NCBI GenBank assembly: GCA_964468355.1
Contig: CAYXSV010000036.1
Location: 1 to 58,351 of the forward strand
Length of the DNA stretch: 58,351 nucleotides
Direction of reading: 5' to 3'
Source of the DNA: an uncultured Gammaproteobacteria bacterium
GTDB lineage: Bacteria > Patescibacteriota > Microgenomatia > UBA12405 > JAHJSD01
Position numbers and translations under genes: made by a program. This document shows positions 1 through 58,351 of the stretch, piece after piece. The notes below the pieces were generated by a model. It was given only the letters and a program-made list of their open reading frames with translations. It had not been told where the DNA came from and made no database searches. Numbering within the stretch: position 1 is the stretch's first letter; the number at the start of each line of letters is the position of its first letter.

Positions 1-408
1 TTAGAATTTAAAAAGAAAAAATGGATAAAAGGCAGCGCCTGGTTTAAACCAAGAACCGACAGCTGGGACAGCCGAAAAATAGGCATAGCCGGACCGCCGA
101 TTAAAACCGATGCCGGCTGGCTTCTTTTATACCACGGTATTTCTGAAAAAGACCGTCATTACCGGGTAGGGGCAATGCTTCTTGATTTGGAAAACCCAAC
201 CCATGTTTTAGCCCGGTCAAAAGACCCACTGCTGGAACCACGTCTAAAACTTGAAATGCAAGGAGACGTTAACAATGTTGTTTATCCTTGCGGTGCAGTT
301 GTAAAAGAAGGAACACTTTATGTTTACTACGGCGGGGCGGATATTGCCTCAGGAGTCGCCGCCGTAAAGCTAGACAAATTAATCTATGACCTCCTCAACC
401 AAGACTGA
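1..408 (+). CDS. GH130-like glycoside hydrolase/phosphorylase, C-terminal fragment (5' end outside window)
   Basis: Frame 1 is open from nt 1 to TGA at 406-408. GWLLLYHG...YRVGAMLLDLENP...LYVYYGGAD pattern resembles GH130/DUF377 beta-propeller enzymes. Confidence 0.6.
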   Translation, partial: LEFKKKKWIKGSAWFKPRTDSWDSRKIGIAGPPIKTDAGWLLLYHGISEKDRHYRVGAMLLDLENPTHVLARSKDPLLEPRLKLEMQGDVNNVVYPCGAVVKEGTLYVYYGGADIASGVAAVKLDKLIYDLLNQD

Positions 409-414
409 ATCTTC

Positions 415-443
415 ATTTTAAAATAGAGTAGGGAAGTGGTAAA
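415..443 (+). repeat. 29-nt direct repeat copy 1 (ATTTTAAAATAGAGTAGGGAAGTGGTAAA), followed by a 4-codon mini-ORF ATG ACT TTG CAG TAA
   Basis: Differs at 1 of 29 positions from 555-583. Contains an SD-like GGGAAGTGG. Confidence 0.9.
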
Positions 444-554
444 TATGACTTTGCAGTAATACAAACAGTTAGTGGTTTAAAATCAAACCACTGTCAACTT
501 TTGTTTACGATCGTGGGAAAATAACGTACAAGTTATAGGATAACAAGATTGGTT

Positions 555-583
555 ATTTTAAAATAGAGTAGGGGAGTGGTAAA
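555..583 (+). repeat. 29-nt direct repeat copy 2, directly abutting the tyrS ATG
   Basis: ATTTTAAAATAGAGTAGGGGAGTGGTAAA followed by ATG at 584. Confidence 0.9.
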
Positions 584-1729
584 ATGAAAAAAATGGATGT
601 TGATGAAAAATTGAATTTGATCACCAGAAACTGCGAAGAAATAATGACCGAAGAAGATCTTCGGCAATTAATTAAATCCAACACTAAACTAAATCATTAC
701 ATCGGGTTTGAAATTTCCGGCATGGTTCATCTGGGTACCGGCCTAATGAGTATGGGCAAAATCGCTGATTTTTTACAAGCCGGTGTCAAATGTAATGTTT
801 TATTGGCTGACTTTCACTCATATTTAAATAATAAACTTAGCGGTAATTGGCATAATATACGCCGGGCAACCGACTCTTATTTTAAGCAAGGCCTAATTGC
901 GTCTTTAAAATGTTTTGACATTAATGTTGACCAGGAAATATCAAAAGGCAATTTGAAGTTTATCATTGGCAAAGATCTGTACAAAGAAAATCTTATCCAC
1001 TGGGAAACATTTATGGAAGTCGGTAAACATATTACTTTAGCTAGAAATTTAAGGTCAATTTCTATAATGGGAAAAAAAGAAGGAAAAAGCGTTGACATGG
1101 CAACTCTTTTTTATCCGCCGTTACAAGTTGCCGACATTTTTACTTTGCAGGCAAATTTAGTCCACGCCGGAATTGATCAACGTAAAGCCCACGCCAACGC
1201 CCGCGATATTAGTCAAAAATTAACAATTAATCCTCTTAAAAACAACCAAGGACAAGTCATTTCACCGGTTGCCGCTCATCATAATACTATCGCCGGTTTA
1301 GAAGGACCGAAAACCAAGAAAGAAACCGGCGACGAGTTAAAAATGAGTAAATCAAAACCTAAATCAGCTATATTTGTACATGACACACCGAAAGAAGTAA
1401 AAGAAAAAATCAAATCAGCTTATTGTCCGCCTAAAGAAATCGAGTTTAATCCGATAATCAATTGGGTGGAAACTTTGATCTTTTGGGGAGCGGAGAAGGT
1501 GGAAAAGGGATTAAAAATTAGTAGAGACAAAAAATACGGCGGAAACCTCGAATATCAGAAAATTAACCAGTTGAAAAAAGATTATCAAGCCGGAAACTTG
1601 CACCCTTTGGACTTAAAACACGGCGTAGCCGACTGGCTGATTAATAAACTGAAACCGGCCAGAGAACATTTTCAAAAAGGAGAAGCAAAAGAAGGACTAG
1701 AATTAATGAGAAAATTAGTTAATGGTTAA
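584..1729 (+). CDS. tyrS: Tyrosyl-tRNA synthetase, archaeal/eukaryotic-type
   Basis: YIGFEISGMVHLGTG (HIGH-like) and KMSKSKP (KMSKS) motifs. KIKSAYCPP...NPI...KYGGNL...LHPLDLKHGVA resembles my recollection of the Methanocaldococcus-type TyrRS layout. Confidence 0.88.
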   Translation: MKKMDVDEKLNLITRNCEEIMTEEDLRQLIKSNTKLNHYIGFEISGMVHLGTGLMSMGKIADFLQAGVKCNVLLADFHSYLNNKLSGNWHNIRRATDSYFKQGLIASLKCFDINVDQEISKGNLKFIIGKDLYKENLIHWETFMEVGKHITLARNLRSISIMGKKEGKSVDMATLFYPPLQVADIFTLQANLVHAGIDQRKAHANARDISQKLTINPLKNNQGQVISPVAAHHNTIAGLEGPKTKKETGDELKMSKSKPKSAIFVHDTPKEVKEKIKSAYCPPKEIEFNPIINWVETLIFWGAEKVEKGLKISRDKKYGGNLEYQKINQLKKDYQAGNLHPLDLKHGVADWLINKLKPAREHFQKGEAKEGLELMRKLVNG

Positions 1730-1750
1730 CAGCAAACAGTGAATAGTGAT
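1723..1750. repeat. Heptad array (TGGTTAA CAGCAAA CAGTGAA TAGTGAT), solo arm
   Basis: 7-nt periodicity. 1725-1749 is near-identical to 40609-40633. Covers the tyrS stop codon and the next gene's GTG start. Confidence 0.75.
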
Positions 1751-2075
1751 TAAAAAGATAAAATCAAAAATTGAAAAATTACCCAAGACAATATTTTACA
1801 GCGGTATTGTTACAATCATTTGGGAAATTATCTTAATCTGGCGAGACACTCATTGGACAAATTATTTTTTATTAATTTCCGGAGCAGTTGTTGGATATTT
1901 AATTATGGAAATTGATTGGGTTTTCCCTAAAAAAGAAATACGCAAGTTTCTACCAATTATTATTCTACCCTTAACAATTTTTATACTTACTTCAACCAGC
2001 GGAATTTTAGGAAAATCAATAATTATTTTTCTTAATATTAGATTAATTATTGAAGAATTCAATTTACTACCATGA
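1746..2075 (+). CDS. Small integral membrane protein, unknown function (GTG start)
   Basis: 109-aa ORF with about three hydrophobic segments, tightly packed between neighbouring genes. Confidence 0.45.
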   Translation: MIKKIKSKIEKLPKTIFYSGIVTIIWEIILIWRDTHWTNYFLLISGAVVGYLIMEIDWVFPKKEIRKFLPIIILPLTIFILTSTSGILGKSIIIFLNIRLIIEEFNLLP

Positions 2076-2272
2076 ATCCACACCTAAAAATTGATAAACA
2101 AAAATGTATCGGCTGTGGACTTTGCCCGTCAATGGATTCGGAAACATTTGAGATGGACTATGAAAAAGGAAAAGCAAAAATAAAAAAACAACCATTAAAA
2201 ATTACTGAAAAAATTAGTAGAGCAATTAGGCATTGTCCGGTGTCAGCAATAGAAATTAAAAAAAATGAATAA
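2072..2272 (+). CDS. Small 4Fe-4S-type ferredoxin
   Basis: CIGCGLCP cluster motif plus a distal C-P (HCPVSAI). 66 aa. 4-nt overlap with the upstream ORF. Confidence 0.7.
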   Translation: MNPHLKIDKQKCIGCGLCPSMDSETFEMDYEKGKAKIKKQPLKITEKISRAIRHCPVSAIEIKKNE

Positions 2273-3050
2273 ACAAAACCTGTCAGGATTATTTTTATTA
2301 CTTGCTGCCTGCAGTGGATTTTTAGCTGGAGTTATCTGGCAAAAATCAACTGCTCAACCAACAGCTCAACAAAACTACACTAAACAGCAAGAAAAAAATA
2401 TCCGGTTTAAACCGTCAAAGTCTGAACAACCAACGGTAAAAATTTATCTTAAAGGACGGCAAACAAACGAGGAAAATTTTAAAAAAAACATTAAAAAAGC
2501 AGCTGTTTTTTTTGGCGACAAAGTTAAATGGACACCTTACTATTATTTTTATTCAGATAATAATCCTAATGACCCAGGCAGATGCATCCAGACAGAAAAC
2601 AATTATCTATGTTCTTTAGAAAACCGATTTCAACTTAACCAAAACATTAGAGAAATATGCGCCTGGGAGTTAAGTGAAAATCGCCAAAACTGGTGGCAGT
2701 TTATTATTGAAACAGAAGAAAAGTGCCCGCTTTCAGAAATAGATCAATGTTGGCAAGCTGTAGCTAAGAATCTCAATCTGCCGGTTAATGAAATCCAGAA
2801 TTGTTTTAGCACCAGAGGAATAGATATTATTAAAAACCAAATAACAAATTTAAACAAAACAAAAATTGACCGCTTTCCAAAGATTGAAATTAATAATACT
2901 AATTTGCCTCTTTTAGCCGACGGTCACCAAATTACAACAAGTGTAAAAATTAATGAAAAATATTTTCGAAGCCAAGAAATTAACTCTGCCCAGTATTTTA
3001 TTTCGGCAATTTGCTCCTCTTTTGAACAAACACCGGAAATTTGCCAATAA
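2265..3050 (+). CDS. Hypothetical secreted/lipoprotein-like protein
   Basis: N-terminal LLLAAC lipobox-like signal. Several paired Cys. No recognisable catalytic motif. Confidence 0.45.
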   Translation: MNKQNLSGLFLLLAACSGFLAGVIWQKSTAQPTAQQNYTKQQEKNIRFKPSKSEQPTVKIYLKGRQTNEENFKKNIKKAAVFFGDKVKWTPYYYFYSDNNPNDPGRCIQTENNYLCSLENRFQLNQNIREICAWELSENRQNWWQFIIETEEKCPLSEIDQCWQAVAKNLNLPVNEIQNCFSTRGIDIIKNQITNLNKTKIDRFPKIEINNTNLPLLADGHQITTSVKINEKYFRSQEINSAQYFISAICSSFEQTPEICQ

Positions 3051-3068
3051 TTAGGGAGTAAATTATCC

Positions 3069-3097
3069 TTGAATACTCAAGCTAAATAGATTATAAT
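3069..3097 (+). promoter_or_regulatory. Sigma70-like promoter TTGAAT-17-TATAAT upstream of the gyrB leader
   Basis: -35 at 3069-3074, exact 17-nt spacer, -10 at 3092-3097. Confidence 0.45.
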
Positions 3098-3141
3098 TTT
3101 ATTAGTAGAAATGAGCTGACCTGCTTAAAAATACTGCAGGA

Positions 3142-3167
3142 AATTCTGCTTAGCAGAATTTTTTTTT
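3142..3167 (+). terminator. Intrinsic terminator-like hairpin (8-bp stem AATTCTGC/GCAGAATT, 3-nt loop, T7 tract), 20 nt before the gyrB ATG
   Basis: Perfect stem 3142-3149/3153-3160 followed by TTTTTTT at 3161-3167. Confidence 0.6.
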
Positions 3168-3187
3168 GCTCCAAAAATGAAATAAAT

Positions 3188-5155
3188 ATGGCAAATCAGA
3201 AAAATAAAAACGATTTTATTGAAAAATACACCGGCGACCAAATTGTTGTTCTTGAAGGTTTAGCACCGGTCAGAAAACGACCGGCGATGTATATCGGCTC
3301 AACAAATGAGAGCGGCTTACATCATTGTCTTTACGAAATAGTTGATAACGCTATTGACGAAGCATTAGCCGGAGCGGCTGAAAACGTCTGGACTATTCTT
3401 AATGAAGACCAATCAATAACTGTTATTGACGACGGCCGTGGAATACCGGTTGACGAACACCCGAAATACAAAAAATCAACCTTGGAAATAGTAATGACAA
3501 AGCTTCATGCCGGAGGTAAATTCGAAGGCGAGGCCTACAAAATTTCAGGAGGACTTCACGGTGTCGGCTCAAGTGTTGTTAACGCGTTATCAGTTTCAAT
3601 GGAAGTAGAAGTCCATCGCGAGGGAAAAATTTATTACCAAGCTTATAAAAGAGGTCAGCCGAAAAACAAAGTAAAAGAAATTGACCAATCTAAATTTTCT
3701 GAAGCAAAAAAGTTTTTATCTAATAATAAAACTGGAACAATTGTTAATTTTAAACCGGATCCGGAAATTTTTACCGAAACAACCGAATTTAAACCAAAGA
3801 CCATAAAAGATTCTCTTCGAGATAGAGCATTTTTAATCTCCGGCCTCTTTTTTCATTTTCATAATAACATAAGAAAAAGCGAATACCATTTTTATTTTGA
3901 AGGTGGAATCCGGTCATTACTTAGCCAATTAAATGAAGGAAAAGACACTGTTCATGAACCAATTTATATTCAAGGAATTGAAGACGATGAAGAAGTAGAA
4001 ATTGCTCTACAATACACGGACAGTCAAAGAACAAATATTGTTTCTTTTGTCAACGTAATCAATACCCAGGAAGGAGGCACTCATGAATCCGGATTTAAAA
4101 GTGCCTTAACCAGAACAATTAAGAAATACGCTGAAAAAAACGATTTACTTAAGAAAATTAAAAACGGAACAATCCGCGGGAAAGACACCCGGGAGGGATT
4201 AACGGCTGTAATTTCCGTTAAAATGCCCTCTAAAGAGCTCCAGTTCGAAGGCCAAACTAAAGGCAAACTAGGCAACAGTGAAATTAGACCCCTGGTTGCA
4301 AAAATAGCTCGTCAAGGGTTAGAAACTCATTTTGAGGAGCACCCCGGAATTACCAACTCAATACTTGAAAAGATTATGCTCACTGTACGGGCCAGAAAGG
4401 CGGCAAAAGCAGCCCGTGATGCAATATCCAGAAAAGGCATCTTTGACTCACTTGGGCTGCCGGGTAAACTAGCTGACTGCCAATCAAAAGAACCGGGAAA
4501 ATCAGAACTATTTATAGTTGAGGGTGATTCTGCCGGCGGTTCAGCAAAACAAGGCAGAGATAGAAAATTTCAGGCAATACTTCCACTTAGAGGGAAAGTA
4601 CTCAACACTGAAAAAGCTCCACTGGATAAAATAGTAGAATTTCCGGAACTAAAAGATTTAATTGTCGCTTTAGGTGTCGGTATAGGCGAGGAAATTGACA
4701 TGACGAAACTCAGATATCACCGAATAATAATTATGACTGACGCTGATGTGGACGGAGCCCATATCGCCACTTTGCTGTTGACTTTCTTCTTCAGATATCT
4801 GCCTGAAATTATCAGACAAGGAAACCTGTATATTGCTCAACCGCCGCTGTTTAAAATAAAAGCCGGGAAAAACGAACAGTATATCTATACCGAAAAAGAT
4901 AAAGATAAATTAATTGCTAAGTTCAGCCAAAAATATAAGAAAATTAATATCCAGCGTTATAAAGGTTTAGGTGAAATGAACCCGGACCAACTCTGGAACA
5001 CAACAATGAATCCGAAAAACCGTATTTTAAAATTGGTTGAAATTGAAGATGCTGAAAGAGCAGATGAAACATTTTCAACTTTAATGGGAAAAAAAGTTCC
5101 GCCGAGAAGGCATTTTATCCAAACACATGCTAAAATGGCAACGTTGGATATATAG
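3188..5155 (+). CDS. gyrB: DNA gyrase subunit B
   Basis: GHKL ATPase motifs (YEIVDNAIDE, GLHGVG), Toprim EGDSAGG, DADVDGAHI, QRYKGLGEMNP. Confidence 0.97.
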   Translation: MANQKNKNDFIEKYTGDQIVVLEGLAPVRKRPAMYIGSTNESGLHHCLYEIVDNAIDEALAGAAENVWTILNEDQSITVIDDGRGIPVDEHPKYKKSTLEIVMTKLHAGGKFEGEAYKISGGLHGVGSSVVNALSVSMEVEVHREGKIYYQAYKRGQPKNKVKEIDQSKFSEAKKFLSNNKTGTIVNFKPDPEIFTETTEFKPKTIKDSLRDRAFLISGLFFHFHNNIRKSEYHFYFEGGIRSLLSQLNEGKDTVHEPIYIQGIEDDEEVEIALQYTDSQRTNIVSFVNVINTQEGGTHESGFKSALTRTIKKYAEKNDLLKKIKNGTIRGKDTREGLTAVISVKMPSKELQFEGQTKGKLGNSEIRPLVAKIARQGLETHFEEHPGITNSILEKIMLTVRARKAAKAARDAISRKGIFDSLGLPGKLADCQSKEPGKSELFIVEGDSAGGSAKQGRDRKFQAILPLRGKVLNTEKAPLDKIVEFPELKDLIVALGVGIGEEIDMTKLRYHRIIIMTDADVDGAHIATLLLTFFFRYLPEIIRQGNLYIAQPPLFKIKAGKNEQYIYTEKDKDKLIAKFSQKYKKINIQRYKGLGEMNPDQLWNTTMNPKNRILKLVEIEDAERADETFSTLMGKKVPPRRHFIQTHAKMATLDI

Positions 5156-5160
5156 GAAAC

Positions 5161-5222
5161 GCAAACTAAGGTTTGCTATTACAATATGCAAAGGATGTTT
5201 GTAATAGCAGGCTTTAGCCTGC
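5161..5222. repeat. REP-like element: inverted pair of the 22-nt hairpin motif GCAAACTAAGGTTTGCTATTAC / GTAATAGCAGGCTTTAGCCTGC
   Basis: Each copy is itself a 6-bp stem hairpin. Related copies lie at 17671-17784 and 42881-42931. Confidence 0.75.
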
Positions 5223-5255
5223 GTTACTTAAATTATTAATTTAAAAAAAAATATA

Positions 5256-5780
5256 ATGAATAAACCAATACCCAGCGGCCCAAAAACACCGGAAATAGTT
5301 TATTGCTTAGTAGAAATACCTAAACGTGGAACTAATAAATACGAGTTTGACCACGAACTGAATCAATTAATCTTGGACCGTGTTTTACCCGGGTCCGTAT
5401 TTTACCCAACCGAATACGGCTATATACCCTCTACCTTAGCCGAAGACAATGACCCGTTGGATATAATGGTCTTAGCTTCATCAACTACTATTCCGGGCTG
5501 TTTAATACGCTCACGGGTAATCGGCGGCCTTGATATTGAGGATACCGGGGAAAGAGACACGAAAATTATTGCAGCGGCAGAAAATGATGCAAGAATGTGT
5601 AATTATCAAAATCTTAATGATCTTAACCAAGCAATCAAAGAAGAAATTGTAGATTTTTGGCAAAGTTATGCAAAACTAGAACAAAACAAGGATATCAAGG
5701 TAGAGAAATGGATGAATAAAAATGAAGCTTATCAGGTAATAAAAGAAAGTGAAAAACGATGGCAAAAAGCAAACAAGTAA
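5256..5780 (+). CDS. ppa: Inorganic pyrophosphatase (family I)
   Basis: [39 protein letters not shown] motifs. Confidence 0.92.
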
Positions 5781-8389
5781 AAACCGGCGACCAAATAAAA
5801 CACGTAAACATAACCACTGAAATGCGTCAAGCATACCTAGATTATGCAATGAGCGTTATTGTTTCTCGTGCACTTCCGGATGTAAAAGACGGCTTAAAAC
5901 CGGTCCAAAGAAGAATTCTTTACGCCATGCATCAGATGGGCCTGAAAAGCGGCGGCAGTCACAGCAAATCAGCCAAAATTGTCGGAGAAGTCCTAGGAAA
6001 ATATCATCCACACGGTGACAGCTCCAGCTATGGAGCGCTAGTCCACATGGCTCAAGAATTTTCAATGCGCTATTGTTTAGTTAACGGACAAGGCAACTTT
6101 GGATCAATTGACGGAGATCCACCGGCGGCAATGCGTTATACGGAAGCCAAATTAGCTAAAATTTCACGCGAAATGCTTCGGGATATAAATAAAGAAACGG
6201 TAGATTTTGTAGATAATTTTGACAGAACTTTAAAAGAACCGGTTGTGCTGCCGACTAAAATACCTAATCTTCTTTTAAATGGAGGTGACGGTATTGCCGT
6301 TGGTATGGCAACTAAAATTCCCCCGCACAATTTAACCGAAGTAATAAATGCTTTAATTCATATGATAGAAAAAGGAAAACTCGAAAAAAAAGAAATAAAA
6401 GAGGAGATAGAATTTAAAAAACTAACTAAAGAAAAATGTAAAAGCGCCGAAGAAGTAATTATGGAAGAAGTAAACCAACTGGCATCGCAAAAATATGAAT
6501 TTGAATCAAAAACTTCCAGTACCGACCTGTTGGATTATATAAAAGGACCTGATTTTCCAACAGCAGGGGAAATTTATGATCAAGAATCAATTACAAAGGC
6601 CTACACAACCGGAAAAGGAAAAATAACCATGCGAGGTAAAGCGCTAATTGAAGAAGCAAGCATGGGAAAACACAATATTGTCATCAATGAGCTCCCTTAC
6701 CAGGTTAATAAAGCAAAACTGGTTTCTAAAATAGCAAAACTAGCAAGAGACGAGAAAATAATCGGAATATCAGATTTAAGGGACGAATCAGACCGAAGGG
6801 GAATCCGCGTCGTTGTAGAATTAAAACGGACAGGCCGGCCTAAATCAATTCTTAACAAACTCTATAAATACACTAATCTACAAAAGACGTATCCGGCTAA
6901 TCTTGTTGCCCTGGTTGACGGCGTTCCCCAAACATTAAATTTGCGCCAGATTTTACTTCTTTTTGTTCGTCATCGTCATGAAATTGTCCGGCGCCGGGCT
7001 TTATATGACTTTAGGGAAGCAAAGTTTAGAGCACACATTCTGGAAGGTCTTAAAATTGCGCTTGACAATCTTGACGAAGTAATTGAAACCATCAAAAAAT
7101 CAAAAGACGCCAATATTGCCAAAGAAAACTTGATGAATAAATTTGAACTAACTGATATTCAAGCCCAGGCAATTCTTGACATGCAGTTGAAAAGATTAGC
7201 CGCACTTGAACGCCAAAAAATTGAAGCAGAATATAAAGAAATAAAAAATACGCTTGATAAACTTAAAAACTTGCTTACTAAACCAGCTGTAATGATTAAA
7301 AAGATTAAAAATGAATTAATTGAAATTAAAGACGAGTACGGCGATGAAAGAAAAACTAAAGTTTATAAAAGAAAAATTGGTGAAATAAATGAAGAGGATT
7401 TAATCGCAAAAGAGGAAGTAATTGTTACGATAACTAAAACCGGTTACATAAAACGGGTTAACAGAGGAACTTATCGAAGCCAAAGAAGGGGCGGTAAAGG
7501 AGTTCAAGGAATGACAACTAAAGAAGAAGACACAATTGAAGATTTATTTTCCTGCACAACACACGACTTAATCTACTTTTTCACCGACCAAGGCAAGGTT
7601 TATGAAAAGCGAGTCTGGGAAATTGAGGAGGGATCAAGAAAATCAAAAGGACAAGCGATTATAAATTTAATTAATATCGAGCAAGGTGAAAAAGTACAGG
7701 CCTTTTTAAAGCGCTCGGCTAAAAAAACTCCCGAAGAAAAATACGTTTTTTTGGCTACAGCAAAAGGCCAAGTAAAACGGATAAAATTAGAAAGATTTGA
7801 TAACATCAGAAAAACAGGAATAATTGCTATTGGATTGAAAAAAAATGACGAACTAGTTGATGCCAAGATAACCGACGGGAAAAAACATGTTTTTCTAATT
7901 ACTAAAAAAGGTAAAAGTATCCGTTTTAAAGAAACTGATGCCCGGGCGATGGGGAGAAACGCTCAAGGGGTAAAAGGCATCAATTTAAAAAAAGACGATC
8001 AAGTTATCTCTTTAGATATCATACCCGAAAAAAAACCCATTCCAGACGATAAAAGAAGAAAGATTTTCCGACATCTTTTAATGGTAACCGAAAAGGGTCT
8101 TGGTAAAAGAACTGATGCCTATAAATATCCAGTTCAAAAACGAGCTGGAGTAGGCGTTAAAGTAGCTAAAATAAATAAAAAAACCGGTCTTGTTGCTACT
8201 GCACAAATCGTTAACCAAGATACAGAAAAGATAGTCCTAACCTCTAAAAAAGGAAAAATTATCAAACTTCCTTTAAAGAACATTCCCGTGTTAGGAAGAA
8301 CAACCCAAGGAGTTATTTTAATGCGGTTTAAAAACAAAGCTGAATCCATCTCCGCCATGGCCTGCCTCGACGCTATTACTAACGAATAA
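5759..8389 (+). CDS. gyrA: DNA gyrase subunit A
   Basis: [36 protein letters not shown], catalytic AAMRYTE, and C-terminal beta-pinwheel repeats. 22-nt overlap with ppa. Confidence 0.97.
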
Positions 8390-8411
8390 CCTTGAATAAA
8401 ATCAAAGGTGG

Positions 8412-9365
8412 TTATTTATTGCCGGAGTGATACTTATTATGTGTCTCCTGAAGATGGCGGTCGGTAACATGTGTATAAATCTGGGTTGTAGAAATATTCT
8501 TGTGACCAAGCAATTCCTGAACGGCACGTAGGTCCGCGCCTTGTCTTAAAAGATCGGTAGCAAATGAATGACGCAAAACATGCGGAGTAACTTTAATCGG
8601 TATCTTTGCCTTCTTACGATACTTTTCTACCAACCGTTGGACCGAACGATCTGATAAACGCATTTCCTCATCATCCATTGAGGGATCCATTTTACCTGAA
8701 TACCTTATAAAAAGTGGATCGTAATGATCATCTCTGGCGGCCAAATATCGATCAAGCCATTTTACGGCTCTATCGGAAAGAAAGACTACCCTTCCTTTTT
8801 GTCCTTTACCAATCACTCCGACTTCACGAGTTTTTAAATTTATTTCATCCCTGTCCAACCCAACCAATTCGCTTACCCGCAAGCCAGTTGAAAACAGAGT
8901 TTCTAAAATTGCTTTATCTCTTAAACCAATTTTTGTTGATATTTTTGGTTGATTTAAAAATTTTAATAATTGTTCCGATTTAAGGAATTTTACCTGCCTT
9001 TCGTCTGTTTTAGGTAAATCAACTTTATCAGGAGTAACTTTTACGTTGTAATCATTCTTAATCAACCAACTTAGAAAGGATCTTAAGGCAATTATATGGT
9101 ATCCCTGGGTTTTTTTCTTTAAATAAGTCCCCTTACGAGTTTCAATTCTAGCCAGCCAAATACGGAATTTCCGCACATTTTTTGCGCTAAGATCGGATAG
9201 AGTAGGGGAGGATTCACTTTTTTTTGACTTCAAAAACTCATAAAAGCGTTTTAAATAATGGCGGTAATTTCTAATTGTTAACGGTGAACAGTTTCGCTCA
9301 ATTTCTAGAGAATCTAAAAATTTAGTTACTAAAGTCCATAAGTTTTTATTTTTAAAATTCGGCAT
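8412..9365 (-). CDS. Tyrosine site-specific recombinase, XerC/XerD-like
   Basis: C-terminal HVLRHSFATDLL...LLGHKNISTTQIYTHV (R-H-R-Y family motifs) and an N-terminal SAM-like core-binding domain. Confidence 0.88.
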   Translation of the reverse strand: MPNFKNKNLWTLVTKFLDSLEIERNCSPLTIRNYRHYLKRFYEFLKSKKSESSPTLSDLSAKNVRKFRIWLARIETRKGTYLKKKTQGYHIIALRSFLSWLIKNDYNVKVTPDKVDLPKTDERQVKFLKSEQLLKFLNQPKISTKIGLRDKAILETLFSTGLRVSELVGLDRDEINLKTREVGVIGKGQKGRVVFLSDRAVKWLDRYLAARDDHYDPLFIRYSGKMDPSMDDEEMRLSDRSVQRLVEKYRKKAKIPIKVTPHVLRHSFATDLLRQGADLRAVQELLGHKNISTTQIYTHVTDRHLQETHNKYHSGNK

Positions 9366-9372
9366 TATTTTT

Positions 9373-9401
9373 AAGTTAACATCATTTTAATTTAATGTCA
9401 A
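9373..9401 (-). promoter_or_regulatory. Candidate promoter TTGACA-17-TAACTT (TGT-extended), 7 nt from the recombinase ATG
   Basis: The minus strand reads TTGACA ttaaattaaaatgatgt TAACTT aaaaata ATG. No SD sequence. Confidence 0.35.
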
Positions 9402-9422
9402 GATTGTGCGACGTAGAAAAAA

Positions 9423-9486
9423 AGTAATCAGTAATTAGTAATTGGTAATTAGTAATTATTTCAAAATAGTTAGTAATTTAGTAATT
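9423..9486. repeat. Heptad array AGTAATC AGTAATT AGTAATT GGTAATT AGTAATT ... AGTAATT TAGTAATT
   Basis: 7-nt tandem periodicity. Same word family (reverse complement) as 43578-43612. Confidence 0.85.
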
Positions 9487-10228
9487 TAACAATGTAATAA
9501 TAACCACTTTACCCTATCTATAGATATAAAATCATTAGAGCCATTCTAAGCGGCTTTTTAAAATATAGCTGTGTAATCGGTCTTCAGTCAATCACCTCTT
9601 TTAAAAAATTAACTAAAAAACATGAATTTCTGACTAATTTTTTGTTTAGAGTAGTGGTTGAGTGGTTAAGTAGAAAAGTTTAATTAAGAAACCGAAATTA
9701 AAAGAAGTATAAAACTGCAAATTAAATAAATCTACTTTTTATTTTTATTTTTTTATATTTTAATTTTAATTTATTTAATTTATTTTTTTGTTTAAAACCA
9801 ATTTCCTAGCCCACCATTATTTATCGCGTCGCAAAAGAAATATTGTGCGACATATAAGAAAAGTGCTTTAAAAAAAGATGAATAATCACCTATTAAGAGA
9901 AGGTCACTAAATTACTTAATAATTATAATAAAATTAGAACTTTAATTCCATTTAGGATTAATTTATAGAGATTAGTGGCTAAAGAAGCAAATGCCTTTTA
10001 AGAAGGGGTTAATAATTAGTTATCCACAATAAAGTAAAACTTTTTCGCGTCCTACTCAGTTTTCGCTTATCATTAGATAGACTAGCAATCAAATTTAATG
10101 ACTGCTATTTGTGAAAAGTATCCTATAATTTTCACAGATGGGATATTATATTATAGGATAATAGAAGGTTTTATTATAGGTTAATTTTTAACCCCTCTCC
10201 CCTACCTCGACTAGTTATAAGAAAAATA

Positions 10229-11026
10229 TTATCGCCAGCTGGTAACAAAAAATAAAGCTAGAAATGTTCCTAAGCCAACTAAAATAAACTCCCTTATTGT
10301 TTCCTTAAATAATTTTTCTTGACAGTGCGCCTGAGCTAAACCTAGAAAAACATATGAAACACTAGTTAGGTACAAGGCGGATTTTGTTGTTTCAAGAGGC
10401 CATAAAGAGATAGCAAGCGCTATTTCACCCAAAATTAAGGAGAAAATTGATGACGAAACTAAATTATCAACACAAAATATTTTACCAAGATTTGTTTTCC
10501 AAAAAAAATGCAGCAGAAGAAGAAAATTTATTACAAAAACTAATAATGCATTTTGCCAGCCGGCCAAACGGAATGAAAAAATAATTTCGTACGCAAAGAA
10601 CGCGGTTATTAAAGTAATTAAAAAACCAACTGTACTGGCCGCCCGATATAAAGGAACCGTTTTTACCTCAATAGAGACTAAAAAAACGTTTTCGATCAAA
10701 AAAAGAGTGTAAATCCCAAAAAAATAAACTATTAATAAAATTATTTGCCAAACCCAATTAACAGCGAACAAAAAGCGGAATAAACCAGCAGTCAATGAAA
10801 AAAAACCGGGCAAAATTGTACTGACTAAAAGGTTTTCTTTTTTTACCGACATGGTATAAAAAAGTAAACTTTGATATATCATTACACCGACCGAAAAACC
10901 AATAATTCCGGCGTACTTCCATTGAAATGAAATTTTGCTTAAAAAGAAAAAAACCCCCGTAAGAAAAAAACTGGAAATTAAAAAATAGGCACGTTTACTC
11001 ATTAGTAAAAACTCCTTCAACGTCAT
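10229..11026 (-). CDS. Polytopic integral membrane protein, unknown function
   Basis: 265 aa, about 8 hydrophobic helices, no recognised motif. Confidence 0.45.
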   Translation of the reverse strand: MTLKEFLLMSKRAYFLISSFFLTGVFFFLSKISFQWKYAGIIGFSVGVMIYQSLLFYTMSVKKENLLVSTILPGFFSLTAGLFRFLFAVNWVWQIILLIVYFFGIYTLFLIENVFLVSIEVKTVPLYRAASTVGFLITLITAFFAYEIIFSFRLAGWQNALLVFVINFLLLLHFFWKTNLGKIFCVDNLVSSSIFSLILGEIALAISLWPLETTKSALYLTSVSYVFLGLAQAHCQEKLFKETIREFILVGLGTFLALFFVTSWR

Positions 11027-11693
11027 TAAGCTCTTCTAATTTTTCAACAAATTGTTGAACAGTTTTTTTTTGATTTTGGTCTAAATGTAATTTTTGATTA
11101 GCACTCAAATTAATTTCACGTTTAATTATTTTATACTTATTTTTAATTTGATTGATAAAGTCATTCATTTTTTCAGGTTTAACAAAAATTTCAATCTTTC
11201 CATTAATTGAGTTTATTTCATCAACACCAAGATCAATAAGGTCCAAAACCATATTTTCATCAGAATTTTCCACTACTACTCTACCTTGTCGTTCAAATTT
11301 ATAACTTACCGAACCCGGCTCTGCTAAACTTCCACCATTTGTTTCAAAAACGTTTTTGACCTGCTGAACGGTTCTCTGTCTGTTATCGGTAAAGGCCCTA
11401 ATTAAAACGGCCAAACCATAAGGTCCATATCCTTCTAATACAATTTCCTTGCCTGTTTCCGCCTGTTTAACGGCATTTTCTATAGCTCTTTTAATGTTGT
11501 CTTTGGGCATATCCTCTTTTTTTGCCCGCTCAATTGCTTGACGCAATTGTACATTTTTTTCAGGATCACTGGATTTTCCTTCTCTAACACTAATGGTTAT
11601 CTGCTTAGACAATTTGCTGAATATTTTTGCCCGCTCTTTATCTTGTGCATTTTTTTGACGCTTTATATTCGCCCATTTTGAGTGTCCTGACAT
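10995..11693 (-). CDS. YebC/PmpR-family DNA-binding regulator
   Basis: MSGHSKWANIKRQK N-terminus. The start is moved to the internal Met that precedes this conserved motif. Confidence 0.88.
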   Translation of the reverse strand: MSGHSKWANIKRQKNAQDKERAKIFSKLSKQITISVREGKSSDPEKNVQLRQAIERAKKEDMPKDNIKRAIENAVKQAETGKEIVLEGYGPYGLAVLIRAFTDNRQRTVQQVKNVFETNGGSLAEPGSVSYKFERQGRVVVENSDENMVLDLIDLGVDEINSINGKIEIFVKPEKMNDFINQIKNKYKIIKREINLSANQKLHLDQNQKKTVQQFVEKLEELNDVEGVFTNE

Positions 11694-11694
11694 A

Positions 11695-12606
11695 TCATAT
11701 TTTAACATTTTCAATTAATAATTTAACTTTCCCAATGCTGCTTAATTTTTTCAACTTAATTTCACACCCTAAAACACGCCCCAAACGCATAACCGATTTA
11801 GATGTAATTAATTCTTTTTCATCAGCTAAAATTAAACAGCCGTCAATTTTTTCATCATAGTCCCCTATTTCAACAACCCTCATCCCCATATTCTCGGCAA
11901 TCAAACTAATTTTATTAGCCAAGCCCTCCCTATGACCGGCGTTAAAAATTGACAAAGTTATATTTTCTTTTTTAATCACCGGATCTGAAAAATATTCACT
12001 AAATTGTCGATTAATTATTAAAGGATCAATTCTTAAAACTTCAGTTCCGTCAACAAGATAATTTTTTTCACTAAACTCCTCAACCTCGATAAACTGCCAA
12101 ACTATTTCTTTTTTTGATAAATATCGCCAAATGCGCCAATATGTAATCCCTTTTGGCGGCCAAAAGGATCCGCTTAATTCACTTCTTAAAGAGGCCTCAG
12201 TCTGTTTATTTAAATCTAAACCAGAGTTTAAAATCGGCAAATCAATCGGAATACCAAAATAATAACTTAAACTACGATTATAAATATTTTTTTCTTTCTC
12301 TTGTTCAACTAGAATAGGTATTTTTCCCACTTGGTATTCACCAAACCAGGGCGTATAGACCAATGTTTTAGCGGGGATTCGAAAAACAACGGCAATATTT
12401 TTAGCCGGAGTTAAAGTTAATATCAGTGCGTCTCTTTCCTTTGTTTCCAATACAACGGAAAACTGTTCTTCTCCTGACCAGGACTTTTTCATTATTAACC
12501 TAAGTTGAGGATAAAGCCAAACAGCCCCAATAATAGACAGAAATAAAATTAAAATTAAAAACCAATATCGACTTTTTCTATTCTTTTTTTTCTTGCGCAT
12601 TTTCAA
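11695..12606 (-). CDS. Membrane-anchored hypothetical protein with a LytR_C-like C-terminal domain
   Basis: N-terminal K/R-rich region plus a TM helix. C-terminal ITLSIFNAGHREGLANKIS...MGMRVVEIGD resembles the LytR C-terminal domain. Confidence 0.4.
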   Translation of the reverse strand: MKMRKKKKNRKSRYWFLILILFLSIIGAVWLYPQLRLIMKKSWSGEEQFSVVLETKERDALILTLTPAKNIAVVFRIPAKTLVYTPWFGEYQVGKIPILVEQEKEKNIYNRSLSYYFGIPIDLPILNSGLDLNKQTEASLRSELSGSFWPPKGITYWRIWRYLSKKEIVWQFIEVEEFSEKNYLVDGTEVLRIDPLIINRQFSEYFSDPVIKKENITLSIFNAGHREGLANKISLIAENMGMRVVEIGDYDEKIDGCLILADEKELITSKSVMRLGRVLGCEIKLKKLSSIGKVKLLIENVKI

Positions 12607-13303
12607 TTATCCCTGTTAATTTTTTCGGCAAATCTATTTCAAACTCAATTCTTTTTTTTGACTCAGGGTGATTAAAATTTATTTTTTTGGCTACCAAAAA
12701 CATTGGCTTTTCTTGACTAGTTTTACCACCGTAAATAGAGTCCCCATAAACAGGGTGACCGAGATATTTAAAGTGCACCCTTATCTGGTGAGTTCGCCCT
12801 GTTTTAGGCCATACTCTAATCAGGGAATATTTGTTTTGGCCGATTTCATAACCGCTTATTGAATTAAACTTAGTCTCTGCCTTTTTACCCCCCGGCGTTA
12901 CTCCGTACTTTAATCTATCATAAGACAAACGCCCAACAGGAGCAACTATTTTGCCTTCTGTTTTTAAAAGACCCTCTACCAAAACCAAATATTCCTTTTC
13001 AACCTGTCTTTTCTTAAACTGGGCTTGTAAATCTAAAAAACTCTTTTTGTCTTTTGCGCCGATAACCAAACCCCAAGTATCTTTATCCAGCCGGTGTACA
13101 ATTCCATAACGCTGACTAAAAGGACAGCTTTTTGAATTAAATTCCGAAATTTGAAGCTTTTTTTCAACCCAAGCTTGAAGCGTCTTACCTTGATATGTTT
13201 TAACTTTTAAAGTAACCCAACCGGCCGGTTTATTAACAACAAAAATAAAATTATCCTCATAAATTATTTCCGGCTTAAGATTCTTTTTCTTGGCATTTAA
13301 CAC
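12578..13303 (-). CDS. RluA-family pseudouridine synthase
   Basis: Catalytic HRLDKDTWGL motif and RTHQIRVH motif. Confidence 0.85.
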   Translation of the reverse strand: MLNAKKKNLKPEIIYEDNFIFVVNKPAGWVTLKVKTYQGKTLQAWVEKKLQISEFNSKSCPFSQRYGIVHRLDKDTWGLVIGAKDKKSFLDLQAQFKKRQVEKEYLVLVEGLLKTEGKIVAPVGRLSYDRLKYGVTPGGKKAETKFNSISGYEIGQNKYSLIRVWPKTGRTHQIRVHFKYLGHPVYGDSIYGGKTSQEKPMFLVAKKINFNHPESKKRIEFEIDLPKKLTGIIENAQEKKE

Positions 13304-13652
13304 ATTTAGTTGTTTCTGGATAAACCATCAATCTTTTTGTATTAATAAATTCACCGCATTCTTCACAAAGTCCATATTGACCGATTTTAATTCTTGATAA
13401 TGCTTTTTTAATCTGAATCATTCGTTTGTTTAGCTGGCCAGAAATTGCTTTTGCCCTGGCATGTCCAAACTGCTCATCGGCCTCCATATCCGGTTTAGCG
13501 TTATCATTTACCCGGTCTTCATTGGCAAAAGGGTCATCTTTTTCAACCTTTTCTACTTGACTCTTAATCTTTTTTAACTCTCCGGTTAAAAAAGTTTTTA
13601 CCGGTTCAAGAACACTTTGTGGAAATTTGAAATTTTGATTTTTGTTGGTCAT
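13275..13652 (-). CDS. DksA/TraR-family C4 zinc-finger protein
   Basis: CEECGEFI...CVKCQ four-Cys finger at the C-terminus, coiled-coil-like N-terminal part. Confidence 0.7.
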   Translation of the reverse strand: MTNKNQNFKFPQSVLEPVKTFLTGELKKIKSQVEKVEKDDPFANEDRVNDNAKPDMEADEQFGHARAKAISGQLNKRMIQIKKALSRIKIGQYGLCEECGEFINTKRLMVYPETTKCVKCQEKES

Positions 13653-13670
13653 TTTTTTAATTTAATTTAA

Positions 13671-14231
13671 TTAATAATTTTTTTCCCGTCCGGAAAGTAA
13701 AATAATTCCGCTTATGCCGGCAACCAAAATCACTGACCAGACGAACAATTCTACCAACCGCCGGTACCAAAAATCAAGTCCAATACTAAATAAGGCAACA
13801 AAAATTAAATTTATTAAAAAGAAAAAACCAACTTTACCGCTAGGATACCACCGAAAACTTCGGTAATTTCTCCAAAAAAAGTTCGCCAAAACAGCTGCCA
13901 AATAAATTATTCCGTGTAATTGGCCGGCATAAATAATAGATAAAGAAACTAAACCCGGCCAAGTTAGTTTTTCCATAACCGTCCAAAAACGCCAATCGGC
14001 AAATAAACTTAAGATATAAACAACGCCGGTAGTAGATAAAATTAAACCTAAAACATTTGACTCTAAATTTAATAAGCCGGTTAAACGGTCAGAACCAAAA
14101 CTCAGTATTATACCTAATAATGACGCCTTGATTATTTGTTCTTCCGAATAATCCTCTTTAAGCAGTCGAAAAGATTGGAACAAAAAAATAAAACCGGCGA
14201 GAATTTTCAACCCCAAATATAGCTTTTCCAT
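13671..14231 (-). CDS. Integral membrane protein, unknown function
   Basis: 186 aa, 5-6 hydrophobic segments. Confidence 0.45.
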   Translation of the reverse strand: MEKLYLGLKILAGFIFLFQSFRLLKEDYSEEQIIKASLLGIILSFGSDRLTGLLNLESNVLGLILSTTGVVYILSLFADWRFWTVMEKLTWPGLVSLSIIYAGQLHGIIYLAAVLANFFWRNYRSFRWYPSGKVGFFFLINLIFVALFSIGLDFWYRRLVELFVWSVILVAGISGIILLSGREKNY

Positions 14232-14276
14232 TTGCTGATTATAACACGCAGAGGTATATGTTAAAATTATATAAAG

Positions 14277-14362
14277 GCCGCGATGGTGGAATTGGCAGAC
14301 ACGCAGGTCTCAAAAACCTGTGAGGTTTACCCCTCGTGCCGGTTCGACTCCGGCTCGCGGCA
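14277..14362 (+). tRNA. tRNA-Leu (anticodon CAA), type II with long variable arm, no encoded CCA
   Basis: Folded by hand. Acceptor GCCGCGA/TCGCGGC, 3-bp D stem, anticodon stem CAGGT/ACCTG with loop CTCAAAA, variable stem GAGG/CCTC, T arm GCCGG-TTCGACT-CCGGC, discriminator A. Confidence 0.9.
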
Positions 14363-14365
14363 CAA

Positions 14366-15688
14366 TTACTTGCTGACTCCGAAGAAACTAACTTTTTTGG
14401 GATTAAAATAAAGCTCAAACTGGCCAACCGGGCCATTACGATGCTTTGAAATGTCACAATTAACCAATTCCCTATTTTCATCGTCATCTCTATAAAGGAA
14501 CATAACTACGTCCGCATCTTGTTCAATACTGCCGCTTTCTCTCAAGTCCGCTAACCTCGGCCGATTCTCTCCCCTTTTTTCAACCGCTCTTGATAATTGT
14601 GACAGCGCTAACACCGGCACTTTTAACTCTCTAGCTAAGTTTTTCAATCCCTGAGAAATATCGGAAACCTCCTGCACCCGGCTGTCCCAACGACGGCGAG
14701 AATGCATCAATTGTAAATAATCTACAATTATCAAGTCCAAACCTCTTTCAATTTGAAGCCGTCTTGCTTTTGTTCTAATCTGTAAAATATTTAAACCAGG
14801 AGTATCATCTATATACAAAGGTGCCTCGGCTAAAACACCCATTGCTTCAGATAAATTTGACAAATCCTTATCATCAAGCTGGCCAGTTTTCATTTTCCAG
14901 GCATCTATATCGGCCTGTCTAACCAGCAGTCGGTCAACCAACTCCTCTTTACTCATTTCTAAGGAGAAAAAACAAGCCGGCATTTTATTTTCAACAGTTA
15001 CATGCCTGGCAATATTCAATGCCCAGGCCGTTTTACCTATACCTGGACGAGCAGCCAAAATAATTAAATTGCTGTCCTGAAATCCGGCTAAATAATTATC
15101 TAAATCCTTGAAACCGCTGGGCACCCCTCTTAGGCCGTCAGCTCTTTTTTGCAATTCGTCAAGACGGTCAAAACTTTCAGCCAATGCTTCACGAAGTGAA
15201 GTAGGAATTTTCTTTAAATGCTGCTGGCTCAACGAAAAAATTTCCTGTTCCGCTTCATCCAGGGCTTCATCAGCGCTTATTTCATCGTTAAAGGCAACTT
15301 GATTGATTTGAGCTGAAGCCGCCGCCAGTTCACGCTTAGTATGTAAATCCTTAACAATTTGGGCATAAGAAACCGCATGAGCTGATGTTGGAACGGAATT
15401 AGCTAATTCTGATAAATAAGAACGACCGCCAACCGATTCAAGCTTTTTTTTCTCTTTTAGCCGCTGAGATAAAGTTACCAAATCTATCGGCACTCTCTCT
15501 TCATAAAGTTCCAACCCCGCTTCAAATATATATTGATGCGAAGATTGATAAAAACATTCCGGTGATAAAACATCGGCTACTTCAACTACCGCGTCTTTAT
15601 CAATTAAAATTGAACCTAAAACCGATGTTTCAGCTTCTTTTGAATGGGGCGGAATTTTCAATTGCTGAGGTGAATTTCTTTGGGCCAT
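14366..15688 (-). CDS. dnaB: Replicative DNA helicase DnaB
   Basis: N-terminal PPHSKEAETSVLGSIL, Walker A ARPGIGKT, SLEMS, IIVDYLQLM, and RNGPVG near the C-terminus. Confidence 0.95.
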   Translation of the reverse strand: MAQRNSPQQLKIPPHSKEAETSVLGSILIDKDAVVEVADVLSPECFYQSSHQYIFEAGLELYEERVPIDLVTLSQRLKEKKKLESVGGRSYLSELANSVPTSAHAVSYAQIVKDLHTKRELAAASAQINQVAFNDEISADEALDEAEQEIFSLSQQHLKKIPTSLREALAESFDRLDELQKRADGLRGVPSGFKDLDNYLAGFQDSNLIILAARPGIGKTAWALNIARHVTVENKMPACFFSLEMSKEELVDRLLVRQADIDAWKMKTGQLDDKDLSNLSEAMGVLAEAPLYIDDTPGLNILQIRTKARRLQIERGLDLIIVDYLQLMHSRRRWDSRVQEVSDISQGLKNLARELKVPVLALSQLSRAVEKRGENRPRLADLRESGSIEQDADVVMFLYRDDDENRELVNCDISKHRNGPVGQFELYFNPKKVSFFGVSK

Positions 15689-15697
15689 AAATTTTTT

Positions 15698-16252
15698 TTA
15701 CTTTGGTGACAAAGCAAAATAATCAGTTCCTTCTTCAGTTATATCCGCTTGTTTTACTTTAATTTTGGAAACCGGATTAATATCTTCTCGGTCTATTTTA
15801 TCCAAAAGATCTTTACCTAATTTATAGCTAAAAACAACCCCATCCGGAGAAATTCTTTTTACTGTCTCTTCTGCTTTCTTGGCCTCTTTTTTATCTCCTT
15901 CAAGGTGTATGAAAATTAAATCCAGCTGTCCGAGTTTTTCCACCATTTTTGTTGACGGCTTTTCCCATTCGTCTAAAAGATAAGCCAGCTTCCAACCTTC
16001 CGTAGTTATTCTCCAATAGCCCTTATCTAAGCTGACAATCTGAGTTCCGGATACTTCATATTCACCAGGACCGGGAATAATAAAAGGTTCTTCTCTCTTC
16101 ATCGGCTCAATCTTCCCTAAATCTATTTTTTGTCCCTTACCCGGAATAATAATATCCAATTTAGTATTTTTTTCAGGAACGCCGAAACCCAAATATGAAC
16201 GATTAACTCGAAGTCGGAAAAAATTTTCGTTTGGATATTTGACGGTTAACAT
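15698..16252 (-). CDS. Hypothetical protein
   Basis: 184-aa ORF in an operon-like position after dnaB. No motif recognised. Confidence 0.4.
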   Translation of the reverse strand: MLTVKYPNENFFRLRVNRSYLGFGVPEKNTKLDIIIPGKGQKIDLGKIEPMKREEPFIIPGPGEYEVSGTQIVSLDKGYWRITTEGWKLAYLLDEWEKPSTKMVEKLGQLDLIFIHLEGDKKEAKKAEETVKRISPDGVVFSYKLGKDLLDKIDREDINPVSKIKVKQADITEEGTDYFALSPK

Positions 16253-16313
16253 AGTGAATAAATATTAACATTAATAACTTGCCAAAACAAGGTACAGCTG
16301 AATGCTAGTTTTC

Positions 16314-16355
16314 AAATGTTAAATGATAAATGTTAAATGTTAAATATTAAATAAT
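16314..16355. repeat. Heptad array AAATGTT AAATGAT AAATGTT AAATGTT AAATATT AAATAAT
   Basis: Six tandem 7-mers in the divergent intergenic region. Confidence 0.85.
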
Positions 16356-16381
16356 ATATCAAAATATATCAAAACTCCTGC

Positions 16382-16410
16382 TTGACACAAGGCAAAGGTT
16401 TTCATATTAT
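16382..16410 (+). promoter_or_regulatory. Promoter TTGACA-17-TATTAT, 10 nt from the ATG at 16421 (leaderless-type)
   Basis: Exact -35, 17-nt spacer, and no SD before the start codon. Confidence 0.5.
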
Positions 16411-16420
16411 ATAGTTAAGA

Positions 16421-16876
16421 ATGAAAAAGGAATTAGGCATAGCAATTTTTATCGGAGTTTTGTTCGGCTTCGGCCTCAGCGCTTTTTTTTGGATGAGAGA
16501 TAAAGGCAAGCCAACCGTAAACAACTTAATTTCAAAAAATGAAACAACGCCAACAGAAATCGCTCAGGTTTCACCGGCTTTAAACGACAAAACATCCGAT
16601 GATAATGAAATTTCACTAGATATTTCATCTCCAGACAACGAAATAATTTCTCAAAACGAAAACTTAACCATTAAGGGCAAAACCTTACCCAAAGCAACGG
16701 TTGTAATAATCTGGGAAGAAGGGGCGGACATTATAGTAGCCGATAAATCCGGGCTTTTTGAAACGGAAATTGATTTAATCGGTGGTGAAAACAATATTAA
16801 TATTTCCGCCTATGACGATCAAGGAAACAAAGCTGCCCAAACCTTGACAGTAACCTATTCTACTGCTAAATTTTAA
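16421..16876 (+). CDS. Secreted/membrane-anchored protein with an Ig-like beta-sandwich C-terminal domain
   Basis: N-terminal TM helix. The C-terminal LTIKGKT...ATVVI...GLFETEIDL..GENNINISAYD pattern is typical of bacterial Ig-like domains. Confidence 0.4.
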   Translation: MKKELGIAIFIGVLFGFGLSAFFWMRDKGKPTVNNLISKNETTPTEIAQVSPALNDKTSDDNEISLDISSPDNEIISQNENLTIKGKTLPKATVVIIWEEGADIIVADKSGLFETEIDLIGGENNINISAYDDQGNKAAQTLTVTYSTAKF

Positions 16877-16889
16877 ATAATAAACACAA

Positions 16890-17657
16890 ATGAAAAAAAT
16901 ATTTATTATCATCGTTCTCGGACTATTTTTTGTTTCACCGCTGTCATTAACATCCAACGCCCAAGAAAATGCAACTGACACGGCTGAAACCGAAATGAAT
17001 TTCGAAGACGTAAAAGGAATCAGGGAAGAAGTTGAGAAAAAAGTCCGGGACAAAATAGACGAAATTGTCAGTAAACAAGAAAAACGCGGTTGGATAGGAA
17101 CAATAACCGAAATAACTTCTACCGGTTTTGTTATAGAAACCGACCAAGAAACTAGAACAGTAACACTAAATGATGAGGCAACAATTATTAATAGAAACCG
17201 CCAGCAAATAACTTTCGGAGACCTTGAGGAAAGTCAGCGAGTTATTGCCATGGGATATCTCCAAATCGATAATACTCTTGATGCCCGCCGGGTTGTAATT
17301 GTTGAGCAAAAGGATAAAATTCAAAAAATGTCTATTTTCGGAACAATTACTGAAAAAGCTGACCAGGACCAAATAATGCTGGTAAAAAACAGCGAAGAAA
17401 GTTATGAGTTAGTATTCGGCGAAGATGCAACAATAGAAATACGCCAAGACAATACCACTGAAGAAGCTGATTATGAAGACCTGTCAACCGAACAAAAAAT
17501 AATCGCGGTAATTGTTCCGATTGACGGAAGCACCGCCACTTACCAAGTAGAAAACTTATTGGCTGTTTCTTCACCGGAGCCAACTCCGGAACCAGAAACG
17601 ACAGAATCAACTGAATCCGCTGACCTATCCCCTACTGCAAAACCAACTACAGACTAA
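16890..17657 (+). CDS. Secreted hypothetical protein with an internally duplicated beta-rich module and a P/T/E-rich tail
   Basis: Signal peptide. GTITEITSTGFVIETDQETRTV is repeated as GTITEKADQDQIMLV. Confidence 0.4.
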   Translation: MKKIFIIIVLGLFFVSPLSLTSNAQENATDTAETEMNFEDVKGIREEVEKKVRDKIDEIVSKQEKRGWIGTITEITSTGFVIETDQETRTVTLNDEATIINRNRQQITFGDLEESQRVIAMGYLQIDNTLDARRVVIVEQKDKIQKMSIFGTITEKADQDQIMLVKNSEESYELVFGEDATIEIRQDNTTEEADYEDLSTEQKIIAVIVPIDGSTATYQVENLLAVSSPEPTPEPETTESTESADLSPTAKPTTD

Positions 17658-17670
17658 ACCATTTTTTATC

Positions 17671-17784
17671 GCAAGCTAAAGCTTGCTACTACGTTTAAGT
17701 TGCAACAATCAGACTCGTGCAGTGTATCTCTTGTGTGGACTGCGAACCAGCACTTTTAGGCCGTAATAGCAGACTTTAGTCTGC
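17671..17784. repeat. REP-like element: GCAAGCTAAAGCTTGCTACTAC ... GTAATAGCAGACTTTAGTCTGC (inverted pair, 70-nt spacer)
   Basis: Same 22-nt motif family as 5161-5222. Confidence 0.75.
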
Positions 17785-17802
17785 GCCACTCAAGCTAAAA
17801 AG

Positions 17803-17811
17803 TGTTATAAT
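17803..17811 (+). promoter_or_regulatory. Extended -10 promoter TGTTATAAT, 6 nt from the hisS ATG (leaderless-type)
   Basis: TGTTATAAT aaaaaa ATG. No SD sequence. Confidence 0.4.
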
Positions 17812-17817
17812 AAAAAA

Positions 17818-19062
17818 ATGGCCAATAAATTACAGCCGATTAAAGGGTTTAGAGATTTCTATCCTCAAGATTGGTCGTTTCAAAACTGGCTTAAAGAAAA
17901 ATGGTTGAACCTTGGTCAATCTTATGGTTATCAGGAATACGAAGGTCCGATATTGGAGCGATTGGAGTTGTATCAATCTAAAACCAGCCGGGAATTAATT
18001 GAAAAACAAACTTTTAAATTTAATGATAATGATAAAAATTATGTTCTCCGGCCCGAGCTTACTCCTACCTTAGCCAGAATGATTGCCCAAAAACAATATC
18101 AGATCCAATTACCGGCTAAATGGCAGTCTTACGGACGTTTTTTTCGATACGAATCTCCTCAAAAAGGCCGCGGCCGTTCTTTTTTCCAGTGGAATATTGA
18201 TCTTTTAGGCCTAAATAAAATTCAAGCCGACATAGAAATAATCAAACTTGCCTGCTTGGCTTTAAAAACTCTCGGCTTAACCAGCAAAGAAGTTAAAATT
18301 AAAATCAACGATCGGAAATTTTTAGAAAAATCAATTGATAAAAAATTCTATCCATACATTGACAAATTAGATAAAATGACTGAAACTGAATGGAAAAAAT
18401 GGTTGAAAGAAGAAAATATTAATGAAAGCAAAGCTGATGAACTTCTGGCCCTTGTTAAAAATAATGACTATTCCGACTCTATGCGTCTAACTGCAATTCT
18501 TAATCAAATGGAAAAACAAGGTCTAAGTGAATACATTGAGTTTGATAAAAGCTTAGTCCGCGGTTTGGATTACTACACCGGAACGGTTTTTGAGGCCTGG
18601 AGCACCGGTTCTTCTTTAAACCGGGCTTTATTCGGGGGCGGACGATACGATAATCTAACCCAACAGGTCGGCGGTAGAAAAAAAATATCCGGCGTCGGCT
18701 TTGCCGTTGGAGACATGCCGATTTATGAACTACTTAAAGAATTAAACAAACTACCCAACCTTTCCTCTACTCCAACCAAAATACTAGTAACTATTTTTTC
18801 ACCGCAATTAGCAGAGGAATCTATTCAAGCAGCACAAAAACTAAGAAAAAAAAACATCAACACTGAATTATATTTAGATCCCGATGAACGACTGGATAAA
18901 CAGTTAGCTTACGCCAACAAGAAAAACATCCCCTGGGTGGCAGTCATCGGCCCGGACGAAGCTAAAAACAACACCGTTACCCTCAAAAACATGAAATCCG
19001 GCAAACAAGAAAAACTTACTCAAAAAAAAGCCGTCCAAAAACTCACCTCACCCCAAAATTAA
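17818..19062 (+). CDS. hisS: Histidyl-tRNA synthetase
   Basis: Class II motifs: LRPELTP, RFFRYESPQKGRGRSFFQW, GGGRYDNL, and GFAVG plus a C-terminal anticodon-binding domain. Confidence 0.93.
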   Translation: MANKLQPIKGFRDFYPQDWSFQNWLKEKWLNLGQSYGYQEYEGPILERLELYQSKTSRELIEKQTFKFNDNDKNYVLRPELTPTLARMIAQKQYQIQLPAKWQSYGRFFRYESPQKGRGRSFFQWNIDLLGLNKIQADIEIIKLACLALKTLGLTSKEVKIKINDRKFLEKSIDKKFYPYIDKLDKMTETEWKKWLKEENINESKADELLALVKNNDYSDSMRLTAILNQMEKQGLSEYIEFDKSLVRGLDYYTGTVFEAWSTGSSLNRALFGGGRYDNLTQQVGGRKKISGVGFAVGDMPIYELLKELNKLPNLSSTPTKILVTIFSPQLAEESIQAAQKLRKKNINTELYLDPDERLDKQLAYANKKNIPWVAVIGPDEAKNNTVTLKNMKSGKQEKLTQKKAVQKLTSPQN

Positions 19063-19093
19063 AATTTAAGTGTGCGATCGCATAGATAAATTT
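19061..19093 (+). repeat. 33-nt perfect direct repeat copy 1 (AAAATTTAAGTGTGCGATCGCATAGATAAATTT) containing the palindrome TGCGATCGCA
   Basis: Identical to 19796-19828. Confidence 0.95.
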
Positions 19094-19120
19094 GACTATT
19101 ATGGGGTTTTGAGGTATGAA
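19092..19120 (+). promoter_or_regulatory. Candidate promoter TTGACT-17-TATGAA, 6 nt from the ATG at 19127
   Basis: The -35 overlaps the end of repeat copy 1. No SD sequence. Confidence 0.3.
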
Positions 19121-19126
19121 TAAAGT

Positions 19127-19804
19127 ATGAGAAAAAGGGAATCTAAACTTCTTAAAACTCTTCGTTTAATAGAAGACCTGTTAATTTTATCGTCTGATTA
19201 TTTTGATAAAGATATAAGAAATTTTCCTGATTTAGAAGACTGGCTTTACGCCGGAGTCAAATCAACTTCCAACTACTTTGTTCAAAAAGGCGTACTTAAC
19301 CCAGATTTATCTTTTCGCAAAAAACCAAAATCGGTCTTAAGATTAATTGAAAACCCATGGGACGGTAAATGGAGGTTTATCGTTTATGATGTCCCCCAAG
19401 AACATAAAGTAATTAGAAGCTTAATCCGCAGACGGCTTAAAGAGTGGGATTTTAAGCTTTTTCAAAAATCTATTTGGTTTTCTCCGCTACCGCTAACTAC
19501 CGAGATTTTAAAACTAGATAAACAAATTGATGATACCGATTATCTAAGCGTTATAGAAGGGAAAATACACAGAGACAACCCGCGAAAATTGATTAAAGAA
19601 AAATGGGCAGTTGACCAATGGAAAAACAACGCCCTATACTGGATGGAAGAAAACAGAAAAATCTCAAAAATGGATGCTAAAAATCAAGAAGCTTTTTGGA
19701 CACTAATTTCTGAACATCCAAAAATACCTTTAGAGCTATTACCAAAAAATTGGCCTTTAAAAGATATCTTTGAAACTTTCACTAAAAGAAAATTCAAAAT
19801 TTAA
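19127..19804 (+). CDS. PaaX-like / Cas2-fold domain regulator-like protein
   Basis: WDGKWRFIVYDVPQEHKVIRSLIRRRLKEWDFKLFQKSIWFSP matches the W-x-G-x-W...YD[IV]P...R..L...GF..LQ.S[VI]W pattern of PaaX/Cas2-like domains. Confidence 0.55.
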   Translation: MRKRESKLLKTLRLIEDLLILSSDYFDKDIRNFPDLEDWLYAGVKSTSNYFVQKGVLNPDLSFRKKPKSVLRLIENPWDGKWRFIVYDVPQEHKVIRSLIRRRLKEWDFKLFQKSIWFSPLPLTTEILKLDKQIDDTDYLSVIEGKIHRDNPRKLIKEKWAVDQWKNNALYWMEENRKISKMDAKNQEAFWTLISEHPKIPLELLPKNWPLKDIFETFTKRKFKI

Positions 19805-19828
19805 GTGTGCGATCGCATAGATAAATTT
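19796..19828 (+). repeat. 33-nt perfect direct repeat copy 2
   Basis: Identical to 19061-19093. Contains the stop codon of the 19127-19804 ORF. Confidence 0.95.
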
Positions 19829-19859
19829 AGATGTTATAGGATGTGGGGATCGATTTATA

Positions 19860-20603
19860 TTATTTAATTAAATCTAAGTCGCCGTCGAGGATTTCTTCAA
19901 GCTGGCGGGTTTTTTTACCGTTGCGGTGATCCGTAACCCGATTTTGTTGAAAATTATATGTCCGGATTTTATCAGATCTTTTACCGGAACCGGCATTTTT
20001 CCTTACTTGACCAATATAGCCCTTTTTTTGCTTCTGGGCCTTTTGCCATAACTTAGAAGCGAGTAAACTTAAAGCAACATGACGGTTTTTTTGCTGACTT
20101 CTCTCCTTTTGACACTCGACCGTAATCCCGGTTGGCTTATGAGTTAATCTTACTGCGGTTGAGACCTTATTAACATTCTGGCCTCCATGACCGCCTGCTC
20201 TAAAAAAATCCCATTCCAAATCTTCTTCCTTAATTTCTTTTGGGCTGACTGAAACTTTAGGCAAAACAATTACAACCGCCGTTGAAGTATGAATACGGCC
20301 GTGTTTTTCCGTTTCCGGAATTCTTTGGACGCGGTGCGTCCCGGTCTCGGCTTCAAGTTTCGGAAAAGCATTTCGGCCAACAATTTGAAGCTTATTGTCA
20401 TCAATTTTACCAACTTTCCAACCTTTACCGTTGGCATAACGCAAATACATTCGAAAAAGATCTTTAGCCCAAATTTTGGCTTCCGTTCCACCAGCACCCG
20501 GCTGTATTTCTAGTATGGCTACATTGGGGTTAATTTTCATTAGAAGATTTTTTGCCTTTAGTATTTGGCTTTTTAGCTTTAGCCGCCTTTCTCTTTCTCT
20601 CAA
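19860..20603 (-). CDS. prfA: Peptide chain release factor 1, short form lacking the N-terminal domain 1 (start ambiguous; alternative Met at 20540)
   Basis: [18 protein letters not shown] (P-x-T codon-recognition type), [19 protein letters not shown] (GGQ), and RSQQKNR. Confidence 0.85.
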
Positions 20604-20781
20604 ACTTCTCTATCCGACCTTCGGTATCGATATATTTAGTCTCTCCGGTATAAAAAGGATGGCAGGCGGAACAAATTTCCACTTCAATTTCAGGCACTGT
20701 TGATCCGGTAATAAATGTATTACCGCAAGTACAAGTAACTTTTACTTGATCATGGTATTTCGGATGTATTTTCTTTTTCAT
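20530..20781 (-). CDS. rpmE: Ribosomal protein L31 with a Lys-rich C-terminal extension
   Basis: [10 protein letters not shown]...CTCG...[10 protein letters not shown]. The ATG at 20781 is preferred over the upstream TTG. Confidence 0.9.
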
Positions 20782-20790
20782 CGTCAAGAA

Positions 20791-20799
20791 ATTATAACA
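20791..20799 (-). promoter_or_regulatory. Extended -10 promoter TGTTATAAT (with TTGGGT 17 nt upstream), 9 nt from the rpmE ATG
   Basis: The minus strand reads TTGGGT-17-TATAAT ttcttgacg ATG. Confidence 0.4.
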
Positions 20800-20801
20800 T
20801 A

Positions 20802-21950
20802 TTATTCTCTTTCACCCAATTTTACCCTGGAAGTTTCTTCTTCTCCTTTACGCCAATATTTAATTTCAATCTCATCGCCTACTTTCTTTTTATTAATAAT
20901 TTCGGCTAATTTATTTTCTTCCTCAGCTACCCTCTTACCATCCAAATGGGTTATTATATCGCCTTCTTGAAGACCGGCCCGGTCAGCGGAAGAACCCTCT
21001 ACTACATTGCCGACATAAGCACCTTGAGGAACCTCGTTAAGCAAGGCCGCCCTTTCAGAAATCATTTGGTATTCTACTCCTAAAAATGCCCGTTTAAACT
21101 CACCTGTTTCTTCAAATATTTCCAAGCTTTCTTTAACAACATCAATCGGTATTGCGAACCCAATATTTTCCGCCTGGCCGGCAACGGCTACATTTACACC
21201 AATAACCTGTCCCACTGAATTTATTAAAGGGCCACCGGAATTACCCGGATTAATCGCCGCATCAGTCTGAATAACATCGTCCAGCCGTTCGACATAACCT
21301 TCATAAACAGAACCAGCGGTTATCCCTCGACCTAAACCGGAAATAACACCGGTGGTAACCGTATGCCTGAATTCACCAAGGGCCGTACCAATAGCAACAA
21401 CTAATTGTCCGACTTGTAAATTTTCGGAACTGCCTAAATCTATCGGCTGTAAATCTGAATCCACTTTTAAAATCGCCAAATCATTTACCGGATCACGGTA
21501 TATGTCGCTAACTTCATAAACTTCTCCATTCTGATCTATTACCCGGTATTCGGCTGATAAATCATTAACTACATGTTTATTAGTTATTACTAAACCTTTC
21601 CTGGGTACAAATCCCGAGCCGATATTTCTTTCAATTCGGCGTTCCTCCGTTTCAAAATTAAAAAAACCAAAAGGGTCAAAATTGGGCTGGGGAATATTCT
21701 GGGCTTTGCTTATCGATACAGTAACTACTGAAGGAGCTGATTTTTCAACCACATCGATAACTACCGATTCTTCTTTAAGAACCTTGATTTCCGTATACGC
21801 TTCGCCCGGCCGCTCATTACCGGGGAAATATTGATTTAGAAATTCCAACCACCCTAACCTGTCAGCTACACCACCAAAAATTACAGCCACCAAAACCAAA
21901 AAACCAATACCAAAACCAGCCAAGAAAAAACGTAATTTTTTCATCGTCAT
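20802..21950 (-). CDS. HtrA/DegP-family serine protease with a PDZ domain
   Basis: N-terminal TM helix, His region ITNKHVV, DLAILKV, catalytic GNSGGPL, and a C-terminal PDZ ([13 protein letters not shown]). Confidence 0.9.
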
Positions 21951-23194
21951 TCGCTATTGACTATTAATTGTTCTACGCCCTTTTCCAGAAATAAATCTTC
22001 ATCTGATTTTAACTCATCCTCTTCCGGTATTTCAACTTTAACATCCGGTTCCAAACCACTGTCATCAATAGTTTTTTCATTAGGCAAAAGCCATCTGGCG
22101 GTAGTAATATGCAAACCTGCATTGCCGGGCAGTTGTTCAGGTTCTTGAATCGTTCCCTTGCCAAACGAGGTTTGCCCCACAATTTCAGCGCGTTGATGTT
22201 GGCTTAAAGCGCCGGCTAAAATTTCTGAAGCGGAAGCGGATCCATTATTGATTAAAACCACTAAAGGAACATTAACAAGTTTTCCTGACCGCTGAACGGA
22301 AAACTCTTTTTTTGTCCCAAGATACGACTCTTGCCAAACTATTGTTTTTCCCCTTTGCAAAAACTCTTCAGCTACATAAGTTGCTCCGTGCAAATAACCG
22401 CCGGGATTATTTCTAACATCTAAAACTACCCCGCCAAAATTCGGATCATTTAATTTTTGTTCAACTTCTTTAACCCATTCATCCCACTCCTGAATCATTA
22501 TTTGACTAAAATGGAGTAAGTGCACATGGGCATAACTTTTTCCGTCCCTTGACTCCCAACTAGTTTCTATAGCCGGGATTTCAATTTCTCCACGGGTTAT
22601 CTCAACATCAAACGGCTCCGGCCTGGATTCTCTAGATAATGTTAAAATGACTTTATTTCCAATTTCTCCACGGATTAGCTTAACTGCTTCCGGTAAAGAA
22701 ATATCCTCGGTAGTTTTTTCTACATCTTTATTATTATCAGTTATTTTTAAAATATAATCTCCTGCTTCAACTCCGGCTTTTTCTGCCGGTGTATTTTTAA
22801 GAGGTGAAAGCACAGCAAGCTGTTTATCTTTATACCCCAGCTGAATACCAACTCCGCCAAAACTACCGCTTAGGTTCTCCTGGCTTATCTCATTGTCCTC
22901 AGAAGGTAAATATACGGTATATGGATCACCCAAAGAATTAACCATACCGGAAATTGCTCCTTCAACCATTTTATCCGACTGTAAATCGTCTTTATCCAGA
23001 TATTTTTCCTCAAGTTTAGACCAAACTAACCAAAACTCGGATAAATCAATTTTTTCAGTAGAGTTTTGTCTGGAAGTAGCCTTGAAATCGGCTTTTTTTA
23101 AACCATATCGATAACCACCGTATCCAACCAAACCGGCTATTAATAAAATTAAAACTATCTGGCGTATTTTTTTATATAAATTTTTCTTGGTCAT
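21947..23194 (-). CDS. Carboxy-terminal processing (S41, tail-specific) protease
   Basis: PDZ (PAEKAGVEAGDYILKI), LDVRNNPGG, and catalytic GSASASEI...GKG. Confidence 0.88.
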   Translation of the reverse strand: MTKKNLYKKIRQIVLILLIAGLVGYGGYRYGLKKADFKATSRQNSTEKIDLSEFWLVWSKLEEKYLDKDDLQSDKMVEGAISGMVNSLGDPYTVYLPSEDNEISQENLSGSFGGVGIQLGYKDKQLAVLSPLKNTPAEKAGVEAGDYILKITDNNKDVEKTTEDISLPEAVKLIRGEIGNKVILTLSRESRPEPFDVEITRGEIEIPAIETSWESRDGKSYAHVHLLHFSQIMIQEWDEWVKEVEQKLNDPNFGGVVLDVRNNPGGYLHGATYVAEEFLQRGKTIVWQESYLGTKKEFSVQRSGKLVNVPLVVLINNGSASASEILAGALSQHQRAEIVGQTSFGKGTIQEPEQLPGNAGLHITTARWLLPNEKTIDDSGLEPDVKVEIPEEDELKSDEDLFLEKGVEQLIVNSE

Positions 23195-23210
23195 TTTATA
23201 ATTACAAATT

Positions 23211-23735
23211 CTAACTCGTATCAGGAACCAATAAGCAATTCTTACCGGCGTTCAATAAACATTTTACTCCATCTTTATTTTTTATCAAATTTTTATTTTT
23301 TTTATCAACCACTAAAATTGGAATTAATGCCTTTTTTAGAGATTTTACCTCTTTTTCTTCTTCAGAAAAAGCAATAATTCCGCTGACACCTAAAGTTCTT
23401 GCCTTAGAAAGAAAATGGGAAGTTAAATTTTCTCTACCGGTAGCAATAATTTTCTGTTGATATTGGCTGTTAAGCTGACTGTAGTTAATCTTTGGAGACC
23501 AGATTAATCTTCCCCATACATGTTTGTCTATTAAACTTTGACCAGAGATTTTTAGGGTTTCAAACTCAAATTTTATTTTTCCATCAGAAACTTCAATTAT
23601 CTTGCCGTCTGCCGGAGCATTGATTTCTTTTTGATCATTTTCAGCCAAAACTTCATCCGCTGAAACAATCTGATTTTCTTTTACTCTAACTTTTGTACTC
23701 TCAGGCAGATTAATTATCCAAACAGCTTTACTCAT
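23211..23735 (-). CDS. Hypothetical protein (possible N-terminal barrel-sandwich/lipoyl-like motif)
   Basis: VKENQIVSADEVLAEN...INAPADGKIIEV resembles the hybrid-barrel motif. It occupies the position after rpsR where rplI often sits, but it is not L9-like. Confidence 0.35.
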   Translation of the reverse strand: MSKAVWIINLPESTKVRVKENQIVSADEVLAENDQKEINAPADGKIIEVSDGKIKFEFETLKISGQSLIDKHVWGRLIWSPKINYSQLNSQYQQKIIATGRENLTSHFLSKARTLGVSGIIAFSEEEKEVKSLKKALIPILVVDKKNKNLIKNKDGVKCLLNAGKNCLLVPDTS

Positions 23736-23740
23736 CGGGT

Positions 23741-23977
23741 CTAACCTACGCGGGTAATAAACGGAAGTAAACCAAGGTGGCGGGCATGTTTTACGGCTTT
23801 AGCTAACCGCCGCTGATGTTTAGAACAAACACCGGTTTTTTCTCGAGACAAAATTCTCATTCTTGGGGAAAGAAAATTTTTCAAAACCTGGTAGTCACGC
23901 CAATATGGTTCCTTGCCGGTTTTACAAAACTGGCAGTCCCGCTTAATTGGCTCATCTTTTTTTCTTTTTCTTGCCAT
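23741..23977 (-). CDS. rpsR: Ribosomal protein S18
   Basis: C-x-FC...Y.D...L..F......I..R..TG.C.K.QR.L..A.K.AR.L.LLPF pattern. Confidence 0.92.
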   Translation of the reverse strand: MARKRKKDEPIKRDCQFCKTGKEPYWRDYQVLKNFLSPRMRILSREKTGVCSKHQRRLAKAVKHARHLGLLPFITRVG

Positions 23978-24008
23978 TTATTTATAATAAATCAAATCAA
24001 TAATAACT

Positions 24009-24533
24009 TTAAAAAGGAATATCTTTGTCATCCTCACTCTCTTTTTCTTTTTCGGTTTCTTTTTGATGGTCTTCAAAATCTTCCTCTATACTTTTTTCTT
24101 TTTTATCAGTTCCTTCTTCCTCATCTTCTTCTACCGGGGGTTCGGGCTCTGATAAATTTTCTTCTTCCTGGTGGACCGTATCTTGATCCGCGTCGTCCCG
24201 GGAAGACAAAAGAATCATATCGTCAATAACTATTTCCGTAGTTTGGCGTTTAACATTGTCATCGCCTGTCCACTCGCGGTATTGAATACGGCCGCCGACA
24301 TAAGCTTTTGCTCCCTTGTAAAGTAATTGGGCACAAAGCTCAGCTAGCTGAGCCCAGGCAACAATCCGGTGGAACTGCGCTGCTTCTTTTTCATCTCCGT
24401 CGCTTGTCGTCCACCGCCGATTAGTAGCTAAACCAAAATTACAAACAGCCGTACCGTTGGGTGTATATCTCAACTCCGGATCTCGGGTTAAATTACCTAA
24501 AAGCATAATCCGGTTAAGGCATCTCGTTGACAT
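24009..24533 (-). CDS. ssb: Single-stranded DNA-binding protein
   Basis: OB-fold N-terminus (LNRIMLLGNLTRDPELRYTPNG), an acidic tail, and a terminal DDKDIPF. Confidence 0.93.
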   Translation of the reverse strand: MSTRCLNRIMLLGNLTRDPELRYTPNGTAVCNFGLATNRRWTTSDGDEKEAAQFHRIVAWAQLAELCAQLLYKGAKAYVGGRIQYREWTGDDNVKRQTTEIVIDDMILLSSRDDADQDTVHQEEENLSEPEPPVEEDEEEGTDKKEKSIEEDFEDHQKETEKEKESEDDKDIPF

Positions 24534-24546
24534 TTTAAATCCTCCT

Positions 24547-24837
24547 TTAGTCCTTTTTCAAAAATAAATAACGGATAATAGTGTCATTGCGGTTTAAATA
24601 AGTGTTAAAACTTTCAATTTTTGTATCTTCCGGAAATTGCAAGTGCCAAACTAGAAAAACCGCCTGATCTTCACCTTTTATTTGATAAGCAAGTGCTTTT
24701 CTTCCAATCTTTTCTTTATCATTAATTTTTCCATTTATTTGTTTAATCTCTTTTTCCAACCCGGATAAGGTTTTTTTCAAAACTTCCTCCTCCACTTCCG
24801 CCGGAGTTAAAAAAACAAATTCATATTCGACTGCCAT
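24547..24837 (-). CDS. rpsF: Ribosomal protein S6
   Basis: The start is moved to the internal MAVEYEFVFL, giving 96 aa. The longer ORF would overlap cysS. Confidence 0.85.
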   Translation of the reverse strand: MAVEYEFVFLTPAEVEEEVLKKTLSGLEKEIKQINGKINDKEKIGRKALAYQIKGEDQAVFLVWHLQFPEDTKIESFNTYLNRNDTIIRYLFLKKD

Positions 24838-24868
24838 TTGGATATTATTATACTTATTGACTAACCGT

Positions 24869-26233
24869 TTAGTCAAGGGGCTTAATTTTATAACCGGACT
24901 TGTTATCCTTAACTGAATAACCGAATTGTTCAATTTGACGCCTGATTTGATCGGCTTTTTCCCATTCTTTATTATTGCGTAAGTTTTTTCTTTTTTCGGC
25001 TAGTTCTAAAACTTGAGACGGAATTTCACTTGTTTTTACACTTTGTCCTAAATCCAGTCCCAAAATTTTATCAAAATCCAACGCTAAACTAAGTTTTTCC
25101 GGATTTTTCAATCCGGGATCCTCAATAACTTCCCAAAGTAAAGCAAGCGCTTGAGGAACAGCCAGATTATCGTTTATTAATTCAATAAAGTCCGAGCGGT
25201 ATTTCTGATAATTATTGGAAATAGAAATATTCTCCTTTTCTTCAAAATTACTTATCTTATATCTAAGCTTTTTTAAGCCATTTTGAGCTGACCGCAAACC
25301 TCTCCAGGTAAAATTCAATCTTGATCGGTAATGAGTCATTAAAAAAAGATAACGCAAATCCAAGGGGTCAAAACCCTTTTTTAAAACATCGTTTATCTCC
25401 AAAAAATTACCCAGTGATTTGCTCATTTTTTGACCTTCAATTTTTAAAAGCCCGGCATGCACCCAATAATTAACAAACTTTTGATTATTAGCTGATTCTG
25501 ATTGGGCTACTTCATTTTCATGGTGGGGAAATTTTAAATCCATTGCTCCGGCATGAATATCGATTGTTTTTCCTAAATATTTTTCCGCCATCACTGAGCA
25601 TTCAATATGCCAACCCGGCCTTCCTTTACCCCAAGGACTTTTCCAAAAGGGCTCGCCTTTTTTATGACCTTTCCACAAGGCGAAATCGGCTGCGTTTTCT
25701 TTATCATATTTATCATTTTCCACCCGAGTCCCTGATTTTGCTTCCTCCGGCTTAATTCCCGACAACTTACCGTAATCATCAATTTTACCAATATCAAAGT
25801 AAACCGACCCATCTTCTTTAACATAGGCGTAACCTTTATCGATTAACTTTTTAACCATGGAAATAATATCATCAATATGTTCGGTAACCCGGGGATATTT
25901 ATCAGCCGGAATAATATTTAAATCCTTTAAATCTTTTTTAAACATCGGAATATAACGTTCAGCTAGTTTTTCAATAGAAGTATTTTCTTTATCAGCTGTT
26001 TTGATCATATCGTCGTGAATATCAGTAATATTCAAAACATGGTTAACCTGATAACCGTTATAAAGAAAAACGCGTTTTAGTAAATCAAACGAAGTGTAAG
26101 TTCGGGCATGGCCTAAATGGCCCGGCCCGTAAACTGTCGGACCGCAAGTATACATTCTAACCTCGCCTTTTTTAATCGGCGAAAACTTCTCTTTTTTATC
26201 ACTAAGAGTATTAAACAGCTTAATTTTTGCCAC
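24869..26233 (-). CDS. cysS: Cysteinyl-tRNA synthetase
   Basis: MYTCGPTVYGPGHLGHAR (HIGH), WHIECS, and KMSKSLGN. Confidence 0.95.
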   Translation of the reverse strand: MAKIKLFNTLSDKKEKFSPIKKGEVRMYTCGPTVYGPGHLGHARTYTSFDLLKRVFLYNGYQVNHVLNITDIHDDMIKTADKENTSIEKLAERYIPMFKKDLKDLNIIPADKYPRVTEHIDDIISMVKKLIDKGYAYVKEDGSVYFDIGKIDDYGKLSGIKPEEAKSGTRVENDKYDKENAADFALWKGHKKGEPFWKSPWGKGRPGWHIECSVMAEKYLGKTIDIHAGAMDLKFPHHENEVAQSESANNQKFVNYWVHAGLLKIEGQKMSKSLGNFLEINDVLKKGFDPLDLRYLFLMTHYRSRLNFTWRGLRSAQNGLKKLRYKISNFEEKENISISNNYQKYRSDFIELINDNLAVPQALALLWEVIEDPGLKNPEKLSLALDFDKILGLDLGQSVKTSEIPSQVLELAEKRKNLRNNKEWEKADQIRRQIEQFGYSVKDNKSGYKIKPLD

Positions 26234-26693
26234 TTTTTATTTCCCTCCCTTTTCCCCTCTGCTGAATTAATGCTGTTCCCCGTTTCTTTTTAGTTCCGGT
26301 AGCCTCCAGGGGTGAGCCGGTCATTTTGGCTTCCTTCCTGGCTTGCTCCTTTTCTTCCTGCCGCTGTTTTTTCATTTCCTCAAGAAACCGCTCCTCTTGA
26401 GCATCTCTCTCTTTTTTTTCTTTTCTTACTTGCTGAATTTCTTGATCAACATTGCGGCCACCTGCTTGAGGAGATTTCTTTATACTTTCCTGTAAATCAG
26501 CAATTTCTTTTTCTTCTTTCTTTTTAACATCAGGGTCAACTTGTCCTTGATCTGATCCGCCGCCGCCAATAATTTCCCTACTCGCCTCTTCAGCCGCTTG
26601 CTCGGTCTGGTTTGCCACTTCTTTAATCGTTTCTCCGGCAAGTTGGCCCAAACCTTTTGCCGTATTCGATAAAATTTTTGGTTCTTTTACCAT
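26220..26693 (-). CDS. Hypothetical highly charged (E/K-rich) protein
   Basis: Low-complexity coiled-coil-like ORF in an operon context. Confidence 0.35.
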   Translation of the reverse strand: MVKEPKILSNTAKGLGQLAGETIKEVANQTEQAAEEASREIIGGGGSDQGQVDPDVKKKEEKEIADLQESIKKSPQAGGRNVDQEIQQVRKEKKERDAQEERFLEEMKKQRQEEKEQARKEAKMTGSPLEATGTKKKRGTALIQQRGKGREIKSGKN

Positions 26694-26695
26694 AT

Positions 26696-26977
26696 TTATA
26701 GACCTAAATCTCCCAGCGGTCCTTCACCCATTTCCTGCATCTTTTTAGCCGCTACTTTTTGAGATTTTTTAATTGCCTTATTGATCGCCTCAACAAGATT
26801 CTTATTCTCTTCGTTATTTATCAAAACCTCTTTTAGTTTTTGAGTTCCATCCATAACTACTTTTATCCCCTTTTCTTCAACAGTAACCTCTTCCTTACCA
26901 AGTACTTTTTTCATCTTTACCGCTTGATCTCTGAGCTGTTTTAATTTACCTAGTTTTTTAAATTTATCTAATGCCAT
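26696..26977 (-). CDS. ybaB: YbaB/EbfC-family nucleoid-associated protein
   Basis: 93 aa immediately downstream of dnaX (conserved synteny). MKK...L....V...E.G.V.V...G.....V.I pattern. Confidence 0.8.
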   Translation of the reverse strand: MALDKFKKLGKLKQLRDQAVKMKKVLGKEEVTVEEKGIKVVMDGTQKLKEVLINNEENKNLVEAINKAIKKSQKVAAKKMQEMGEGPLGDLGL

Positions 26978-26980
26978 AAT

Positions 26981-28438
26981 TCACCTCCCTTCAAATATAT
27001 CCTTAGCTGTATTATACAAATTATTTTTTTTCTTACCAAGCTTGCATTTTATCTTAACACACGAATCAAAAACTTCCTCAATTCCCTTTTCAACAATACG
27101 GCGATTACGATGTTCTTCCAACTTGTCTTTATGAAACTGATAAAAAACTTGCAAAATGAGGGCGTCACCTTCAATTTTAGACGGTTGAGCCGCTTTTAAA
27201 AAAGCGGCAACCGAATGATTCATCGGCTTAACCGCCTCCAGCAATTCCTCCCATTTTTCTTTAATTTCATTCATTTCTAAGTTTACACTGCCTAACTTAT
27301 TCCTGGTATCTTTTAATTTTCTTTTCTTACCTTGCTTACTTTTCTTCTTATTATCATTACTCTCACTGCTCGCCGTTTGCTGTTCACTATCCGTTTTATT
27401 TTCTAAAAACTTTATCACTGCTAATTGAAAAGGAAGCTGAGGAATTAAAGAGTTTTTCTGGCGGTAGGCCGCTTCCGAAAAAAGATCAGATAATTTTACC
27501 AACTGACTGAGAGTGAATTTCCCAGTCAACGCGTCAAAATTAGAGCTTTTTTTGGCACCTGTTTTGGCTAAAATTAAATCCCGAATTAAGTTAAGCAGTT
27601 CTTTTAAATAATCACTAAACCCGGCCCCTTCGGCAGACAATTCTTCACCAATAGTCATCAATTGATCAAGCCGACTTTCAGCTATCAATTCTAAGACCGT
27701 CTCCGGCTTTCTTTTTTCCCAATGTCCCAACATTTCTTTAGCTTCTTTCCACTTGATTTTATCACCAAGGTTTAAAACTAAACTTTCCACCATTTTTTGT
27801 GCATCGCGAAATCCGCCCTCCGAAAGCTTAATTATTTTTTCAACAACTTTATCATCAATGTTTAAATTCTCTCCTTGAATAACTTTTTTTAAACTTCGTT
27901 TCACTTCATCAGGCGTTCCTCTCCTAAAATCTATTCTTAATAGCCGGGACATAACCGTTGGAATAATTTTATCCGGATCAGTAGTGCATAAAATAAAGAT
28001 AACGTGAGCCGGCGGTTCCTCTAAAGTCTTTAAAAGCGCGTTAAACGCTTGATTGGTTAACATATGAACTTCGTCAATAATGTAAACCTTGTATTTTGCT
28101 TTTATCGGTGCAAGACCGATTTTCTCTTTTAACTGCCGGATATCATCAATACCGCGGTTAGAAGCGGCGTCAATTTCAATAACATCCAAGCTTGTTCCCC
28201 GCGTAATTTCCTGACAAACTTCACAACGGTTGCAGGGTTCAATACCTTTTTTATCGGAGCAATTAACAACTTTAGCAACTATGCGAGCAGCCGAAGTTTT
28301 ACCGGTACCTTTCGGACCGGCAAATAAAAAAGCATGAGGAATACTTTTTTTGGTCAATATTTTTTTAAGTTCCCGGCGGACATTTTTTAAATCCAGGTCC
28401 TCAATAGTTTGCGGTCGATATTTTAAAAAATACATCAC
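26981..28438 (-). CDS. dnaX: DNA polymerase III subunit gamma/tau
   Basis: Walker A GPKGTGKTS, Zn module CNRCEVC, DEVHML, SRLLRIDF. Confidence 0.93.
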   Translation of the reverse strand: MMYFLKYRPQTIEDLDLKNVRRELKKILTKKSIPHAFLFAGPKGTGKTSAARIVAKVVNCSDKKGIEPCNRCEVCQEITRGTSLDVIEIDAASNRGIDDIRQLKEKIGLAPIKAKYKVYIIDEVHMLTNQAFNALLKTLEEPPAHVIFILCTTDPDKIIPTVMSRLLRIDFRRGTPDEVKRSLKKVIQGENLNIDDKVVEKIIKLSEGGFRDAQKMVESLVLNLGDKIKWKEAKEMLGHWEKRKPETVLELIAESRLDQLMTIGEELSAEGAGFSDYLKELLNLIRDLILAKTGAKKSSNFDALTGKFTLSQLVKLSDLFSEAAYRQKNSLIPQLPFQLAVIKFLENKTDSEQQTASSESNDNKKKSKQGKKRKLKDTRNKLGSVNLEMNEIKEKWEELLEAVKPMNHSVAAFLKAAQPSKIEGDALILQVFYQFHKDKLEEHRNRRIVEKGIEEVFDSCVKIKCKLGKKKNNLYNTAKDIFEGR

Positions 28439-28791
28439 TTTGCAACTAAATTTCCTATTCCGTGTTCTAGTAATTCCTCAATAATTTCACTAACCATTCT
28501 CTGCCTTTGTCTAGCTTCTTTTCTGGCTAAAGGAAAACAAACAACAATATCCCCAATCCTTAAAACATTATCCGGACCTTTTTCGTGAAGTGGAAAGGCC
28601 AAAACCTTAGGAATATATTCTTTATTACGATAATCTTCGTTTAATTCTTTGGCTTTTCTTTTACCAACAAAATTCAAGCTTAATTCAACTTCGTCGGGAA
28701 ATTGATATTTATCTAAAATGTCTTGAGCAATTTTCCTGATTTCCTTAATATCCAAAGGATAACGCGGGTCTTTTTTAATTAATATCTTCAT
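28435..28791 (-). CDS. ybeY: YbeY-like protein (rRNA maturation endoribonuclease family) lacking the C-terminal His triad
   Basis: LNEDYRNKEYIPKVLAFPL and GDIVVCFPLARKEA align with YbeY. The protein ends ...EHGIGNLVAK, so only the first His is retained. Confidence 0.65.
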   Translation of the reverse strand: MKILIKKDPRYPLDIKEIRKIAQDILDKYQFPDEVELSLNFVGKRKAKELNEDYRNKEYIPKVLAFPLHEKGPDNVLRIGDIVVCFPLARKEARQRQRMVSEIIEELLEHGIGNLVAK

Positions 28792-29219
28792 TGGCTGTTA
28801 AGGTGACGTTTAACAACTTTCGAAACTTTTGAACCGTCAGCTCTTCCTTTAACTTTACTCATAACTTGACCCATAATTTTTCCAAAGTCCGGCTGGTCAA
28901 CCTTGTCAGCAACATCCGATACTATATTTTCAATTTCTTTTTCTGAAAGCATTTCAGGTAAATAACGTTGTAAAATTTTAATATCTTTTTTTTCTTTATC
29001 AGCCAAATCTTGACGGCCGCCTTTTTTAAACATTTTTAAGGCCTCTTTTTTGTTTTTTAATTCTTTTTGAAGGACCCTTAGGCCGTCAAAATCACTATCT
29101 CTTGCTTCTTCTGCCTGTAAAAGTGAGTAAAGATATTTCAAACTGTCTGACAAGTCTTTCTCACCGGATTTCATTGCTTTTTGGGCATCGTTTTTAATTT
29201 TTTTCATTAAATTGTTCAT
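28788..29219 (-). CDS. yqeY: GatB/YqeY-domain protein
   Basis: Typical YqeY sequence (AMKSGEK...LQRYLP..LSE.EI...V......DFGKIMG.VM) and rpsU-yqeY synteny. Confidence 0.85.
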   Translation of the reverse strand: MNNLMKKIKNDAQKAMKSGEKDLSDSLKYLYSLLQAEEARDSDFDGLRVLQKELKNKKEALKMFKKGGRQDLADKEKKDIKILQRYLPEMLSEKEIENIVSDVADKVDQPDFGKIMGQVMSKVKGRADGSKVSKVVKRHLNSQ

Positions 29220-29220
29220 A

Positions 29221-29394
29221 TCAGTTTCCTTTTTTTAATGCTTTCTTTTTCTCATATCTTTTCTGAGACGGTTTGACAAACTCCTGTCTATCCCGGATAT
29301 CGTCAATTATATTAGTCTGTTTGATAAGTTGATAAAACCGGTTAAGCATATCATGTATTGATTCTCCTTTTTTTCTTTTAACCACAATTGGCAT
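29221..29394 (-). CDS. rpsU: Ribosomal protein S21 (57 aa; below the ORF-track cutoff)
   Basis: Hand translation: MPIVVKRKKGESIHDMLNRFYQLIKQTNIIDDIRDRQEFVKPSQKRYEKKKALKKGN, with a TGA stop. S21-like pattern and position upstream of yqeY. Confidence 0.85.
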   Translation of the reverse strand: MPIVVKRKKGESIHDMLNRFYQLIKQTNIIDDIRDRQEFVKPSQKRYEKKKALKKGN

Positions 29395-29424
29395 TGCATA
29401 TCAACACCTCCCTTCATATTATTT

Positions 29425-29506
29425 CGTAACATGAAACACGTAACCCGTAACACGAAATCCCAAAAAATATTATATGTTACATGTTACTTGTTATTTGTCA
29501 CGTTAC
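29425..29506. repeat. Empty heptad hairpin unit 1: left arm CGTAACA TGAAACA CGTAACC CGTAACA CGAAAT, 15-nt loop, right arm ATGTTAC ATGTTAC TTGTTAT TTGTCAC GTTAC
   Basis: The arms are imperfect reverse complements. The left arm (29425-29458) is repeated exactly at 29553-29586. Confidence 0.85.
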
Positions 29507-29552
29507 TTTTAGTTTAACAAAGAATTATGTGAAGGACAATAGTTAAAAAAAA

Positions 29553-29621
29553 CGTAACATGAAACACGTAACCCGTAACACGAAATAAAAAAAGATTTTG
29601 CATGTTACTTATTACGTTAAC
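29553..29621. repeat. Empty heptad hairpin unit 2 (identical 34-nt left arm; shorter right arm ATGTTACTTATTACGTTAAC overlapping the stop codon of the 29617 gene)
   Basis: Perfect 34-nt direct repeat of 29425-29458. Confidence 0.85.
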
Positions 29622-30246
29622 TATTCTCGTCTAAACAAAGAATCCAATCTCTTGTATTTACCGTCCCATTGTCATCAAAATCATACCTGGTATCACTTGT
29701 CCCAAATTTTTCTTTAAATTCACTTTTATCACAACTGGTTACTTTTTCAGACGGTTCAGACGGTTCAACCGGTTGTGTAGTAGCTTGCGGCTTCGGGCTC
29801 GGTTCAGCTGCCGGCATGTCCGTCGGCTCGACAACCGGCTCCGGCTCTTGAGATGCTGCCCCTTCTTCCTCTTTAGTTTTAAAAGAATAAGGAATACCGT
29901 TATTATCAAAAATCTCATCGTCTATTCTTAACCTAAAATAATAAGTCGTCTCTGATTTAAGCGGTGATAAAACCACCCGATGAGTTGTCCCCGGCTGATT
30001 TTCCAAAGCTCTTAAAAGCAAGCTGGCTGGAGTTGTACCATACTCGACAGTACCTTGGACTTCATTATCAGTCTGCCAGCTGACGGTCGCTGATTTAACA
30101 TCGGCCTCAACCCGGACATTCTGCGGTTCTTTTCCACCGGAAGCACCACTTAAATAAGTTTTAGCAGTTCTTACTCCAACTGCAGCTAAAACTCCGGTTA
30201 ATAACAAAATTACAATTATAATGACTGATTTTACCTTTTTCTTCAT
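29617..30246 (-). CDS. Membrane-anchored FN3-like domain protein with a C-terminal single dockerin-like Ca-loop
   Basis: Start set at MKKKVKS (ATGA overlap with the upstream stop). FN3/PAP-N-like PQNVRVEADVKSATVSWQTDNEVQGTVEYG...TTYYFRLR. P/E-rich linker. C...YDFDDNGTVNTRDWILC. Confidence 0.6.
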   Translation of the reverse strand: MKKKVKSVIIIVILLLTGVLAAVGVRTAKTYLSGASGGKEPQNVRVEADVKSATVSWQTDNEVQGTVEYGTTPASLLLRALENQPGTTHRVVLSPLKSETTYYFRLRIDDEIFDNNGIPYSFKTKEEEGAASQEPEPVVEPTDMPAAEPSPKPQATTQPVEPSEPSEKVTSCDKSEFKEKFGTSDTRYDFDDNGTVNTRDWILCLDENS

Positions 30247-30914
30247 AATGCTAACACCCAACTAAATAATAACATAATTCCTCCACCCAATGCAGCGATA
30301 AGTAAAGGAGTTTCTATACCTGTTTCCGGAAGCTCGCTCGGTGTAGGTGTTGGTTCTTCAGGAGCAGAAGTCGGCTGGGGTTCTTCTGTTGGTTCCGGTT
30401 CTCCGGCCCCGATTACGTAACTGCCGCTGCCGCAAGCAGCACAGTCAATTAAATCATTTCCCTGTTGATCCCAAATTGCAGAGTCAGTATCAACCCCGGA
30501 TTCACATAAAAAAGAAACTGAAGCTGTCCCTTCGGCAGTTGCTTCAAAACTAATAGTTGCAATTTCACCAACTCCGCTGTTGGTTACCAAGGCCTGTTCA
30601 GAAAAAGAATAAATCGTCAGCTTACCATTAGCGTTTTCAATATTATAATCAAACCCGGAAAAGAAATCACCTGCTGAAACCTGGTTAACTTTTAATTTAT
30701 TCTGGTCAAAACTAATTAAAGCGTCAGCGGCCATTGCTTCCTTATCTCCGGTGTCAATCTGAACAACCACATCAAAATTATCGCCAACATTATAATTACC
30801 TTCCGAGGGTTCAAAATACAAACGCGGACCGGCCTTAGCACCTACGGCAGATGCATGCCATATAAAAACAAAAACGATTATTGGTAATCCTAACCATTTT
30901 AATATTTTGTTCAT
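30243..30914 (-). CDS. Cohesin-domain protein with a C-terminal LPETG sortase sorting signal
   Basis: Signal peptide. Cohesin-like YFEPSEGNYNVGDNFDVVVQIDTG...ALISFDQNKLKV...GEIATISFEATAEGTASVSF. PT linker. LPETG (nt 30318-30332) followed by a hydrophobic tail. Confidence 0.7.
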   Translation of the reverse strand: MNKILKWLGLPIIVFVFIWHASAVGAKAGPRLYFEPSEGNYNVGDNFDVVVQIDTGDKEAMAADALISFDQNKLKVNQVSAGDFFSGFDYNIENANGKLTIYSFSEQALVTNSGVGEIATISFEATAEGTASVSFLCESGVDTDSAIWDQQGNDLIDCAACGSGSYVIGAGEPEPTEEPQPTSAPEEPTPTPSELPETGIETPLLIAALGGGIMLLFSWVLAL

Positions 30915-30921
30915 TTAAACC

Positions 30922-31506
30922 TTATTCAATATTCAAAACTAAATCTTCTTTAGTAAAACCGAACTCTTCTCCTCCGCCGGCAAGTACAGTACCTTCACTT
31001 CCTACAGGGGCGTAAACTTCAATCTTAGTTTGACCGGCAGCTAAACCCACCAATTTTATAGTCGATAAATTGGTTTGACTTCCTGCCTCAAAAACTACCC
31101 CTTCCGGAGCGTCGGTTTCAACCATAGAAATTAATACCCTTTCTTTTTCCGGCTCAACCCAATTACGGCCGACAAAAGAAAATTCGTCGGTAGGATCAGC
31201 CCCGATAATTTCAACTACATCCGGGTCATATTTAAGATAAATATCAACCCCGTCCAGATTTATCGTTTTTAAAGCAGTTAAAACTACTTTAAACGACTCC
31301 TCTTCTCCAGCACTTATTTGATTTTCACCTTCCAAGCTTATTATCGCCGGTTCTTGAACTTCGTTTATCTCATTCGGTGATGAAAAACGTTCTTTTACCG
31401 AGCCGGTTTTTAACTGTAATCGATTTACTACAATTACACTTTCTAAAATAATTAGTAAAGCCAAGGCCGGAATCAACCATTTCGTTTTTTCTATATTAAA
31501 ATTCAT
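30922..31506 (-). CDS. Membrane-anchored cohesin-like domain protein
   Basis: N-terminal TM helix. FKVVLTALKTINLDGVDIYLKYDPDVVEI...LSTIKLVGLAAGQTKIEVY. Confidence 0.55.
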   Translation of the reverse strand: MNFNIEKTKWLIPALALLIILESVIVVNRLQLKTGSVKERFSSPNEINEVQEPAIISLEGENQISAGEEESFKVVLTALKTINLDGVDIYLKYDPDVVEIIGADPTDEFSFVGRNWVEPEKERVLISMVETDAPEGVVFEAGSQTNLSTIKLVGLAAGQTKIEVYAPVGSEGTVLAGGGEEFGFTKEDLVLNIE

Positions 31507-31562
31507 TTTATTTATTTCACCCCTTATTAATTAATAACATTTAATTAATCTATTTTCAAGAT

Positions 31563-32687
31563 TTAAAGTTCGTCTTCGTATTTTGTACTCAGTGTTTCCA
31601 GGAAAAAGACAACATCCTGTGAATTGACAATCCCGTTAAAATTAATATCTTCTTCGATTTCACCTTCAACCATTAATGCTTGTTTCAAAGTGGTAAAATC
31701 AGCGCTGTTAACTACACCGTTTTGGTCAATATCCCCGGGCTCCAAATTAAGAGCAGTCCAATCAAACTCGTTTTCGCCGGCATTCAAAGTAATACCTTCC
31801 TCGCCGAGCCAGCAGTGTTCCACCTGCTCATCCTCACAAAAACGGCGGGCTAAATGGACCGGACCTTTTATTAAAACTGCATAGTTGTCCCCCGGCTCAA
31901 CCCCGACTAATTCTAAACTACCTGTCCCCACGGCTTGGTTATCAAATTCAACCATTACATCTTTATACCTTTGACTGATTCCATTACCTTTCACAATTAC
32001 GTCAACCGGCTGTGTTCCAATATCTTCAACAATTTTTTCCTGATTATTAACCAAATATTTTGTTCCTCCAAATGTAATTTGAAAAGACAATTCCGGCCAG
32101 CCGGCAGGCGGTTCAGTAGGAATTGGCGTCGGTTCGCCCCCTAAAACATCAATCTCCGCGTCGGAAAATGAACCAATATCCAAAACTCTATCATCAACTC
32201 CTTCAACCCCCTTTGACCCGACAAATGAAACAGCTGCTGTTTTAGACAGAGTACTACTGCCTTCATTTAATAATTTAAATTTAAAACCAGCTAAATTGAA
32301 CGGTTCAGCCGGAATTTGGCCGTCTGATTTTAAATATGAAACGGTTTCAACTACCCCCTCGTCAACTACCTGAGAAACGCCGTTATAATTCTCATTTAAT
32401 TCCACCGATTGAAATTCCAGAATATTAGGGTCATAACTAATACTGAAATGACCGCCGCTGACTAAATATTCTTCAGGCAGTACCTGCAATTGAACATTAG
32501 CTGTTTCTTGATCAAGGTCAACTTCTTGAACATCCGGAAGAAGCTGTAAGTTAATTTCTCCATAGGCAGCTTCTCTTCTTACTTCCTGGGTCTGCTTTAC
32601 CAAAATTAAACCGGCAAAGACGGATATAAAAGGAATTAAAAGTAACAAAACCAATATCCTATTTTTATAATCTTTTTGATTAGTCAT
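31563..32687 (-). CDS. Cohesin-like, beta-sandwich and canonical type-I-like dockerin protein
   Basis: N-terminal TM helix plus QTQEVRREAA. HFSISYDPNILEF cohesin-like region. C-terminal DIDQNGVVNSADFTTLKQAL...DINFNGIVNSQDVVFFLETL (two Ca-loop/helix repeats). Confidence 0.7.
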   Translation of the reverse strand: MTNQKDYKNRILVLLLLIPFISVFAGLILVKQTQEVRREAAYGEINLQLLPDVQEVDLDQETANVQLQVLPEEYLVSGGHFSISYDPNILEFQSVELNENYNGVSQVVDEGVVETVSYLKSDGQIPAEPFNLAGFKFKLLNEGSSTLSKTAAVSFVGSKGVEGVDDRVLDIGSFSDAEIDVLGGEPTPIPTEPPAGWPELSFQITFGGTKYLVNNQEKIVEDIGTQPVDVIVKGNGISQRYKDVMVEFDNQAVGTGSLELVGVEPGDNYAVLIKGPVHLARRFCEDEQVEHCWLGEEGITLNAGENEFDWTALNLEPGDIDQNGVVNSADFTTLKQALMVEGEIEEDINFNGIVNSQDVVFFLETLSTKYEDEL

Positions 32688-32689
32688 TT

Positions 32690-33994
32690 TTAAAATTTAG
32701 GCAACTCACTATACCACTGTTCAACATCATCTTCACTTAAAATACCGTCGCAATTAAAGTCACCGTATAAATTATCACTGCCTAACTTATAATCATCGTA
32801 CCAGCCGGCAAAATCTTCCATATTAACTGTTCCGTCACAGTCGTAATCGGCTTTAGACTCAATTTTAGTTCCGTCCGGACACGGCTTGCACCCGGTTTGG
32901 GGCTCCGTCGTGGCTGTCGGCTCCGGTGTATTAGTTGCACTCGGCGGCATCGTGGCTGTCGGTTCCGGCGTATTGGTTGCACTTGGCGGCATCGTGGCTG
33001 TCGGCTCCGGTGTATTGGTTGCACTCGGCGGTCTTGTGTTTGTCGGTGTCGGCGTACTTTCCGTACAATCCTGGACAAATACCGCTGTCCCTCCGGTATA
33101 ATCAATATCAACCGACTTTCCGTCTTCAGTAGTCCCGGCAACAATAGATTTACTCTCATTCAGATTAAAATTAAACCGCCCCGGTTCAGTGCCGGTAATC
33201 TCAACACCAATTCTAAAGCTCCTCGGCGGGTTACCACCGGCATAAAGCGAAGTTACAAGCAGCTCATTATTTCTGGCATCATAACCTCCCTCCCCCCACT
33301 TACTATCAAAAGTTACATTTTTAATTGTGCTTCTGGTCGAATCATAATCAAAATACAACTGCAAACCGGACATGCTTTTTCCTGAATCGCCTGAAACGGT
33401 TATTGTTCCCGTTTCTTGTGTGCAAAGATGCAAACTGCTCGGCTGGGAAATTGTAATTGTCTCACCTGCCGGACTGTCCGTCGGAGTGGAAGCCGGTGTA
33501 TTAGTATTAACCGGACTATCACAATCAACCACCTTTACCGTGGTATCACCGGATGCACTAATATTCATACTGTCATCTTCAAGTCCACTCATAAAACTTT
33601 TCCCGGTTAATAACCTAAAACTTGAATTGCCTAAACTTTTACCCCTTAAAGTAACATTAAATTGAATATTTTTTTGAGGATTTGCAAACATATGAGAACT
33701 AACACTTAAATCACCCTCAAAAATACTCCAAGTTTTGTTGACATCTTCAATCTCGACTTTACTATCATCAAATCCAAAGTCGAAAGCATAACTGGTTATT
33801 TTCTGGTTTGAACTGCCGCTTACCGCAAAAGTCTCCGTATCTCCCAAACACACTTCAACTTCTGAGGGAAGCTGAATATTCCCACCGCCTGCCGCCCCTC
33901 TTCTTGTTTCTAAATTTTCTCGAACAACATAACCGGCGAAGACAAGACTTAGCAAGCCAACTATACTGATAAAAGCTAATTTTAAGTTATTCAT
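32690..33994 (-). CDS. Protein with two Cys-stapled cohesin-like modules, a PT-repeat linker and a Cys-framed dockerin-like C-terminus
   Basis: N-terminal TM helix plus ENLETRRGAAGG. Modules VEVCLG...VVDC and HLCTQ...VQDC. Three copies of PPSATNTPEPTATM. CKPCPDG...DYDCDGTVNMEDF...DFNCDGILSEDDV. Confidence 0.65.
   Translation of the reverse strand: MNNLKLAFISIVGLLSLVFAGYVVRENLETRRGAAGGGNIQLPSEVEVCLGDTETFAVSGSSNQKITSYAFDFGFDDSKVEIEDVNKTWSIFEGDLSVSSHMFANPQKNIQFNVTLRGKSLGNSSFRLLTGKSFMSGLEDDSMNISASGDTTVKVVDCDSPVNTNTPASTPTDSPAGETITISQPSSLHLCTQETGTITVSGDSGKSMSGLQLYFDYDSTRSTIKNVTFDSKWGEGGYDARNNELLVTSLYAGGNPPRSFRIGVEITGTEPGRFNFNLNESKSIVAGTTEDGKSVDIDYTGGTAVFVQDCTESTPTPTNTRPPSATNTPEPTATMPPSATNTPEPTATMPPSATNTPEPTATTEPQTGCKPCPDGTKIESKADYDCDGTVNMEDFAGWYDDYKLGSDNLYGDFNCDGILSEDDVEQWYSELPKF
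32910..33031. repeat. 42-bp tandem repeat, about 2.9 copies (encodes the PPSATNTPEPTATM linker)
   Basis: Units at 32910-32951, 32952-32993 and 32994-33031 with a few substitutions. Confidence 0.9.
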
Positions 33995-34050
33995 ATACGT
34001 ATATTAATTAAACAATACAACATTTTTAAAAAAAATAAAAGTCCCAATTT

Positions 34051-36006
34051 TTAATCACAATTAGAATGTTCCGTTGGACACCATCGGGCATACCATATTT
34101 GATGATCCGAAACAGTAATATCCCCGTCGCAATCATAATCTCCATATAATTCATCTTTATCTACTCTCTGTCCGTCTAATTTAACTTTAGAATACTGCTG
34201 TGCCCATCGGCCGTAATCGACATTTTGTTTACCGTCGGTATCACAATTAAAACTAGATGTTCTAACAGGAGCAAAACTGCCGTCCGGACACGGCTTGCAT
34301 CTTTCTTCCCCACCCCCGACAACAATTTTCTGACTCAATAGGTTATTTTCTTCGTTAACTTCCTCAATCTGGTCTTCACGATCAACCCATACATAAACAT
34401 CGTGTTCGCCGGCTTCATCAAAGACATAATCATACGACCAGTCAAACTTTTTATCCGGTATCAACCAAACATGATGACCGTAATATGAAGTTTCCGGTGT
34501 TGCTTGCGTCGGGGGCTGTTGCTCCGGGTCTATATATAAATAAGTAGTAAAATCCCTAGTTGCCATTTGACCAATATTTTTAATCTCGGCCGTTATACTT
34601 ACTTCATCTCCGGGCTGCGGATTAGACGGGCTGTAACTAATACTAGAAATTGTCAAATCCGGCATTCTGTCATCCTCCACACAGGCCGAATCCGGGGCCT
34701 CAAATTCTATTAAATAAGAACCCTCGGGTAGTTCGCTTCTGCTCCATCTAGCATTGGGAATATAAGGATTCCAATACTCGCCGTAGGTTATCGCCGAATG
34801 CGGCGGATTGCCCCTTAATTGCAAAAATTCATCATTTTCACATTTTTCTCTTTCACACAACCCAACATATAATCCATTTCTTTCATCTGTACTAATTATG
34901 GTAGTCATTTTAGCTCCTATTCTTGAATCTTCTAAAACCGGCTCAAAAGGGTTTGGCGGCCAAGCTACATACCAGGTACTTACTTCAATATCCGCTATAC
35001 TTCCGTCCTCACATACCGCCGCTGTCTCTATATCCCACGATAAACTCTCTGAAACTATTGATACTACCCGGTTACAGTTACTACACTCAGCCGTAGCATT
35101 ATTACAAGTTCCAACTGGATTACCTGTACACCAATTATCCATTTCGTCATATACATTAGCTACAACATAATATTTACCCTGGGAAACACCTGAAACATCC
35201 CACTCTGCTTCCCAACCGTCACTGCCATTATTATCAGTGTCAATTACCGTCCAATTATTACTGTCACAGTAATAACTCTCAGTAGCATTCTCCTTGTATT
35301 CTGCGTAGGCAAATGTTACTTCTTTTAAATCGCCGTCCTCATCACTCGCTGTTGCCTTCACCAATGTCTTATCCTCACTAATAACGGAATTTACGGATAA
35401 ATTAGTGCATTCAGGTACATTTTCGCCTCCTGAGGCCGGCGTATTGGTTGGGTCAACCGGTGGAGCAGGCGTAGGCGTTGGGTCAACCGGCGGTGCAGGT
35501 GTGCTTGTCGGCTCTTCACCACAAATACAATCGGTGTCAGTTAAACAATCCGGGTTTCTGCAAACACCTGAACTTGATATTATTTCTCTTTCAAAATCAG
35601 TTGTTTCAATTAACTCTTGTGCTAACTGATCACTTTCTCCCATCACAACTCCGCCGCTGACCGTCTGACAGTTTCCATCTGGGCCACATACGCAATCCTC
35701 TCCTTCCGGAGGCATCACATCCGGACAGTAAACACCAGTATTCCTTGGTACACAATCTTGTCCGCACCACATACAATCCCTGTCTGAACTACAGCCCTCT
35801 TTATAACAAACTAAACCGCTTCCACACTGTGAATCGTCTGAGCAAGGTTGATTACAATCACTGACAGCGGCCTTGCGGGTTTCCTGCCTTTGCTGAACTA
35901 AGTTGATTGCCGCCGGTAAAGCAATTCCTAAAATTAGTAAACCCAAAATTATCGGCAATTGAGACATGCCCTTTTGCTGATATTTTTTATTTTTGATTAA
36001 ATTCAT
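34051..36006 (-). CDS. Large secreted cysteine-rich modular protein (Cys-knot modules, Ig-like, CARDB-like, Cys-framed dockerin-like C-terminus)
   Basis: N-terminal TM helix plus QQRQETRKAA. CNQPCSDDSQCGSGLVCYKEGC... modules. CARDB-like PDLTISSISYSPSNPQPGDEVSITAEIKNIG. The C-terminal 82 aa CKPCPDG...WCPTEHSNCD is a paralog of the 36546 gene's C-terminus. Confidence 0.65.
   Translation of the reverse strand: MNLIKNKKYQQKGMSQLPIILGLLILGIALPAAINLVQQRQETRKAAVSDCNQPCSDDSQCGSGLVCYKEGCSSDRDCMWCGQDCVPRNTGVYCPDVMPPEGEDCVCGPDGNCQTVSGGVVMGESDQLAQELIETTDFEREIISSSGVCRNPDCLTDTDCICGEEPTSTPAPPVDPTPTPAPPVDPTNTPASGGENVPECTNLSVNSVISEDKTLVKATASDEDGDLKEVTFAYAEYKENATESYYCDSNNWTVIDTDNNGSDGWEAEWDVSGVSQGKYYVVANVYDEMDNWCTGNPVGTCNNATAECSNCNRVVSIVSESLSWDIETAAVCEDGSIADIEVSTWYVAWPPNPFEPVLEDSRIGAKMTTIISTDERNGLYVGLCEREKCENDEFLQLRGNPPHSAITYGEYWNPYIPNARWSRSELPEGSYLIEFEAPDSACVEDDRMPDLTISSISYSPSNPQPGDEVSITAEIKNIGQMATRDFTTYLYIDPEQQPPTQATPETSYYGHHVWLIPDKKFDWSYDYVFDEAGEHDVYVWVDREDQIEEVNEENNLLSQKIVVGGGEERCKPCPDGSFAPVRTSSFNCDTDGKQNVDYGRWAQQYSKVKLDGQRVDKDELYGDYDCDGDITVSDHQIWYARWCPTEHSNCD
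35447..35506. repeat. 30-bp tandem duplication encoding the TPAPPVDPT(P/N) linker
   Basis: GTTGGGTCAACCGGTGGAGCAGGCGTAGGC / GTTGGGTCAACCGGCGGTGCAGGTGTGCTT. Confidence 0.85.
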
Positions 36007-36521
36007 TTAAATATACTCATTATCCATTTCCATAACTTTAAAAACTCACTATTTTTTTCACAGTTAATTACTTTAACATCACTTTCTCCGGAAACACTGA
36101 TGTTTATGTCTTCGTCTTCTATTCCTCCCATCCAGCTGTCAGTTTCTAGAAATTTAAATTTTGAATTTCCAATTTTGGCACCTTTTAAGTTAACATTAAT
36201 CTGGAAATCTTTTTGGGGGTTGTTAAATATATGAGAACTCACTTTTAAATCACCATCTTTAATGCTCCACGTGCGATCAACATCTTCTATCTCCACCATA
36301 TTTTGATCAAAATCAAAAGCAAACACGTAACCGGTTATTTCTTGATCAGCCCGGCTTGTAACAGTTAATTTTTTAATTTCACCTAAACAGACTTCGACCT
36401 GAGGAGGAAGAATAATTTTTCCCTCAGCTTTAACCGGTCTTACAAAAAATAAATCTTGTTTAATAATAAGGTGAAGAAATATCAAAACTATTAAGAAAGA
36501 ACCGTATTTGAGTTTTTTCAT
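36003..36521 (-). CDS. Secreted Cys-stapled cohesin-like single-module protein (paralog of the N-terminal module of the 32690 gene)
   Basis: PPQVEVCLGEIKKLTVTSRADQEITGYVFAFDFDQNMVEIEDVDRTWSI...VKVINC aligns with PSEVEVCLGDTETFAVSGSSNQKITSYAFDFGFDDSKVEIEDVNKTWSI...VKVVDC. ATGA overlap with the next gene. Confidence 0.55.
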   Translation of the reverse strand: MKKLKYGSFLIVLIFLHLIIKQDLFFVRPVKAEGKIILPPQVEVCLGEIKKLTVTSRADQEITGYVFAFDFDQNMVEIEDVDRTWSIKDGDLKVSSHIFNNPQKDFQINVNLKGAKIGNSKFKFLETDSWMGGIEDEDINISVSGESDVKVINCEKNSEFLKLWKWIMSIFK

Positions 36522-36545
36522 AAAATATAAAGTAGCTTAAATATG

Positions 36546-38873
36546 TTAATCACAATTTGAATGTTCTGTCGGACACCATCTGGCATACCATATTTGATGA
36601 TCAGAAACATTTATTTCTCCGTCACAATTGTAATCTCCGTATAATTGGTTACTAGGCACTTGTTTACGTTCAATTACAACCGCGTAATACTGCTGAGCCC
36701 ACCGACCGTAGTCAACATTCTCTTTACCATTCGTATTGCATTTAAAACTGGATGTATTTTGAGAAGCGAAACTACCATCCGGACACGGTTTACAACCTTT
36801 TCCGGGTCCCGGCGGTACAGTTGTCGGCTCAGATTCAGAAATACATTTACTATAATCGCTTGCCCATTTATAGCCGGTCGGCGGATAAAGCTCACAATTT
36901 ACAGCTCCGGAAGTGCCCTCTGTCTTTCCGCACCCTGAATGTCCCGGGCAATAATCAGATACACATTGAACAGCACAATTATCTTTTGTTGGACTACCAC
37001 AATCTGCATCTGTTTGACAAGTTTGTCCTGGTCTTACCGTTGGCGAAAGAGTATTTGTCGCCCGCGGCGCTCTTGTCGGAGTATTTGTCGGTGTTTCTTC
37101 ACATGCACTATCAGGACATTGACGATAACCACCGGGATTACTCGTATACCAATCACAACCATAACCACAAGTTGACGTTACACAATAGCAAATTTCTTCT
37201 GGTGGTGTTGGTGTATTTTCCGGATTTTCACATCTATCCGCCCAGCAAACTTCAATCGGGAAATAGGAATGCGGACCACAAGTTAAACCCTCCTTACACT
37301 CGTTATTTTGTAAGCATGTATCGCCACAATCTTTATTCCCGGCAGACGGCGTATTTGTCGGTGTTTCTTCCGGGATACAACATACCTCATTGTGGCCGCG
37401 GCAATCAGTAGGATCCACTGCCTTTTCACCAGTTTTACACCCTCCTACTCGACAAACCCCAGCATCAGAATCTCCCAGATAACCGCAAGTTTGTAATTTT
37501 GGTTCAGGCGTATTCGTTGGTTCAGGTTCACAACAATATTTATATCCTCCACCAAAATCTACTCCACACTTTTTAGCATACCAAACTTGACCTCCACAAT
37601 TTGCCGGTGGCACACATGACTCCTCTGGATCACAATCTACAAATTCCGGTTCACAAGCACATCCACCACCCACCATCTCACAACTCTCACCTGAAGGACA
37701 ATCCCCTACACACTCATTGCCATTCGGTGTCGACATCATACGGCATACACTTGGTGTATTTGTTGGAGCTCTAGGTGTATTTGTTGGCCGTGGCCCACAA
37801 TAACAGACAGTACCAACACAGTAATAACTGTTCTTGCAACGACTGCAATTAGGGAGAACAGGGTCAGTATATGTTTGACACCTGGTTCCATCTTGCAAGC
37901 CGGCTGACGGTGTAGGCGTAAAATTATAACAAGTACAACATGAGTCAACATCTCGACTTGTCGGGCTTGAACAGTGTCCGCCATCAACACCATGAACTTT
38001 TTGGCATGCTTCTGTACATGAAGAATATTCACCTAAACAACAAATACAATTATCGCAGGCCCGACATGTACCAGGCATTCCTTGCCTTAAATCACAATAT
38101 TTTGATTGACATTCGGAATTAGAACTACATTGCCAGCCATTTGGCTTCGGCGTACTTGTCGGCTGTGGTTTTGTTCGGCATGTACCAGGCATCCCCTGAC
38201 TTAAATCACAATAACTAGAACAACATTCCGAGTTGCTACCACACTGCGAACCATTGGATTTACAACTTGGTGTATTTGTTGCTCGCGGTCTTGTTGTATT
38301 TGTCGGTTGAGGTTTTGGGGTATTGGTCGGATAAGGTGAACAATTTGCATTACATGTACCTTCACTGGAATAAGTTCCGTCATAACCTTGGACACAATAC
38401 CCCAGAGAACGAGAACACTTCCATTTTAAATCAACTTCTCCATAACACTCACATTCTCCGTCAATAGTTGGATGGGGTTTACATTCCCTACCCGAAGCAC
38501 AGGTACCTACACATTGAAATCCTGCCGGAGTAAATTCTCCTCTGCACGTTTCTTCATAAGGCGTTGCCGTCGCTGGCGGTGGAGCTGTCTTACATTCGGC
38601 ACATATACTTGAATGCTGAGTACATTTTGGGCCACAATAACCTCTATCTACCCAATTACCGTCAACACACTCATAATCATGGCAATCACCTTGATTACAA
38701 TGTGTGCCCGTCAAGCCACCACATGTACTTGCCGCTTCTTTTCTTGTTTCCTGGCTTTGCTGGGTTAATCTTAATGCCGCCGGTAAAGCGACTCCCAAAA
38801 GTAGCAAACCAATTATAATCGGAACCTGCGCACTTCCGCGTTGATTAAAAATATTTTTAATTCTTGTTAACAT
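36546..38873 (-). CDS. Hyper-cysteine-rich (about 88 Cys in 775 aa by hand count) modular secreted protein with PTNTP linkers and a Cys-framed dockerin-like C-terminus
   Basis: N-terminal TM helix plus QQSQETRKEAA. About 10 Cys modules, each with an even Cys count, separated by P/T-rich linkers. Internal tandem module NG[SW]QC[GS]SNSEC.S.YCDL.QGMPGTCR x2. C-terminal CKPCPDG...WCPTEHSNCD. Confidence 0.65.
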   Translation of the reverse strand: MLTRIKNIFNQRGSAQVPIIIGLLLLGVALPAALRLTQQSQETRKEAASTCGGLTGTHCNQGDCHDYECVDGNWVDRGYCGPKCTQHSSICAECKTAPPPATATPYEETCRGEFTPAGFQCVGTCASGRECKPHPTIDGECECYGEVDLKWKCSRSLGYCVQGYDGTYSSEGTCNANCSPYPTNTPKPQPTNTTRPRATNTPSCKSNGSQCGSNSECCSSYCDLSQGMPGTCRTKPQPTSTPKPNGWQCSSNSECQSKYCDLRQGMPGTCRACDNCICCLGEYSSCTEACQKVHGVDGGHCSSPTSRDVDSCCTCYNFTPTPSAGLQDGTRCQTYTDPVLPNCSRCKNSYYCVGTVCYCGPRPTNTPRAPTNTPSVCRMMSTPNGNECVGDCPSGESCEMVGGGCACEPEFVDCDPEESCVPPANCGGQVWYAKKCGVDFGGGYKYCCEPEPTNTPEPKLQTCGYLGDSDAGVCRVGGCKTGEKAVDPTDCRGHNEVCCIPEETPTNTPSAGNKDCGDTCLQNNECKEGLTCGPHSYFPIEVCWADRCENPENTPTPPEEICYCVTSTCGYGCDWYTSNPGGYRQCPDSACEETPTNTPTRAPRATNTLSPTVRPGQTCQTDADCGSPTKDNCAVQCVSDYCPGHSGCGKTEGTSGAVNCELYPPTGYKWASDYSKCISESEPTTVPPGPGKGCKPCPDGSFASQNTSSFKCNTNGKENVDYGRWAQQYYAVVIERKQVPSNQLYGDYNCDGEINVSDHQIWYARWCPTEHSNCD

Positions 38874-38882
38874 TTTTATTTT

Positions 38883-39125
38883 TTATTGACAGCAATAAGG
38901 CGTCTCACTTGGACAATCGCCTTTGTTCCATTTCATATTTAATAAGTGACAATACTGCTCTTTACATTCTGTTTGGCAGGGATAACCAACCTGAGGCATC
39001 GAACTGCCGGCCGCCCCGCGCCGTGTTTCTTGAGTCTGCCTAACCAAAGCAACCACACCAGTCAATATAATTAAAACGAAAAGTATTAATAGAAGTTTTA
39101 AAATTTTCTGTTTACTTTGATCCAT
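38883..39125 (-). CDS. Small (80 aa) precursor: TM helix plus RQTQETRRGAAG motif plus a 6-Cys C-terminal peptide
   Basis: First gene of the operon. The C-terminal PCQTECKEQYCHLLNMKWNKGDCPSETPYCCQ has six Cys. Confidence 0.5.
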   Translation of the reverse strand: MDQSKQKILKLLLILFVLIILTGVVALVRQTQETRRGAAGSSMPQVGYPCQTECKEQYCHLLNMKWNKGDCPSETPYCCQ

Positions 39126-39153
39126 AAATAGATATAATTTTCTAACTATTTAC

Positions 39154-39183
39154 ACTTTAGACGAATATACTCTCGTTTGTCAA
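39154..39183 (-). promoter_or_regulatory. Candidate promoter for the surface operon (TTGACA-18-TAAAGT on the minus strand)
   Basis: Exact -35 hexamer but a weak -10. This is the only intergenic gap longer than 60 nt at the 5' end of the operon. Confidence 0.3.
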
Positions 39184-39194
39184 GGTCTAGTTTC

Positions 39195-39223
39195 TGGACA
39201 AGGAACAAAATTTACTATATATA
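39195..39223 (+). promoter_or_regulatory. Candidate promoter TGGACA-17-TATATA, 7 nt from the ATG at 39231 (leaderless-type)
   Basis: Divergent from the surface operon. No SD sequence. Confidence 0.35.
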
Positions 39224-39230
39224 ATAGTAT

Positions 39231-40598
39231 ATGGGAAAATTGCCGACGATACTAGCCATGCTTCTCATTATCCCTATTGGTTTATACGCCGTATTTCAAA
39301 ACCATGATTTGCGGCGGTCTGCGTTCGGTAAAAAAGCAGACATTAAAATCGACGTCTCCAAACCCGGGGGTTTAATTTCAAAATCTCTCTGGCAAAACTT
39401 TTCTCAAGGCGGAGAAGAACCAAAAGACATGATCGCTCCGGTCAAAAACGAGGTTGCCAATCTTCAGCCGGAAATCATCCGCATTGACCATATTTTTGAC
39501 TATTATGTTGGCATTAACGGTCGGGTTTATGACTTTTCAAAATTAGACCAAATAGTCCAAACTATTCTTGATACCGGTGCTAAACCAATGTTTTCTTTAT
39601 CTTACATGCCGCCGGAAATTGCTGTTGACGGCCAAAAGACTTCTCCGCCCCAAAACTGGAATCAATGGAATGAACTGGTTAAAGCGACTATTTCGCGTTA
39701 TTCAGGACAAAACAATTTTAATTTAAACAATATTTATTATGAAGTCTGGAACGAGCCGGATTTATTCGGCGGCTGGCACTATGGCCGGGAACCGAACTAT
39801 TTAACACTTTATTATCATACGGTTAAATCCGCCCAAGAAATAGAAAACGTCAACAATTTTAAAATCGGCGGCCCGGCAACCACCGGTTTCTACCCTAATT
39901 GGATCAAGGCCCTATTTGATTATTGCTACAAAAACAAGTTGAGAATTGATTTTGTTTCCTGGCACCATTATTCTAAAAATATTAATGAATATTTAAGAGA
40001 TTTTGAAAAATTAAATCAAATTTTGACCGATTACGGCGATTACTTTAATGTCGAGCGCTTAATTACCGAATACGGACCCGACTCGGAAAATTCCCCCTGG
40101 TATGACAATCATTTGGGTGCTGTTCACAGTTTAGCCGGAGTAACTAAATTAATGGGAAAAGTCCATCGCATTTTTGCTTTTCAGCTTAAAGACGGTCCTT
40201 CACCGGAAAGTAAAAAATATTGGGGACGGTGGGGTTTAATAAGCCACGAAAACCACGAAATAAGTTTAAAGCCGAGATATTACGCTTATCAATTTTTAAA
40301 TCAACTAGAAGGTCAACAGCTTCCTCTGGAAGGCGAGGGTTCCTGGGTATCGGCAGCAGCAGTTAAAAAAGATAATAAAATTCAAGTTTTAGTTGTTAAT
40401 TACGACCCGTCAAACAACCATTACGAATCCCCGCCGATTACATTAGAAAATATTGAGCCGGGCAACTATATTTTCCGCCAAATTAGATTCCAGGGACAAG
40501 CGGTTGCCTCAAGAGAAAAAATTGAAAAAACAACAATAACTAAAAAGTTTATTCTTCAACCCAATTCAGCAATTTTACTGGAATGGATTAAATTGTAA
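39231..40598 (+). CDS. Membrane-anchored clan GH-A glycoside hydrolase, GH39-like
   Basis: N-terminal TM helix. YYEVWNEPDLFGGW (acid/base NEP) and LITEYGPD (nucleophile E) in a (beta/alpha)8-like spacing. Confidence 0.6.
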   Translation: MGKLPTILAMLLIIPIGLYAVFQNHDLRRSAFGKKADIKIDVSKPGGLISKSLWQNFSQGGEEPKDMIAPVKNEVANLQPEIIRIDHIFDYYVGINGRVYDFSKLDQIVQTILDTGAKPMFSLSYMPPEIAVDGQKTSPPQNWNQWNELVKATISRYSGQNNFNLNNIYYEVWNEPDLFGGWHYGREPNYLTLYYHTVKSAQEIENVNNFKIGGPATTGFYPNWIKALFDYCYKNKLRIDFVSWHHYSKNINEYLRDFEKLNQILTDYGDYFNVERLITEYGPDSENSPWYDNHLGAVHSLAGVTKLMGKVHRIFAFQLKDGPSPESKKYWGRWGLISHENHEISLKPRYYAYQFLNQLEGQQLPLEGEGSWVSAAAVKKDNKIQVLVVNYDPSNNHYESPPITLENIEPGNYIFRQIRFQGQAVASREKIEKTTITKKFILQPNSAILLEWIKL

Positions 40599-40599
40599 G

Positions 40600-40634
40600 T
40601 AGTTAATAGTTAACAGCAAACAGTTAATAGCGAA
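40600..40634. repeat. Heptad array, left arm: TAGTTAA TAGTTAA CAGCAAA CAGTTAA TAGCGAA
   Basis: 7-nt periodicity. Imperfect reverse complement of 41023-41057. Confidence 0.85.
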
Positions 40635-40644
40635 ATATAAATAT

Positions 40645-41022
40645 ATGGGAAAAATAAATTATTTTACCGACTTAAAAGCTTGGCAAATAAATCACCAAGT
40701 AGCTTTAAAAATATATAAATTAACGGAAAATTTTCCATCAAATGAAAAATACGGCCTAACTGATCAGCTACGAAGAGCAGCATCTTCTGTTACTGCTAAC
40801 ATTGCAGAAGGTTGGGGACATTACCATTTTGCTAATCGCTTAAGATTTTATTACAACGCCCGTGGGTCAAATTGTGAGGTGCAAAACTTTCTTATTTTAG
40901 GAAAAGATTTGGAATATATCGATAAATCTAAGTACAAAAAAATTGTAGAAGAAGTTTTCGAAGGATTTAGAGTATTAAACGGTTTGATTAAATCAGTCAA
41001 AAAACTCAATAAAAACAAGTAA
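40645..41022 (+). CDS. Four-helix-bundle protein (23S rRNA intervening-sequence protein / Avd-like family)
   Basis: FTDLKAWQ...ALKIYKLT..FP..EKYGLTDQLRRAASSVTANIAEG...F..RL.FYY.ARGS..EV matches the family pattern. Confidence 0.85.
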   Translation: MGKINYFTDLKAWQINHQVALKIYKLTENFPSNEKYGLTDQLRRAASSVTANIAEGWGHYHFANRLRFYYNARGSNCEVQNFLILGKDLEYIDKSKYKKIVEEVFEGFRVLNGLIKSVKKLNKNK

Positions 41023-41057
41023 TCACTGTTCGCTGCTCGCTATTTGCTTTTAACTTT
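41023..41057. repeat. Heptad array, right arm: TCACTGT TCGCTGC TCGCTAT TTGCTTT TAACTTT
   Basis: The reverse complement reads AAAGTTA AAAGCAA ATAGCGA GCAGCGA ACAGTGA, the same word family as the left arm. Confidence 0.8.
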
Positions 41058-41061
41058 TATT

Positions 41062-42120
41062 TTACAAAATAAATCGTTTTACGTCCGAGGCGATTATCAA
41101 TGCGGACAAAAGAAGAATAAAAATCATTGCCGCCTGATTAATTTTCTGTTTGGTCTTTTCAGTAATCGGCTCTCCTCTGATTGCTTCAAATCCCAAAATA
41201 GAAGCATGCCATCCGTCAGTTCCCGGTATAGGAACAATATTAACAACCGCTAGGTTAACCGAAACAATGGCAAAAAAATGAATTACAGCCAGCAAGCCGC
41301 TTTCTTCAAATATGCCGCTTGACGCCTTATAAATCCCAATTGGACCGGCAAATTCTTCCGGCGCCTTTCCTTTAACCAAATCACCGATAATAATACTTAG
41401 CCCCCTAACTATTTCCCATCCCCACATTAATCCGCTTTTCAACCCCAGCCAAGCGCCTTCCGGAATCCGTAAATACAAGGGGGTTTTAACCAATTTTTTA
41501 TCACTGATAATTACTCCCAACGGACCTTGATTTTCAGGCGGTTCTTTTCTAGGAATTATTTTAAACTCTTCATCCTTTTCAGTAACTAATATTATTTCTT
41601 CCCCCGCCCACTTATTGACTGTTTCAATAAACTGAATATCGGTCTCTATTTTAATCTTCTCACCGCTCTTTTCAACTGCTACAATAAAGCTCTCTTCGGG
41701 TAAGCCCGCTTTTTCTGCCGGGCTGTCTTCCACTACATAAACAATCTCAACTTTTCCCATTTTTCTCGGAACTCCCTTAATTCCGTAAATTACACTAAAT
41801 ACACCAATAGCCAAAACAAAATTCATAATCACGCCGGCGGAAAGAATTAAAAATTGAACAATCTTATTTTGATGATAAAAAGCCCGTTGTTTATCTTTTT
41901 TAACCGCTGACTCCATACCCCAAATGCGGACGAAACCGCCCATCGGAATTAAATTCAAAGAATAGATTGTTTCACCAATTTTTTTGCTGACTATTCTCGG
42001 CGGATAACCCAAACCAAACTCCTCTACTTTCAACCCTTTCCATTTAGCCACTAAAAAATGCCCCATCTCGTGGATGAGGATCATTACTGAAATGGCAACG
42101 ATAAAAATAATAAATGACAT
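41062..42120 (-). CDS. rseP: RIP metalloprotease RseP (site-2 protease, M50) with a PDZ domain
   Basis: HEMGHF zinc motif in TM1, PDZ (PAEKAGLPEESFIVAV), and a C-terminal NLAVVNIVPIPGTDG motif. Confidence 0.9.
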   Translation of the reverse strand: MSFIIFIVAISVMILIHEMGHFLVAKWKGLKVEEFGLGYPPRIVSKKIGETIYSLNLIPMGGFVRIWGMESAVKKDKQRAFYHQNKIVQFLILSAGVIMNFVLAIGVFSVIYGIKGVPRKMGKVEIVYVVEDSPAEKAGLPEESFIVAVEKSGEKIKIETDIQFIETVNKWAGEEIILVTEKDEEFKIIPRKEPPENQGPLGVIISDKKLVKTPLYLRIPEGAWLGLKSGLMWGWEIVRGLSIIIGDLVKGKAPEEFAGPIGIYKASSGIFEESGLLAVIHFFAIVSVNLAVVNIVPIPGTDGWHASILGFEAIRGEPITEKTKQKINQAAMIFILLLSALIIASDVKRFIL

Positions 42121-42130
42121 TTAAAAAATC

Positions 42131-42194
42131 AATGTTCAAATATTCGAATGTTCAAAAAACTTTTGAGTATTGAAGTTTTGAACTTTTGAACATT
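42131..42194. repeat. Empty imperfect hairpin built from TGTTCAA/TTGAACA-type words (terminal 10-bp perfect IR AATGTTCAAA/TTTGAACATT)
   Basis: Left arm 42131-42160, right arm 42161-42194, lying between the rseP start and the frr stop. Confidence 0.8.
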
Positions 42195-42197
42195 TTA

Positions 42198-42749
42198 TTA
42201 TCCTTTTATCTCCAATCTTTTTTGCTCAGCTAATTTCTCTAATTTATCTATATATTCATCGGTTAAACCCTGAAGTCCTTTTTCCCATTGGTGGAATTCG
42301 TCTTCACTTATTTCATCTTCTTGAAGCATGTCCTGATATTCGTAGCGGTAATCCGACCTGACATTACGAATCATCACCCTTGCCGCCTCCAGTTTTTTAT
42401 TCAGCAAACTTATATAATTCTGACGCTGTTCAGCAGTCAATGTCGGCAGTTTAATCCTGATTTTTTCTCCGTCAACAACTGCCTGAAGGTTAGAACTATT
42501 TGACAAAATCTCATTTTTAACTTCTTTAATAATCGATTTATCCCAGGGTTGAAAAACCATTGATCTTGCCTCCTCCACTCCAACTGTTCCCAATTCCTTT
42601 AACTGCATTGTCTGGTTTCCGTCATAAACCGACACTTTCATGTCCTCAATTAATGAAGGGTTAGCCCGGCCGGTCCTGATTGTTGCTAATTCGTCCTTGA
42701 AAATATCAACAACCTTTTCCATTTCGGAAGAAATTTTTTGTTTATCCAT
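42198..42749 (-). CDS. frr: Ribosome recycling factor
   Basis: LATIRTGRANPSLIEDMKV..YG....L.ELG.V.....R......WDKS....V..I pattern, 183 aa. Confidence 0.95.
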   Translation of the reverse strand: MDKQKISSEMEKVVDIFKDELATIRTGRANPSLIEDMKVSVYDGNQTMQLKELGTVGVEEARSMVFQPWDKSIIKEVKNEILSNSSNLQAVVDGEKIRIKLPTLTAEQRQNYISLLNKKLEAARVMIRNVRSDYRYEYQDMLQEDEISEDEFHQWEKGLQGLTDEYIDKLEKLAEQKRLEIKG

Positions 42750-42769
42750 GAATAAATTATAACACAGAA

Positions 42770-42818
42770 TGGCTGAGGGCTGAATGCTAAAGGCTAAAGG
42801 CTAAAGGCTAAATGCAAA
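42770..42818. repeat. Heptad array GGCTGAG GGCTGAA TGCTAAA GGCTAAA GGCTAAA GGCTAAA TGCAAAT
   Basis: Seven tandem 7-mers. Confidence 0.9.
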
Positions 42819-42880
42819 TAAAAACAAGTTTTGCGAATTAAAAGGATGCTTTTCGGATATAGTCTCGAGCAAGCCACTTT

Positions 42881-42931
42881 GTAGTAGACTTTAGCCTGCG
42901 CATTTCAACACAACCTAAAGGTTGCTAATAC
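42881..42931. repeat. REP-like element pair: GTAGTAGACTTTAGCCTGC ... CAACCTAAAGGTTGCTAATAC
   Basis: Same motif family as 5161-5222 and 17671-17784, with the opposite order of orientations. Confidence 0.7.
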
Positions 42932-42957
42932 AAAAAGGTCGCTTACTACAAAGAATA

Positions 42958-43112
42958 ATTTTGGCAAATTAAAATTGTATTTTCTGGATGGTTCTCGAAA
43001 CACACTACTATGCGTTTAAAGTCAAAAAGAATTTTTTGTGTGTTGAGAGTGCAGCGAGCATTGATTGGCGAGCGTCATCCCTAGAAAATACATTTTAAGC
43101 ATGCCACAATAA
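42958..43112. repeat. Long imperfect inverted repeat of a ~45-nt unit (TTTTGGCAAATTAAAATTGTATTTTCTGGATGGTTCTCG...); a third, direct copy lies at 42829-42885
   Basis: By-eye alignment gives about 70-75% identity between the three copies. Confidence 0.55.
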
Positions 43113-43120
43113 GCTAATTT

Positions 43121-43576
43121 TTAGATTTCAAACCGGGTGAAGTCGCCGATTTTAATATTTTCTCTAAACTTAGCAATATTTATCTTAATTATTTCCTCAA
43201 TTGTTTTCTCCGGCTCCCGGATGAAATTCTGTTTTAAAAGTTCATCAACGTCTTTAGGATTCATTGAAGCTACCTGTAAACAAATATCTTTGGCTAATGT
43301 GCGAAAATCCGGGTTTCTGGCCGTAAAATCAGTTTCCGACTCCAATTTAACAATTGCACCGATTTTACCTGTTGTATGAGTATAAGTAGCAATATAACCA
43401 TGACAGGTTTTTTGATTTTCTTTTTTCGCTGCTTCACTAATACCCTTCTCCGCCAAAACCTCCTTAGCTTTCTTTAAATCACCGTTAGTTTCTTCCAAGG
43501 CCTTTTTACAATCCATAATACTAATCCCGGTTTCTTCTCTTAATTGTTTAACCTGGTCTATTAGTTTAGTTCCCAT
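43121..43576 (-). CDS. tsf: Elongation factor Ts, short form (151 aa)
   Basis: N-terminal UBA-like VKQLREETGISIMDCKKALEETNGDLKKAKEVLAEKG. rpsB-tsf synteny. Confidence 0.85.
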   Translation of the reverse strand: MGTKLIDQVKQLREETGISIMDCKKALEETNGDLKKAKEVLAEKGISEAAKKENQKTCHGYIATYTHTTGKIGAIVKLESETDFTARNPDFRTLAKDICLQVASMNPKDVDELLKQNFIREPEKTIEEIIKINIAKFRENIKIGDFTRFEI

Positions 43577-43577
43577 T

Positions 43578-43612
43578 TTACTTATTACCTATTACTTATT
43601 ACTAATTACTGA
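43578..43612. repeat. Heptad array TTACTTA TTACCTA TTACTTA TTACTAA TTACTGA spanning the tsf-rpsB spacer and the last codons of rpsB
   Basis: Reverse complement of the AGTAATT word family seen at 9423-9486. Confidence 0.85.
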
Positions 43613-44392
43613 ATCCGCTATTTCCCGAACTAATAATTGTATCGACCGGGTTGCGTCATCATTAGCCGGTATCGGATAATCAACCAAATCCGGATTACTG
43701 TTGCTGTCAACAATTGCTACAACCGGCATATTCATTTGACGGGCTTCTTGGACAGCCGTTGATTCCTCTTCAATATCAACAATAAAAAGTGCTCCAAAAA
43801 GTTCTTCCAGGTCAGCAATTCCGCCGACTAGCCGGTCTAAACGGGTTATTTCTCTTCTAACAACTGCCTGTTCTTTTTTAGGCCGGTCTTCATACTTACC
43901 TTCTTTCCATTCTTTTCTTAACTCATTTAGCTTATCAATACTGTTTTCTTTAATCTGGTCCCAATTAGTAATTGTTCCTCCCAACCAGCGATTGGTAATA
44001 AACGGCACCCCTACCCTTTTTGCTTCTTCTCTTATAATTTCAGACGCTTGACGTTTAGTACCGACAAAAACTATTTTCTTTCCTTTTTCAGTTAAGTCAG
44101 AGACAAACTTTTTTGCTTCATCTAATTTTTCTTTTGTCTTGGCCAAATCAAAAACAGCAATACCATCTTTAATAGCATAAATATTTTTTTTAGCATTAGG
44201 ATGAACCTTTGACCTTTTGTGGCCAAAATGGCACCCCGCTTCAAGAAGATCTTTTAAAGTTGCTTCCTTTGGTTTCTGGCTGTTTTTAGCCTTAGGCCTT
44301 GAGCCCTTTACTTTTTTTTGTTTTTCACTTTTGACTTTGGTTTTTTTACCTTCAGCCTTTTTTTTCTTCTTTGCCATCCTTTTTTCCTCCAC
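43592..44392 (-). CDS. rpsB: Ribosomal protein S2 with a Lys-rich N-terminal extension
   Basis: LLEAGCHFGHKRSKVHPNAKK.IY, FVGTKRQA, and RWLGGTITNW motifs. Confidence 0.93.
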   Translation of the reverse strand: MEEKRMAKKKKKAEGKKTKVKSEKQKKVKGSRPKAKNSQKPKEATLKDLLEAGCHFGHKRSKVHPNAKKNIYAIKDGIAVFDLAKTKEKLDEAKKFVSDLTEKGKKIVFVGTKRQASEIIREEAKRVGVPFITNRWLGGTITNWDQIKENSIDKLNELRKEWKEGKYEDRPKKEQAVVRREITRLDRLVGGIADLEELFGALFIVDIEEESTAVQEARQMNMPVVAIVDSNSNPDLVDYPIPANDDATRSIQLLVREIADSVISNK

Positions 44393-44466
44393 CGGACAAT
44401 TTTTAAATACTACCCCCGAATCAAATCGAGAGAGAATGGTCCCATCCGATGTGTGTAATGTTTTGA

Positions 44467-44475
44467 ATTATAACA
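44467..44475 (-). promoter_or_regulatory. Extended -10 promoter TGTTATAAT about 70 nt upstream of rpsB
   Basis: The minus strand reads ttggtt TGTTATAAT. The same 9-mer occurs before hisS and rpmE. Confidence 0.35.
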
Positions 44476-44524
44476 AACCAACCTTAATTTAACAACTAAT
44501 AATTAAAAACTGCTTTAAATTTAC

Positions 44525-44547
44525 GATGCATCGATACATCAATGCAT
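44525..44547. repeat. Inverted repeat, left copy (GATGCATCGATACATCAATGCAT)
   Basis: 16 nt are perfect and 21 of 23 nt match the reverse complement of 45064-45086. Confidence 0.9.
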
Positions 44548-44555
44548 CATAATTA

Positions 44556-45005
44556 TTACCTAAGCGGATTTTCAATATCTTTAAGCCATTTATTTTTGGC
44601 CTTTCTCCACTCAGTCCAATTACGATACTTAGGCGGCAGCGGACCATACTGAAAGGTATTCACCATATCAATAAAAAGATTTTTGACTTCATTTCTTAGC
44701 ATTATTTTATTCATCGCTTCTTTATGTGCTTTGCTCAAACTTTTCCACTTGTAATTAAGGCGTGTAATAGATGATGTACTCATTTTCAAAATTCCAGCTA
44801 TCTCGTCCTGAGGTATATTTTTTTCAAGCAAATAAAAAACTGCAAATCTTTTTGCCAACATCTTTCTTTCCGAATCAGTAAAAATTGCTTCAAAAAAATA
44901 CTTTGCTTTATCTTTAGATTTAACTTGAGCGAGCCCGGCTAAAAACAAAGAAATGATTTTATCTTGAAGTTCCCTTTTTAAATATCTCCCTGATACCGGC
45001 GGCAT
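44556..45005 (-). CDS. TrpR-like YerC/YecD-family helix-turn-helix protein
   Basis: FTDSERKMLAKRFAVFYLLEKNIPQDEIAGILKMSTSSITRLN resembles the YerC/YecD HTH region. Confidence 0.6.
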   Translation of the reverse strand: MPPVSGRYLKRELQDKIISLFLAGLAQVKSKDKAKYFFEAIFTDSERKMLAKRFAVFYLLEKNIPQDEIAGILKMSTSSITRLNYKWKSLSKAHKEAMNKIMLRNEVKNLFIDMVNTFQYGPLPPKYRNWTEWRKAKNKWLKDIENPLR

Positions 45006-45063
45006 ATTAATTTCACCCTAACCAAACTAAACAAAAATGTCAACTTTATTTCTCCAAAACAGA

Positions 45064-45086
45064 ATACATCGATGTATCGATGCATC
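45064..45086. repeat. Inverted repeat, right copy (ATACATCGATGTATCGATGCATC)
   Basis: Partner of 44525-44547. Together they bracket the YerC-like gene. Confidence 0.9.
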
Positions 45087-45103
45087 ATATTTTAGAAAGA
45101 TTG

Positions 45104-46234
45104 TTAATGAATTATCCTTTCCACTACCTCAATTACTTTCGCATGTATTTCCTCTTTTGAAAGTAAATTTCCGTTATCATCAAGGCAGTCAATTCTTACC
45201 CAATGGTCAAATCGTTCAATAAGGTCAAGATATTTCTGCTCCACTTTTTTTAAAAAAATCAAATCTTCCTCGTGAATATCTCTTTTGTTACCCTTTACAT
45301 ATTCTCTATTTCCCTTTTTATCTACTAATTGCTGGCCAACTTCAACAGGAACATGAAGAATAACCACTAAATCTTCCTTAGGCAGTTTATGAACTTTGTA
45401 TTCCATCTCCATCAGCCAGTTTAAAAATTCTTCCTGATTTTCTTTAGCCAGACGGGCTGTTTGAAACCCCATATTTGAAGAGGTGTAGCGGTTGGCAACA
45501 ACGTAACAGCCACCGGTCAGCCAATCGTCAAGCTCTTTTTTGGCAGTTAATCGATCAAGGGCAAAAAAAGAAGAGGCCAAATAAGGATTCACTTCCCGCA
45601 AACCGCCAAATTCTCCTTTTAAATAACGTCCAACCATTTTACCGTGAAAAGAAGAATAATACCTGGGAAACTCAATATACTTTACCGGCCGGTTTTTCTT
45701 TTCCAAATATTTAACTAATAGTTTCGACTGAGTGGTTTTCCCCGACCCGTCAGTTCCGTCAACAACAATCAACTTCCCCCATTGGCGCTGACGTTTTTTA
45801 ATAAATTTTATGAAATCTCTTAAAACCGACCGGACATTTTCTTTATTAAACCAATCAAAATAAAACAATTCTTTTTCTTTCCACTCGCCCAGATTGCTGT
45901 TTTCCGCTGCCGCACTTTTTTCACCCTGTTCCCGCCAGTAAAGGCCGAATACGGGAATATTCATCGATAATGCCCGAGAAATCAAAAAGCCCATTTTAAA
46001 ATCCGGCTGAGTCAAATCGGCAATAACCAATTCCGACTCTGTAAGAAGTTGAGAATTTTGCTGATAAAACATCTGGGGAAATAATGACGGATAAATTTGT
46101 TTGGTATCAGGCGGTCGTCCAGGCATTGGGTTGAGAAGTTCCGTGCCTAAACCTTCCAGACCGCGAACAATCATCTGCCGCCTCTTACGGCTGGCTTTAT
46201 CTTTTTTCTCCGGAGACAAGACCAATACCTTCAT
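45104..46234 (-). CDS. tmk: Fusion protein: N-terminal nucleoside 2-deoxyribosyltransferase-like domain plus C-terminal thymidylate (dTMP) kinase
   Basis: C-terminal half: LIVVDGTDGSGKTTQSKLL (P-loop), EFPRY, DRL. N-terminal ~150 aa: VLVLSP...ELVIADLTQPDFKMGFLISRALSMNIPVFGLY, resembling NDT-like Rossmannoid domains. Confidence 0.75.
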   Translation of the reverse strand: MKVLVLSPEKKDKASRKRRQMIVRGLEGLGTELLNPMPGRPPDTKQIYPSLFPQMFYQQNSQLLTESELVIADLTQPDFKMGFLISRALSMNIPVFGLYWREQGEKSAAAENSNLGEWKEKELFYFDWFNKENVRSVLRDFIKFIKKRQRQWGKLIVVDGTDGSGKTTQSKLLVKYLEKKNRPVKYIEFPRYYSSFHGKMVGRYLKGEFGGLREVNPYLASSFFALDRLTAKKELDDWLTGGCYVVANRYTSSNMGFQTARLAKENQEEFLNWLMEMEYKVHKLPKEDLVVILHVPVEVGQQLVDKKGNREYVKGNKRDIHEEDLIFLKKVEQKYLDLIERFDHWVRIDCLDDNGNLLSKEEIHAKVIEVVERIIH

Positions 46235-46259
46235 GCCTTATTTTAACACTTTAGAAAAG

Positions 46260-47228
46260 CTATCGCATTCCAAAAATTAGTTCATCATGAGGATACGAAT
46301 CACCAGGTTTCAGTTGATCAAAAACCTCTGCCAAAGATCCCTCTAACGGAACATGACAGCTGCGCTTACCTTGATCACATTTTCCTAATGAACAGGCAGG
46401 GCCGACTTCTTCAACAAAAACTCGTTCATTTTCCCAAATTTGCTTAGCAATTTCAGTGGTAGTAATATCAATTTCCCATTGAGCTCTGGCACAAGTCCGT
46501 TGAGTAATTACTTCTCTCCAAGCCCTGGGATTAGCCGAGATAACTATTCTAGTCGCTGCTGCATTTGGAAATAAAAATCGTGAATCTTCCGGAAAAACAC
46601 CATCAGCTCTTAAACCATAATATCCCCTAATACTTTCGCTAATAGTATGTAGGTACATATCAAGTTTTTTTTGATCAACCCGTATTCGTGGAGGAATAAT
46701 AAATGAAAATTCTGCTTCACCCTGCTCAAAAAAATCTGGCCTAGCAAAGTCCAAATACCTCTGACTTTGCTGACTATAACCGCGATGACGGTGTCTAACT
46801 TCCTGATGGCTTTCTACTCGCGAAATCCCGTCAACAATAAAACAAGGAGAAACATGTTCCATAACTGAACCATGACCGGTTGATAAAATTTGTTTCTCTA
46901 AAAAATTGTCAATCAAGTGGTCTGGTTTTTCTTTTGCTGTTTCTATTAAATCTTCGGTGGAACTTCCGGTATAACAGTTTAATGCTCCTAAATAAATATA
47001 TCGTTTTTGGTCTAGAATAGTATCCAACCTTGTTACACTAGAAGTCACTGGTTTTAAATTAACAATACCTCGATCCTTTTCACCCTGTCTATTTTTATAA
47101 TCTACTTCTAGAGTTAATTGTTCCCTATCAACTTGATTTTCAATTATGTCATTTTGTCGATTTCTTGCTCGAACCAAAACGTTTCCGTCTTCTAGATAAG
47201 TATATGTGTTAGGAAGTTCACTTCTCAT
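46260..47228 (-). CDS. thyX: FAD-dependent thymidylate synthase ThyX with an N-terminal extension
   Basis: ThyX signature RHRHRGYSQQSQRY (RHR..S....S.R). 322 aa, which is longer than I recall for typical ThyX proteins. Confidence 0.85.
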   Translation of the reverse strand: MRSELPNTYTYLEDGNVLVRARNRQNDIIENQVDREQLTLEVDYKNRQGEKDRGIVNLKPVTSSVTRLDTILDQKRYIYLGALNCYTGSSTEDLIETAKEKPDHLIDNFLEKQILSTGHGSVMEHVSPCFIVDGISRVESHQEVRHRHRGYSQQSQRYLDFARPDFFEQGEAEFSFIIPPRIRVDQKKLDMYLHTISESIRGYYGLRADGVFPEDSRFLFPNAAATRIVISANPRAWREVITQRTCARAQWEIDITTTEIAKQIWENERVFVEEVGPACSLGKCDQGKRSCHVPLEGSLAEVFDQLKPGDSYPHDELIFGMR

Positions 47229-47262
47229 TTTAATTTTTTCTATATTAAACTATAAATTTAAA

Positions 47263-47820
47263 TTAGTCAAAATCAACCCAGTGTTTGGAGGCAGTCGGGC
47301 CCTTTTGACCTTGATATTTACTTTTTAATTTTTTACTTCCATAAGCATTTTCAACTTTGCTGGTCATTTTATAAAAGACTATCTGCGCAATCCGCATACC
47401 GGCATACATTCGAATCGGCAGGCGTGAAATATTGGCAATTTCAAAAGTAAGCCAGCCGGAAAAACCGGGGTCAACATAACCGGCGGTAGCATGAACAATC
47501 AATCCCAGCCGGCCCAAAGAGCTTCTACCCTCCAGTTTTGCCGCTACACTTAACGGCAAAGTCACTTTTTCCGCAGTCGAGCCAAGAATAAACTCTCCGG
47601 GATGCAAAACAAATCCAGCTTCTTTAATTTTAACCACCCGTGAAACATCCTCCTTTTTCCGAACGTCTATTTCGCCTTGATTCCAGTTATCAAATACACG
47701 CACCTCTTCGCTTAACTCTAAATCCAAACTGGAAGGTTGAAGATTTTCCGGTTTAAAAGGGTCAATTTTAATCTTTCCGCTCTTAATCTTATTTTTAATA
47801 TCTTTATCTGAAATAATCAT
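47263..47820 (-). CDS. dcd: dCTP deaminase (dUTPase superfamily)
   Basis: MIISDKDI...I.P......QP.S.DL.L, GRSSLGRLGL, and GFSGWLTFEI motifs. Confidence 0.88.
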   Translation of the reverse strand: MIISDKDIKNKIKSGKIKIDPFKPENLQPSSLDLELSEEVRVFDNWNQGEIDVRKKEDVSRVVKIKEAGFVLHPGEFILGSTAEKVTLPLSVAAKLEGRSSLGRLGLIVHATAGYVDPGFSGWLTFEIANISRLPIRMYAGMRIAQIVFYKMTSKVENAYGSKKLKSKYQGQKGPTASKHWVDFD

Positions 47821-48581
47821 TCCTTTAATTTACCAAAGACTAATAACCGTTTCAATATTGTCCCCGGCGGCCAGCAGGTCTGAAGAATTATCTCCTCACG
47901 TCCCGGCTGATAATCAGTTAAGTAAGAAATATCTTTGGCTCCGACAATCTTCTTATCAAAAATTTGATAAGTATAAGGCCGGTTTTGGTAAACCAAGTGA
48001 ACTTCATCACCCGGCTCCAGCTTATTTAACAAAAAGAAAACCGCATTATAACGGACCACATTCCATTCGGCATTAGTTGAATGAGCAAAAAGAAAAACCG
48101 GCTTAGTTGACCCGGGTAAACCGCTTCCGGCTGCATGAGCGACACCGTCTTTTAAAACTTCCTGATAAATTTCAGGTTTGCCGGGATCAATGTTGGGAAA
48201 TACTTGAGCACTGGACTCTAATTTGGGAATATAAACTGAAAAATCCTTGTTTATAACCGGCCAGTCATCCGGAACTTCTGGTATCGGCATTGGAGTCGGT
48301 GTTAGGGTCGGAGTCGGATTACCTCGTAGGGACAAGTCGCGACTTGTCCCTACATCCACTCTCTGCCAATGATATCCAGCCATTGCTCTGGCCAACGGCA
48401 GCCAAAGATAAGTTAAATACCCTAAACACAAAATAACCGCTCCCGTTCCCAAACCAAAAACAAATGTTCTTATTTTTGACGGGTTATAAAAAATAAGCTG
48501 TTTTTTACCTTTCTTTGGTTTAACTGCCTTCTTTAATTTCGGATCAAAAAAATCTTTCATGGTTGCTTTCTTATTATACAT
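47817..48581 (-). CDS. Sortase-family transpeptidase (membrane-anchored)
   Basis: N-terminal TM helix, PT linker, VFLFAHST (His), ILQTCWPPG (TLxTC-type Cys), and a downstream Arg (KRLLVFG). Confidence 0.8.
   Translation of the reverse strand: MYNKKATMKDFFDPKLKKAVKPKKGKKQLIFYNPSKIRTFVFGLGTGAVILCLGYLTYLWLPLARAMAGYHWQRVDVGTSRDLSLRGNPTPTLTPTPMPIPEVPDDWPVINKDFSVYIPKLESSAQVFPNIDPGKPEIYQEVLKDGVAHAAGSGLPGSTKPVFLFAHSTNAEWNVVRYNAVFFLLNKLEPGDEVHLVYQNRPYTYQIFDKKIVGAKDISYLTDYQPGREEIILQTCWPPGTILKRLLVFGKLKE
48326..48353. repeat. Perfect 28-nt palindrome GTAGGGACAAGTCG|CGACTTGTCCCTAC inside the sortase linker coding region
   Basis: 14+14 nt self-complementary. Encodes ..GTSRDLSLRG.. between the TM helix and the PT linker. 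Confidence 0.95.
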
Positions 48582-48721
48582 TTATAATACACTCTACGGT
48601 GTAATTATTTTCCGAAGTTAAATATTCGTTTTAAAAATAAAATCTAAATCTAATTTTAATGAAGTAACACAAAGTCAAGAAAGGGATCCCTCGACAAGCT
48701 CGGGATTTCGCTACGTTCAAC

Positions 48722-48750
48722 TTGACAACCCCATAATATACCAATATAAT
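48722..48750 (+). promoter_or_regulatory. Consensus promoter TTGACA-17-TATAAT, 8 nt from the ATG at 48759 (leaderless-type)
   Basis: Both hexamers are perfect with an exact 17-nt spacer. No SD sequence. Confidence 0.6.
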
Positions 48751-48758
48751 ACAGTAAT

Positions 48759-49445
48759 ATGGAAAACGTCATTCCGGGCAAGGCCATAATTACTGGTATT
48801 ACTACTATCTTAATTGGTATTGCAGCTATCGTGGCTGGAGTTGCTTTTCTTCTCAGTTTAAGTTTAAGTTTGGCAAGTCCTGTCGGCGCTTATATGTATG
48901 GTGAAGAACAACCGACTTCCCAACTTATAGTTGACAAACAAATCACTACTTCGGAAAACATAAATTGGCAGGATAATCTACCTGCTACCCAAGAAGTGCT
49001 CCGAGAAGGTGATTTAGTAAAATTTAAAATTACTATAAAAAACAGCGGAGACAAAGATTTAATAAATATAGAAGTAATTGATTCTCTGCCTGAATACTTA
49101 ACTCCTGTTTTTAATCCCGGAGAATATGATCAGGAAAATAATAAAATAAAGTGGAAAATTGAAAAATTAAACGCCGGTGACCAAAAAACATTTGAGATTC
49201 GGGCCCATATTGATTCAAGCAACCAAGAATTAATTGAAGGGACGCAGTGCTTGATTAACAAAGTAGAAGCAGTTGCTGAAACCGGCGAATCCGACCAGGA
49301 CACTTCTTCTTTTTGTATTACTACTCCTCAGGTGCTTCCTGAAGCCGGCAGCGGCGTCAGCGAAATATTAGTCGGAACAGGATTTGCGGCAATGATCGGC
49401 CTAGCCGGTGTAATTTTAAGAAAATTCGGCCGCGGCCAAATTTAA
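48759..49445 (+). CDS. Surface protein with a DUF11/CARDB-like beta-sandwich and an LPEAG sortase sorting signal
   Basis: GDLVKFKITIKNSGDKDLINIEVIDSLPEYL. LPEAG (49335-49349) followed by a TM segment and an RKFGRGQI tail. Lies next to the sortase gene. Confidence 0.65.
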   Translation: MENVIPGKAIITGITTILIGIAAIVAGVAFLLSLSLSLASPVGAYMYGEEQPTSQLIVDKQITTSENINWQDNLPATQEVLREGDLVKFKITIKNSGDKDLINIEVIDSLPEYLTPVFNPGEYDQENNKIKWKIEKLNAGDQKTFEIRAHIDSSNQELIEGTQCLINKVEAVAETGESDQDTSSFCITTPQVLPEAGSGVSEILVGTGFAAMIGLAGVILRKFGRGQI

Positions 49446-49452
49446 ATCGTTA

Positions 49453-49480
49453 ATTTAACATTTGACATTTAATATTTAAT
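49453..49480. repeat. Heptad array ATTTAAC ATTTGAC ATTTAAT ATTTAAT
   Basis: Same word family as 55282-55316. Confidence 0.8.
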
Positions 49481-49495
49481 TCCGAGGAAATAAAA

Positions 49496-49768
49496 ATGAA
49501 TAATAAAGAAAAAATAATCAGAACAGGTTTAGCAATTGGAATTGCTGGTATGTTAACCACTGCCTGCAACAGAACTACCTGTGAATTTAGAGGAAAAAAA
49601 TCCAGTCCGGGAGTAACCTTGGAGCTTAGAAGCATTGATGAAGAAAGCAGACAAATTACCAACCGTTCTATTTATAAATGCCAATCTGACGGTAATTGGG
49701 GTAAAAGTGATGCTTTATACGGCCAAAGGGTTGTAATATTAGAACCCGGCGAAAGCTTTGGTCAATAA
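49496..49768 (+). CDS. Small hypothetical secreted/lipoprotein-like protein
   Basis: SD GAGGA upstream, hydrophobic N-terminus ending ..TTAC. Confidence 0.35.
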   Translation: MNNKEKIIRTGLAIGIAGMLTTACNRTTCEFRGKKSSPGVTLELRSIDEESRQITNRSIYKCQSDGNWGKSDALYGQRVVILEPGESFGQ

Positions 49769-49877
49769 AACAGATTTTAGAATAAACTCTAAAGATAGTA
49801 ATACGATCGTGTTGCTATCTTTACAAAATAATAATTATTAAATATTACAAAAATAAGACGGAAGGAGGTGAAATAAA

Positions 49878-50534
49878 ATGAAAAACTCAATAGAAAATAT
49901 CGGAAGAGCTGCAGCTGCAGGCGCAATTGCCTTTGGATTAGCCGGATGCGGTAGCAAAGATAAAGAAGTCCAAGAGGCGGTTAAAGCAACTGTTGATGCT
50001 CAAGAAAAGTTTGAAAGTGAAGTAGAGGCAGCTGTTTCTACAAGAACAGCTGAACTCGGAATTGCTGAACAAGGCAAAGGAGAAGTTTTTACACCGACAC
50101 CAAGGACAGAAACTACCCAAACAGTCACCCAAGAAGACCAAGAAGAAGTAAACACTGAGGAAGAACTTAGAATAACATTGGATGAATTTGGCCAAGAAAC
50201 ACGTTACGACGACCGTTTTCCTACAAACGGAATGATTTGGGACCAAAGTTATAACGCCGGAGAAATTTTTGTAGCTAACGCTTTTGCAATACACGACCAT
50301 GACTTTAGAAGTCAGGAAGGATGTGTTGTCGCTTATTATCAAGCTCCTGAAAAAGGAGGTAGAATTAGATTCACCGGCTGGGACGGTATGGGATTTGAGC
50401 TAAATGCTGAATCAGACATTAGCTTAAACCAAGCGATTGGAGCAATGCGTGAAACCTTAACAAGAGCACATGAGTGCGATGTTGAGGATATTCAATTCCA
50501 TGAATTAATTCCTCACGGCGACGCGGTTAAATAA
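49878..50534 (+). CDS. Hypothetical lipoprotein
   Basis: Strong SD GGAGGTG. Lipobox LAGC after the signal peptide. Confidence 0.5.
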   Translation: MKNSIENIGRAAAAGAIAFGLAGCGSKDKEVQEAVKATVDAQEKFESEVEAAVSTRTAELGIAEQGKGEVFTPTPRTETTQTVTQEDQEEVNTEEELRITLDEFGQETRYDDRFPTNGMIWDQSYNAGEIFVANAFAIHDHDFRSQEGCVVAYYQAPEKGGRIRFTGWDGMGFELNAESDISLNQAIGAMRETLTRAHECDVEDIQFHELIPHGDAVK

Positions 50535-50542
50535 TTTCTATT

Positions 50543-50580
50543 AACCAAGGGTTGGACAAATTTTAGTCCCGCCCTTGGTT
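50543..50580 (+). terminator. Terminator-like long hairpin (9-bp outer stem AACCAAGGG/CCCTTGGTT plus a 4-bp inner stem)
   Basis: Located 9 nt after the stop codon of the lipoprotein gene and followed by a short T run. Confidence 0.45.
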
Positions 50581-50593
50581 TAAGAATAAAATT

Positions 50594-51487
50594 ATGATAA
50601 AAGAGAAAAGAAATATGCCATTAATTTCAGTTATAATGCCAGTTTATAATGCCGGTAATTTTTTAGTAGATTCCATTGAAAGCATTCTCAAACAAACTTA
50701 CGACAACTTTGAATTTATCATTGTTGATGACGGATCGACAGATAATTCATGGCAAATTATTAAAGATTACGCTAAAGAAGATAGTCGAATAAAAAGCTTT
50801 AAAAATAAAAAAAATTTAGGAGTTAGCGTAACATCAAATTTTGCCATCAGTAAAACTAAAGGAAAATACATTGCACGGATGGATGCCGATGATGTTTCGT
50901 TTCCAACTAGGTTTAAAAAACAGTTAAATTTTCTCCAAAAAAATAAGGATACTATTGCTGTCGGCGGCCAATGCATTGTAATTGACGAACAAAACCAAAT
51001 TATAGGCCGAAAAAGATTTCCTACAAAACACGAAAAACTTAAAAAAATGATTTTTAAGGCAGTTCCAATTCAACAACCGAGTTTGATGATTAACACTTCT
51101 CTACTCCCCAACGACTTTAATTGGTATTCGCCAGCATGCACTTCCGCCGAAGAAATCGATGTTTTATTCAAGCTTATGAAATTCGGACAAATTGCCAACT
51201 TAAACGACTGGGTTCTTTTTTACCGCTATCGTCCAAATAGTCTATCTCATATAAATCCCAAACGAACTTTTTGGTTAACTATAAAAAGTAGATTTAAAGC
51301 CGTCCAGCAAGGTTTTAGACCAACACCGGCGGCAATCTTTATAAACTTAGCTCAAATTATAATTATCAGTTTATTACCCAACAAAATAATAACTAAGCTC
51401 TGGTATTTACTAAGGGGAATTAACCAACTGCAATTTGACCTGCCCCTTACAGAAAAAAACATTAAATCTTCTCCCGCAGTAAGTTAA
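50594..51487 (+). CDS. Family 2 glycosyltransferase
   Basis: ISVIMPVYNAGNFL...SIL.QTY.NFEFIIVDDGSTD...ARMDADD (DxD). Confidence 0.88.
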   Translation: MIKEKRNMPLISVIMPVYNAGNFLVDSIESILKQTYDNFEFIIVDDGSTDNSWQIIKDYAKEDSRIKSFKNKKNLGVSVTSNFAISKTKGKYIARMDADDVSFPTRFKKQLNFLQKNKDTIAVGGQCIVIDEQNQIIGRKRFPTKHEKLKKMIFKAVPIQQPSLMINTSLLPNDFNWYSPACTSAEEIDVLFKLMKFGQIANLNDWVLFYRYRPNSLSHINPKRTFWLTIKSRFKAVQQGFRPTPAAIFINLAQIIIISLLPNKIITKLWYLLRGINQLQFDLPLTEKNIKSSPAVS

Positions 51488-51497
51488 AATTAATTAA

Positions 51498-54400
51498 ATG
51501 GTTAATAAAAAGCTGAAAAATTGGCTTGGCCCTTTAACTCTAAGTTTAATTTTGATCATTATCTTTGCCGCCAATTTTTCTCTCCGCACTTATTTAATCG
51601 GTTGGGACAACCTCATGCCGGAGTTGAATATTTGGATGAATATCAAGCGAAGTTTGTTTGCTGTTTGGCAGGAATACCAAGGTTTGGGACTAGTCGGCGG
51701 CATGGGCCATGCAACCGATTTAATCCGGCAGATTATTTTACTCCCCTTTGTCTTAATCCTTCCCAACAACTGGATTCGCTATTTATGGCACTTTGGTATG
51801 CTGGCGCTGGGAACTTTTGGAGTTTACTTTGGAGTGAAAAAAAACTCGGAGGTTTTTGGTCGCTCTGCTCTCATTGCAGCATTATTCTACTTACTAAACT
51901 TTGGCACGATACAAATCTTTTGGGTGCCGTTTGAGGCGTTTACCACTTTTTGGGGTTTTTTTCCCTGGCTGATTTTCAGTTTTTTATCCATTTTTAAAAA
52001 GCCGAACAAAAAAAATTGGATAAAATTCGCTGTTTGGAATATTTTGGCAATTCCAAGTTTTTATATCCAAACTCTATTTGTCGTTTATGGACTGTGTTTG
52101 GGAGTGATTTCTATACCTTGGATCCTGAAACAAGTTCAGGATGACAAGAGGCAGGAAAATTTGATTAAAGCTGGAGTAGTCATTCTTTTTGTCAATTCTT
52201 TCTGGCTGCTGCCTTTTGGTTATTTTTTGCTCACTAACAGCCATCATCCAACTGAAGTACTCATCAACCGAATGTCAACTGAAGAAACTTTTCTCCGCAA
52301 CCAGAGACGCGGTTATCTCGGTGATTTTTTAACTCTCAAGGACTACTACTACGATTTTCCTGATGCCGGCCAGCCGTTAATGGCGCCCTGGCAAAATCAT
52401 TTCTCCTCTACTCCAATAATAATCATTGGATATGTTTTTGGTGCAATTGTAATTTTAGGTTTAATTAAAGCGCCAAATTGGCTAAGAGGCATTTTTTTAC
52501 TTTCAGCAATTGCTTTACTTTCCGCCACTCCCCCATTTTCTTGGCTAAACTACTTATTACGCCTGTCACCGTTTTTAAATCAAGTTTTCAGGTCGCCTTT
52601 CACTAAATTTATCATCCCCGCCGGCTTTAGTTTTGCCGTGCTTTTTAGTTACGGAATTAATTTTATTATTAACCAATTAAAATTTAAAAAACTAATTCTT
52701 GGTATTACCATTTTAGGTCTGATTACTTATACCTGGCCGGTTTTTCAAGGCAATTTAATTTACTCAAAAATGCGCAAACAATTACCCGAAAAATATTTAC
52801 AGTTGATTGATTATTTTAAAAACCAGCCAAAAACCGGCCGGATTGCCAACCTACCCCAAAGCAGTTTTTGGGGATGGACTTTCTATCGCTTCGGCTCCAG
52901 AGGTTCAGGTTTTATTTGGTACGGTATTGAGCAACCGATTGCTGACCGTGCTTTTGACGTCTGGAATTTGAAAAATGAACGTTATTATTGGGAACTAACT
53001 TACGCACTTCAAAATCAGGATTTAAATTTACTAGAATCAATTTTTAATAAATATTCAATAGAATATATTGTTTTTGATGACGAGATAATTTTTCCGGAAA
53101 ATAAAAACTGGGCTAAATTAGCGTTAAAAACAAAAGATTTAATTCAACAAGCGGAATTTTTGGAACACCAAACAACTTTTGATAATATTTTTGTCTATAA
53201 AAAAGTCAAAAAGAGCCAAACTAAGCCCTATCTGACTGCCAACAAAAATTATTATTCTGCTCTCGATCAAATACCTGATTATCAATTAAAAGAAACAGCG
53301 GATTTTCAGCCGCCGGCAAATCAAGAAATTAATCCTGGCCAACTTGAAAAAATAGATGAGATCAATCTCGGTCCTGAAGATTTTATTAATCCTCATCACT
53401 GCGCCGCAATTTTGGATGAAAGCGAAATCAATTACCAAACTAAAAATAACGAAATGATTTTAACCGCAAACCAAACGGCCCTCTGCCTTGACTGGGAAAA
53501 CTACGACTACTTCAACCAATTCCAATCGCCCAAATTAATTGTTATTGAATTTGAATATAAGACGTCGACAGATGAATGGCCGCAATACTGCCTATGGGAC
53601 ATCACCAATAGTGAATGTAAAAATAGAAAAGATTTTCCTAAACAAGGATTCAGTCAGGAGTGGAACACATATTCCGAAACAATAATTTTTAACCCTGAGA
53701 ATGAAAAAATTACTAATTTTTCGCTCATTGCCGATGCTCATCAAAAGGAAAACCAAGAAATAAAATACCGCAATATAAGCATGAAAATATATCAAGCTCC
53801 ACCGGAAATAAAACTGCCGATGACAATTGAAAACCCGATTGAAACAAACCTAGTCCGGCTTCAACCCCAAACCTGCAATGAGTATCAACAAGGCGGATAT
53901 GACTTAGACTTTAATCCGAATAAATATCTGCGGCTTTCATCAGTAAATAATAATTCTTGTTATACTTGGGCTTTCAACCACTTGCCTTTAAATCAATCAT
54001 ATCAGGTAAAAATTAAATATCGTAATGTCAATGGACATCCTTTGACTATTGCTGCCAGTAGTCTAGACGGCCAATACCAAATTTATCAAAATATTCTCAG
54101 TGATAAAAAAGACTGGCAAACAAAATACTTTGTCTTGCCCCCATATAATACTGAACAAAAAGGAATCCAAATTCGGTTCAATAACAACTCTTTTAGCTAT
54201 CAAGAATCAATTAACGACATTGGCTCAATTGAAATCCATCCGGCTGATATTAAATATCCGAATCCACAACCACCAACCGAAAAGTCTTATCTAAAATCAA
54301 AATCAAGCATTTGGAAATATTCTGTTTCTTTAAATGATCAAATGTTAAATAATAAACCTGCCTCGTCAAGTCAAGGCGGGTGGGAAAATAAATACCTGGT

Positions 54401-54659
54401 TCTGCCGCAAGCATATGACAGCGGTTGGACGGCAATTTACTTTGACGGCTGGCGGCCTCGGATCTTAAAAAATCACGTGCTGATTAATAATTGGGCCAAC
54501 GGTTGGTCAGTAGGCCAGTTAAAAGTTCAAAATGAAAAGTTCAAAGTCTATTTAGTATTTTGGCCTCAATTGCTTCAATTCGTCGGCTTTTGCCTGCTAG
54601 CCGGAACAATAGTGTATATTAGTATTAAGTGGTCAAAAAAAAGAAATACATCACTCTGA
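51498..54659 (+). CDS. Large (1053 aa) polytopic membrane protein with a big extracytoplasmic C-terminal region; possible GT-C-type glycosyltransferase
   Basis: About 12 N-terminal TM helices, a long soluble region and a terminal TM helix. Adjacent to the GT2 gene. The function is inferred from architecture only. Confidence 0.45.
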   Translation: MVNKKLKNWLGPLTLSLILIIIFAANFSLRTYLIGWDNLMPELNIWMNIKRSLFAVWQEYQGLGLVGGMGHATDLIRQIILLPFVLILPNNWIRYLWHFGMLALGTFGVYFGVKKNSEVFGRSALIAALFYLLNFGTIQIFWVPFEAFTTFWGFFPWLIFSFLSIFKKPNKKNWIKFAVWNILAIPSFYIQTLFVVYGLCLGVISIPWILKQVQDDKRQENLIKAGVVILFVNSFWLLPFGYFLLTNSHHPTEVLINRMSTEETFLRNQRRGYLGDFLTLKDYYYDFPDAGQPLMAPWQNHFSSTPIIIIGYVFGAIVILGLIKAPNWLRGIFLLSAIALLSATPPFSWLNYLLRLSPFLNQVFRSPFTKFIIPAGFSFAVLFSYGINFIINQLKFKKLILGITILGLITYTWPVFQGNLIYSKMRKQLPEKYLQLIDYFKNQPKTGRIANLPQSSFWGWTFYRFGSRGSGFIWYGIEQPIADRAFDVWNLKNERYYWELTYALQNQDLNLLESIFNKYSIEYIVFDDEIIFPENKNWAKLALKTKDLIQQAEFLEHQTTFDNIFVYKKVKKSQTKPYLTANKNYYSALDQIPDYQLKETADFQPPANQEINPGQLEKIDEINLGPEDFINPHHCAAILDESEINYQTKNNEMILTANQTALCLDWENYDYFNQFQSPKLIVIEFEYKTSTDEWPQYCLWDITNSECKNRKDFPKQGFSQEWNTYSETIIFNPENEKITNFSLIADAHQKENQEIKYRNISMKIYQAPPEIKLPMTIENPIETNLVRLQPQTCNEYQQGGYDLDFNPNKYLRLSSVNNNSCYTWAFNHLPLNQSYQVKIKYRNVNGHPLTIAASSLDGQYQIYQNILSDKKDWQTKYFVLPPYNTEQKGIQIRFNNNSFSYQESINDIGSIEIHPADIKYPNPQPPTEKSYLKSKSSIWKYSVSLNDQMLNNKPASSSQGGWENKYLVLPQAYDSGWTAIYFDGWRPRILKNHVLINNWANGWSVGQLKVQNEKFKVYLVFWPQLLQFVGFCLLAGTIVYISIKWSKKRNTSL
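52122..52142. repeat. Perfect hairpin ATCCTGAA-ACAAG-TTCAGGAT inside the coding sequence (encodes ILKQVQDD)
   Basis: 8-bp perfect stem and 5-nt loop, in a predicted loop between TM helices. Confidence 0.9.
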
Positions 54660-55279
54660 CTCCATTAGAAAAAAAATACCCATATCGCTTGCAATTTATC
54701 CCTAATCCCCCACCAAACTTGTGGATCAAAGGCGATAATTTAGATTTGTTTAATCAACCCACTTTGGCAGTTGTCGGCAGCCGTAAACCGTCAAAATACG
54801 GGCAAAAAGTAACTCAAAAAATTGTTAGTCAATTGGTTAAACGCGGGTTTGTAATTGTATCTGGAATGGCTAGAGGCATTGACTCTATTGCCCACCGATC
54901 AACACTTAAAAATAAAGGTCAAACAATTGCTGTTCTCGGCAGCGGACTTAACGTTATTTACCCTCCCGAAAACAAAAAACTATTTAATCAGATACAACTG
55001 GTTGTTTCTGAATTTCCTCCGTCAACAAAGCCAAAAGGAAATAATTTTCTTTCACGAAACCGGATTATCTCCGGATTGTCTGACGGAGTAGTTGTTATTG
55101 AAGCCGCCCGCAGGTCGGGGACATTAAACACCGCCCGGCACGCCGCTGAACAAGGCAAGGAAGTTTTTGCTGTTCCCGGACCAATAACTTTGCCAACTTC
55201 CGAAGGAACCGCCTGGCTGATTAAACAAGGAGCGAAACTTATATATGACATAGAGGACATTCTTAACGAATTGCCTTAG
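54629..55279 (+). CDS. dprA: DNA-processing protein DprA (short form; GTG start)
   Basis: LAVVGSRKPSKYG, VSGMARGIDSIAHR, AVLGSGL..IYP, and SEFPP...P....F..RNRIISGLS motifs. Confidence 0.85.
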   Translation: MVKKKKYITLTPLEKKYPYRLQFIPNPPPNLWIKGDNLDLFNQPTLAVVGSRKPSKYGQKVTQKIVSQLVKRGFVIVSGMARGIDSIAHRSTLKNKGQTIAVLGSGLNVIYPPENKKLFNQIQLVVSEFPPSTKPKGNNFLSRNRIISGLSDGVVVIEAARRSGTLNTARHAAEQGKEVFAVPGPITLPTSEGTAWLIKQGAKLIYDIEDILNELP

Positions 55280-55281
55280 TT

Positions 55282-55316
55282 ATTTAACATTTACCATTTA
55301 TCAATTAACATTTGAA
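55282..55316. repeat. Heptad array, left arm: ATTTAAC ATTTACC ATTTATC AATTAAC ATTTGAA
   Basis: Abuts the start of the second four-helix-bundle gene. Complementary words occur at 55680-55707. Confidence 0.85.
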
Positions 55317-55317
55317 T

Positions 55318-55667
55318 ATGAAAGAAATAATAATAAAAAGAACTTTTGATCTCTCTTGTCAAACAATAGACCTAATAAAATTACTACCGAAAAACACAAC
55401 TAACTATGTACTAAGAAAACAATTGATCCGATCAGCTTCATCAATTGGAGCTAATTATCGTGAGGCGTTAGAGGCGGAAAGCAAAAGAGATTTTATTCAT
55501 AAATTGGCAATAAGTAAAAAAGAAGCACGTGAAACACTTTACTGGTTAGGACTTATACTCTACAATAATAAATCATTGGAAAAAATATTAGACCCTTAGT
55601 AAAAGAAGTCAAAGAGTTAGTCAAAATTTTCGCCAGCTCAATCAAAACAGGTAAAAAAAATAAATAA
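55318..55667 (+). pseudogene. Four-helix-bundle (IVS protein/Avd-like) gene interrupted by an apparent 1-nt deletion at about 55597
   Basis: Frame A (55318-55599) ends ...EKILDP*. A family-like C-terminus VKEVKELVKIFASSIKTGKKNK* continues in the next frame to 55667. The two parts together give a typical ~115-aa length. Confidence 0.55.
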
Positions 55668-55679
55668 AAATGATTTTCT

Positions 55680-55707
55680 TAAATGTAAAATATAAAATGA
55701 ACAAATG
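55680..55707. repeat. Heptad array, right arm: TAAATGT AAAATAT AAAATGA ACAAATG (runs into the topA ATG)
   Basis: The reverse complement gives CATTTGT TCATTTT ATATTTT ACATTTA, which matches the left-arm word family. Confidence 0.75.
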
Positions 55708-57711
55708 ACCAAATTAATAATCGTTGAATCGCCAACCAAAGCAAAAACAATCGGCCGATATGTTGACAAACAATTTAATATCGTTGCCACTATGGGTCAT
55801 CTGCGTGATTTGCCGAAAAGTAAATTCGGCGTAGAAATTGAAAAGAAAAACGGCGGCTTTCAGTTTGAACCAAACTATACCGTTGGTAAAAACAAACAAA
55901 AATATGCAGCTAAACTAAAAAAAGCGGCTGAAAAAGCAAGTGAAATTTATCTTGCTCCCGACCCCGACCGCGAAGGTGAAGCAATAGCGTATCACACTCA
56001 AAAAATACTCGAAGGTTCAAAAGCTCAAAAGTTCAAAAAAGATGCCTTTAAGAGAGTGACTTTTCATGAAATAACTAAAACTGCAATTCAAAAAGCAATG
56101 GATAACCCGGGAAAAATCGATATGGACTTGGTCGATGCACAACAAGCAAGAAGAATTTTAGACCGCTTGGTTGGATACACTCTTTCTCCGCTTCTGTGGA
56201 AAAAGATACGTCGAGGCTTGTCAGCCGGCCGGGTACAATCAGTTGCCGTCCGTTTAATTGTTGAACGAGAAAGGGAAATCGAAAAGTTTAAAGAAGAGAA
56301 ATTTTACAAAGTTTGGGCCAGTTTTGATAAAAAATTTGTTGCCAATCTGGTTAAAGTCAACGGTGATTCAGTTTCCGTCCGCAAAAAAACAGACCTTTTC
56401 GCCGGCACACATATTTCAACGAAAACAATCCACGACACACCTGAAAAAACTGAAAAAGTTATCAAGGACCTTAAACCCGAGTTTAAAATCACAAAAATTA
56501 GTAAAAAAGACAAGCTTCGTTATCCATTCGCCCCCTACACCACTTCTACTCTAACTCAAGATGCCGCTTATAAATTCCATTGGTCAGCTAAATACACAAT
56601 GAGTATTGCTCAGTCCTTATTTGAAAACGGCCATATTACTTACCACCGAACCGATTCAACAAACTTAAGCAAAGATGCTATTTTTAAGGCCAGAGATATT
56701 ATTAAGGATAAATACGGCAGTAAATACCTTCCTGAGAAACCTAAATTCTATAAAACTAAATCCAAAATCGCTCAGGAGGCACATGAGGCCATCCGACCTA
56801 CGGATGTAAGTGAAAAGTTAAAAGTGAAAAGTGAAAAGTTAAATGAGAAAGAAAAAAAATTATATGATTTAATTTGGAAAAGAACCATTTCTTGCCAAAT
56901 GGCACCAGCGAAATTAGCTAAAACCCGGGTTGATTTAGAAAATGGCAAATATCTCTTTCGCGTTCGCGGCAGTCAAATTAAGTTTGACGGATTTACTAAA
57001 GTTTATCCAGTTACTTTAACAGAAAACTTACTCCCTAAACTTGAAGAAGGTCAAAAAATATCTTCTGATACTTTCGGCATCACCGAGCACGAAACTAGAC
57101 CGCCGGCCCGTTATTCTGAAGCAAGCTTAATCGCTGAACTTGAGGATTACGGTATCGGACGACCGTCAACTTATGCTCCAATTATTTCTACTATCCGCAG
57201 TCGTAACTATGTTGACAAAGAAAAACGACAGTTTAAACCAACGGTTATCGGCACGGTTACCAGTGATTTTCTAGTTAAACACTTTAAGGACATTATGAGC
57301 TTGGAATTTACAGCAGAAATGGAAGATTCTTTGGATGATATTGCCGCCGGTGAAAAAAAATGGCAACCGGTGCTCTCTGAATTCTGGGGACCTTTTCATC
57401 AAAAAACCGAAAAGGTCGAAGAAGAAGCTGACCGGGTTAAAATGCCGGTAGAAAAAACCGATAAAAAATGTCCCGAATGCGAAAAAGGAAACCTGGTAAT
57501 CCGAGTCGGCAAATACGGCAAATTTTTGGCCTGCGACCGGTTTCCGGAATGTAAATATACCGCCGATTTTAATAAAAAAGCCGGATTTGAATGCCCGAAA
57601 TGCGAAGCCGACGTAATCATTAAAAAGACTAAAAAAGGAGCTAAATTTTTCTCCTGCTCCCGTTGGCCATCTTGCGACTGGTCTTCATGGAAAAAGCCGA
57701 AAAAAGCGTAA
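55705..57711 (+). CDS. topA: DNA topoisomerase I with C-terminal C4 zinc ribbons
   Basis: Toprim LIIVESPTKAKTI, DPDREGEAIA, active-site region GHITYHRTDS, and CPECEKG...C..FPEC / CPKCEAD...CSRWPSC. Confidence 0.96.
   Translation: MTKLIIVESPTKAKTIGRYVDKQFNIVATMGHLRDLPKSKFGVEIEKKNGGFQFEPNYTVGKNKQKYAAKLKKAAEKASEIYLAPDPDREGEAIAYHTQKILEGSKAQKFKKDAFKRVTFHEITKTAIQKAMDNPGKIDMDLVDAQQARRILDRLVGYTLSPLLWKKIRRGLSAGRVQSVAVRLIVEREREIEKFKEEKFYKVWASFDKKFVANLVKVNGDSVSVRKKTDLFAGTHISTKTIHDTPEKTEKVIKDLKPEFKITKISKKDKLRYPFAPYTTSTLTQDAAYKFHWSAKYTMSIAQSLFENGHITYHRTDSTNLSKDAIFKARDIIKDKYGSKYLPEKPKFYKTKSKIAQEAHEAIRPTDVSEKLKVKSEKLNEKEKKLYDLIWKRTISCQMAPAKLAKTRVDLENGKYLFRVRGSQIKFDGFTKVYPVTLTENLLPKLEEGQKISSDTFGITEHETRPPARYSEASLIAELEDYGIGRPSTYAPIISTIRSRNYVDKEKRQFKPTVIGTVTSDFLVKHFKDIMSLEFTAEMEDSLDDIAAGEKKWQPVLSEFWGPFHQKTEKVEEEADRVKMPVEKTDKKCPECEKGNLVIRVGKYGKFLACDRFPECKYTADFNKKAGFECPKCEADVIIKKTKKGAKFFSCSRWPSCDWSSWKKPKKA
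56810..56844. repeat. Heptad array GTGAAAA GTTAAAA GTGAAAA GTGAAAA GTTAAAT inside the topA coding sequence
   Basis: Encodes SEKLKVKSEKLN in a region that I recall being variable among TopA proteins. Confidence 0.85.
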
Positions 57712-57734
57712 CATGTAACATGTAAGACGAAATA
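57707..57734. repeat. Heptad array CGTAACA TGTAACA TGTAAGA CGAAATA (solo arm; overlaps the topA stop codon)
   Basis: Same word family and same CGAAAT terminus as the 29425 and 29553 left arms. Confidence 0.85.
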
Positions 57735-57796
57735 TAATCAAAAATTAATTAAATTCAAGTCGGGGATACTATTTCCCGCCAAATTACACTTAAACC

Positions 57797-58048
57797 TTAA
57801 CTCTTATCTCCAAATCTCGCTCTAATTTGTTCCTTTAAATTTTCATTACCAAATCTGCTTACCACACGTCTTGAAATTTCATAACGGTGATCAGCTAGTG
57901 CATGACTTGAGGGTCTTTCTAACAATATTGCTTTGGCACTATTCAAAGCTTGTTTTTCACTAGCCCCACGCCAACCAGAAGGAATTTTTCCCCAATCATT
58001 ATAATTTATCTTTTCAGGCATTAATCTTTCAGTATTATTTGACGCCAT
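57797..58048 (-). CDS. Hypothetical small protein
   Basis: 83-aa ORF, no motif recognised. Confidence 0.3.
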   Translation of the reverse strand: MASNNTERLMPEKINYNDWGKIPSGWRGASEKQALNSAKAILLERPSSHALADHRYEISRRVVSRFGNENLKEQIRARFGDKS

Positions 58049-58081
58049 AGTTTCAAATTATAACATAACCAATATTGACTT

Positions 58082-58351
58082 TCATCTTCTGGGCTGCCTT
58101 GCCATAATTTGTGAACCGCGATGCCATGATTCAACCGATCTCCCCCCTACTGCTTTTGCCACTTCACGTGTTGTTGTATCAAACGAATGTAATTCTTCTG
58201 GAACCGATCTGAGGCCAAGATTTCCTACAACGCGTCTTACTTTTCTCCTAAACCGATAAACCGGGGCACAATATGGAGTTTTCTGCTCGGCAACTTCACA
58301 AAGAGCTTTTCTAACTACAGGCGAAAGACTTTCTTTATTCTTACATCTAGC
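58082..58351 (-). CDS. Hypothetical protein, C-terminal fragment (5' end outside window)
   Basis: The hand-translated minus frame is open from the window edge to TGA (58082-58084): ...CAPVYRFRRKVRRVVGNLGLRSVPEELHSFDTTTREVAKAVGGRSVESWHRG... Confidence 0.3.
   Translation of the reverse strand, partial: ARCKNKESLSPVVRKALCEVAEQKTPYCAPVYRFRRKVRRVVGNLGLRSVPEELHSFDTTTREVAKAVGGRSVESWHRGSQIMARQPRR

What the first reader, a model, noticed from the sequence alone, without database searches (positions are those of the whole stretch)
29617..39125. Nine-gene operon encoding a sortase-anchorable cohesin-dockerin surface assembly with cysteine-rich cargo proteins
All nine genes lie on the minus strand, with gaps ranging from a 4-nt overlap to 56 nt, including two ATGA overlaps. 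The order in the direction of transcription is as follows.
1. A small 6-Cys peptide precursor (38883-39125).
2. A 775-aa hyper-Cys-rich protein (36546-38873).
3. A single cohesin-like module (36003-36521).
4. A 651-aa Cys-rich protein with Ig-like and CARDB-like domains (34051-36006).
5. A protein with two cohesin-like modules, a PT-repeat linker and a dockerin-like end (32690-33994).
6. A cohesin-like protein with a canonical two-repeat dockerin, DIDQNGVVNSAD.../DINFNGIVNSQD... (31563-32687).
7. A cohesin-like protein (30922-31506).
8. A cohesin with LPETG and a hydrophobic tail (30243-30914).
9. An FN3 protein with a single dockerin-like loop (29617-30246).
A sortase gene lies 17 kb away at 47817-48581. 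A membrane-anchored GH39-like hydrolase is transcribed divergently from 39231. The parts list matches the logic of cellulosome-like scaffolds: a wall-anchored cohesin, cohesin-dockerin adaptors and dockerin-bearing payloads. Here, however, the payloads are disulfide-rich modular proteins rather than enzymes. In a reduced, probably episymbiotic bacterium this could be a cell-surface attachment or host-interaction machine. Non-cellulosomal cohesin and dockerin modules are already known to be widespread. What I cannot place in anything I know is this particular combination.
Basis: partly seen in the sequence, partly recalled or inferred. Interest (0 to 1): 0.88.

Follow-up and report, generated by a model that had tools for sequence, protein, structure and literature searches.

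The report
Cohesin-dockerin surface scaffold in Patescibacteria
A nine-gene cluster in an uncultured, small-genome (Patescibacteria-type) bacterium encodes the parts of a cellulosome-style "plug-and-socket" surface scaffold, but its cargo is very cysteine-rich non-enzyme proteins rather than enzymes, so it is a candidate attachment or host-contact device.

Summary
Nine tightly packed minus-strand genes (29617-39125) sit exactly where described.

All six cohesin-like modules hold up, through Pfam, profile-profile comparison, PDB profile searches and AlphaFold2 plus Foldseek.

- g6 is a Coh-X-Doc protein whose best structural match is the CohI9-X-DocII end of Clostridium thermocellum CipA.
- g8 is a cohesin with an LPETG motif and a hydrophobic tail.
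- g9 carries a Cys-flanked half-dockerin.

The core order Coh-X-Doc, TM-cohesin, cohesin-LPXTG, TM-FN3-half-dockerin is the same in 9 other contigs (21-95% module identity). Wherever enough upstream sequence was read, at least one 6-11.5% Cys protein precedes it. Every named relative is "Patescibacteria group bacterium". The cargo proteins have no enzyme domains.

Binding, sortase anchoring, co-transcription and function remain untested. The closest analogues are the Ruminococcus flavefaciens sca cluster (ScaE and XDoc) and the C. thermocellum CipA anchoring module. I found no published description of such an operon in this phylum.

Verdict: a real, conserved, non-cellulosomal cohesin-dockerin system, a new variant of a known kind, and moderately to highly interesting.

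The parts
39154..39183 (-). Promoter-like site (TTGACA-18-TAAAGT) 29 nt upstream of the g1 start, in the 105-nt divergent intergenic region
   Evidence: (10 of 12 matches, the best minus-strand site). This is a consensus match only.
38883..39125 (-). g1: 80-aa precursor with a TM helix, the QETRRGAA motif and a 6-Cys peptide (C-3-C-4-C-11-C-6-CC). No dockerin.
   Evidence: A 67.5%-identical orthologue sits at the same position in L008.
36546..38873 (-). g2: 775 aa with 88 Cys. About 10 small disulfide-rich modules separated by PT linkers, ending in a DocC dockerin.
   Evidence: No Pfam or PDB sequence match to the Cys modules.
36549..36797 (-). g2 DocC (long type) dockerin module, aa 693-775
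   Evidence: The loop is DYNCDGEINVSD.
36003..36521 (-). g3: 172-aa single-cohesin protein (cohesin at aa 33-155, nt 36057-36425)
   Evidence: 53% identical to g5 module 1. hhalign of this module type gives 93.5% against the g8 cohesin and 97.2% against the g6 cohesin.
34051..36006 (-). g4: 651 aa with 32 Cys. Cys-rich N-terminus, an unknown middle region, CARDB (aa 449-558, nt 34333-34662) and a DocC dockerin.
34054..34302 (-). g4 DocC (long type) dockerin module, aa 569-651
   Evidence: The DNA is 76-87% identical to the g2 3' end.
32690..33994 (-). g5: two cohesins (aa 37-159, nt 33518-33886; aa 177-311, nt 33062-33466), a PT linker with three 42-nt tandem repeats, and a DocC short type (aa 368-434, nt 32693-32893)
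   Evidence: AF2 model, Foldseek cohesin matches.
31563..32687 (-). g6: Coh-X-Doc adaptor. Cohesin aa 48-184 (nt 32136-32546), X module aa 195-312 (nt 31752-32105), two-repeat dockerin aa 313-374 (nt 31566-31751).
   Evidence: Pfam, AF2, Foldseek top hits CipA CohI9-X-DocII 4fl4_C and 3kcp_A.
30922..31506 (-). g7: N-terminal TM helix plus cohesin (aa 51-194, nt 30925-31356)
   Evidence: Family profile against PDB hits the NagJ cohesin 2ozn_A at E = 4.6e-4. hhalign gives 94.4% against the g6 cohesin.
30243..30914 (-). g8: signal peptide, cohesin (aa 28-165, nt 30420-30833), PT/E linker, LPETG (aa 195-199, nt 30318-30332) and a hydrophobic tail
   Evidence: Pfam Cohesin 47.1 bits. LPE[TA]G plus tail is kept in all aligned orthologues.
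29617..30246 (-). g9: TM helix, FN3-like domain (aa 40-124, nt 29875-30129), linker, and a Cys-flanked single-loop half-dockerin (aa 170-209, nt 29620-29739)
   Evidence: hhalign of doc6 against doc9 gives 76%.
39231..40598 (+). Divergently transcribed, membrane-anchored GH39-family protein, a conserved neighbour
   Evidence: Pfam 107 bits. The same divergent position is held in L013, L014, L015 and L021 at 59-66% identity.
47817..48581 (-). Sortase, the candidate enzyme for anchoring g8
   Evidence: PF04203 67.9 bits. TIGR01076 scores 43 bits against a cutoff of 39.35, and no sortase class is assigned. Its orthologue lies about 6 kb from the operon in L015.

Best explanation
The cluster encodes a self-assembling cell-surface scaffold built on cohesin-dockerin ('socket and plug') contacts, in an uncultured Patescibacteria-type bacterium.

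Shown:
- There are six cohesin modules (g3, g5 twice, g6, g7, g8).
- There are five dockerin-type modules: the canonical two-repeat dockerin of g6 preceded by an X module, the Cys-containing 'DocC' variant at the C-termini of g2, g4 and g5, and a half-dockerin in g9.
- One cohesin (g8) carries an LPETG sorting motif.
- A sortase gene lies in the same window.
- The four-gene core, together with Cys-rich cargo, is conserved across relatives.

Inferred assembly:
- g8 is linked to the wall by the sortase and acts as the base.
- The X-Doc of g6 plugs into g8, by analogy with CipA XDocII binding SdbA and ScaB XDoc binding ScaE.
- The g6 cohesin, and in this expanded version the g3 and g5 cohesins, hold the DocC dockerins of the hyper-Cys-rich proteins g2 and g4 and of the g5 adaptor.
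- The membrane-tethered g7 cohesin and the g9 half-dockerin form a second, membrane-proximal link.

Inferred function: the displayed cargo is strings of small disulfide-rich (knottin- or defensin-like) modules plus a CARDB domain. It binds something rather than catalysing a reaction. The most likely role is adhesion to a host cell or surface glycan, or host manipulation.
For: Cohesins:
- Pfam places g8 and g6 above the gathering threshold.
- hhalign gives coh8-coh6 96.8%, coh8-coh35 93.5%, coh6-coh35 97.2% and coh6-coh7 94.4%, with the X-domain control under 3%.
- The g7 family profile hits the NagJ cohesin at E = 4.6e-4.
- The g5 and g6 AF2 models match cohesin structures at TM 0.7-0.8 and rmsd 2.5-3.4.

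Coh-X-Doc: the g6 model aligns over about 350 columns with CipA CohI9-X-DocII (4fl4_C, E = 5e-13; 3kcp_A).

Dockerins:
- g6 scores 29.2 bits for Dockerin_1.
- In the DocC family, 15 of 21 members hit Dockerin_1 (best 7e-6) and 5 of 21 hit NCBIfam dockerin_GC (best 5.5e-7).
- The DocC profile's best PDB hits are dockerins (5lxv_B E = 0.0037, aligned across both loops).
- The EF-hand loop pattern is restricted to these genes within 58 kb.

Conservation:
- The same core order occurs in L008, L011, L012, L013, L014, L015, L019 (where the contig begins at the g7 orthologue), L020 and L021.
- A 6-11.5% Cys protein precedes the core in all seven cases with enough upstream sequence. It carries DocC in six of them (the window, L008, L013, L014, L020 and L021) and lacks it in L015.
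- The minimal loci have three cohesins and three dockerin types.
- LPE[TA]G is kept in the aligned g8 orthologues.
- Cargo proteins in relatives lack enzyme domains.

Analogy: R. flavefaciens ScaE is LPXTG/sortase-anchored and binds XDoc and half-dockerins, and the components are encoded in one sca cluster (PMC5301203).

Taxon: all named relatives are Patescibacteria.
Against: - No binding test was possible.
- Both AF2 models give the dockerin segments pLDDT below 50.
- The DocC modules of the window's own proteins are below Pfam thresholds: g5 scores 12.6 bits, and g2 and g4 give no hit.
- g8's sorting signal lacks the usual basic tail and is below threshold for Gram_pos_anchor (13.1 bits, GA 20) and TIGR01167 (11.5 bits, cutoff 15.9).
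- The sortase is 17 kb away and its class is unassigned.
- Eight of the nine proteins begin with a TM helix that may not be cleaved. If so they stay membrane-tethered, which would change the geometry.
- Two Cys-rich proteins in relatives lack DocC (L008 833 aa, L015 373 aa).
- The mirror-tree test of pairings was uninformative.
- Nothing here shows the cargo's function.
Confidence: 0.7

Rival explanations
1. It is the scaffold half of a true enzyme-recruiting complex, cellulosome- or amylosome-like. Dockerin-bearing hydrolases encoded elsewhere in the genome dock onto these cohesins, and the Cys-rich proteins act as substrate-binding (CBM-like) subunits comparable to CttA.
For: - A membrane-anchored GH39 gene is a conserved divergent neighbour.
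- At a second locus of a relative's genome (L016), a Metallophos-domain protein with a dockerin-like loop sits next to a cohesin+DocC protein.
- The architecture equals CipA/ScaB-ScaE.
Against: - No protein with a dockerin loop in the 58-kb window has an enzyme domain.
- The GH39 protein has no dockerin.
- The cargo in seven related loci has no enzyme domains.
- The window shows no other glycoside hydrolases or CBMs.
Confidence: 0.12
2. It is a structural envelope lattice. The cohesin-dockerin contacts simply cross-link membrane-tethered and wall-anchored proteins into a coat (an S-layer-like or wall-spanning mesh), and the Cys-rich proteins act as rigid structural elements rather than ligand-binding cargo.
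For: - Eight of the nine proteins have N-terminal TM helices.
- The neighbouring genes are envelope-polysaccharide genes (Wzy_C, Bac_transf, GT4, GH39) in L008, L020 and L021.
- Cys-rich extracellular proteins in CPR have been proposed to give rigidity (PMC4736985).
Against: - The cargo is the most variable part in number, length and module content, which fits an interaction surface under diversifying pressure better than a structural lattice.
- A CARDB adhesion-type domain is present.
Confidence: 0.12
3. The beta-sandwich and EF-hand-like modules are homologous to cohesins and dockerins but do not bind each other. The genes are independent surface or secreted proteins that are merely clustered.
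For: - Binding is untested.
- The dockerin segments are low-confidence in AF2.
Against: - Cohesin and dockerin genes co-occur strictly, in a fixed order, across 21-95% module identity.
- The minimal loci show a 3:3 cohesin:dockerin count.
- Within 58 kb both module types occur only in this cluster.
Confidence: 0.06

Closest known systems
Ruminococcus flavefaciens sca gene cluster (ScaC-ScaA-ScaB-CttA-ScaE)
   Same: - One gene cluster encodes the scaffold.
- The base is a single-cohesin protein with an LPXTG sortase signal (ScaE, matching g8).
- An X-Doc-bearing cohesin protein plugs into the base (ScaB, matching g6).
- A non-enzymatic binding protein with a dockerin also docks (CttA, matching g2 and g4).
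- Adaptor scaffoldins and half-dockerins exist.
- Some R. flavefaciens dockerin loops carry Cys at the same position (GDxNCDG) (PMC5301203).
   Different: - Here no dockerin-bearing glycoside hydrolases or CBMs were found.
- The cargo is hyper-Cys-rich knottin-like arrays.
- The scaffoldins are tiny (1-2 cohesins each).
- The DocC dockerin has an extra CxxC and four invariant Cys.
- Most components carry N-terminal TM helices.
- The organism is a Patescibacteria-type bacterium, not a Firmicute.
Clostridium thermocellum CipA C-terminal CohI9-X-DocII module bound to anchoring scaffoldin SdbA (PDB 4fl4, 3kcp)
   Same: It is the best structural match to g6 across all three modules in the same order (E = 5e-13, about 350 aligned columns). 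The logic is also the same, with X-Doc attaching a cohesin-bearing protein to a wall-anchored cohesin.
   Different: - Sequence identity is only 15-17%.
- The global TM score is low (0.3) because the module orientations differ.
- The C. thermocellum anchor uses SLH domains, not LPXTG.
- CipA has nine cohesins and a CBM3.
Non-cellulosomal cohesin-dockerin pairs: Clostridium perfringens NagJ/NagH toxin complex (2ozn, 2jh2, 2vo8) and the Archaeoglobus fulgidus cohesin (2xdh)
   Same: These are the closest sequence and structure matches for g7 (2ozn_A, E = 4.6e-4) and for the g5 modules (2vo8 TM 0.79, 2xdh TM 0.73). They are also cohesin-dockerin used outside cellulose degradation.
   Different: - The C. 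perfringens system links large glycoside hydrolases.
- The archaeal modules have no defined assembly.
- Neither has an operon with a sortase-anchored base, an X-Doc adaptor and Cys-rich cargo.
Large cysteine-rich extracellular proteins of CPR bacteria (Peregrinibacteria) and the essential dockerin-domain protein of Saccharibacteria (SEML1_0315)
   Same: The phylum-level context is the same. Cys-rich exported proteins have been proposed to mediate attachment (PMC4736985), and a dockerin-domain envelope protein is essential in an epibiotic Saccharibacterium (PMC10633639).
   Different: Neither report links Cys-rich proteins to cohesin-dockerin assembly or describes an operon like this one.

Membership tests
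Cohesin (Pfam PF00963) | Sequence match to the family model at or above the gathering score | tested here: met
   g8 scores 47.1 bits and g6 24.5 bits against GA 24.1. g5 (22.5), g7 (15.4) and g3 (14.7) fall below GA. They are linked to g6 and g8 by hhalign at 93-97%, and g7 is linked by its family profile to the NagJ cohesin at E = 4.6e-4.
Cohesin (Pfam PF00963) | Roughly 140-residue flattened beta-sandwich (jelly-roll) fold | tested here: met
   The AF2 models of g5 (both modules, pLDDT 70-90) and g6 (pLDDT about 90) superpose on cohesin crystal structures at TM 0.7-0.8 and rmsd 2.5-3.4. g3 is inferred from its 53% identity to g5 module 1. g7 and g8 were not modelled.
Cohesin (Pfam PF00963) | Binds a cognate dockerin | not testable with these tools
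   No multimer prediction or experiment was available.
Dockerin type I (Pfam PF00404) | Two tandem segments of about 22 residues, each a Ca-binding loop (D-x-[DN]-x-[DN]-G-x-hydrophobic-x3-[DE]) followed by a helix | tested here: met
   - g6 has both loops (DIDQNGVVNSAD and DINFNGIVNSQD) and Pfam 29.2 bits against GA 22.9.
- g5 DocC has both loops.
- g2 and g4 DocC have a canonical second loop and a degenerate first loop.
- AF2 predicts a helix after each loop.
- g9 has only one loop, making it a half-dockerin.
Dockerin type I (Pfam PF00404) | DocC modules reach the family threshold | tested here: inconclusive
   g5 DocC scores 12.6 bits, below GA, and g2 and g4 were not reported. At family level, 15 of 21 members match (best 7e-6), 5 of 21 match NCBIfam dockerin_GC, and the PDB profile's top hits are dockerins (E = 0.0037). 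EF-hand models score comparably.
Cellulosome | Dockerin-bearing glycoside hydrolases or other CAZymes as the recruited subunits | tested here: not met
   No dockerin-bearing protein in the window or in seven related loci has an enzyme domain. The neighbouring GH39 has no dockerin.
Cellulosome | Scaffoldin with a carbohydrate-binding module | tested here: not met
   No CBM family was detected in any of the nine proteins.
X-Doc anchoring dyad (type II/III) | An Ig-like X module immediately upstream of the dockerin | tested here: met
   A beta-sandwich at g6 aa 198-315 (pLDDT 72-87) lies directly before the dockerin. The whole protein aligns with CipA Coh-X-DocII. The X and Doc modules are markedly better conserved than the g6 cohesin.
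Sortase substrate (LPXTG cell-wall sorting signal) | LPXTG, then a hydrophobic stretch, then a positively charged tail | tested here: inconclusive
   LPETG and a 24-residue hydrophobic tail are present and conserved. No K/R tail is present. Gram_pos_anchor scores 13.1 bits against GA 20, and TIGR01167 scores 11.5 against 15.9.
Operon | Co-transcription | not testable with these tools
   The evidence is only indirect. All genes share one strand, gaps are 56 nt or less, there are two ATGA overlaps, one promoter-like site lies upstream of g1, no terminator-like site falls in any intergenic gap, and the order is conserved.

The most novel reading that the evidence does not exclude
This is a lineage-specific 'adhesosome': a minimal cohesin-dockerin scaffold on which an episymbiotic Patescibacterium displays interchangeable arrays of knottin- or defensin-like Cys-rich modules. 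These arrays would set host or surface specificity, or deliver toxic peptides. They are attached through a previously undescribed class of dockerin (DocC) stapled by four invariant cysteines, either as disulfides or as a Zn site, with its own cohesin specificity. The conserved N-terminal TM + QETR[RK]xAA leader would be a dedicated export or processing signal for the system.
Probability: 0.3. Interest if true: 0.82.

Novelty: new variant of a known kind. Interest (0 to 1): 0.64.

Why it matters
How ultra-small, host-dependent Patescibacteria (CPR) attach to and interact with their hosts is largely unknown. Most of their surface proteins have no annotation.

This cluster offers a concrete, testable architecture: a wall-anchored socket, an adaptor, and swappable Cys-rich cargo. 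It also gives a reason why hyper-Cys-rich extracellular proteins recur in this phylum.

For the cohesin-dockerin field it provides three things:
- a compact, enzyme-free system with three or four apparent specificities in under 10 kb;
- an X-Doc outside the Firmicutes;
- a Cys-bearing dockerin subtype that could be useful as an orthogonal, possibly redox- or metal-stabilised assembly pair.

Tried and rejected
- **Sequence searches of the cargo.** I searched g2 and g4 against PDB. Nothing matched except the dockerin loop at E = 1.1. Pfam and NCBIfam found no family for the Cys-rich modules.
- **AF2 on the dockerins.** Both dockerin segments came out below pLDDT 50, including the Pfam-significant g6 dockerin. 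Low confidence is therefore uninformative, not evidence against a dockerin fold.
- **Mirror-tree correlation of module distances across six loci, to guess pairings.** coh6-docC gave 0.76 and coh8-doc6 gave 0.73, but coh8-docC also gave 0.76. With 15 non-independent pairs this cannot discriminate.
- **Taxonomy from genome record titles.** Six MAG titles say 'uncultured Gammaproteobacteria'. I rejected these as probably mislabelled, for two reasons. Every protein-level name among relatives says Patescibacteria. An LPXTG/sortase system also does not fit a gammaproteobacterium.
- **Pilus operon reading.** Rejected, because there is only one LPXTG protein and no pilin-type domains.
- **'Ig-like' domain in g4.** Not supported (Big_7, E = 1).
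- **Sortase class.** The sortase could not be assigned to a known class. All class models score far below their cutoffs.
- **Literature.** Searches for cohesin or dockerin together with CPR or Patescibacteria found no description of such an operon. The searched library is open-access only, so a prior description cannot be excluded.

Full report
**1. Observation**

The nine minus-strand ORFs are present at the stated coordinates. In the direction of transcription the gaps are 9, 24, -4, 56, 2, 56, 7 and -4 nt. Both overlaps read ATGA.

Cysteine content is as described:
- g1 has 6 Cys in 80 aa.
- g2 has 88 Cys in 775 aa (11.4%).
- g4 has 32 Cys in 651 aa.

The best minus-strand promoter-like site in the region (TTGACA-18-TAAAGT, 39183-39154) lies 29 nt upstream of g1. 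No terminator-like hairpin falls in any intergenic gap. These are consensus matches only, and co-transcription is not shown.

In a six-frame scan of the whole 58-kb window, three features are confined to this cluster:
- The dockerin/EF-hand loop pattern occurs only in g2, g4, g5 (twice), g6 (twice) and g9.
- A C-terminal LPxTG in a real gene occurs only in g8. The only other pattern match is in a 74-aa ORF (8134-8358, minus strand) lying antisense inside the gyrA gene.
- A TM helix followed by E[TV]R[RK] occurs only in g1, g2, g4, g5 and g6, apart from three or four unrelated ETRK/EVRR strings in ORFs without a preceding TM helix.

HMMs built from the cluster's modules hit nothing else in the window.

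**2. Are the modules what they seem?**

*Pfam.*

| Gene | Family | Bits | Gathering threshold |
|---|---|---|---|
| g8 | Cohesin | 47.1 | 24.1 |
| g6 | Cohesin | 24.5 | 24.1 |
| g5 | Cohesin | 22.5 | 24.1 |
| g7 | Cohesin | 15.4 | 24.1 |
| g3 | Cohesin | 14.7 | 24.1 |
| g6 | Dockerin_1 | 29.2 | 22.9 |
| g4 | CARDB | 57.4 | 22.7 |
| g9 | Pur_ac_phosph_N/fn3 | 38 | 30 |

*Profile-profile comparison of family alignments (hhalign).*

| Pair | Probability |
|---|---|
| g8 cohesin vs g6 cohesin | 96.8% |
| g8 vs g3/g5-type | 93.5% |
| g6 vs g3/g5-type | 97.2% |
| g6 vs g7 | 94.4% |
| g6 X domain (negative control) vs any cohesin | under 3% |

*Further cohesin evidence.*
- A profile of 11 g7 orthologues hits the Clostridium perfringens NagJ cohesin (2ozn_A) at E = 4.6e-4.
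- In the g5 AlphaFold2 model (3-sequence alignment), the two beta-sandwiches have pLDDT 70-90. Their best single-domain matches in the PDB are cohesins: 2vo8 at TM 0.79 and rmsd 2.5, and the Archaeoglobus non-cellulosomal cohesin 2xdh at TM 0.73.
- In the g6 model (29-sequence alignment), the cohesin has pLDDT about 90 and a second beta-sandwich at aa 198-315 has 72-87.
- The top four Foldseek hits for g6 are the Clostridium thermocellum CipA CohI9-X-DocII fragment (4fl4_C, E = 5e-13, about 350 aligned columns; 3kcp_A). More than 30 cohesin structures follow at TM 0.67-0.77.

So g6 is a Coh-X-Doc protein.

**3. A dockerin variant on the cargo**

g2, g4 and g5 share a C-terminal module, G-C-K-P-C-P-D-G ... 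D[YF][DN]CDG..., which I call DocC.

- A profile search of 1.84 billion representative proteins found 382 matches at E <= 1e-3 and 32 at E <= 1e-10.
- 24 of the proteins fetched up to that point carry the full CxxCP-plus-two-loops form at their C-terminus.
- In an alignment of 21 such modules, four cysteines are invariant: the CxxC pair and position 4 of each Ca-loop. Two Trp and three Asp (one in the first repeat, two in the second) are also invariant.
- 15 of 21 members hit Pfam Dockerin_1 (best 7e-6). EF-hand models score similarly.
- 5 of 21 hit NCBIfam dockerin_GC (best 5.5e-7).
- The profile's best PDB hits are dockerins. The top one is a Ruminococcus flavefaciens dockerin aligned across both loops (5lxv_B, E = 0.0037).
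- Some R. flavefaciens dockerins carry Cys at the same loop position (GDxNCDG).

g2 and g4 carry a long subtype, with a degenerate first loop, an insertion and an extra C-terminal Cys pair. g5 carries a short subtype.

g9 ends in a single loop flanked by two conserved Cys (C..EKFGTSD..YDFDDNG.VN..DW..C), which is kept in all orthologues. Half-dockerins are known in R. flavefaciens (PMC5301203).

AF2 gave all the dockerin segments pLDDT below 50, including the Pfam-significant g6 dockerin. That result is therefore uninformative.

**4. Conservation and taxon**

g6 has only 29 homologue clusters and g8 only 38 among 5.8 billion sequences. This is a narrow lineage.

Contexts were recovered by exact look-up and by a genome scan and annotated uniformly with local HMMs.

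- The order Coh-X-Doc, TM-cohesin, cohesin-LPXTG, TM-FN3-half-dockerin is the same in L008, L011, L012, L013, L014, L015, L019 (where the contig begins at the g7 orthologue), L020 and L021.
- Module identity to the window ranges from 21 to 95%.
- Wherever enough upstream sequence was read, at least one 6-11.5% Cys protein precedes the core. It ends in DocC in the window, L008, L013, L014, L020 and L021. In L015 the Cys-rich protein lacks DocC.
- The minimal loci (L013, L014, L020) therefore have three cohesins (g6, g7 and g8 types) and three dockerin types (DocC, X-Doc and the half-dockerin). L021 carries one additional cohesin-only protein (170 aa).
- The window and L008 are expanded versions with extra g3/g5-type cohesins and extra cargo.

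DNA repeats show that g2 and g4 share both their 5' leader ends and their 3' dockerin ends at 73-87% nucleotide identity. g3 and g5 module 1 are 53% identical. The pairs g2-g3 and g4-g5 thus look like a duplicated cargo-plus-cohesin unit.

The cargo proteins in seven related loci have no Pfam enzyme domain, only CARDB.

The GH39 gene is a conserved divergent neighbour in L013, L014, L015 and L021 at 59-66% identity. In L015 the sortase orthologue lies about 6 kb upstream of the operon.

Every relative that carries a source name is 'Patescibacteria group bacterium'. The 'uncultured Gammaproteobacteria' titles on several MAG records are probably mislabels.

**5. Cargo anatomy**

g2 is a string of about ten small modules, each with 6-20 Cys, separated by PT-rich linkers.

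- One module (aa 198-233) has the classical knottin spacing C-6-C-5-CC-3-C-9-C.
- Another (aa 460-500) has C-10-C-4-C-11-C-6-CC. Its last four gaps match the free-standing g1 peptide (C-3-C-4-C-11-C-6-CC).
- From my own knowledge, that spacing also resembles the beta-defensin pattern. This is a resemblance only. No fold test was possible.
- No Pfam, NCBIfam or PDB sequence match exists for these modules.

**6. Mechanism**

*Shown.* The parts list, their homology and folds, their exclusive co-occurrence and their conserved order.

*Inferred, by analogy with CipA XDocII binding SdbA and with ScaB/CttA XDoc binding ScaE.*
- g8 is anchored to the wall by the sortase and is the base.
- The g6 X-Doc plugs into g8.
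- The g6 cohesin, together with the g3 and g5 cohesins in the expanded version, holds the DocC cargo.
- g7 and g9, both membrane-tethered, form a membrane-proximal link. Alternatively g9 also docks on g8, as R. flavefaciens half-dockerins dock on ScaE.

Coh8, Doc6 and X are the best-conserved modules and Coh6 the least. That pattern fits a constant anchoring pair and a cargo-facing pair that co-varies with variable cargo. The mirror-tree test itself did not discriminate.

The function (adhesion or host contact) is inferred from four points:
- the non-enzymatic, Cys-rich, CARDB-bearing and highly variable cargo;
- the phylum's host-dependent biology;
- earlier proposals for Cys-rich CPR surface proteins (PMC4736985);
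- an essential dockerin-domain envelope protein in an epibiotic Saccharibacterium (PMC10633639).

*Caveats.*
- g8's sorting signal lacks a basic tail and scores below the curated thresholds.
- The sortase is unclassified.
- The N-terminal TM helices may not be cleaved.

**7. Comparison and novelty**

The system works like a miniature R. flavefaciens or C. thermocellum scaffold. It fails two defining features of a cellulosome, since there are no dockerin-bearing enzymes and no CBM.

It belongs with the non-cellulosomal cohesin-dockerin systems, which are already known to be widespread. Four things appear new:
- a complete, conserved operon of this kind in Patescibacteria;
- an X-Doc adaptor together with an LPXTG cohesin base outside the Firmicutes;
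- hyper-Cys-rich modular cargo;
- the DocC dockerin subtype.

Full-text searches found no prior description. The searched library is open-access only, so a prior description cannot be excluded.

I rate it a new variant of a known kind, with interest 0.64.

Noticed in passing
window 39000-39125 (g1), 38730-38873 (g2), 35860-36006 (g4), 33890-33994 (g5), 32565-32687 (g6); also P0004, P0036, P0040, P0052, P0053, P0056, P0069, P0097: g1, g2, g4, g5 and g6 share a conserved N-terminal leader: a TM helix followed by Q-x-Q-E-[TV]-R-[RK]-x-A-A. In the Cys-rich proteins the TM helix itself is almost invariant ([RK]G-x-A-Q-x-P-[IL]I-x-GLLL-x-G-x-ALPAA). Among the proteins fetched, this type was found only on proteins with 3.4-11% Cys. 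It matches no curated signal model. It is not a typical signal-peptidase I or prepilin site. It may be a dedicated export or processing signal.
   Followed up: partly
window 38883-39005 (g1 mature peptide) and g2 aa 460-500 (37374-37496), aa 198-233 (38175-38282): g1's 6-Cys spacing (C-3-C-4-C-11-C-6-CC) recurs in a g2 module and resembles beta-defensin spacing. Another g2 module has the classical inhibitor-cystine-knot spacing. The folds were not tested.
   Followed up: partly
L010-L012, L014-L016 record titles: MAG records that carry the orthologous operon are titled 'uncultured Gammaproteobacteria bacterium'. Every protein-level name among relatives says Patescibacteria. These are probably mislabelled submissions.
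   Followed up: partly
window 39231-40598 (+); L013, L014, L015, L021: A membrane-anchored GH39-family gene is a conserved divergent neighbour of the operon (59-66% identity). In L008 and L020 that position holds envelope-polysaccharide genes instead (Wzy_C, Bac_transf, GT4, WecG). From my own knowledge this resembles PslG-type exopolysaccharide hydrolases; I did not test that.
   Followed up: partly
window 41062-42120 (-); L014 487-1545, L015 6387-7445, L021 1090-2151: An RseP/site-2 protease gene stays close to the GH39-operon region in several relatives (52-64% identity). This may be plain synteny, or it may relate to processing of the TM leaders.
   Followed up: no
L016 3229-6172 (a second contig of the MAG that also holds L011): At a separate locus, a 686-aa Metallophos-domain protein with a dockerin-like loop (DQNKDGVVNGMD) sits next to a 292-aa protein with a weak cohesin match and a long-type DocC. 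The cohesin-dockerin network therefore extends beyond the operon and may include an enzyme.
   Followed up: partly
window 32901-33056: The PT-linker coding region of g5 contains three tandem 42-nt repeats (85-88% identical). This is a likely site of length variation.
   Followed up: no
window 48759-49445 (+), 50594-51487 (+), 51498-54659 (+): Three genes lie next to the sortase: a DUF11-repeat protein with no LPXTG, a GT2 glycosyltransferase, and a 1053-aa polytopic membrane protein with no Pfam match.
   Followed up: no
window 40645-41022 (+): A four-helix-bundle protein of the 23S rRNA intervening-sequence / Avd-like family (TIGR02436, 114.6 bits) lies between the GH39 and RseP genes. It is present in L002 but was not found in the more distant loci.
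   Followed up: no
window 26981-29400 and downstream; L001, L006, L008, L019-L021: The housekeeping genes downstream of the operon (rpsU, YqeY, YbeY, DnaX, YbaB, CysS, S6, SSB, S18, CtpB-like, HtrA-like) are collinear in all relatives. The operon therefore sits in a stable chromosomal core, not in a mobile island. GC is slightly higher across the operon (0.40-0.42) than in the flanks (about 0.36).
   Followed up: no

Follow-up and report, generated by a model that had tools for sequence, protein, structure and literature searches.

A conserved polar motif directly behind the N-terminal hydrophobic helix of secreted and surface proteins in Shapirobacteria and related Microgenomates

The window analysed here is the whole 58,351-nucleotide stretch of contig CAYXSV010000036.1. 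Five of its minus-strand genes (38883, 36546, 34051, 32690, and 31563) encode [Q/L]-E-[T/V]-R-[R/K]-x-A directly C-terminal of an N-terminal hydrophobic helix, and a divergent GH39 gene (39231) carries a weaker copy of this post-helix motif. All six copies are where an earlier note on this DNA, which had described the GH39 copy as weaker than the other five, had placed them. Motif positions are numbered from the conserved Arg, R(0), and the genes and their signals are as follows.

A80 gene, 38883-39125, minus strand: motif region ...GVVALVRQTQETRRGAAGSS; R(0) is residue 35
A80 N-terminal signal, 39006..39125, minus strand: residues 1-40; motif L27-V-R-Q-T-Q-E-T-R35-R-G-A-A-G40
B775 gene, 36546-38873, minus strand: motif region ...AALRLTQQSQETRKEAAST; R(0) is residue 44
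B775 N-terminal signal, 38727..38873, minus strand: residues 1-49; motif L36-T-Q-Q-S-Q-E-T-R44-K-E-A-A-S49
D651 gene, 34051-36006, minus strand: motif region ...AAINLVQQRQETRKAAVSD; R(0) is residue 44
D651 N-terminal signal, 35860..36006, minus strand: residues 1-49; motif L36-V-Q-Q-R-Q-E-T-R44-K-A-A-V-S49
E434 gene, 32690-33994, minus strand: motif region ...GYVVRENLETRRGAAGGG; R(0) is residue 31
E434 N-terminal signal, 33887..33994, minus strand: residues 1-36; motif V23-V-R-E-N-L-E-T-R31-R-G-A-A-G36
F374 gene, 31563-32687, minus strand: motif region ...GLILVKQTQEVRREAAYGE; R(0) is residue 37
F374 N-terminal signal, 32559..32687, minus strand: residues 1-43; motif L29-V-K-Q-T-Q-E-V-R37-R-E-A-A-Y-G43
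J455 (GH39-like) gene, 39231-40598, plus strand: motif region ...YAVFQNHDLRRSAFGKK; R(0) is residue 28
J455 N-terminal signal, 39231..39329, plus strand: residues 1-33; variant motif A20-V-F-Q-N-H-D-L-R28-R-S-A31-F-G33

In the A80 signal, a 21-residue hydrophobic helix lies between a K-rich n-region and the motif, and a 40-residue peptide with 6 Cys follows the signal; the A80 orthologues in L036, L050, and P0277 retain signal and Cys peptide alike. In B775, the signal upstream of the motif reads RG-SAQVP-IIIGLLLLGVALPAAL, and the mature part has Cys-rich repeats followed by a C-terminal dockerin-like module (the syntenic locus L036 encodes an 833-aa homologue, P0123). The mature part of D651 is Cys-rich and has a CARDB domain and a C-terminal dockerin-like module, E434 has two cohesin-like domains before its dockerin-like C-terminus, and F374 carries Cohesin and dockerin type I domains. 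The earlier note held that the mature parts are not homologous to each other, which is correct only in part: B775, D651, and E434 have in common the C-terminal, Cys-containing dockerin-like module of about 75–87 aa, the Cohesin model matches both E434 (just under the Pfam gathering score) and F374, and the first cohesin-like domain of E434, at its N-terminal side, has a paralogue in C172 of the same operon.

A regular expression for the motif core matched the six-frame translation of the whole window six times, each time right behind an N-terminal hydrophobic helix, and nowhere else. A degenerate DNA pattern (Q-x-Q-E-[TV..]-R-[RK]-x-A) gave four matches compared to none in 100 dinucleotide-preserving shuffles. 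The pairwise DNA identity of the signal copies is 33–49% over 102 codon-aligned nt, with the exception of the paralogues B775 and D651 (70%); in most copy pairs, no more than half of the amino acids in common are encoded by the same codon, and the Arg codons among the copies include CGG, CGC, and AGA. The low identity and differing codons indicate that the motif copies are not recent DNA copies, contrary to the recombinational origin that the earlier note had considered as a counter-explanation.

The motif coexists with ordinary signal peptides, and the following neighbours lack it or carry only a degenerate relative.

I214, 29617..30261, minus strand: Pur_ac_phosph_N/fn3 domain and dockerin-like C-terminus; degenerate signal relative ...LLLTGVLAAVGVRTAKTYLSGASGG
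H223, 30243..30914, minus strand: cohesin protein; ordinary A-S-A signal peptide; C-terminal LPETG and membrane helix (sortase substrate)
G194, 30922..31506, minus strand: N-terminal membrane anchor with a conserved Glu (LIILESVIVV), without the motif
C172, 36003..36521, minus strand: cohesin-like E434 paralogue, same operon; ordinary signal peptide (…FFVRPVKA|EGK), without the motif
Sortase gene, 47817..48581, minus strand: Pfam Sortase, E=9e-19

Ordinary AxA signals in the window belong to C172, H223, and the gene at 16890, and lipoprotein signals to the genes at 2265 and 49878. The classical signal of H223 is retained by its orthologues in at least nine loci and shows that a second signal type coexists in the operon. 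G194 has no Pfam match and looks cohesin-like from its sequence; its family was found again in 13 loci. The sortase likely processes the LPETG protein H223, and is context only, not the enzyme acting on the N-terminal motif.

Using a profile of the five window sequences, we found 215 cluster representatives at E≤1e-3 among 1.84 billion proteins. The matches are 45–4000 aa long, mostly Cys-rich, cohesin or dockerin proteins, and the motif is N-terminal in nearly all; in 148 of the 150 matches listed it lies directly behind a hydrophobic helix, and the median position of R(0) is residue 40. The residues Q(-3), E(-2), R(0), and A(+3) hardly vary, and the net charge flanking the helix averages +3.4 N-terminally and +1.6 C-terminally. 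Because the carriers were gathered with a profile built from the window's own copies, their logo and their Cys-richness (median 4.2% of the mature part) are biased towards B775/D651 relatives. Pfam assigned Dockerin to 23 and Cohesin to 17 of 108 scanned carriers, and no family to most others. In 596 Gb of genomes, a strict DNA pattern matched at 46 sites, and 38 of these are in frame and preceded by an N-terminal helix. Informative titles exist for 20 of these 38, with 18 assigned to Shapirobacteria, the Patescibacteria group or the Microgenomates group, one to Nevskiaceae and one to a 615-kb 'uncultured Gammaproteobacteria' chromosome; the other 18 records are also titled 'uncultured Gammaproteobacteria'. 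The locus of a GH39 protein named Woesebacteria by NCBI shares the cassette, its motif reading Q-D-T-R-[K/N]-x-A, and carriers span at least 34 assemblies. The polar tag LV+QxQE[T/I]R+xA after the N-terminal helix is common to secreted and surface proteins of Shapirobacteria and related Microgenomates, very small bacteria that are uncultivated, where it keeps its position across unrelated proteins and is conserved at the protein level.

The GH39 orthologues also conserve the motif. Behind the helix, [D/E]-[L/I/W]-R-[K/R]-x-A-x-G is found in 108 of the 120 orthologues listed, most of the other 12 being N-terminally truncated entries, and A-x-G is present in 92%. In an alignment of 72 orthologues of 47–80% identity, A31 is invariant, and conservation is at least 90% at P15, R28, and G33. 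The motif Ala matches the catalytic residues in its degree of conservation. The AlphaFold model of J455 (mean pLDDT 92.5) has a single helix over residues 4–31, with pLDDT below 50 at residues 24–31, and its predicted fold starts with the first strand at residue 38. The model places the motif outside the enzyme's fold, where the membrane helix ends with low confidence. The differing codons and the GH39 residue conservation show that selection acts on the motif peptide, and the latter suggests purifying selection on the polar residues beyond the needs of export.

No model in Pfam or NCBIfam matches the motif, including the lipoprotein, twin-arginine, prepilin, YSIRK, and SipW-cognate signal models. 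The earlier proposal of a shared N-terminal signal, not a remnant of duplication, is supported: the motif is found, with differing codons, on hundreds of proteins that are otherwise unrelated, spread over many genomes of a single lineage, it is conserved in GH39 outside the predicted fold, and the profile representatives and in-frame DNA sites place it beyond this cluster. The note had also stated that the motif is not an AxA, lipobox or prepilin site. The last two exclusions are in line with the model searches, but the first is too strong, since the A-x-[G/S] end agrees with the (-3,-1) rule of signal peptidase I and, in an ungapped paralogue alignment, AAG|G of E434 lies opposite the canonical VKA|E site of C172. 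The last small-residue pairs fit the rule in all six window copies (AAG, AAS, AVS, AAG, AYG, AFG). Among carriers, fitting sites peak at +4, +5, and +6 (25%, 43%, and 35% compared to a background of about 12%), and 74% have one at +3..+8 compared to 51% of control windows; about a quarter, the ...ETRRGAYF[S/A].. subfamily among them, have none near the motif. Folded domains begin 2–8 residues past the motif, without a linker.

Known systems offer partial parallels. Like an ordinary signal peptidase I signal, the module has a basic n-region, a hydrophobic core and a polar c-region with small residues last, and a compatible site just past the motif in most carriers; in contrast, its c-region of about 12 residues is almost invariant with a net charge of +1 to +2, its core is as long as a membrane-spanning helix, and a quarter of carriers lack a rule-fitting site. 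SipW-cognate (TIGR04088), lipoprotein, and prepilin signals are likewise classed by a conserved motif adjoining the core, but each is read by a dedicated peptidase (SipW, Lsp, PilD) and none was identified for this motif, which also lacks a lipobox Cys and a G|F...E5 ahead of the helix. C-terminal tripartite signals (LPXTG/sortase, PEP-CTERM/exosortase, GlyGly-CTERM/rhombosortase) resemble it in mirror image, with an outer-face motif, a helix and a cytoplasmic basic cluster, and are also lineage-specific and found on many unrelated surface proteins. Their transpeptidases pass the protein to wall or lipid, whereas cutting an N-terminal signal can only release it, and the window's own sortase system is separate from the motif. 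Accessory-Sec signals have long n-regions. The KxYKxGKxW signals (TIGR03715) share this feature with the carriers, and are also long, motif-bearing N-terminal signals that take a subset of surface proteins along a special export route; however, KxYKxGKxW sits in the n-region, TIGR03715 gives no match here, and no accessory SecA2/SecY2 genes were seen here. The YSIRK-G/S motif (TIGR01168) of staphylococcal signal peptides is reported to direct precursors to the septum (PMC11370438). It too lies within an unusually long Sec signal peptide and marks many unrelated surface proteins of one lineage (Firmicutes) alongside ordinary signal peptides, but it is placed at the n-region/helix border and not after the core, differs in sequence and lineage, gives no TIGR01168 match here, and typically marks LPXTG proteins, while the LPETG protein H223 uses an ordinary signal.

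The reading we favour, though tentatively and at somewhat less than even confidence, is that the motif is the fixed polar c-region of a specialised Sec-type signal peptide, specific to Shapirobacteria and related Microgenomates (Candidate Phyla Radiation) and cleaved just past the motif. The module comprises 33–50 residues: a Lys/Arg-rich n-region, a hydrophobic helix some 20 residues long, frequently of the form xPxIIGLLIL...ALPAA and with a conserved Pro 13 residues ahead of the Arg, and an end of the form L-V-[K/R/Q]-Q-x-Q-E-[T/I/V]-R-[R/K]-x-A-[A/S/T]-[G/S]. In keeping with the net charges on its two sides, the helix would have its N-terminus on the cytoplasmic side, so that the motif would come to lie at the membrane's outer face, where a common membrane-surface factor may read it. 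Here we infer cleavage, its position and its enzyme: endoproteolysis just after the motif, with the invariant Ala as P3 and the small residue two positions on as P1, by signal peptidase I or a specialised paralogue. It would free dockerin-bearing, cohesin, and Cys-rich proteins for assembly on cohesin proteins that stay anchored, among them H223 (by sortase) and G194 (by its helix), and the fixed charged c-region may be needed for routing, release timing or peptidase choice. That a dedicated protease or secretion factor serves the motif is speculation: about 40 loci show no protease family recurring beside the motif-bearing genes, and none of the carrier loci examined has a gene for signal peptidase I.

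Several features sit uneasily with cleavage. About 20 hydrophobic residues and about 12 polar ones ahead of the proposed cut make the signal long for signal peptidase I, and it looks as much like a signal anchor as a signal peptide. Conserved basic residues just beyond the helix are unusual for Sec substrates, and a variable cut position leaves the near-invariance of the four motif residues unexplained. An uncleaved, permanent signal anchor, which would make the carriers type II membrane proteins with the motif as a short juxtamembrane helix on the outer face, is a possible but doubtful alternative; the motif would then keep the protein near the membrane or engage a shared partner, for instance lipid headgroups, wall polymers or a membrane scaffold. 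The membrane-spanning length of the hydrophobic segment, the AlphaFold helix running through the motif up to the invariant Ala, and the placing of L(-8), T/I(-1), and A(+3) on one helical face, as the helical wheel drawn from the logo suggests, are consistent with it, as are the missing (-3,-1) sites and the lack of a peptidase near carrier genes. Furthermore, 22 of 148 carriers have a Pro-rich N-terminal extension of 60–140 aa ahead of the helix, some with a recurring EEI[T/K].L.LGI element; such long cytoplasmic extensions are sensible only with a retained helix and fit a permanent membrane protein better. However, with no linker after the motif, an anchor would trap the GH39, cohesin, and Cys-rich domains beneath the wall. 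Many carriers end in dockerin modules, which normally belong to released subunits, and some are peptides of 45–80 aa. Eight carriers also have a C-terminal LPxAG-type (sortase-type) signal with a membrane helix behind it, the end of the motif lines up with the C172 cleavage site, and G194, HtrA, and CtpA of the operon or window are anchored yet lack the motif.

Cleavage and function may also be separate matters. It is unlikely, in our estimate, that the motif, though located in a cleavable signal peptide, serves for routing or timing and does not determine cleavage. Such a tag, comparable to YSIRK-G/S (septal secretion) and KxYKxGKxW (accessory Sec), would direct a subset of exported proteins, chiefly Cys-rich, cohesin, and dockerin proteins, to one translocon, site or folding factor. 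This idea overlaps with the favoured reading and differs in what reads the motif; a dedicated receptor or peptidase could exist. Two stable signal classes occur in one operon, with each family's class kept across species, and conservation covers the entire module of 40–50 residues and goes beyond a cleavage site, including [K/R]-G-x-A-Q-[I/L/V]-P-[I/L/V] where the helix begins in 45 of 149 carriers. The strong Cys, cohesin, and dockerin enrichment of carriers and the long n-regions known from accessory-Sec signals point the same way, as does the YSIRK/G-S precedent for trafficking directed from within a signal peptide, as reported (PMC11370438). Against this, the enrichment may mirror the lineage's secretome and a biased search profile, the routing motifs that are known do not sit after the helix, and no candidate partner was identified. 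Very improbable, by comparison, is a homologous 5′ cassette without special function, spread by duplication or recombination in small genomes and retained as a working signal peptide. B775 and D651 are paralogous at both ends, C-terminal modules common to several carriers suggest active domain shuffling, and the similarity among carriers covers the whole N-terminal module beyond the polar motif. Generic signal peptides drift quickly, however, whereas Q, E, R, and A stay almost invariant over the full size range and all assemblies, the Ala being invariant even in GH39 orthologues of 47–80% overall identity; the copies differ in codons, and the same cells use ordinary signal peptides.

A degenerate variant of the signal occurs in I214, which A80 matches by BLAST (E=3e-4), and is retained by the I214 orthologues, including the one in L051.

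Between 29.6 and 40.6 kb, the window carries a nine-gene minus-strand operon and a divergent plus-strand gene for a GH39-like protein. These genes and a sortase gene are as follows, the proteins being named by a letter and their length in amino acids:

38883-39125, minus strand: A80
36546-38873, minus strand: B775
36003-36521, minus strand: C172
34051-36006, minus strand: D651, with CARDB (Pfam)
32690-33994, minus strand: E434, with a Cohesin match just under the gathering score (Pfam)
31563-32687, minus strand: F374, with Cohesin and Dockerin (Pfam)
30922-31506, minus strand: G194
30243-30914, minus strand: H223, with Cohesin (Pfam) and a C-terminal LPETG followed by a hydrophobic helix
29617-30261, minus strand: I214, with Pur_ac_phosph_N/fn3 (Pfam)
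39231-40598, plus strand: J455, the GH39-like protein (Glyco_hydro_39, Pfam)
47817-48581: sortase gene

The Pfam domains, the C-terminus of H223 and the sortase gene suggest that the operon encodes a cohesin–dockerin–sortase surface system. Directly after the N-terminal hydrophobic helix, A80, B775, D651, E434 and F374 carry [Q/L]-E-[T/V]-R-[R/K]-x-A, and J455 has H-D-L-R-R-S-A at the corresponding place. The core regular expression matched these six sites only in the complete six-frame translation of the window, confirming the motif that the earlier note had placed in five genes, with a weaker version in the GH39 gene, and a degenerate DNA pattern gave four matches compared to none in 100 shuffles. 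Codon-aligned DNA identity between the copies (102 nt) is 33-49%, rising to 70% for the paralogues B775 and D651, and in most pairs no more than half of the identical residues are encoded by the same codon; the copies are therefore not recent recombinational copies of each other, a possibility that the earlier note had raised. As the codons vary and conservation is at the amino-acid level, an RNA or DNA element was also rejected. The description of the mature parts as unrelated is only partly right, since B775, D651 and E434 have a C-terminal dockerin-like module in common and the first domain of E434 is paralogous to C172.

The strict DNA pattern L-V-[K/R/Q]-Q-x-Q-E-[T/I]-R-[K/R]-x-A (~38 bits by our estimate) was scanned over 185,579 species, one genome each, and gave 46 sites in 596 Gb. 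At 38 of these the motif follows an ORF's N-terminal helix directly and in frame, and one is at a locus edge. The other seven have no helix ahead, compared to ~4 chance matches estimated from the information content of the pattern, and are titled Chitinophagia, an actinobacterium, Dehalococcoidia, Nanopelagicaceae, Gracilibacteria, Saccharibacteria and an unclassified uncultured bacterium. The true sites are spread over at least 34 assemblies, with titles of Shapirobacteria, Patescibacteria group or Microgenomates group (18), 'uncultured Gammaproteobacteria' (19) and Nevskiaceae (1); viral contigs gave no match to the strict pattern. The 'Gammaproteobacteria' records, one of which is a 615-kb chromosome, have gene order in common with contigs of the Candidate Phyla Radiation (CPR), and probably either their titles are wrong or the bins are contaminated. 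Several assemblies match on two or three separate contigs, and the motif is therefore not confined to one cluster per genome. Two of the loci, L036 and L050, are syntenic with the window.

At the protein level, an exhaustive search of 1.84 billion cluster representatives with a profile of the five window N-termini returned 215 proteins at E ≤ 1e-3, 10 of them at E ≤ 1e-10. Together with the genome scan, this search finds the motif widely outside the cluster, to which the earlier note had considered that it might be restricted. Among the matches listed, the motif lies directly behind a hydrophobic helix in 148/150, the conserved arginine, R(0), has a median position of residue 40, and the proteins (hereafter carriers) range from 45 to 4000 aa. 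Their consensus consists of a [K/R]-rich n-region, a helix of ~20 residues with Pro at -13 and the motif L(-8)-V-[Q/K/R]-Q-x-Q(-3)-E(-2)-[T/I/V]-R(0)-[R/K]-x-A(+3)-[A/T/V]-[G/S..], with conservation dropping sharply beyond +5 in a logo that is partly circular, as the motif itself served to choose and anchor the sequences. Net charge on the n-flank averages +3.4, and in 22/148 carriers a much longer N-terminal extension (60-140 aa) precedes the helix. Pfam found Dockerin in 23 and Cohesin in 17 of 108 carriers, most others being without a match. The mature parts are rich in Cys (median 4.2%), and eight carriers have a C-terminal LP[E/A/V][A/V]G or similar signal with a helix. A second element at the helix start, [K/R]-G-x-A-Q-[I/L/V]-P-[I/L/V]-[I/L]-[I/L]-G-L-L, is present in 45/149 carriers, which are very Cys-rich (median 6.5%), and in the window at the N-termini of B775 (38727-38873) and D651 (35860-36006). 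A word-indexed protein search with N-terminal profiles gave one and four matches and is uninformative on motif abundance, presumably because candidates need exact 5-residue words in common with the query.

The GH39 proteins provide an independent test, since the 120 best J455 homologues were chosen by their enzyme domain and not by the motif. The few named ones are Patescibacteria, Shapirobacteria, Levybacteria or Woesebacteria. After the helix, 108 of the 120 have [D/E]-[L/I/W]-R-[K/R]-x-A-x-G, most others being truncated entries. In an alignment of 72 sequences (47-80% identity), the motif Ala is invariant, and the Arg, Gly and helix Pro are at least 90% conserved, level with catalytic-core positions. 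What had looked like a weak version in GH39 is therefore a genuine variant of the motif. In the AlphaFold model of J455 (mean pLDDT 92.5), residues 4-31 form a single helix whose last turn is the motif (pLDDT <50), followed by a short coil and the first domain strand from residue 38, so that the motif is predicted to lie outside the enzyme fold. The conservation in these orthologues and the spread behind helices elsewhere support the reading of the motif as a shared N-terminal signal.

To place this signal among known classes, we compared it with curated models and with their sequence features. Neither Pfam nor NCBIfam matched the N-terminal module in the window proteins (E ≤ 1) or in 108 carriers (E ≤ 0.01), and since no model covers it, membership of the YSIRK, KxYKxGKxW, Tat, prepilin and SipW-cognate classes is excluded. 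The YSIRK...G/S motif sits at the border of n-region and core, whereas the present motif follows the core, and TIGR01168 matched neither the window proteins nor the 108 carriers. Tat signals have S/T-R-R-x-F-L-K ahead of the hydrophobic core; here the R-[R/K] pair comes after it, with no second hydrophobic stretch beyond and no match to TIGR01409. A lipobox, L-[A/S]-[G/A]-C, requires an invariant Cys at +1, and there is no Cys in or beside the motif. Prepilin or class III signals consist of [K/R]-G, the cleavage site and a hydrophobic helix with Glu at +5. The helix-start element [K/R]-G-x-A-Q-[I/L/V]-P of B775, D651 and the 45/149 carriers resembles such a site, but has Pro rather than Glu at +5; A80, E434, F374 and J455 lack such a Gly, and TIGR02532, PF07963 and PF04021 gave no match. 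The SipW-cognate (TIGR04088) and KxYKxGKxW (TIGR03715) models did not match either. LPXTG sorting signals are C-terminal, with a hydrophobic helix and basic tail following, whereas the motif is N-terminal, and H223 and the eight carriers hold separate C-terminal signals of this type. Given the model searches and the missing sequence features, the motif belongs to none of these systems.

What the module does resemble is a Sec-type signal peptide, as all six window proteins have a basic n-region and a hydrophobic core at the extreme N-terminus, and small uncharged residues at -3 and -1 shortly after the core. The site called non-classical (not AxA) in the earlier note is thus so only in part, as 6/6 copies end in a pair fitting the (-3,-1) rule of signal peptidase I; the polar stretch ahead of the candidate site, at ~12 residues, is longer than in usual Sec signals. 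We propose that the module would be a specialised Sec-type signal peptide with a sequence-fixed polar c-region and, with moderate confidence, that it may be removed just after the motif. Removal 1-3 residues past it would give mature starts such as GGNIQLPSEVEVCLGDTETFAVSGSSNQK (E434) and SSMPQVGYPCQTECK (A80).

Several observations are consistent with such cleavage. Sites fitting the (-3,-1) rule occur at +3 to +8 in 74% of carriers compared to 51% of control windows, and peak at +4 to +6 (maximum +5, 43% versus ~12% background); 92% of GH39 orthologues have A-x-G, and when C172 and its paralogue E434 are aligned without gaps, the canonical VKA|E of the former coincides exactly with AAG|G of the latter. 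Folded domains begin within 2-8 residues of the motif without a linker, and dockerins, normally a feature of released subunits, form the C-terminus of many carriers. Cleavage is also supported by carriers that are Cys-rich peptides of only 45-80 aa and by the eight that bear a C-terminal LPxAG-type signal with a helix. Against it, the helix is as long as a membrane-spanning one, the ~12-residue polar stretch is long with a net positive charge, a site fitting the rule is missing from a quarter of carriers, the extensions ahead of the helix in 22/148 would be cytoplasmic, and no peptidase gene is linked to the carriers. ORF clustering over ~40 loci and Pfam on 150 neighbouring proteins gave no dedicated protease, only cohesin, Pur_ac_phosph_N, fn3, Big_13, PilN, PilO and housekeeping genes. 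RseP (peptidase M50) adjoins in four loci, where, however, it belongs to the conserved rpsB-tsf-frr-rseP neighbourhood, and the loci examined contain no signal peptidase I gene or signature. The near-invariance of Q, E, R and A exceeds the needs of signal peptidase I. Something else probably reads the motif, and could be a peptidase paralogue of specialised function, a factor for routing, or a mechanism of retention or timing. In a bolder proposal, to which we give only a small chance, the motif would be the recognition site of a lineage-specific Microgenomates processing or sorting machine, in which a membrane protease or receptor dedicated to the task reads LV+QxQE[T/I]R+xA at the outer face of the membrane and releases or routes Cys-rich, cohesin and dockerin proteins for a cohesin–dockerin surface complex mediating the attached lifestyle of these ultra-small cells. 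Such a machine would be the N-terminal counterpart of sortase and exosortase systems.

The motif-bearing signal stands beside ordinary ones. Within the operon, the signal peptides of C172 (VKA|EG) and H223 (ASA|VG) are of the ordinary kind, and the N-terminus of G194 is a plain anchor with a Glu in it. The rest of the window adds a further ordinary signal, in the gene at 16890, and two lipobox-like ones, in the genes at 2265 and 49878. Across at least nine related loci, H223-like proteins keep the ordinary signal in every case, the I[I/L]ESV anchor persists in G194-like proteins, and those resembling I214 retain a variant of their own. Each protein family thus holds to one type of N-terminus, a stability that speaks for a difference in function between the types.

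In terms of function, the motif comes nearest to the Firmicutes signal peptides that bear motifs of their own, YSIRK-G/S and KxYKxGKxW, the latter marking accessory-Sec substrates. Classes with a dedicated peptidase (lipobox, prepilin, SipW-cognate) are also close in function, and in geometry the motif is a mirror image of the C-terminal LPXTG and PEP-CTERM signals. YSIRK-G/S directs septal trafficking (PMC11370438). The motif is undescribed in Pfam and NCBIfam (June 2026 release), and we found no relevant account of it, or of CPR signal-peptide or sorting motifs, in the literature; an earlier description may exist. We regard it as a lineage-specific signal-peptide motif behind the hydrophobic core in CPR bacteria. 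These uncultivated bacteria have very small genomes and are believed to live attached to other cells, which makes their surface and secreted proteins, most of them annotated as hypothetical, central to their biology. Being fixed and easily recognised, the N-terminal tag offers a cheap listing of the exported proteome in Shapirobacteria and other Microgenomates, which would also cover proteins that standard predictors might class as membrane anchors, and a handle for finding its reading enzyme or receptor by phylogenetic profiling. The hypothesis of a second signal-peptide class beside the ordinary one could be tested with existing groundwater metaproteomes. The motif also ties together a conserved cohesin–dockerin–sortase cassette.

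This cassette of three genes lies behind motif-bearing genes in many relatives, at 29617-31506 and 36003-36521 in the window and at L009, L011, L014, L018, L024, L026, L033, L036, L046, L048 and L051 in other genomes, always between rpsU/yqeY/ybeY/dnaX and GH39/rseP. In L051, whose GH39 protein is named Woesebacteria by NCBI, the motif reads Q-D-T-R-[K/N]-x-A. The cassette encodes a G194-like helix-anchored protein with Glu in the helix, an H223-like cohesin protein that combines an ordinary signal peptide with a C-terminus of LPXTG type, and an I214-like Pur_ac_phosph_N/fn3 protein with a dockerin-like C-terminus, and looks like a small surface-assembly system in Microgenomates.

A second context was seen in L007, L008, L017, L022, L028, L037 and L045 (e.g. 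L028:668-7254), with the order rpsT, PilN-like, PilO-like, a small membrane protein, a Pur_ac_phosph_N/fn3/Big_13 protein of 440-457 aa with the variant signal ...L[V/I][K/R]QGPxxxxRAxPE, and the carrier last, suggesting that some carriers are linked to type IV pilus assembly genes. The carrier here has a Pro-rich N-terminal extension of 60-140 aa, in some with a recurring EEI[T/K].L.LGI, and related representative proteins such as P0201, P0210 and P0219 also have a C-terminal LPEAG-type signal and helix. Many MAGs titled 'uncultured Gammaproteobacteria bacterium' (L007-L010, L012, L016, L017, L019, L020 and others) contain genes of Shapirobacteria/Patescibacteria type and order. L037, titled Nevskiaceae, is likewise typical of Shapirobacteria or Patescibacteria in gene content and order, and its title, too, is probably wrong or its bin contaminated.

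Elsewhere in the window, a tyrosine recombinase of the phage-integrase family, possibly XerC/D-like, is encoded at 8412-9365, and the ~860-bp stretch after it (9366-10228) has no ORF of at least 100 aa. A 125-aa protein that the gene calls assign to the '23S rRNA intervening sequence protein' family (PF05635) is encoded at 40645-41022, between the GH39 gene and rseP and outside any rRNA operon. The mature part of A80 (38883-39005), encoded first in the operon, is a peptide of ~40 residues without a Pfam match and with six Cys (MPQVGYPCQTECKEQYCHLLNMKWNKGDCPSETPYCCQ). It is conserved in L036, L050 and the representative P0277, with at least 67% identity in relatives, and may be a disulfide-rich peptide that the cell secretes, of toxin, bacteriocin or adhesin-like type.

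Follow-up and report, generated by a model that had tools for sequence, protein, structure and literature searches.

A 58,351-nucleotide stretch of DNA (the window), probably from a Patescibacteria-type bacterium, encodes on its minus strand three secreted proteins of 775, 651 and 434 aa, each of which has a C-terminal module that opens with the motif CKPCPDG. The original prediction took this module for a single Cys-framed dockerin variant, paired with Cys-stapled cohesin-like modules in the neighbouring genes. Are these modules dockerins, what do their cysteines do, and which cohesins would they bind?

Three C-terminal modules of two subtypes

Translation of the open reading frames and motif mapping placed the three modules where they had been predicted, with CKPCPDG at 36774-36794, 34279-34299 and 32870-32890; back-translated, the motif has three matches in the window, where 100 shuffles gave an expectation of 0.00. 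The 775-aa protein (36546-38873) ends ...GCKPCPDGSFASQNTSSFKCNTNGKENVDYGRWAQQYYAVVIERKQVPSNQLYGDYNCDGEINVSDHQIWYARWCPTEHSNCD, the 651-aa protein (34051-36006) has the same architecture and ending, and the 434-aa protein (32690-33994) ends ...GCKPCPDGTKIESKADYDCDGTVNMEDFAGWYDDYKLGSDNLYGDFNCDGILSEDDVEQWYSELPKF.

All three modules share the CKPCPDG opening, but they fall into two subtypes, long (775 and 651 aa) and short (434 aa), with different downstream partners (see below). In the short type the CxxC hairpin precedes two canonical loops, DYDCDGTVNMED (32813-32848) and DFNCDGILSEDD (32726-32761). In the long type the hairpin is followed by a degenerate loop 1 and a canonical loop 2, which are SSFKCNTNGKENVDY (36708-36752) and DYNCDGEINVSD (36600-36635) in the 775-aa protein and SSFNCDTDGKQNVDY (34213-34257) and DYDCDGDITVSD (34105-34140) in the 651-aa protein. 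The degenerate loop, SSF[KN]C[ND]T[ND]GK[EQ]NVDY, begins with Ser, contains a one-residue insertion and, in the 775-aa protein, has Lys as its third residue; only loop 2 is a canonical 12-residue loop. Two dockerin-register Ca loops per module, as predicted, are thus present in the short type, whereas the long type has one; the short type would probably have two Ca2+ sites and the long type one. The long module of the 775-aa protein carries an additional C-terminal Cys pair, WCPTEHSNCD. The DNA identity of the two long modules, put by eye at 80-85%, is 75.1% (187/249) and reaches 87% only in the last 99 nt; the proteins match at 61/82 residues (74%).

The CKPCPDG module as a divergent dockerin

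A profile of the three modules, searched against 1.84 billion cluster representatives, retrieved 76 proteins at E<=1e-3; with the loci included, 36 distinct module sequences contain all four Cys, a rare family for a search of this size. Family modules are nearly always C-terminal, on cargo as varied as Cys-rich proteins, Peptidase_C11 and cohesin proteins. One further cargo protein is a putative glycoside hydrolase. All further matches of the profile are proteins with several canonical dockerins.

None of the three window modules singly reaches the Pfam Dockerin_1 cut-off of 22.9 bits; they score 12-13 bits (775-aa long module, 12 bits, E 0.2; short module, E 0.15, with EF-hand_7 at E 3.9e-4, also below its cut-off). 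Their relatives do better, with 28 of 37 family members matching Dockerin_1 (best E 5.5e-8). The best 11 matches of the family profile in the PDB are all dockerin-bearing chains (E 0.004-0.06), with two-loop alignments to 4fl4_A, 5nrm_B and 4dh2_B, and hhalign matched the family to 16 canonical dockerins at E 3.7e-5 and 71% probability, over 23 columns only. Across 34 aligned modules, loop 2 conserves D1 (34/34), N/D3 (33/34), D/N5 (30/34), G6 (28/34) and D12 (34/34).

AF2 modelled the 775-aa long module from a 37-sequence MSA with a pLDDT of 93.9 and a pTM of 0.84; from the single sequence it gave no confident fold (pLDDT 36.5). The model contains the hairpin (5-6/12-13) and helices at 29-44 and 66-80, in the order loop-helix, short helix, loop-helix, each helix starting at about loop position 10; dockerins likewise have a short helix between the two loop-helix segments. 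The top three Foldseek matches in the PDB are dockerins (2ozn_B, 4fl4_D and 2y3n_B), with weak statistics (E 1.4-6, TM 0.26-0.55). An EF-hand pair (Pfam EF-hand_7) has the same Ca loop, but in the AF2 model neither loop is preceded by an entering (E) helix, and no EF-hand proteins were among the Foldseek matches of the model. Because relatives reach Dockerin_1, the profile finds canonical dockerins, solved dockerins are the best PDB matches and the predicted fold agrees, the CKPCPDG module is, by sequence and model, a divergent dockerin.

The closest known modules by both profile and fold are type I dockerins (PF00404; C. thermocellum CelS, 1daq and 2mte; Cel9, 4fl4). Both kinds have two tandem 12-residue Ca loop-helix segments with a short linker helix, the loop pattern D1, N/D3, D5, G6, hydrophobic 8, D12, and a C-terminal position on secreted cargo after Pro/Thr linkers, encoded beside cohesin genes. 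The window modules differ in the N-terminal CxxC hairpin of 13 residues, which none of the matched solved dockerins has (the PDB dockerin alignments start at family profile positions of at least 10), in Trp for Leu/Ile on both helices (W35, W72), in scores under the Pfam cut-off and, in the long type, in a first loop of 13 residues that starts with Ser and a linker ~10 residues longer. Non-cellulosomal W-type dockerin-like repeats (GDxNxDGxVDxxDFxxW; Planctomycetes, Patescibacteria and others), which the three-module profile also found (P0038, P0053, P0063, P0073, P0040, P0056, P0057, P0072), share the loop-helix consensus and a Trp four residues past D12. Most have neither upstream Cys nor, in these data, cohesin context, whereas the CKPCPDG family forms a compact sub-clade that goes with a single conserved operon; intermediates (P0052, P0057, P0068, P0065) have C-x2-C or C-x6-C upstream and Cys in both loops. 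Thrombospondin type 3 repeats, reportedly disulfide-stapled DxDxDG Ca-binding repeats, also combine Asp-rich loops with a conserved nearby Cys in extracellular proteins. They are not known to possess an exiting helix and wind around Ca2+ with hardly any secondary structure, Pfam TSP_3 matched none of the 37 family members scanned, and the likeness appears to be one of principle only.

Cysteines of the hairpin and loops

Of the four Cys, C22 never varies in the 34 aligned modules, and C4, C7 and C60 are each kept in 33 or more of them. A Cys in the fourth loop position, which the prediction had noted, proved common in ordinary dockerins: it occurs in dozens of the canonical repeats retrieved and in the solved Ruminococcus flavefaciens dockerins 5n5p_B (GDVNCDGDVNVAD) and 5lxv_B (ADLNCDGVIDSDD). 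By this comparison the position-4 Cys is ordinary and the new element is the N-terminal CxxC hairpin.

We infer that the two hairpin Cys most likely form disulfides with the position-4 Cys of each Ca loop, making a covalent clasp. Variant modules have as many Cys upstream as in the loops (1+1 in P0018, P0066 and P0061; 2+2 in L011 and P0065), and Cys counts are even in 8/9 operon proteins. The two loops of canonical dockerins lie at opposite ends of the domain; a single CxxC touching both loop Cys would therefore need an extended N-terminal segment or another arrangement of the loops. Extracellular disulfides are also less certain because Patescibacteria are usually anaerobes, and the 58-kb window yielded no disulfide-forming enzyme.

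With the same fold, the four Cys (CxxC plus two loop Cys) could instead bind a metal such as Zn2+ in a zinc-knuckle-like clamp, and stability would then depend on metal, not redox state. CKPCPDG resembles the CPxCG knuckle of rubredoxins and zinc ribbons, 36 sequences have kept all four Cys together, metal binding would be in keeping with an anaerobic lineage, and Pfam gave weak matches to Zn_ribbon_PADR1 in four family members (best E 0.015) and to Cu-binding_MopE in three. The zinc-family matches, however, all fall far under cut-offs, and P0018, P0066, P0061 and L011 lose or gain Cys in upstream-plus-loop pairs, which fits pairwise disulfides, whereas loss would destroy a tetrahedral site. 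Cys pairs recur besides, as exactly two invariant Cys in the partner cohesins and as the extra C-terminal pair of the long type. A metal clamp appears rather unlikely on this evidence.

Like the dockerin 'intramolecular clasp', the disulfide clasp would be a stabilising contact made by residues immediately before the first Ca loop. Known clasps hold the two termini together by non-covalent contacts (Trp-Pro stacking, a salt bridge, Tyr-Lys; PMC3821032), whereas the putative clasp of the window modules would be a covalent Cys-Cys link between the N-terminal extension and the Ca loops. When the clasp residues of ScaADoc were mutated, the dockerin was less stable and bound cohesin about tenfold less well (Slutzki et al. 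2013, PMC3821032); that paper nowhere mentions cysteine or disulfide.

Cohesins and other genes of the operon

The operon (Table 1) is tightly spaced (-19 to +56 nt) and contains six cohesins and five dockerin-type modules, four of them full dockerins, and little else. The Cys-bracketed cohesin-like modules were found at the places predicted, two in the 434-aa protein and one in the 172-aa protein. Cohesin 1 of the former and the cohesin of the latter are 52% identical, and the bracket Cys pair forms the sole invariant columns of the bracketed-cohesin alignment (A6). Singly they score low against Pfam Cohesin (22.5 bits for cohesin 2, cut-off 24.1; E 0.035 for the 172-aa protein), but hhalign matched them to the operon's bona fide cohesins (alignment A7), which match solved cohesins, at 96.5% probability and E 9.5e-10. 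These comparisons support reading the bracketed modules as divergent cohesins.

Table 1. Predicted features of the operon, in gene order, and the sortase gene
Feature	Coordinates	Strand	Basis
80-aa secreted protein, six Cys, first gene of the operon	38883..39125	-	ORF translation
775-aa protein, cargo part: N-terminal TM/signal with QETRKEA motif, many small Cys-rich units, Pro/Thr linkers	36795..38873	-	ORF translation, motifs
775-aa protein C-terminus, long-type Cys-dockerin module	36546..36794	-	ORF translation, motif mapping, AF2
172-aa protein: signal/TM, one Cys-bracketed cohesin (VEVCLG 36381-36398 to VINC 36060-36071), short amphipathic C-terminal tail LKLWKWIMSIFK	36003..36521	-	Pfam (weak), hhalign
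651-aa protein, cargo part: TM/signal with QETRKAA, Cys-rich N-terminal region, CARDB domain (residues 449-558)	34300..36006	-	Pfam CARDB E 1.8e-15
651-aa protein C-terminus, long-type Cys-dockerin module	34051..34299	-	ORF translation, motif mapping
434-aa scaffoldin, Cys-bracketed cohesin 1, VEVCLG (33842-33859) to VVDC (33521-33532)	33521..33859	-	Alignment, hhalign, motif mapping
434-aa scaffoldin, Cys-bracketed cohesin 2, HLC (33422-33430) to VQDC (33065-33076)	33065..33430	-	Pfam Cohesin E 1.4e-4
Pro/Thr linker, cohesin 2 to short-type dockerin, 42-bp x 3 tandem repeat MPPSATNTPEPTAT	32908..33031	-	Repeat analysis
434-aa scaffoldin C-terminus, short-type Cys-dockerin module	32690..32890	-	ORF translation, motif mapping
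374-aa adaptor: unbracketed cohesin (residues 63-168), conserved middle domain, canonical type I dockerin	31563..32687	-	Pfam
194-aa protein: N-terminal TM segment, cohesin	30922..31506	-	Pfam Cohesin (weak, E 0.022); A7 member
223-aa anchoring cohesin: C-terminal LPETG sorting signal (30318-30332), hydrophobic tail	30243..30914	-	Pfam Cohesin E 3.6e-12
214-aa FN3/Pur_ac_phosph_N protein: terminal single F-hand loop DFDDNGTVNTRD (29647-29682), two conserved flanking Cys	29617..30261	-	Pfam, motifs
Sortase gene	47817..48581	-	Pfam Sortase E 9.2e-19; NCBIfam TIGR01076 sortase_fam 43 bits (cut-off 39.35)

The 80-aa protein has an orthologue in locus L012 (5738-5995). The 775-aa protein contains 88 Cys in total; its cargo part had no match in Pfam, NCBIfam or PDB sequence searches, and that of the 651-aa protein none in a PDB sequence search. 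Both domains of the 374-aa adaptor score above the Pfam cut-offs (Dockerin_1, E 1e-6, loops at 31698-31733 and 31614-31649; Cohesin, E 3.3e-5), and adaptor orthologues occur in L002-L007, L011-L013, L015, L017 and L019. The 194-aa cohesin protein is kept in every related locus, and the 214-aa protein, whose single F-hand loop is possibly a half-dockerin, in L002, L003, L005, L006 and L007. The 223-aa protein gave a weak Gram_pos_anchor match (Pfam), and its LPETG cohesin is likely attached to the cell wall by the sortase encoded in the window.

Gene order pairs module subtypes with cohesin classes

A bracketed cohesin follows the long-type gene in 10/11 loci (9/10 plus L021, the one locus added by a reverse search from bracketed cohesins, with a long-type module directly upstream), and the short-type gene is followed in 8/8 by an adaptor whose cohesin is unbracketed and whose dockerin is canonical. 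The predicted step from each large Cys-rich protein to Cys-bracketed cohesins in the next gene is borne out for the long type, and the short type has another partner. Subtype and partner class are associated (9/10 vs 8/8, Fisher one-tailed p = 2e-4, with independence overstated since the loci are phylogenetically related). Adjacency is conserved across many independent contigs and the rule holds in 18/19 loci, the exception being L020, where a long-type gene precedes an unbracketed cohesin. Adaptor orthologues are 53-63% identical over the C-terminal 178 aa, while their cohesin switches class (25-27% identity) with the upstream dockerin subtype; in L002, L003, L012 and L013, which have no 434-type scaffoldin, an adaptor with a bracketed cohesin comes directly after the long-type gene. 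The most economical reading would be several cohesin-dockerin specificities in one operon. Because the short type precedes the adaptor's unbracketed cohesin and the long type bracketed cohesins, we now read the 434-aa protein as a putative scaffoldin or converter, not a third cargo.

The modules might instead be dockerin-like Ca-binding tails that do not plug into the neighbouring cohesins at all, but attach to glycans of a host or the environment, to some other surface structure, or stabilise their own protein, adjacency reflecting a shared surface-protein operon. Many non-cellulosomal dockerin-like modules reportedly have no known cohesin partner, and our profile itself finds W-type repeats outside any cohesin context (P0038, P0053, P0063). 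Yet the co-variation of dockerin subtype with downstream cohesin class over 19 loci and an adaptor whose cohesin changes class in step while its remainder is conserved are hard to explain without physical interaction, the operon encodes little but cohesins and dockerin-type modules, and we consider such tails improbable. Binding to cohesins could also be real but follow other lines than adjacency, the long type going, for example, to the 223-aa or 194-aa cohesin and the bracketed cohesins taking the half-dockerin or another ligand. L020 fits such a scheme, as do the surplus of cohesins (six) over full dockerins (four) and the lack of an assigned partner for the 194-aa cohesin and the FN3 half-dockerin; the adjacency rule, the reverse search and the four loci without a 434-type scaffoldin speak against it and make it quite improbable. 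An accidental similarity with no real domain behind it, due to chance or to Asp/Gly/Cys-rich composition, as short modules, sub-threshold single-sequence scores against curated families and the poor single-sequence AF2 model could suggest, is refuted by the size of the family (distinct sequences from independent metagenomes), its conserved columns, the MSA-based AF2 model and the shuffle test, alongside the conserved genomic context.

A proposed cellulosome-like assembly on the cell surface

We think it probable, though far from certain, that the modules are divergent dockerins with an added CxxC beta-hairpin that serve as plugs in a cellulosome-like cell-surface assembly. The chain would run from cargo to scaffoldin to adaptor to sortase-anchored cohesin. 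The long-type modules of the Cys-rich 775-aa and 651-aa cargo would bind the Cys-bracketed cohesins, of which the 434-aa scaffoldin has two and the 172-aa protein one; the scaffoldin's own short-type module would bind the unbracketed cohesin of the 374-aa adaptor; and the canonical dockerin of the adaptor would bind either the 223-aa cohesin, fixed to the wall by sortase via LPETG, or the membrane-anchored 194-aa cohesin. Binding and the assignment of plugs to sockets are what we infer from gene order and covariation.

In R. flavefaciens, ScaE is reportedly sortase-anchored and the order of the sca genes is said to mirror the pairings. The sca cluster (ScaC/ScaA/ScaB/CttA/ScaE; PMC5934362, PMC5301203) and the window operon are both multi-tier systems in one cluster with several dockerin groups of distinct specificity (putative in the window). 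The ScaC dockerin binds the ScaA and ScaB cohesins, and ScaB's own dockerin docks on the cohesin of ScaE, a cell-surface protein that anchors the complex to the envelope (PMC5934362). The window operon differs from sca in its cargo, which consists of Cys-rich proteins and not plant-cell-wall enzymes, in having no X-module, in the CxxC extension of its dockerins and the Cys bracket of its cohesins, and in its probable source, a small-genome Patescibacteria-type bacterium. The operon is an apparent new variant of cellulosome-style protein assembly on the cell surface.

The CKPCPDG modules form a rare family of divergent dockerins

The three proteins predicted to end in a CKPCPDG module (775, 651 and 434 aa) were recovered at the predicted coordinates, and the back-translated motif occurs three times in the window against 0.00 expected. 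A word-indexed homologue search with the three modules as query returned just a 43-aa piece of the window's own protein. Run exhaustively with HMMER against 1.84 billion cluster representatives, a three-module profile recovered 76 proteins at E<=1e-3, about half of them with a single C-terminal module of the CKPCPDG kind, and contig scans contributed nine further loci. After re-alignment, 36 distinct sequences contained all four Cys of the CKPCPDG...CDG...CDG signature by which relatives had been expected to be found. Judged by sequence, the module family is real but rare.

The window modules fall short of the gathering threshold of Dockerin_1 (PF00404; 22.9 bits), the three results being 12.7 bits, a score below the reporting level, and 12.2 bits. 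Dockerin_1 is matched at E<=1 by 28 of 37 family members (best E 5.5e-8), so membership of the window modules is transitive and at the superfamily level, not on their own sequences. The module profile also retrieves canonical multi-dockerin proteins from the 1.84 billion representatives. In a profile search of the PDB, matches 1-11 were all dockerin-bearing chains, with two-loop alignments to 4fl4_A, 5nrm_B and 4dh2_B. HMM-HMM comparison, which the original prediction had named as a check, came out in its favor (hhalign against 16 canonical dockerins, E 3.7e-5), but at 71% probability and over 23 columns. The second loop is a canonical Ca loop in all 34 aligned modules (D1 in 34, N/D3 in 33, D/N5 in 30, G6 in 28 and D12 in 34).

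AF2 modelling with a 37-sequence alignment (pLDDT 93.9, pTM 0.84) predicted a β-hairpin (5-6/12-13), a helix (29-44), a three-residue helix (51-53) and a second long helix (66-80); single-sequence AF2 was uninformative (pLDDT 36.5). Both long helices start at about loop position 10, in F-hand fashion, and the entering helix is absent. The best three PDB matches in Foldseek are dockerins (2ozn_B, 4fl4_D and 2y3n_B), though weak ones (E 1.4-6, target-normalised TM 0.26-0.55, rmsd 3.0-5.3 Å). The model lends tentative support to a dockerin fold; in the sequence comparisons, the link of the module to dockerins is solid at the family level. The module does not qualify as an EF-hand pair (PF13499): the short module scored 21.2 bits against a cut-off of 30, the long modules gave no match, and the model has no helix before either loop. 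Assignment to the thrombospondin type 3 repeats was rejected, as these gave no Pfam match and the module has helices.

Two subtypes of module

The original prediction described one module type shared by three proteins, with two loops in the dockerin Ca-loop register in each. The module is indeed common to the three proteins, but it falls into two subtypes that are separable in the alignment. The short type (~66 aa; 434-aa protein) has ADYDCDG as loop 1, both loops are canonical, and the duplicated loop-helix of a dockerin is present. In the long type (~80 aa), the alignment shows T-S-Y-x-C-x-T-x-G as loop 1: Ser occupies the first loop position and one residue is inserted. This loop is not canonical, so in the 775- and 651-aa proteins, which are of this type, only one of the two duplicated segments has the canonical loop. 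The long-type linker is ~10 residues longer than that of the short type, and a C-terminal WCPTEHSNC[DQ] with two extra Cys is present in the window's long type and in its closest relatives. The DNA identity of the two long modules, estimated by eye at 80-85%, measures 75%.

The cargo joined to modules across the family comprises Cys-rich PT-linked proteins, a Peptidase_C11 (P0013), cohesin-bearing proteins (P0003, P0019, L001) and, by eye, a glycoside hydrolase-like protein (P0057). Pfam, NCBIfam and PDB sequence searches with the Cys-rich cargo parts were blank except for CARDB in the 651-aa protein.

The cysteines of the module

Cys at loop position 4 had been listed among the features of the variant. 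It is present, but is common in canonical dockerins, occurring in solved R. flavefaciens dockerins and in dozens of retrieved canonical repeats, and we rejected it as the novelty. The new element is the N-terminal C-K-P-C-P-D-G extension, a predicted hairpin; the Cys-bracketed cohesins described below are also new. The extension was aligned by no solved dockerin in the PDB profile search, and a literature search found no paper on CxxC- or disulfide-stapled dockerins, nor on a cohesin-dockerin operon in Patescibacteria. The two loops of canonical dockerins lie at opposite ends. The nearest known concept to a Cys staple is the dockerin 'intramolecular clasp', which is non-covalent (PMC3821032).

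C22 is invariant among the aligned modules; at least 33 of the 34 have C4, and the same holds for C7 and for C60. Across variants, upstream and loop Cys change in number in step: P0018 has lost both C4 and C60; P0066 and two P0061 modules have one upstream and one loop Cys; an L011 protein has a single Cys just ahead of each loop; and P0065 combines C-x6-C with two loop Cys. Total Cys counts are even in eight of the nine operon proteins. Because the Cys vary in pairs, the counts are even and the partner cohesins contain exactly two invariant Cys, the data favor two disulfides tying the extension to the loops. The four Cys could instead form a metal (Zn) site, and Pfam zinc-ribbon models do match 4 of 37 members (best E 0.015). 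This arrangement is less favored. The module contains a single CxxC, against the two CxxC-type knuckles, or the significant family match, expected of a zinc ribbon or knuckle.

With regard to the putative disulfides, Pfam detected no Dsb/VKOR-type oxidoreductase among the 40 other window ORFs, although a 58-kb window says little about absence. The sole thioredoxin-like protein, a 261-aa secreted protein with a weak VSR_TRX match, was discarded as it contains no CxxC active site. Differently arranged Cys accompany Ca loops elsewhere. P0026 (1417 aa) has 14 dockerin-like loops, many after C-x5-C (KPCTNASPCKGDFDCDGDVD), and the upstream protein of locus L011 has a dockerin with one Cys a few residues before each loop (GECVIGDADCDGEVDYLDF ... 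GQCIGNDNSVYGDTSCNGSVEYIDF).

Cys-bracketed modules are cohesins

The 172-aa protein with its single bracketed module (14.7 bits) and the 434-aa protein with two (22.5 bits) miss the Pfam Cohesin threshold (PF00963; 24.1 bits), and Cohesin matches at E<=1 were obtained for 4 of 10 bracketed modules (best E 0.0019). A profile of the bracketed modules alone found no solved cohesin among PDB sequences, so homology is established via the operon's own bona fide cohesins. The ten-sequence bracketed alignment matches an alignment that includes these unbracketed cohesins with 96.5% probability (hhalign, E 9.5e-10, 102 columns), and the latter profile matches 30 solved cohesins (E 1e-7 to 0.09). On these profile comparisons the bracketed modules belong to the cohesins, which upholds the cohesin-like character assigned to them. 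Just two columns of the bracketed alignment are invariant, one Cys in strand 1 and another that follows the final strand. Strands 1 and 9 lie side by side in the nine-stranded jelly-roll of cohesins, so the two Cys could bond.

In L011, the scaffoldin cohesins have an internal Cys pair (SGCNPSGSDCP) in place of the bracket. The small single-cohesin proteins (see table) have a short C-terminal tail, amphipathic or hydrophobic (LKLWKWIMSIFK, GIINWFISLFKN, ILKWFLSILGL), that could anchor them in the membrane or at the surface.

Operon and surroundings

The modules are encoded in a nine-gene minus-strand cluster (29617-39125) with intergenic spacing of -19 to +56 nt, flanked by housekeeping genes (CysRS, DnaX, YbeY, SSB, RseP, RRF, EF-Ts and S2). 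GC content is ~37-42%. The MAGs of related contigs are labelled 'Patescibacteria group bacterium' or 'uncultured Gammaproteobacteria', the latter label being the less plausible.

Operon genes and other features of the window and of related contigs (operon genes in transcription order; QETR, N-terminal Q-E-T-R-[RK]-x-A motif)
Feature	Position	Strand	Description
Operon gene 1	38883-39125	-	80-aa secreted protein, six Cys; QETR
Operon gene 2	36546-38873	-	775-aa protein, 88 Cys; QETR
Operon gene 3	36003-36521	-	172-aa protein, single cohesin-like module; short C-terminal tail
Operon gene 4	34051-36006	-	651-aa protein, 32 Cys and CARDB domain; QETR
Operon gene 5	32690-33994	-	434-aa protein, two cohesin-like modules; QETR
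Tandem repeat	32908-33031		42 bp x 3, 91% matches
Opposite-strand ORF	32897-33385		example of the rejected ORFs at the linker
Operon gene 6	31563-32687	-	374-aa protein, cohesin and canonical type I dockerin, both above Pfam cut-offs; QETR
Operon gene 7		-	194-aa protein, TM segment and cohesin
Operon gene 8		-	223-aa cohesin (Pfam E 3.6e-12), LPETG and hydrophobic tail at end
LPETG of gene 8	30318-30332	-	sortase motif
Operon gene 9	29617-30261	-	214-aa FN3-like protein (FN3/Pur_ac_phosph_N)
Terminal Ca loop of gene 9	29647-29682	-	loop and helix
GH39 gene	39231-40598	+	glycoside hydrolase
23S rRNA-intervening-sequence protein gene	40645-41022	+	four-helix bundle
Sortase gene	47817-48581	-	
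DUF11-repeat gene	48759-49445	+	surface protein
Thioredoxin-like candidate	2265-3050	+	261-aa secreted protein
Tyrosine recombinase gene	8412-9365	-	XerC/D type
tRNA-Leu	14277-14363	+	anticodon CAA
ORF	51498-54659	+	1053 aa
L010 gene	782-1321		single-cohesin protein with tail
L011 gene	175-819		single-cohesin protein with tail
L021 gene	392-934		single-cohesin protein with tail
L011 upstream gene	3-263		dockerin with one Cys before each loop
L012 gene	5738-5995		six-Cys mini-protein
L020 gene	4529-5803		exception to the pairing

Five window proteins and most homologues have a hydrophobic N-terminal segment and, directly after it, a conserved Q-E-T-R-[RK]-x-A (QETRKEA, QETRKAA, LETRRGA, QEVRREA and QETRRGA in the window). 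It may act as an export or processing signal specific to this lineage. The 80-aa mini-protein (GYPCQTECKEQYCHLLNMKWNKGDCPSETPYCCQ), which lacks a dockerin, also occurs upstream of a Cys-rich cargo gene in L012. The tandem repeat encodes the Pro/Thr linker of the 434-aa protein (MPPSATNTPEPTAT); long opposite-strand ORFs there are artefacts of repeat composition.

A GH39-family glycoside hydrolase gene lies divergent from the operon, occupies the same place in L013, L015 and L017-L020, and may functionally belong to the system. Between it and RseP, here as in L013 and L017, is the gene of the 23S rRNA-intervening-sequence protein. Elsewhere, the window holds a tyrosine recombinase gene and a 1053-aa ORF with no Pfam match. 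Rfam and tRNA scans gave tRNA-Leu only, the sole tRNA of the window, and hence no RNA element in the operon.

In the 223-aa cohesin, LPETG is followed by IETPLLIAALGGGIMLLFSWVLAL. The LPXTG motif, hydrophobic segment and sortase gene expected for sortase anchoring are all present; Gram_pos_anchor matches only weakly (E 0.097), and a basic tail, which is usual in such proteins, is absent. The sortase gene, which adjoins a DUF11-repeat surface protein gene, is ~9 kb from the operon and 17 kb from the LPETG cohesin. The FN3 protein ends in a single Ca loop and helix (YDFDDNGTVNTRDW), the loop lying between two conserved Cys (SCDKSEF...ILC), an arrangement kept in L002, L003, L005, L006 and L007. 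This end may represent a 'half dockerin' shortened in nature; R. flavefaciens is reported to have truncated dockerins (PMC12270676).

Module subtype co-varies with cohesin class

The system is syntenic in ~20 independent metagenomic contigs. The operon core (L002-L007, L011-L013, L015, L017 and L019) runs from the adaptor (cohesin, middle domain and canonical dockerin) through a ~195-aa cohesin and an LPxTG cohesin to the FN3 protein, usually with GH39 and RseP upstream and YqeY-YbeY-DnaX downstream. The variable part consists of the genes upstream of the adaptor, which vary in a correlated manner.

A gene with a long-type module precedes one whose first cohesin is bracketed in the window (775 to 172 aa and 651 to 434 aa) and in L002, L003, L004, L010, L012, L013 and L018. 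After a short-type gene comes an adaptor whose cohesin is unbracketed; this is the order in the window (434 to 374 aa) and in L005, L006, L011, L014 (partial), L015, L017 and L019. The downstream cohesin is thus bracketed for 9 of 10 long-type but 0 of 8 short-type modules (Fisher one-tailed p = 2e-4, a value that overstates independence as the loci are related). The one-to-one adjacency with bracketed cohesins that had been proposed for the large Cys-rich proteins therefore holds for the long type (9/10), while the short type precedes the unbracketed adaptor cohesin in 8/8 cases. Overall, a cohesin gene comes next in 18 of 19 loci, and the dockerin subtype co-varies with the cohesin class. 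The only exception to the pairing is in L020, where a long-type module is followed by an unbracketed-cohesin protein. That protein ends in a further Cys-dockerin variant (ACSCERAL...GDFNCDGRTDLDD...DFDCTDG).

When the bracketed cohesins were used as the starting point of a reverse search, just two further proteins emerged, one in L010 (already known) and one in a new locus, L021, where the bracketed-cohesin gene has a long-type module before it and a scaffoldin with two bracketed cohesins after it, matching the window. The C-terminal 178 residues of adaptor orthologues are 53-63% identical in either class. The N-terminal cohesin is 25-27% identical between classes (alignment score 56-81) as against 35-38% (score 184-232) for unbracketed adaptors that have diverged overall to a similar degree. 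The adaptor cohesin diverges by class while the C-terminus stays, so a change of the upstream plug appears to go with a change of socket.

Proposed assembly and implications

The original interpretation of a dockerin-cohesin variant marked by adjacency is supported in part and refined, with two Cys-dockerin subtypes in place of one, the 434-aa protein as a scaffoldin, and the loop Cys as an ordinary feature. We propose a cellulosome-style tiered display system on the cell surface. Sortase would fix the LPETG cohesin to the wall, and the adaptor's canonical dockerin would bind this cohesin or the membrane-anchored 194-aa cohesin. The short-type module of the 434-aa scaffoldin would in turn bind the adaptor cohesin, and the scaffoldin's two bracketed cohesins, with a third in the 172-aa protein, would be the docking sites for the long-type modules of both Cys-rich cargo proteins. 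In lineages that lack the scaffoldin, cargo would attach straight to the adaptor, by whichever subtype and cohesin class is present. Homology, architecture and covariation are shown by the sequence and locus comparisons; cohesin binding, orthogonality, Ca2+ dependence and disulfides we infer.

In a more specific reading, which we consider rather unlikely, one Ca2+ site of the long type is replaced by a CxxC hairpin bonded to both loops, a third disulfide forms at the C-terminus, and a disulfide joins the first strand of the partner cohesin to the last and so locks it. If this were true, the pair would be a plug and socket of single orientation, mechanically reinforced and, in part or wholly, independent of Ca; the short, long, canonical and half-dockerin types would provide four mutually orthogonal specificities in one nine-gene operon; and ultra-small episymbiotic Patescibacteria would hold Cys-rich adhesin- or toxin-like cargo at the surface for host contact.

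Cohesin-dockerin systems are best understood in cellulolytic Firmicutes. That a dockerin plugs into a cohesin, with several specificities per organism, is a principle already known, so the advance lies in the variant and its biological setting, not in the mechanism. Among described systems, the sca cluster of R. flavefaciens comes closest: it likewise has several dockerin groups, and its ScaB dockerin binds the cohesin carried by ScaE at the cell surface (PMC5934362). For engineering, a small Cys-stapled dockerin with matching cohesins, in apparently two or three orthogonal specificities, would supply parts for designer scaffolds, of greatest use if binding is less Ca2+-dependent or more force-resistant.

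Patescibacteria are presumed to be host-attached. The window carries all tiers of such a system (cargo, scaffoldin, adaptor, sortase-anchored cohesin and sortase) beside housekeeping genes, in a small-genome, uncultured and poorly studied lineage, and its cargo consists of Cys-rich proteins, not cellulases. A dockerin-domain protein has been reported to be essential in a cultivated Saccharibacterium (PMC10633639). The system is a concrete candidate for cell-surface organisation in host-attached bacteria, and its importance would be greater if the staple replaces a Ca site or if the Cys-rich cargo mediates host attachment.
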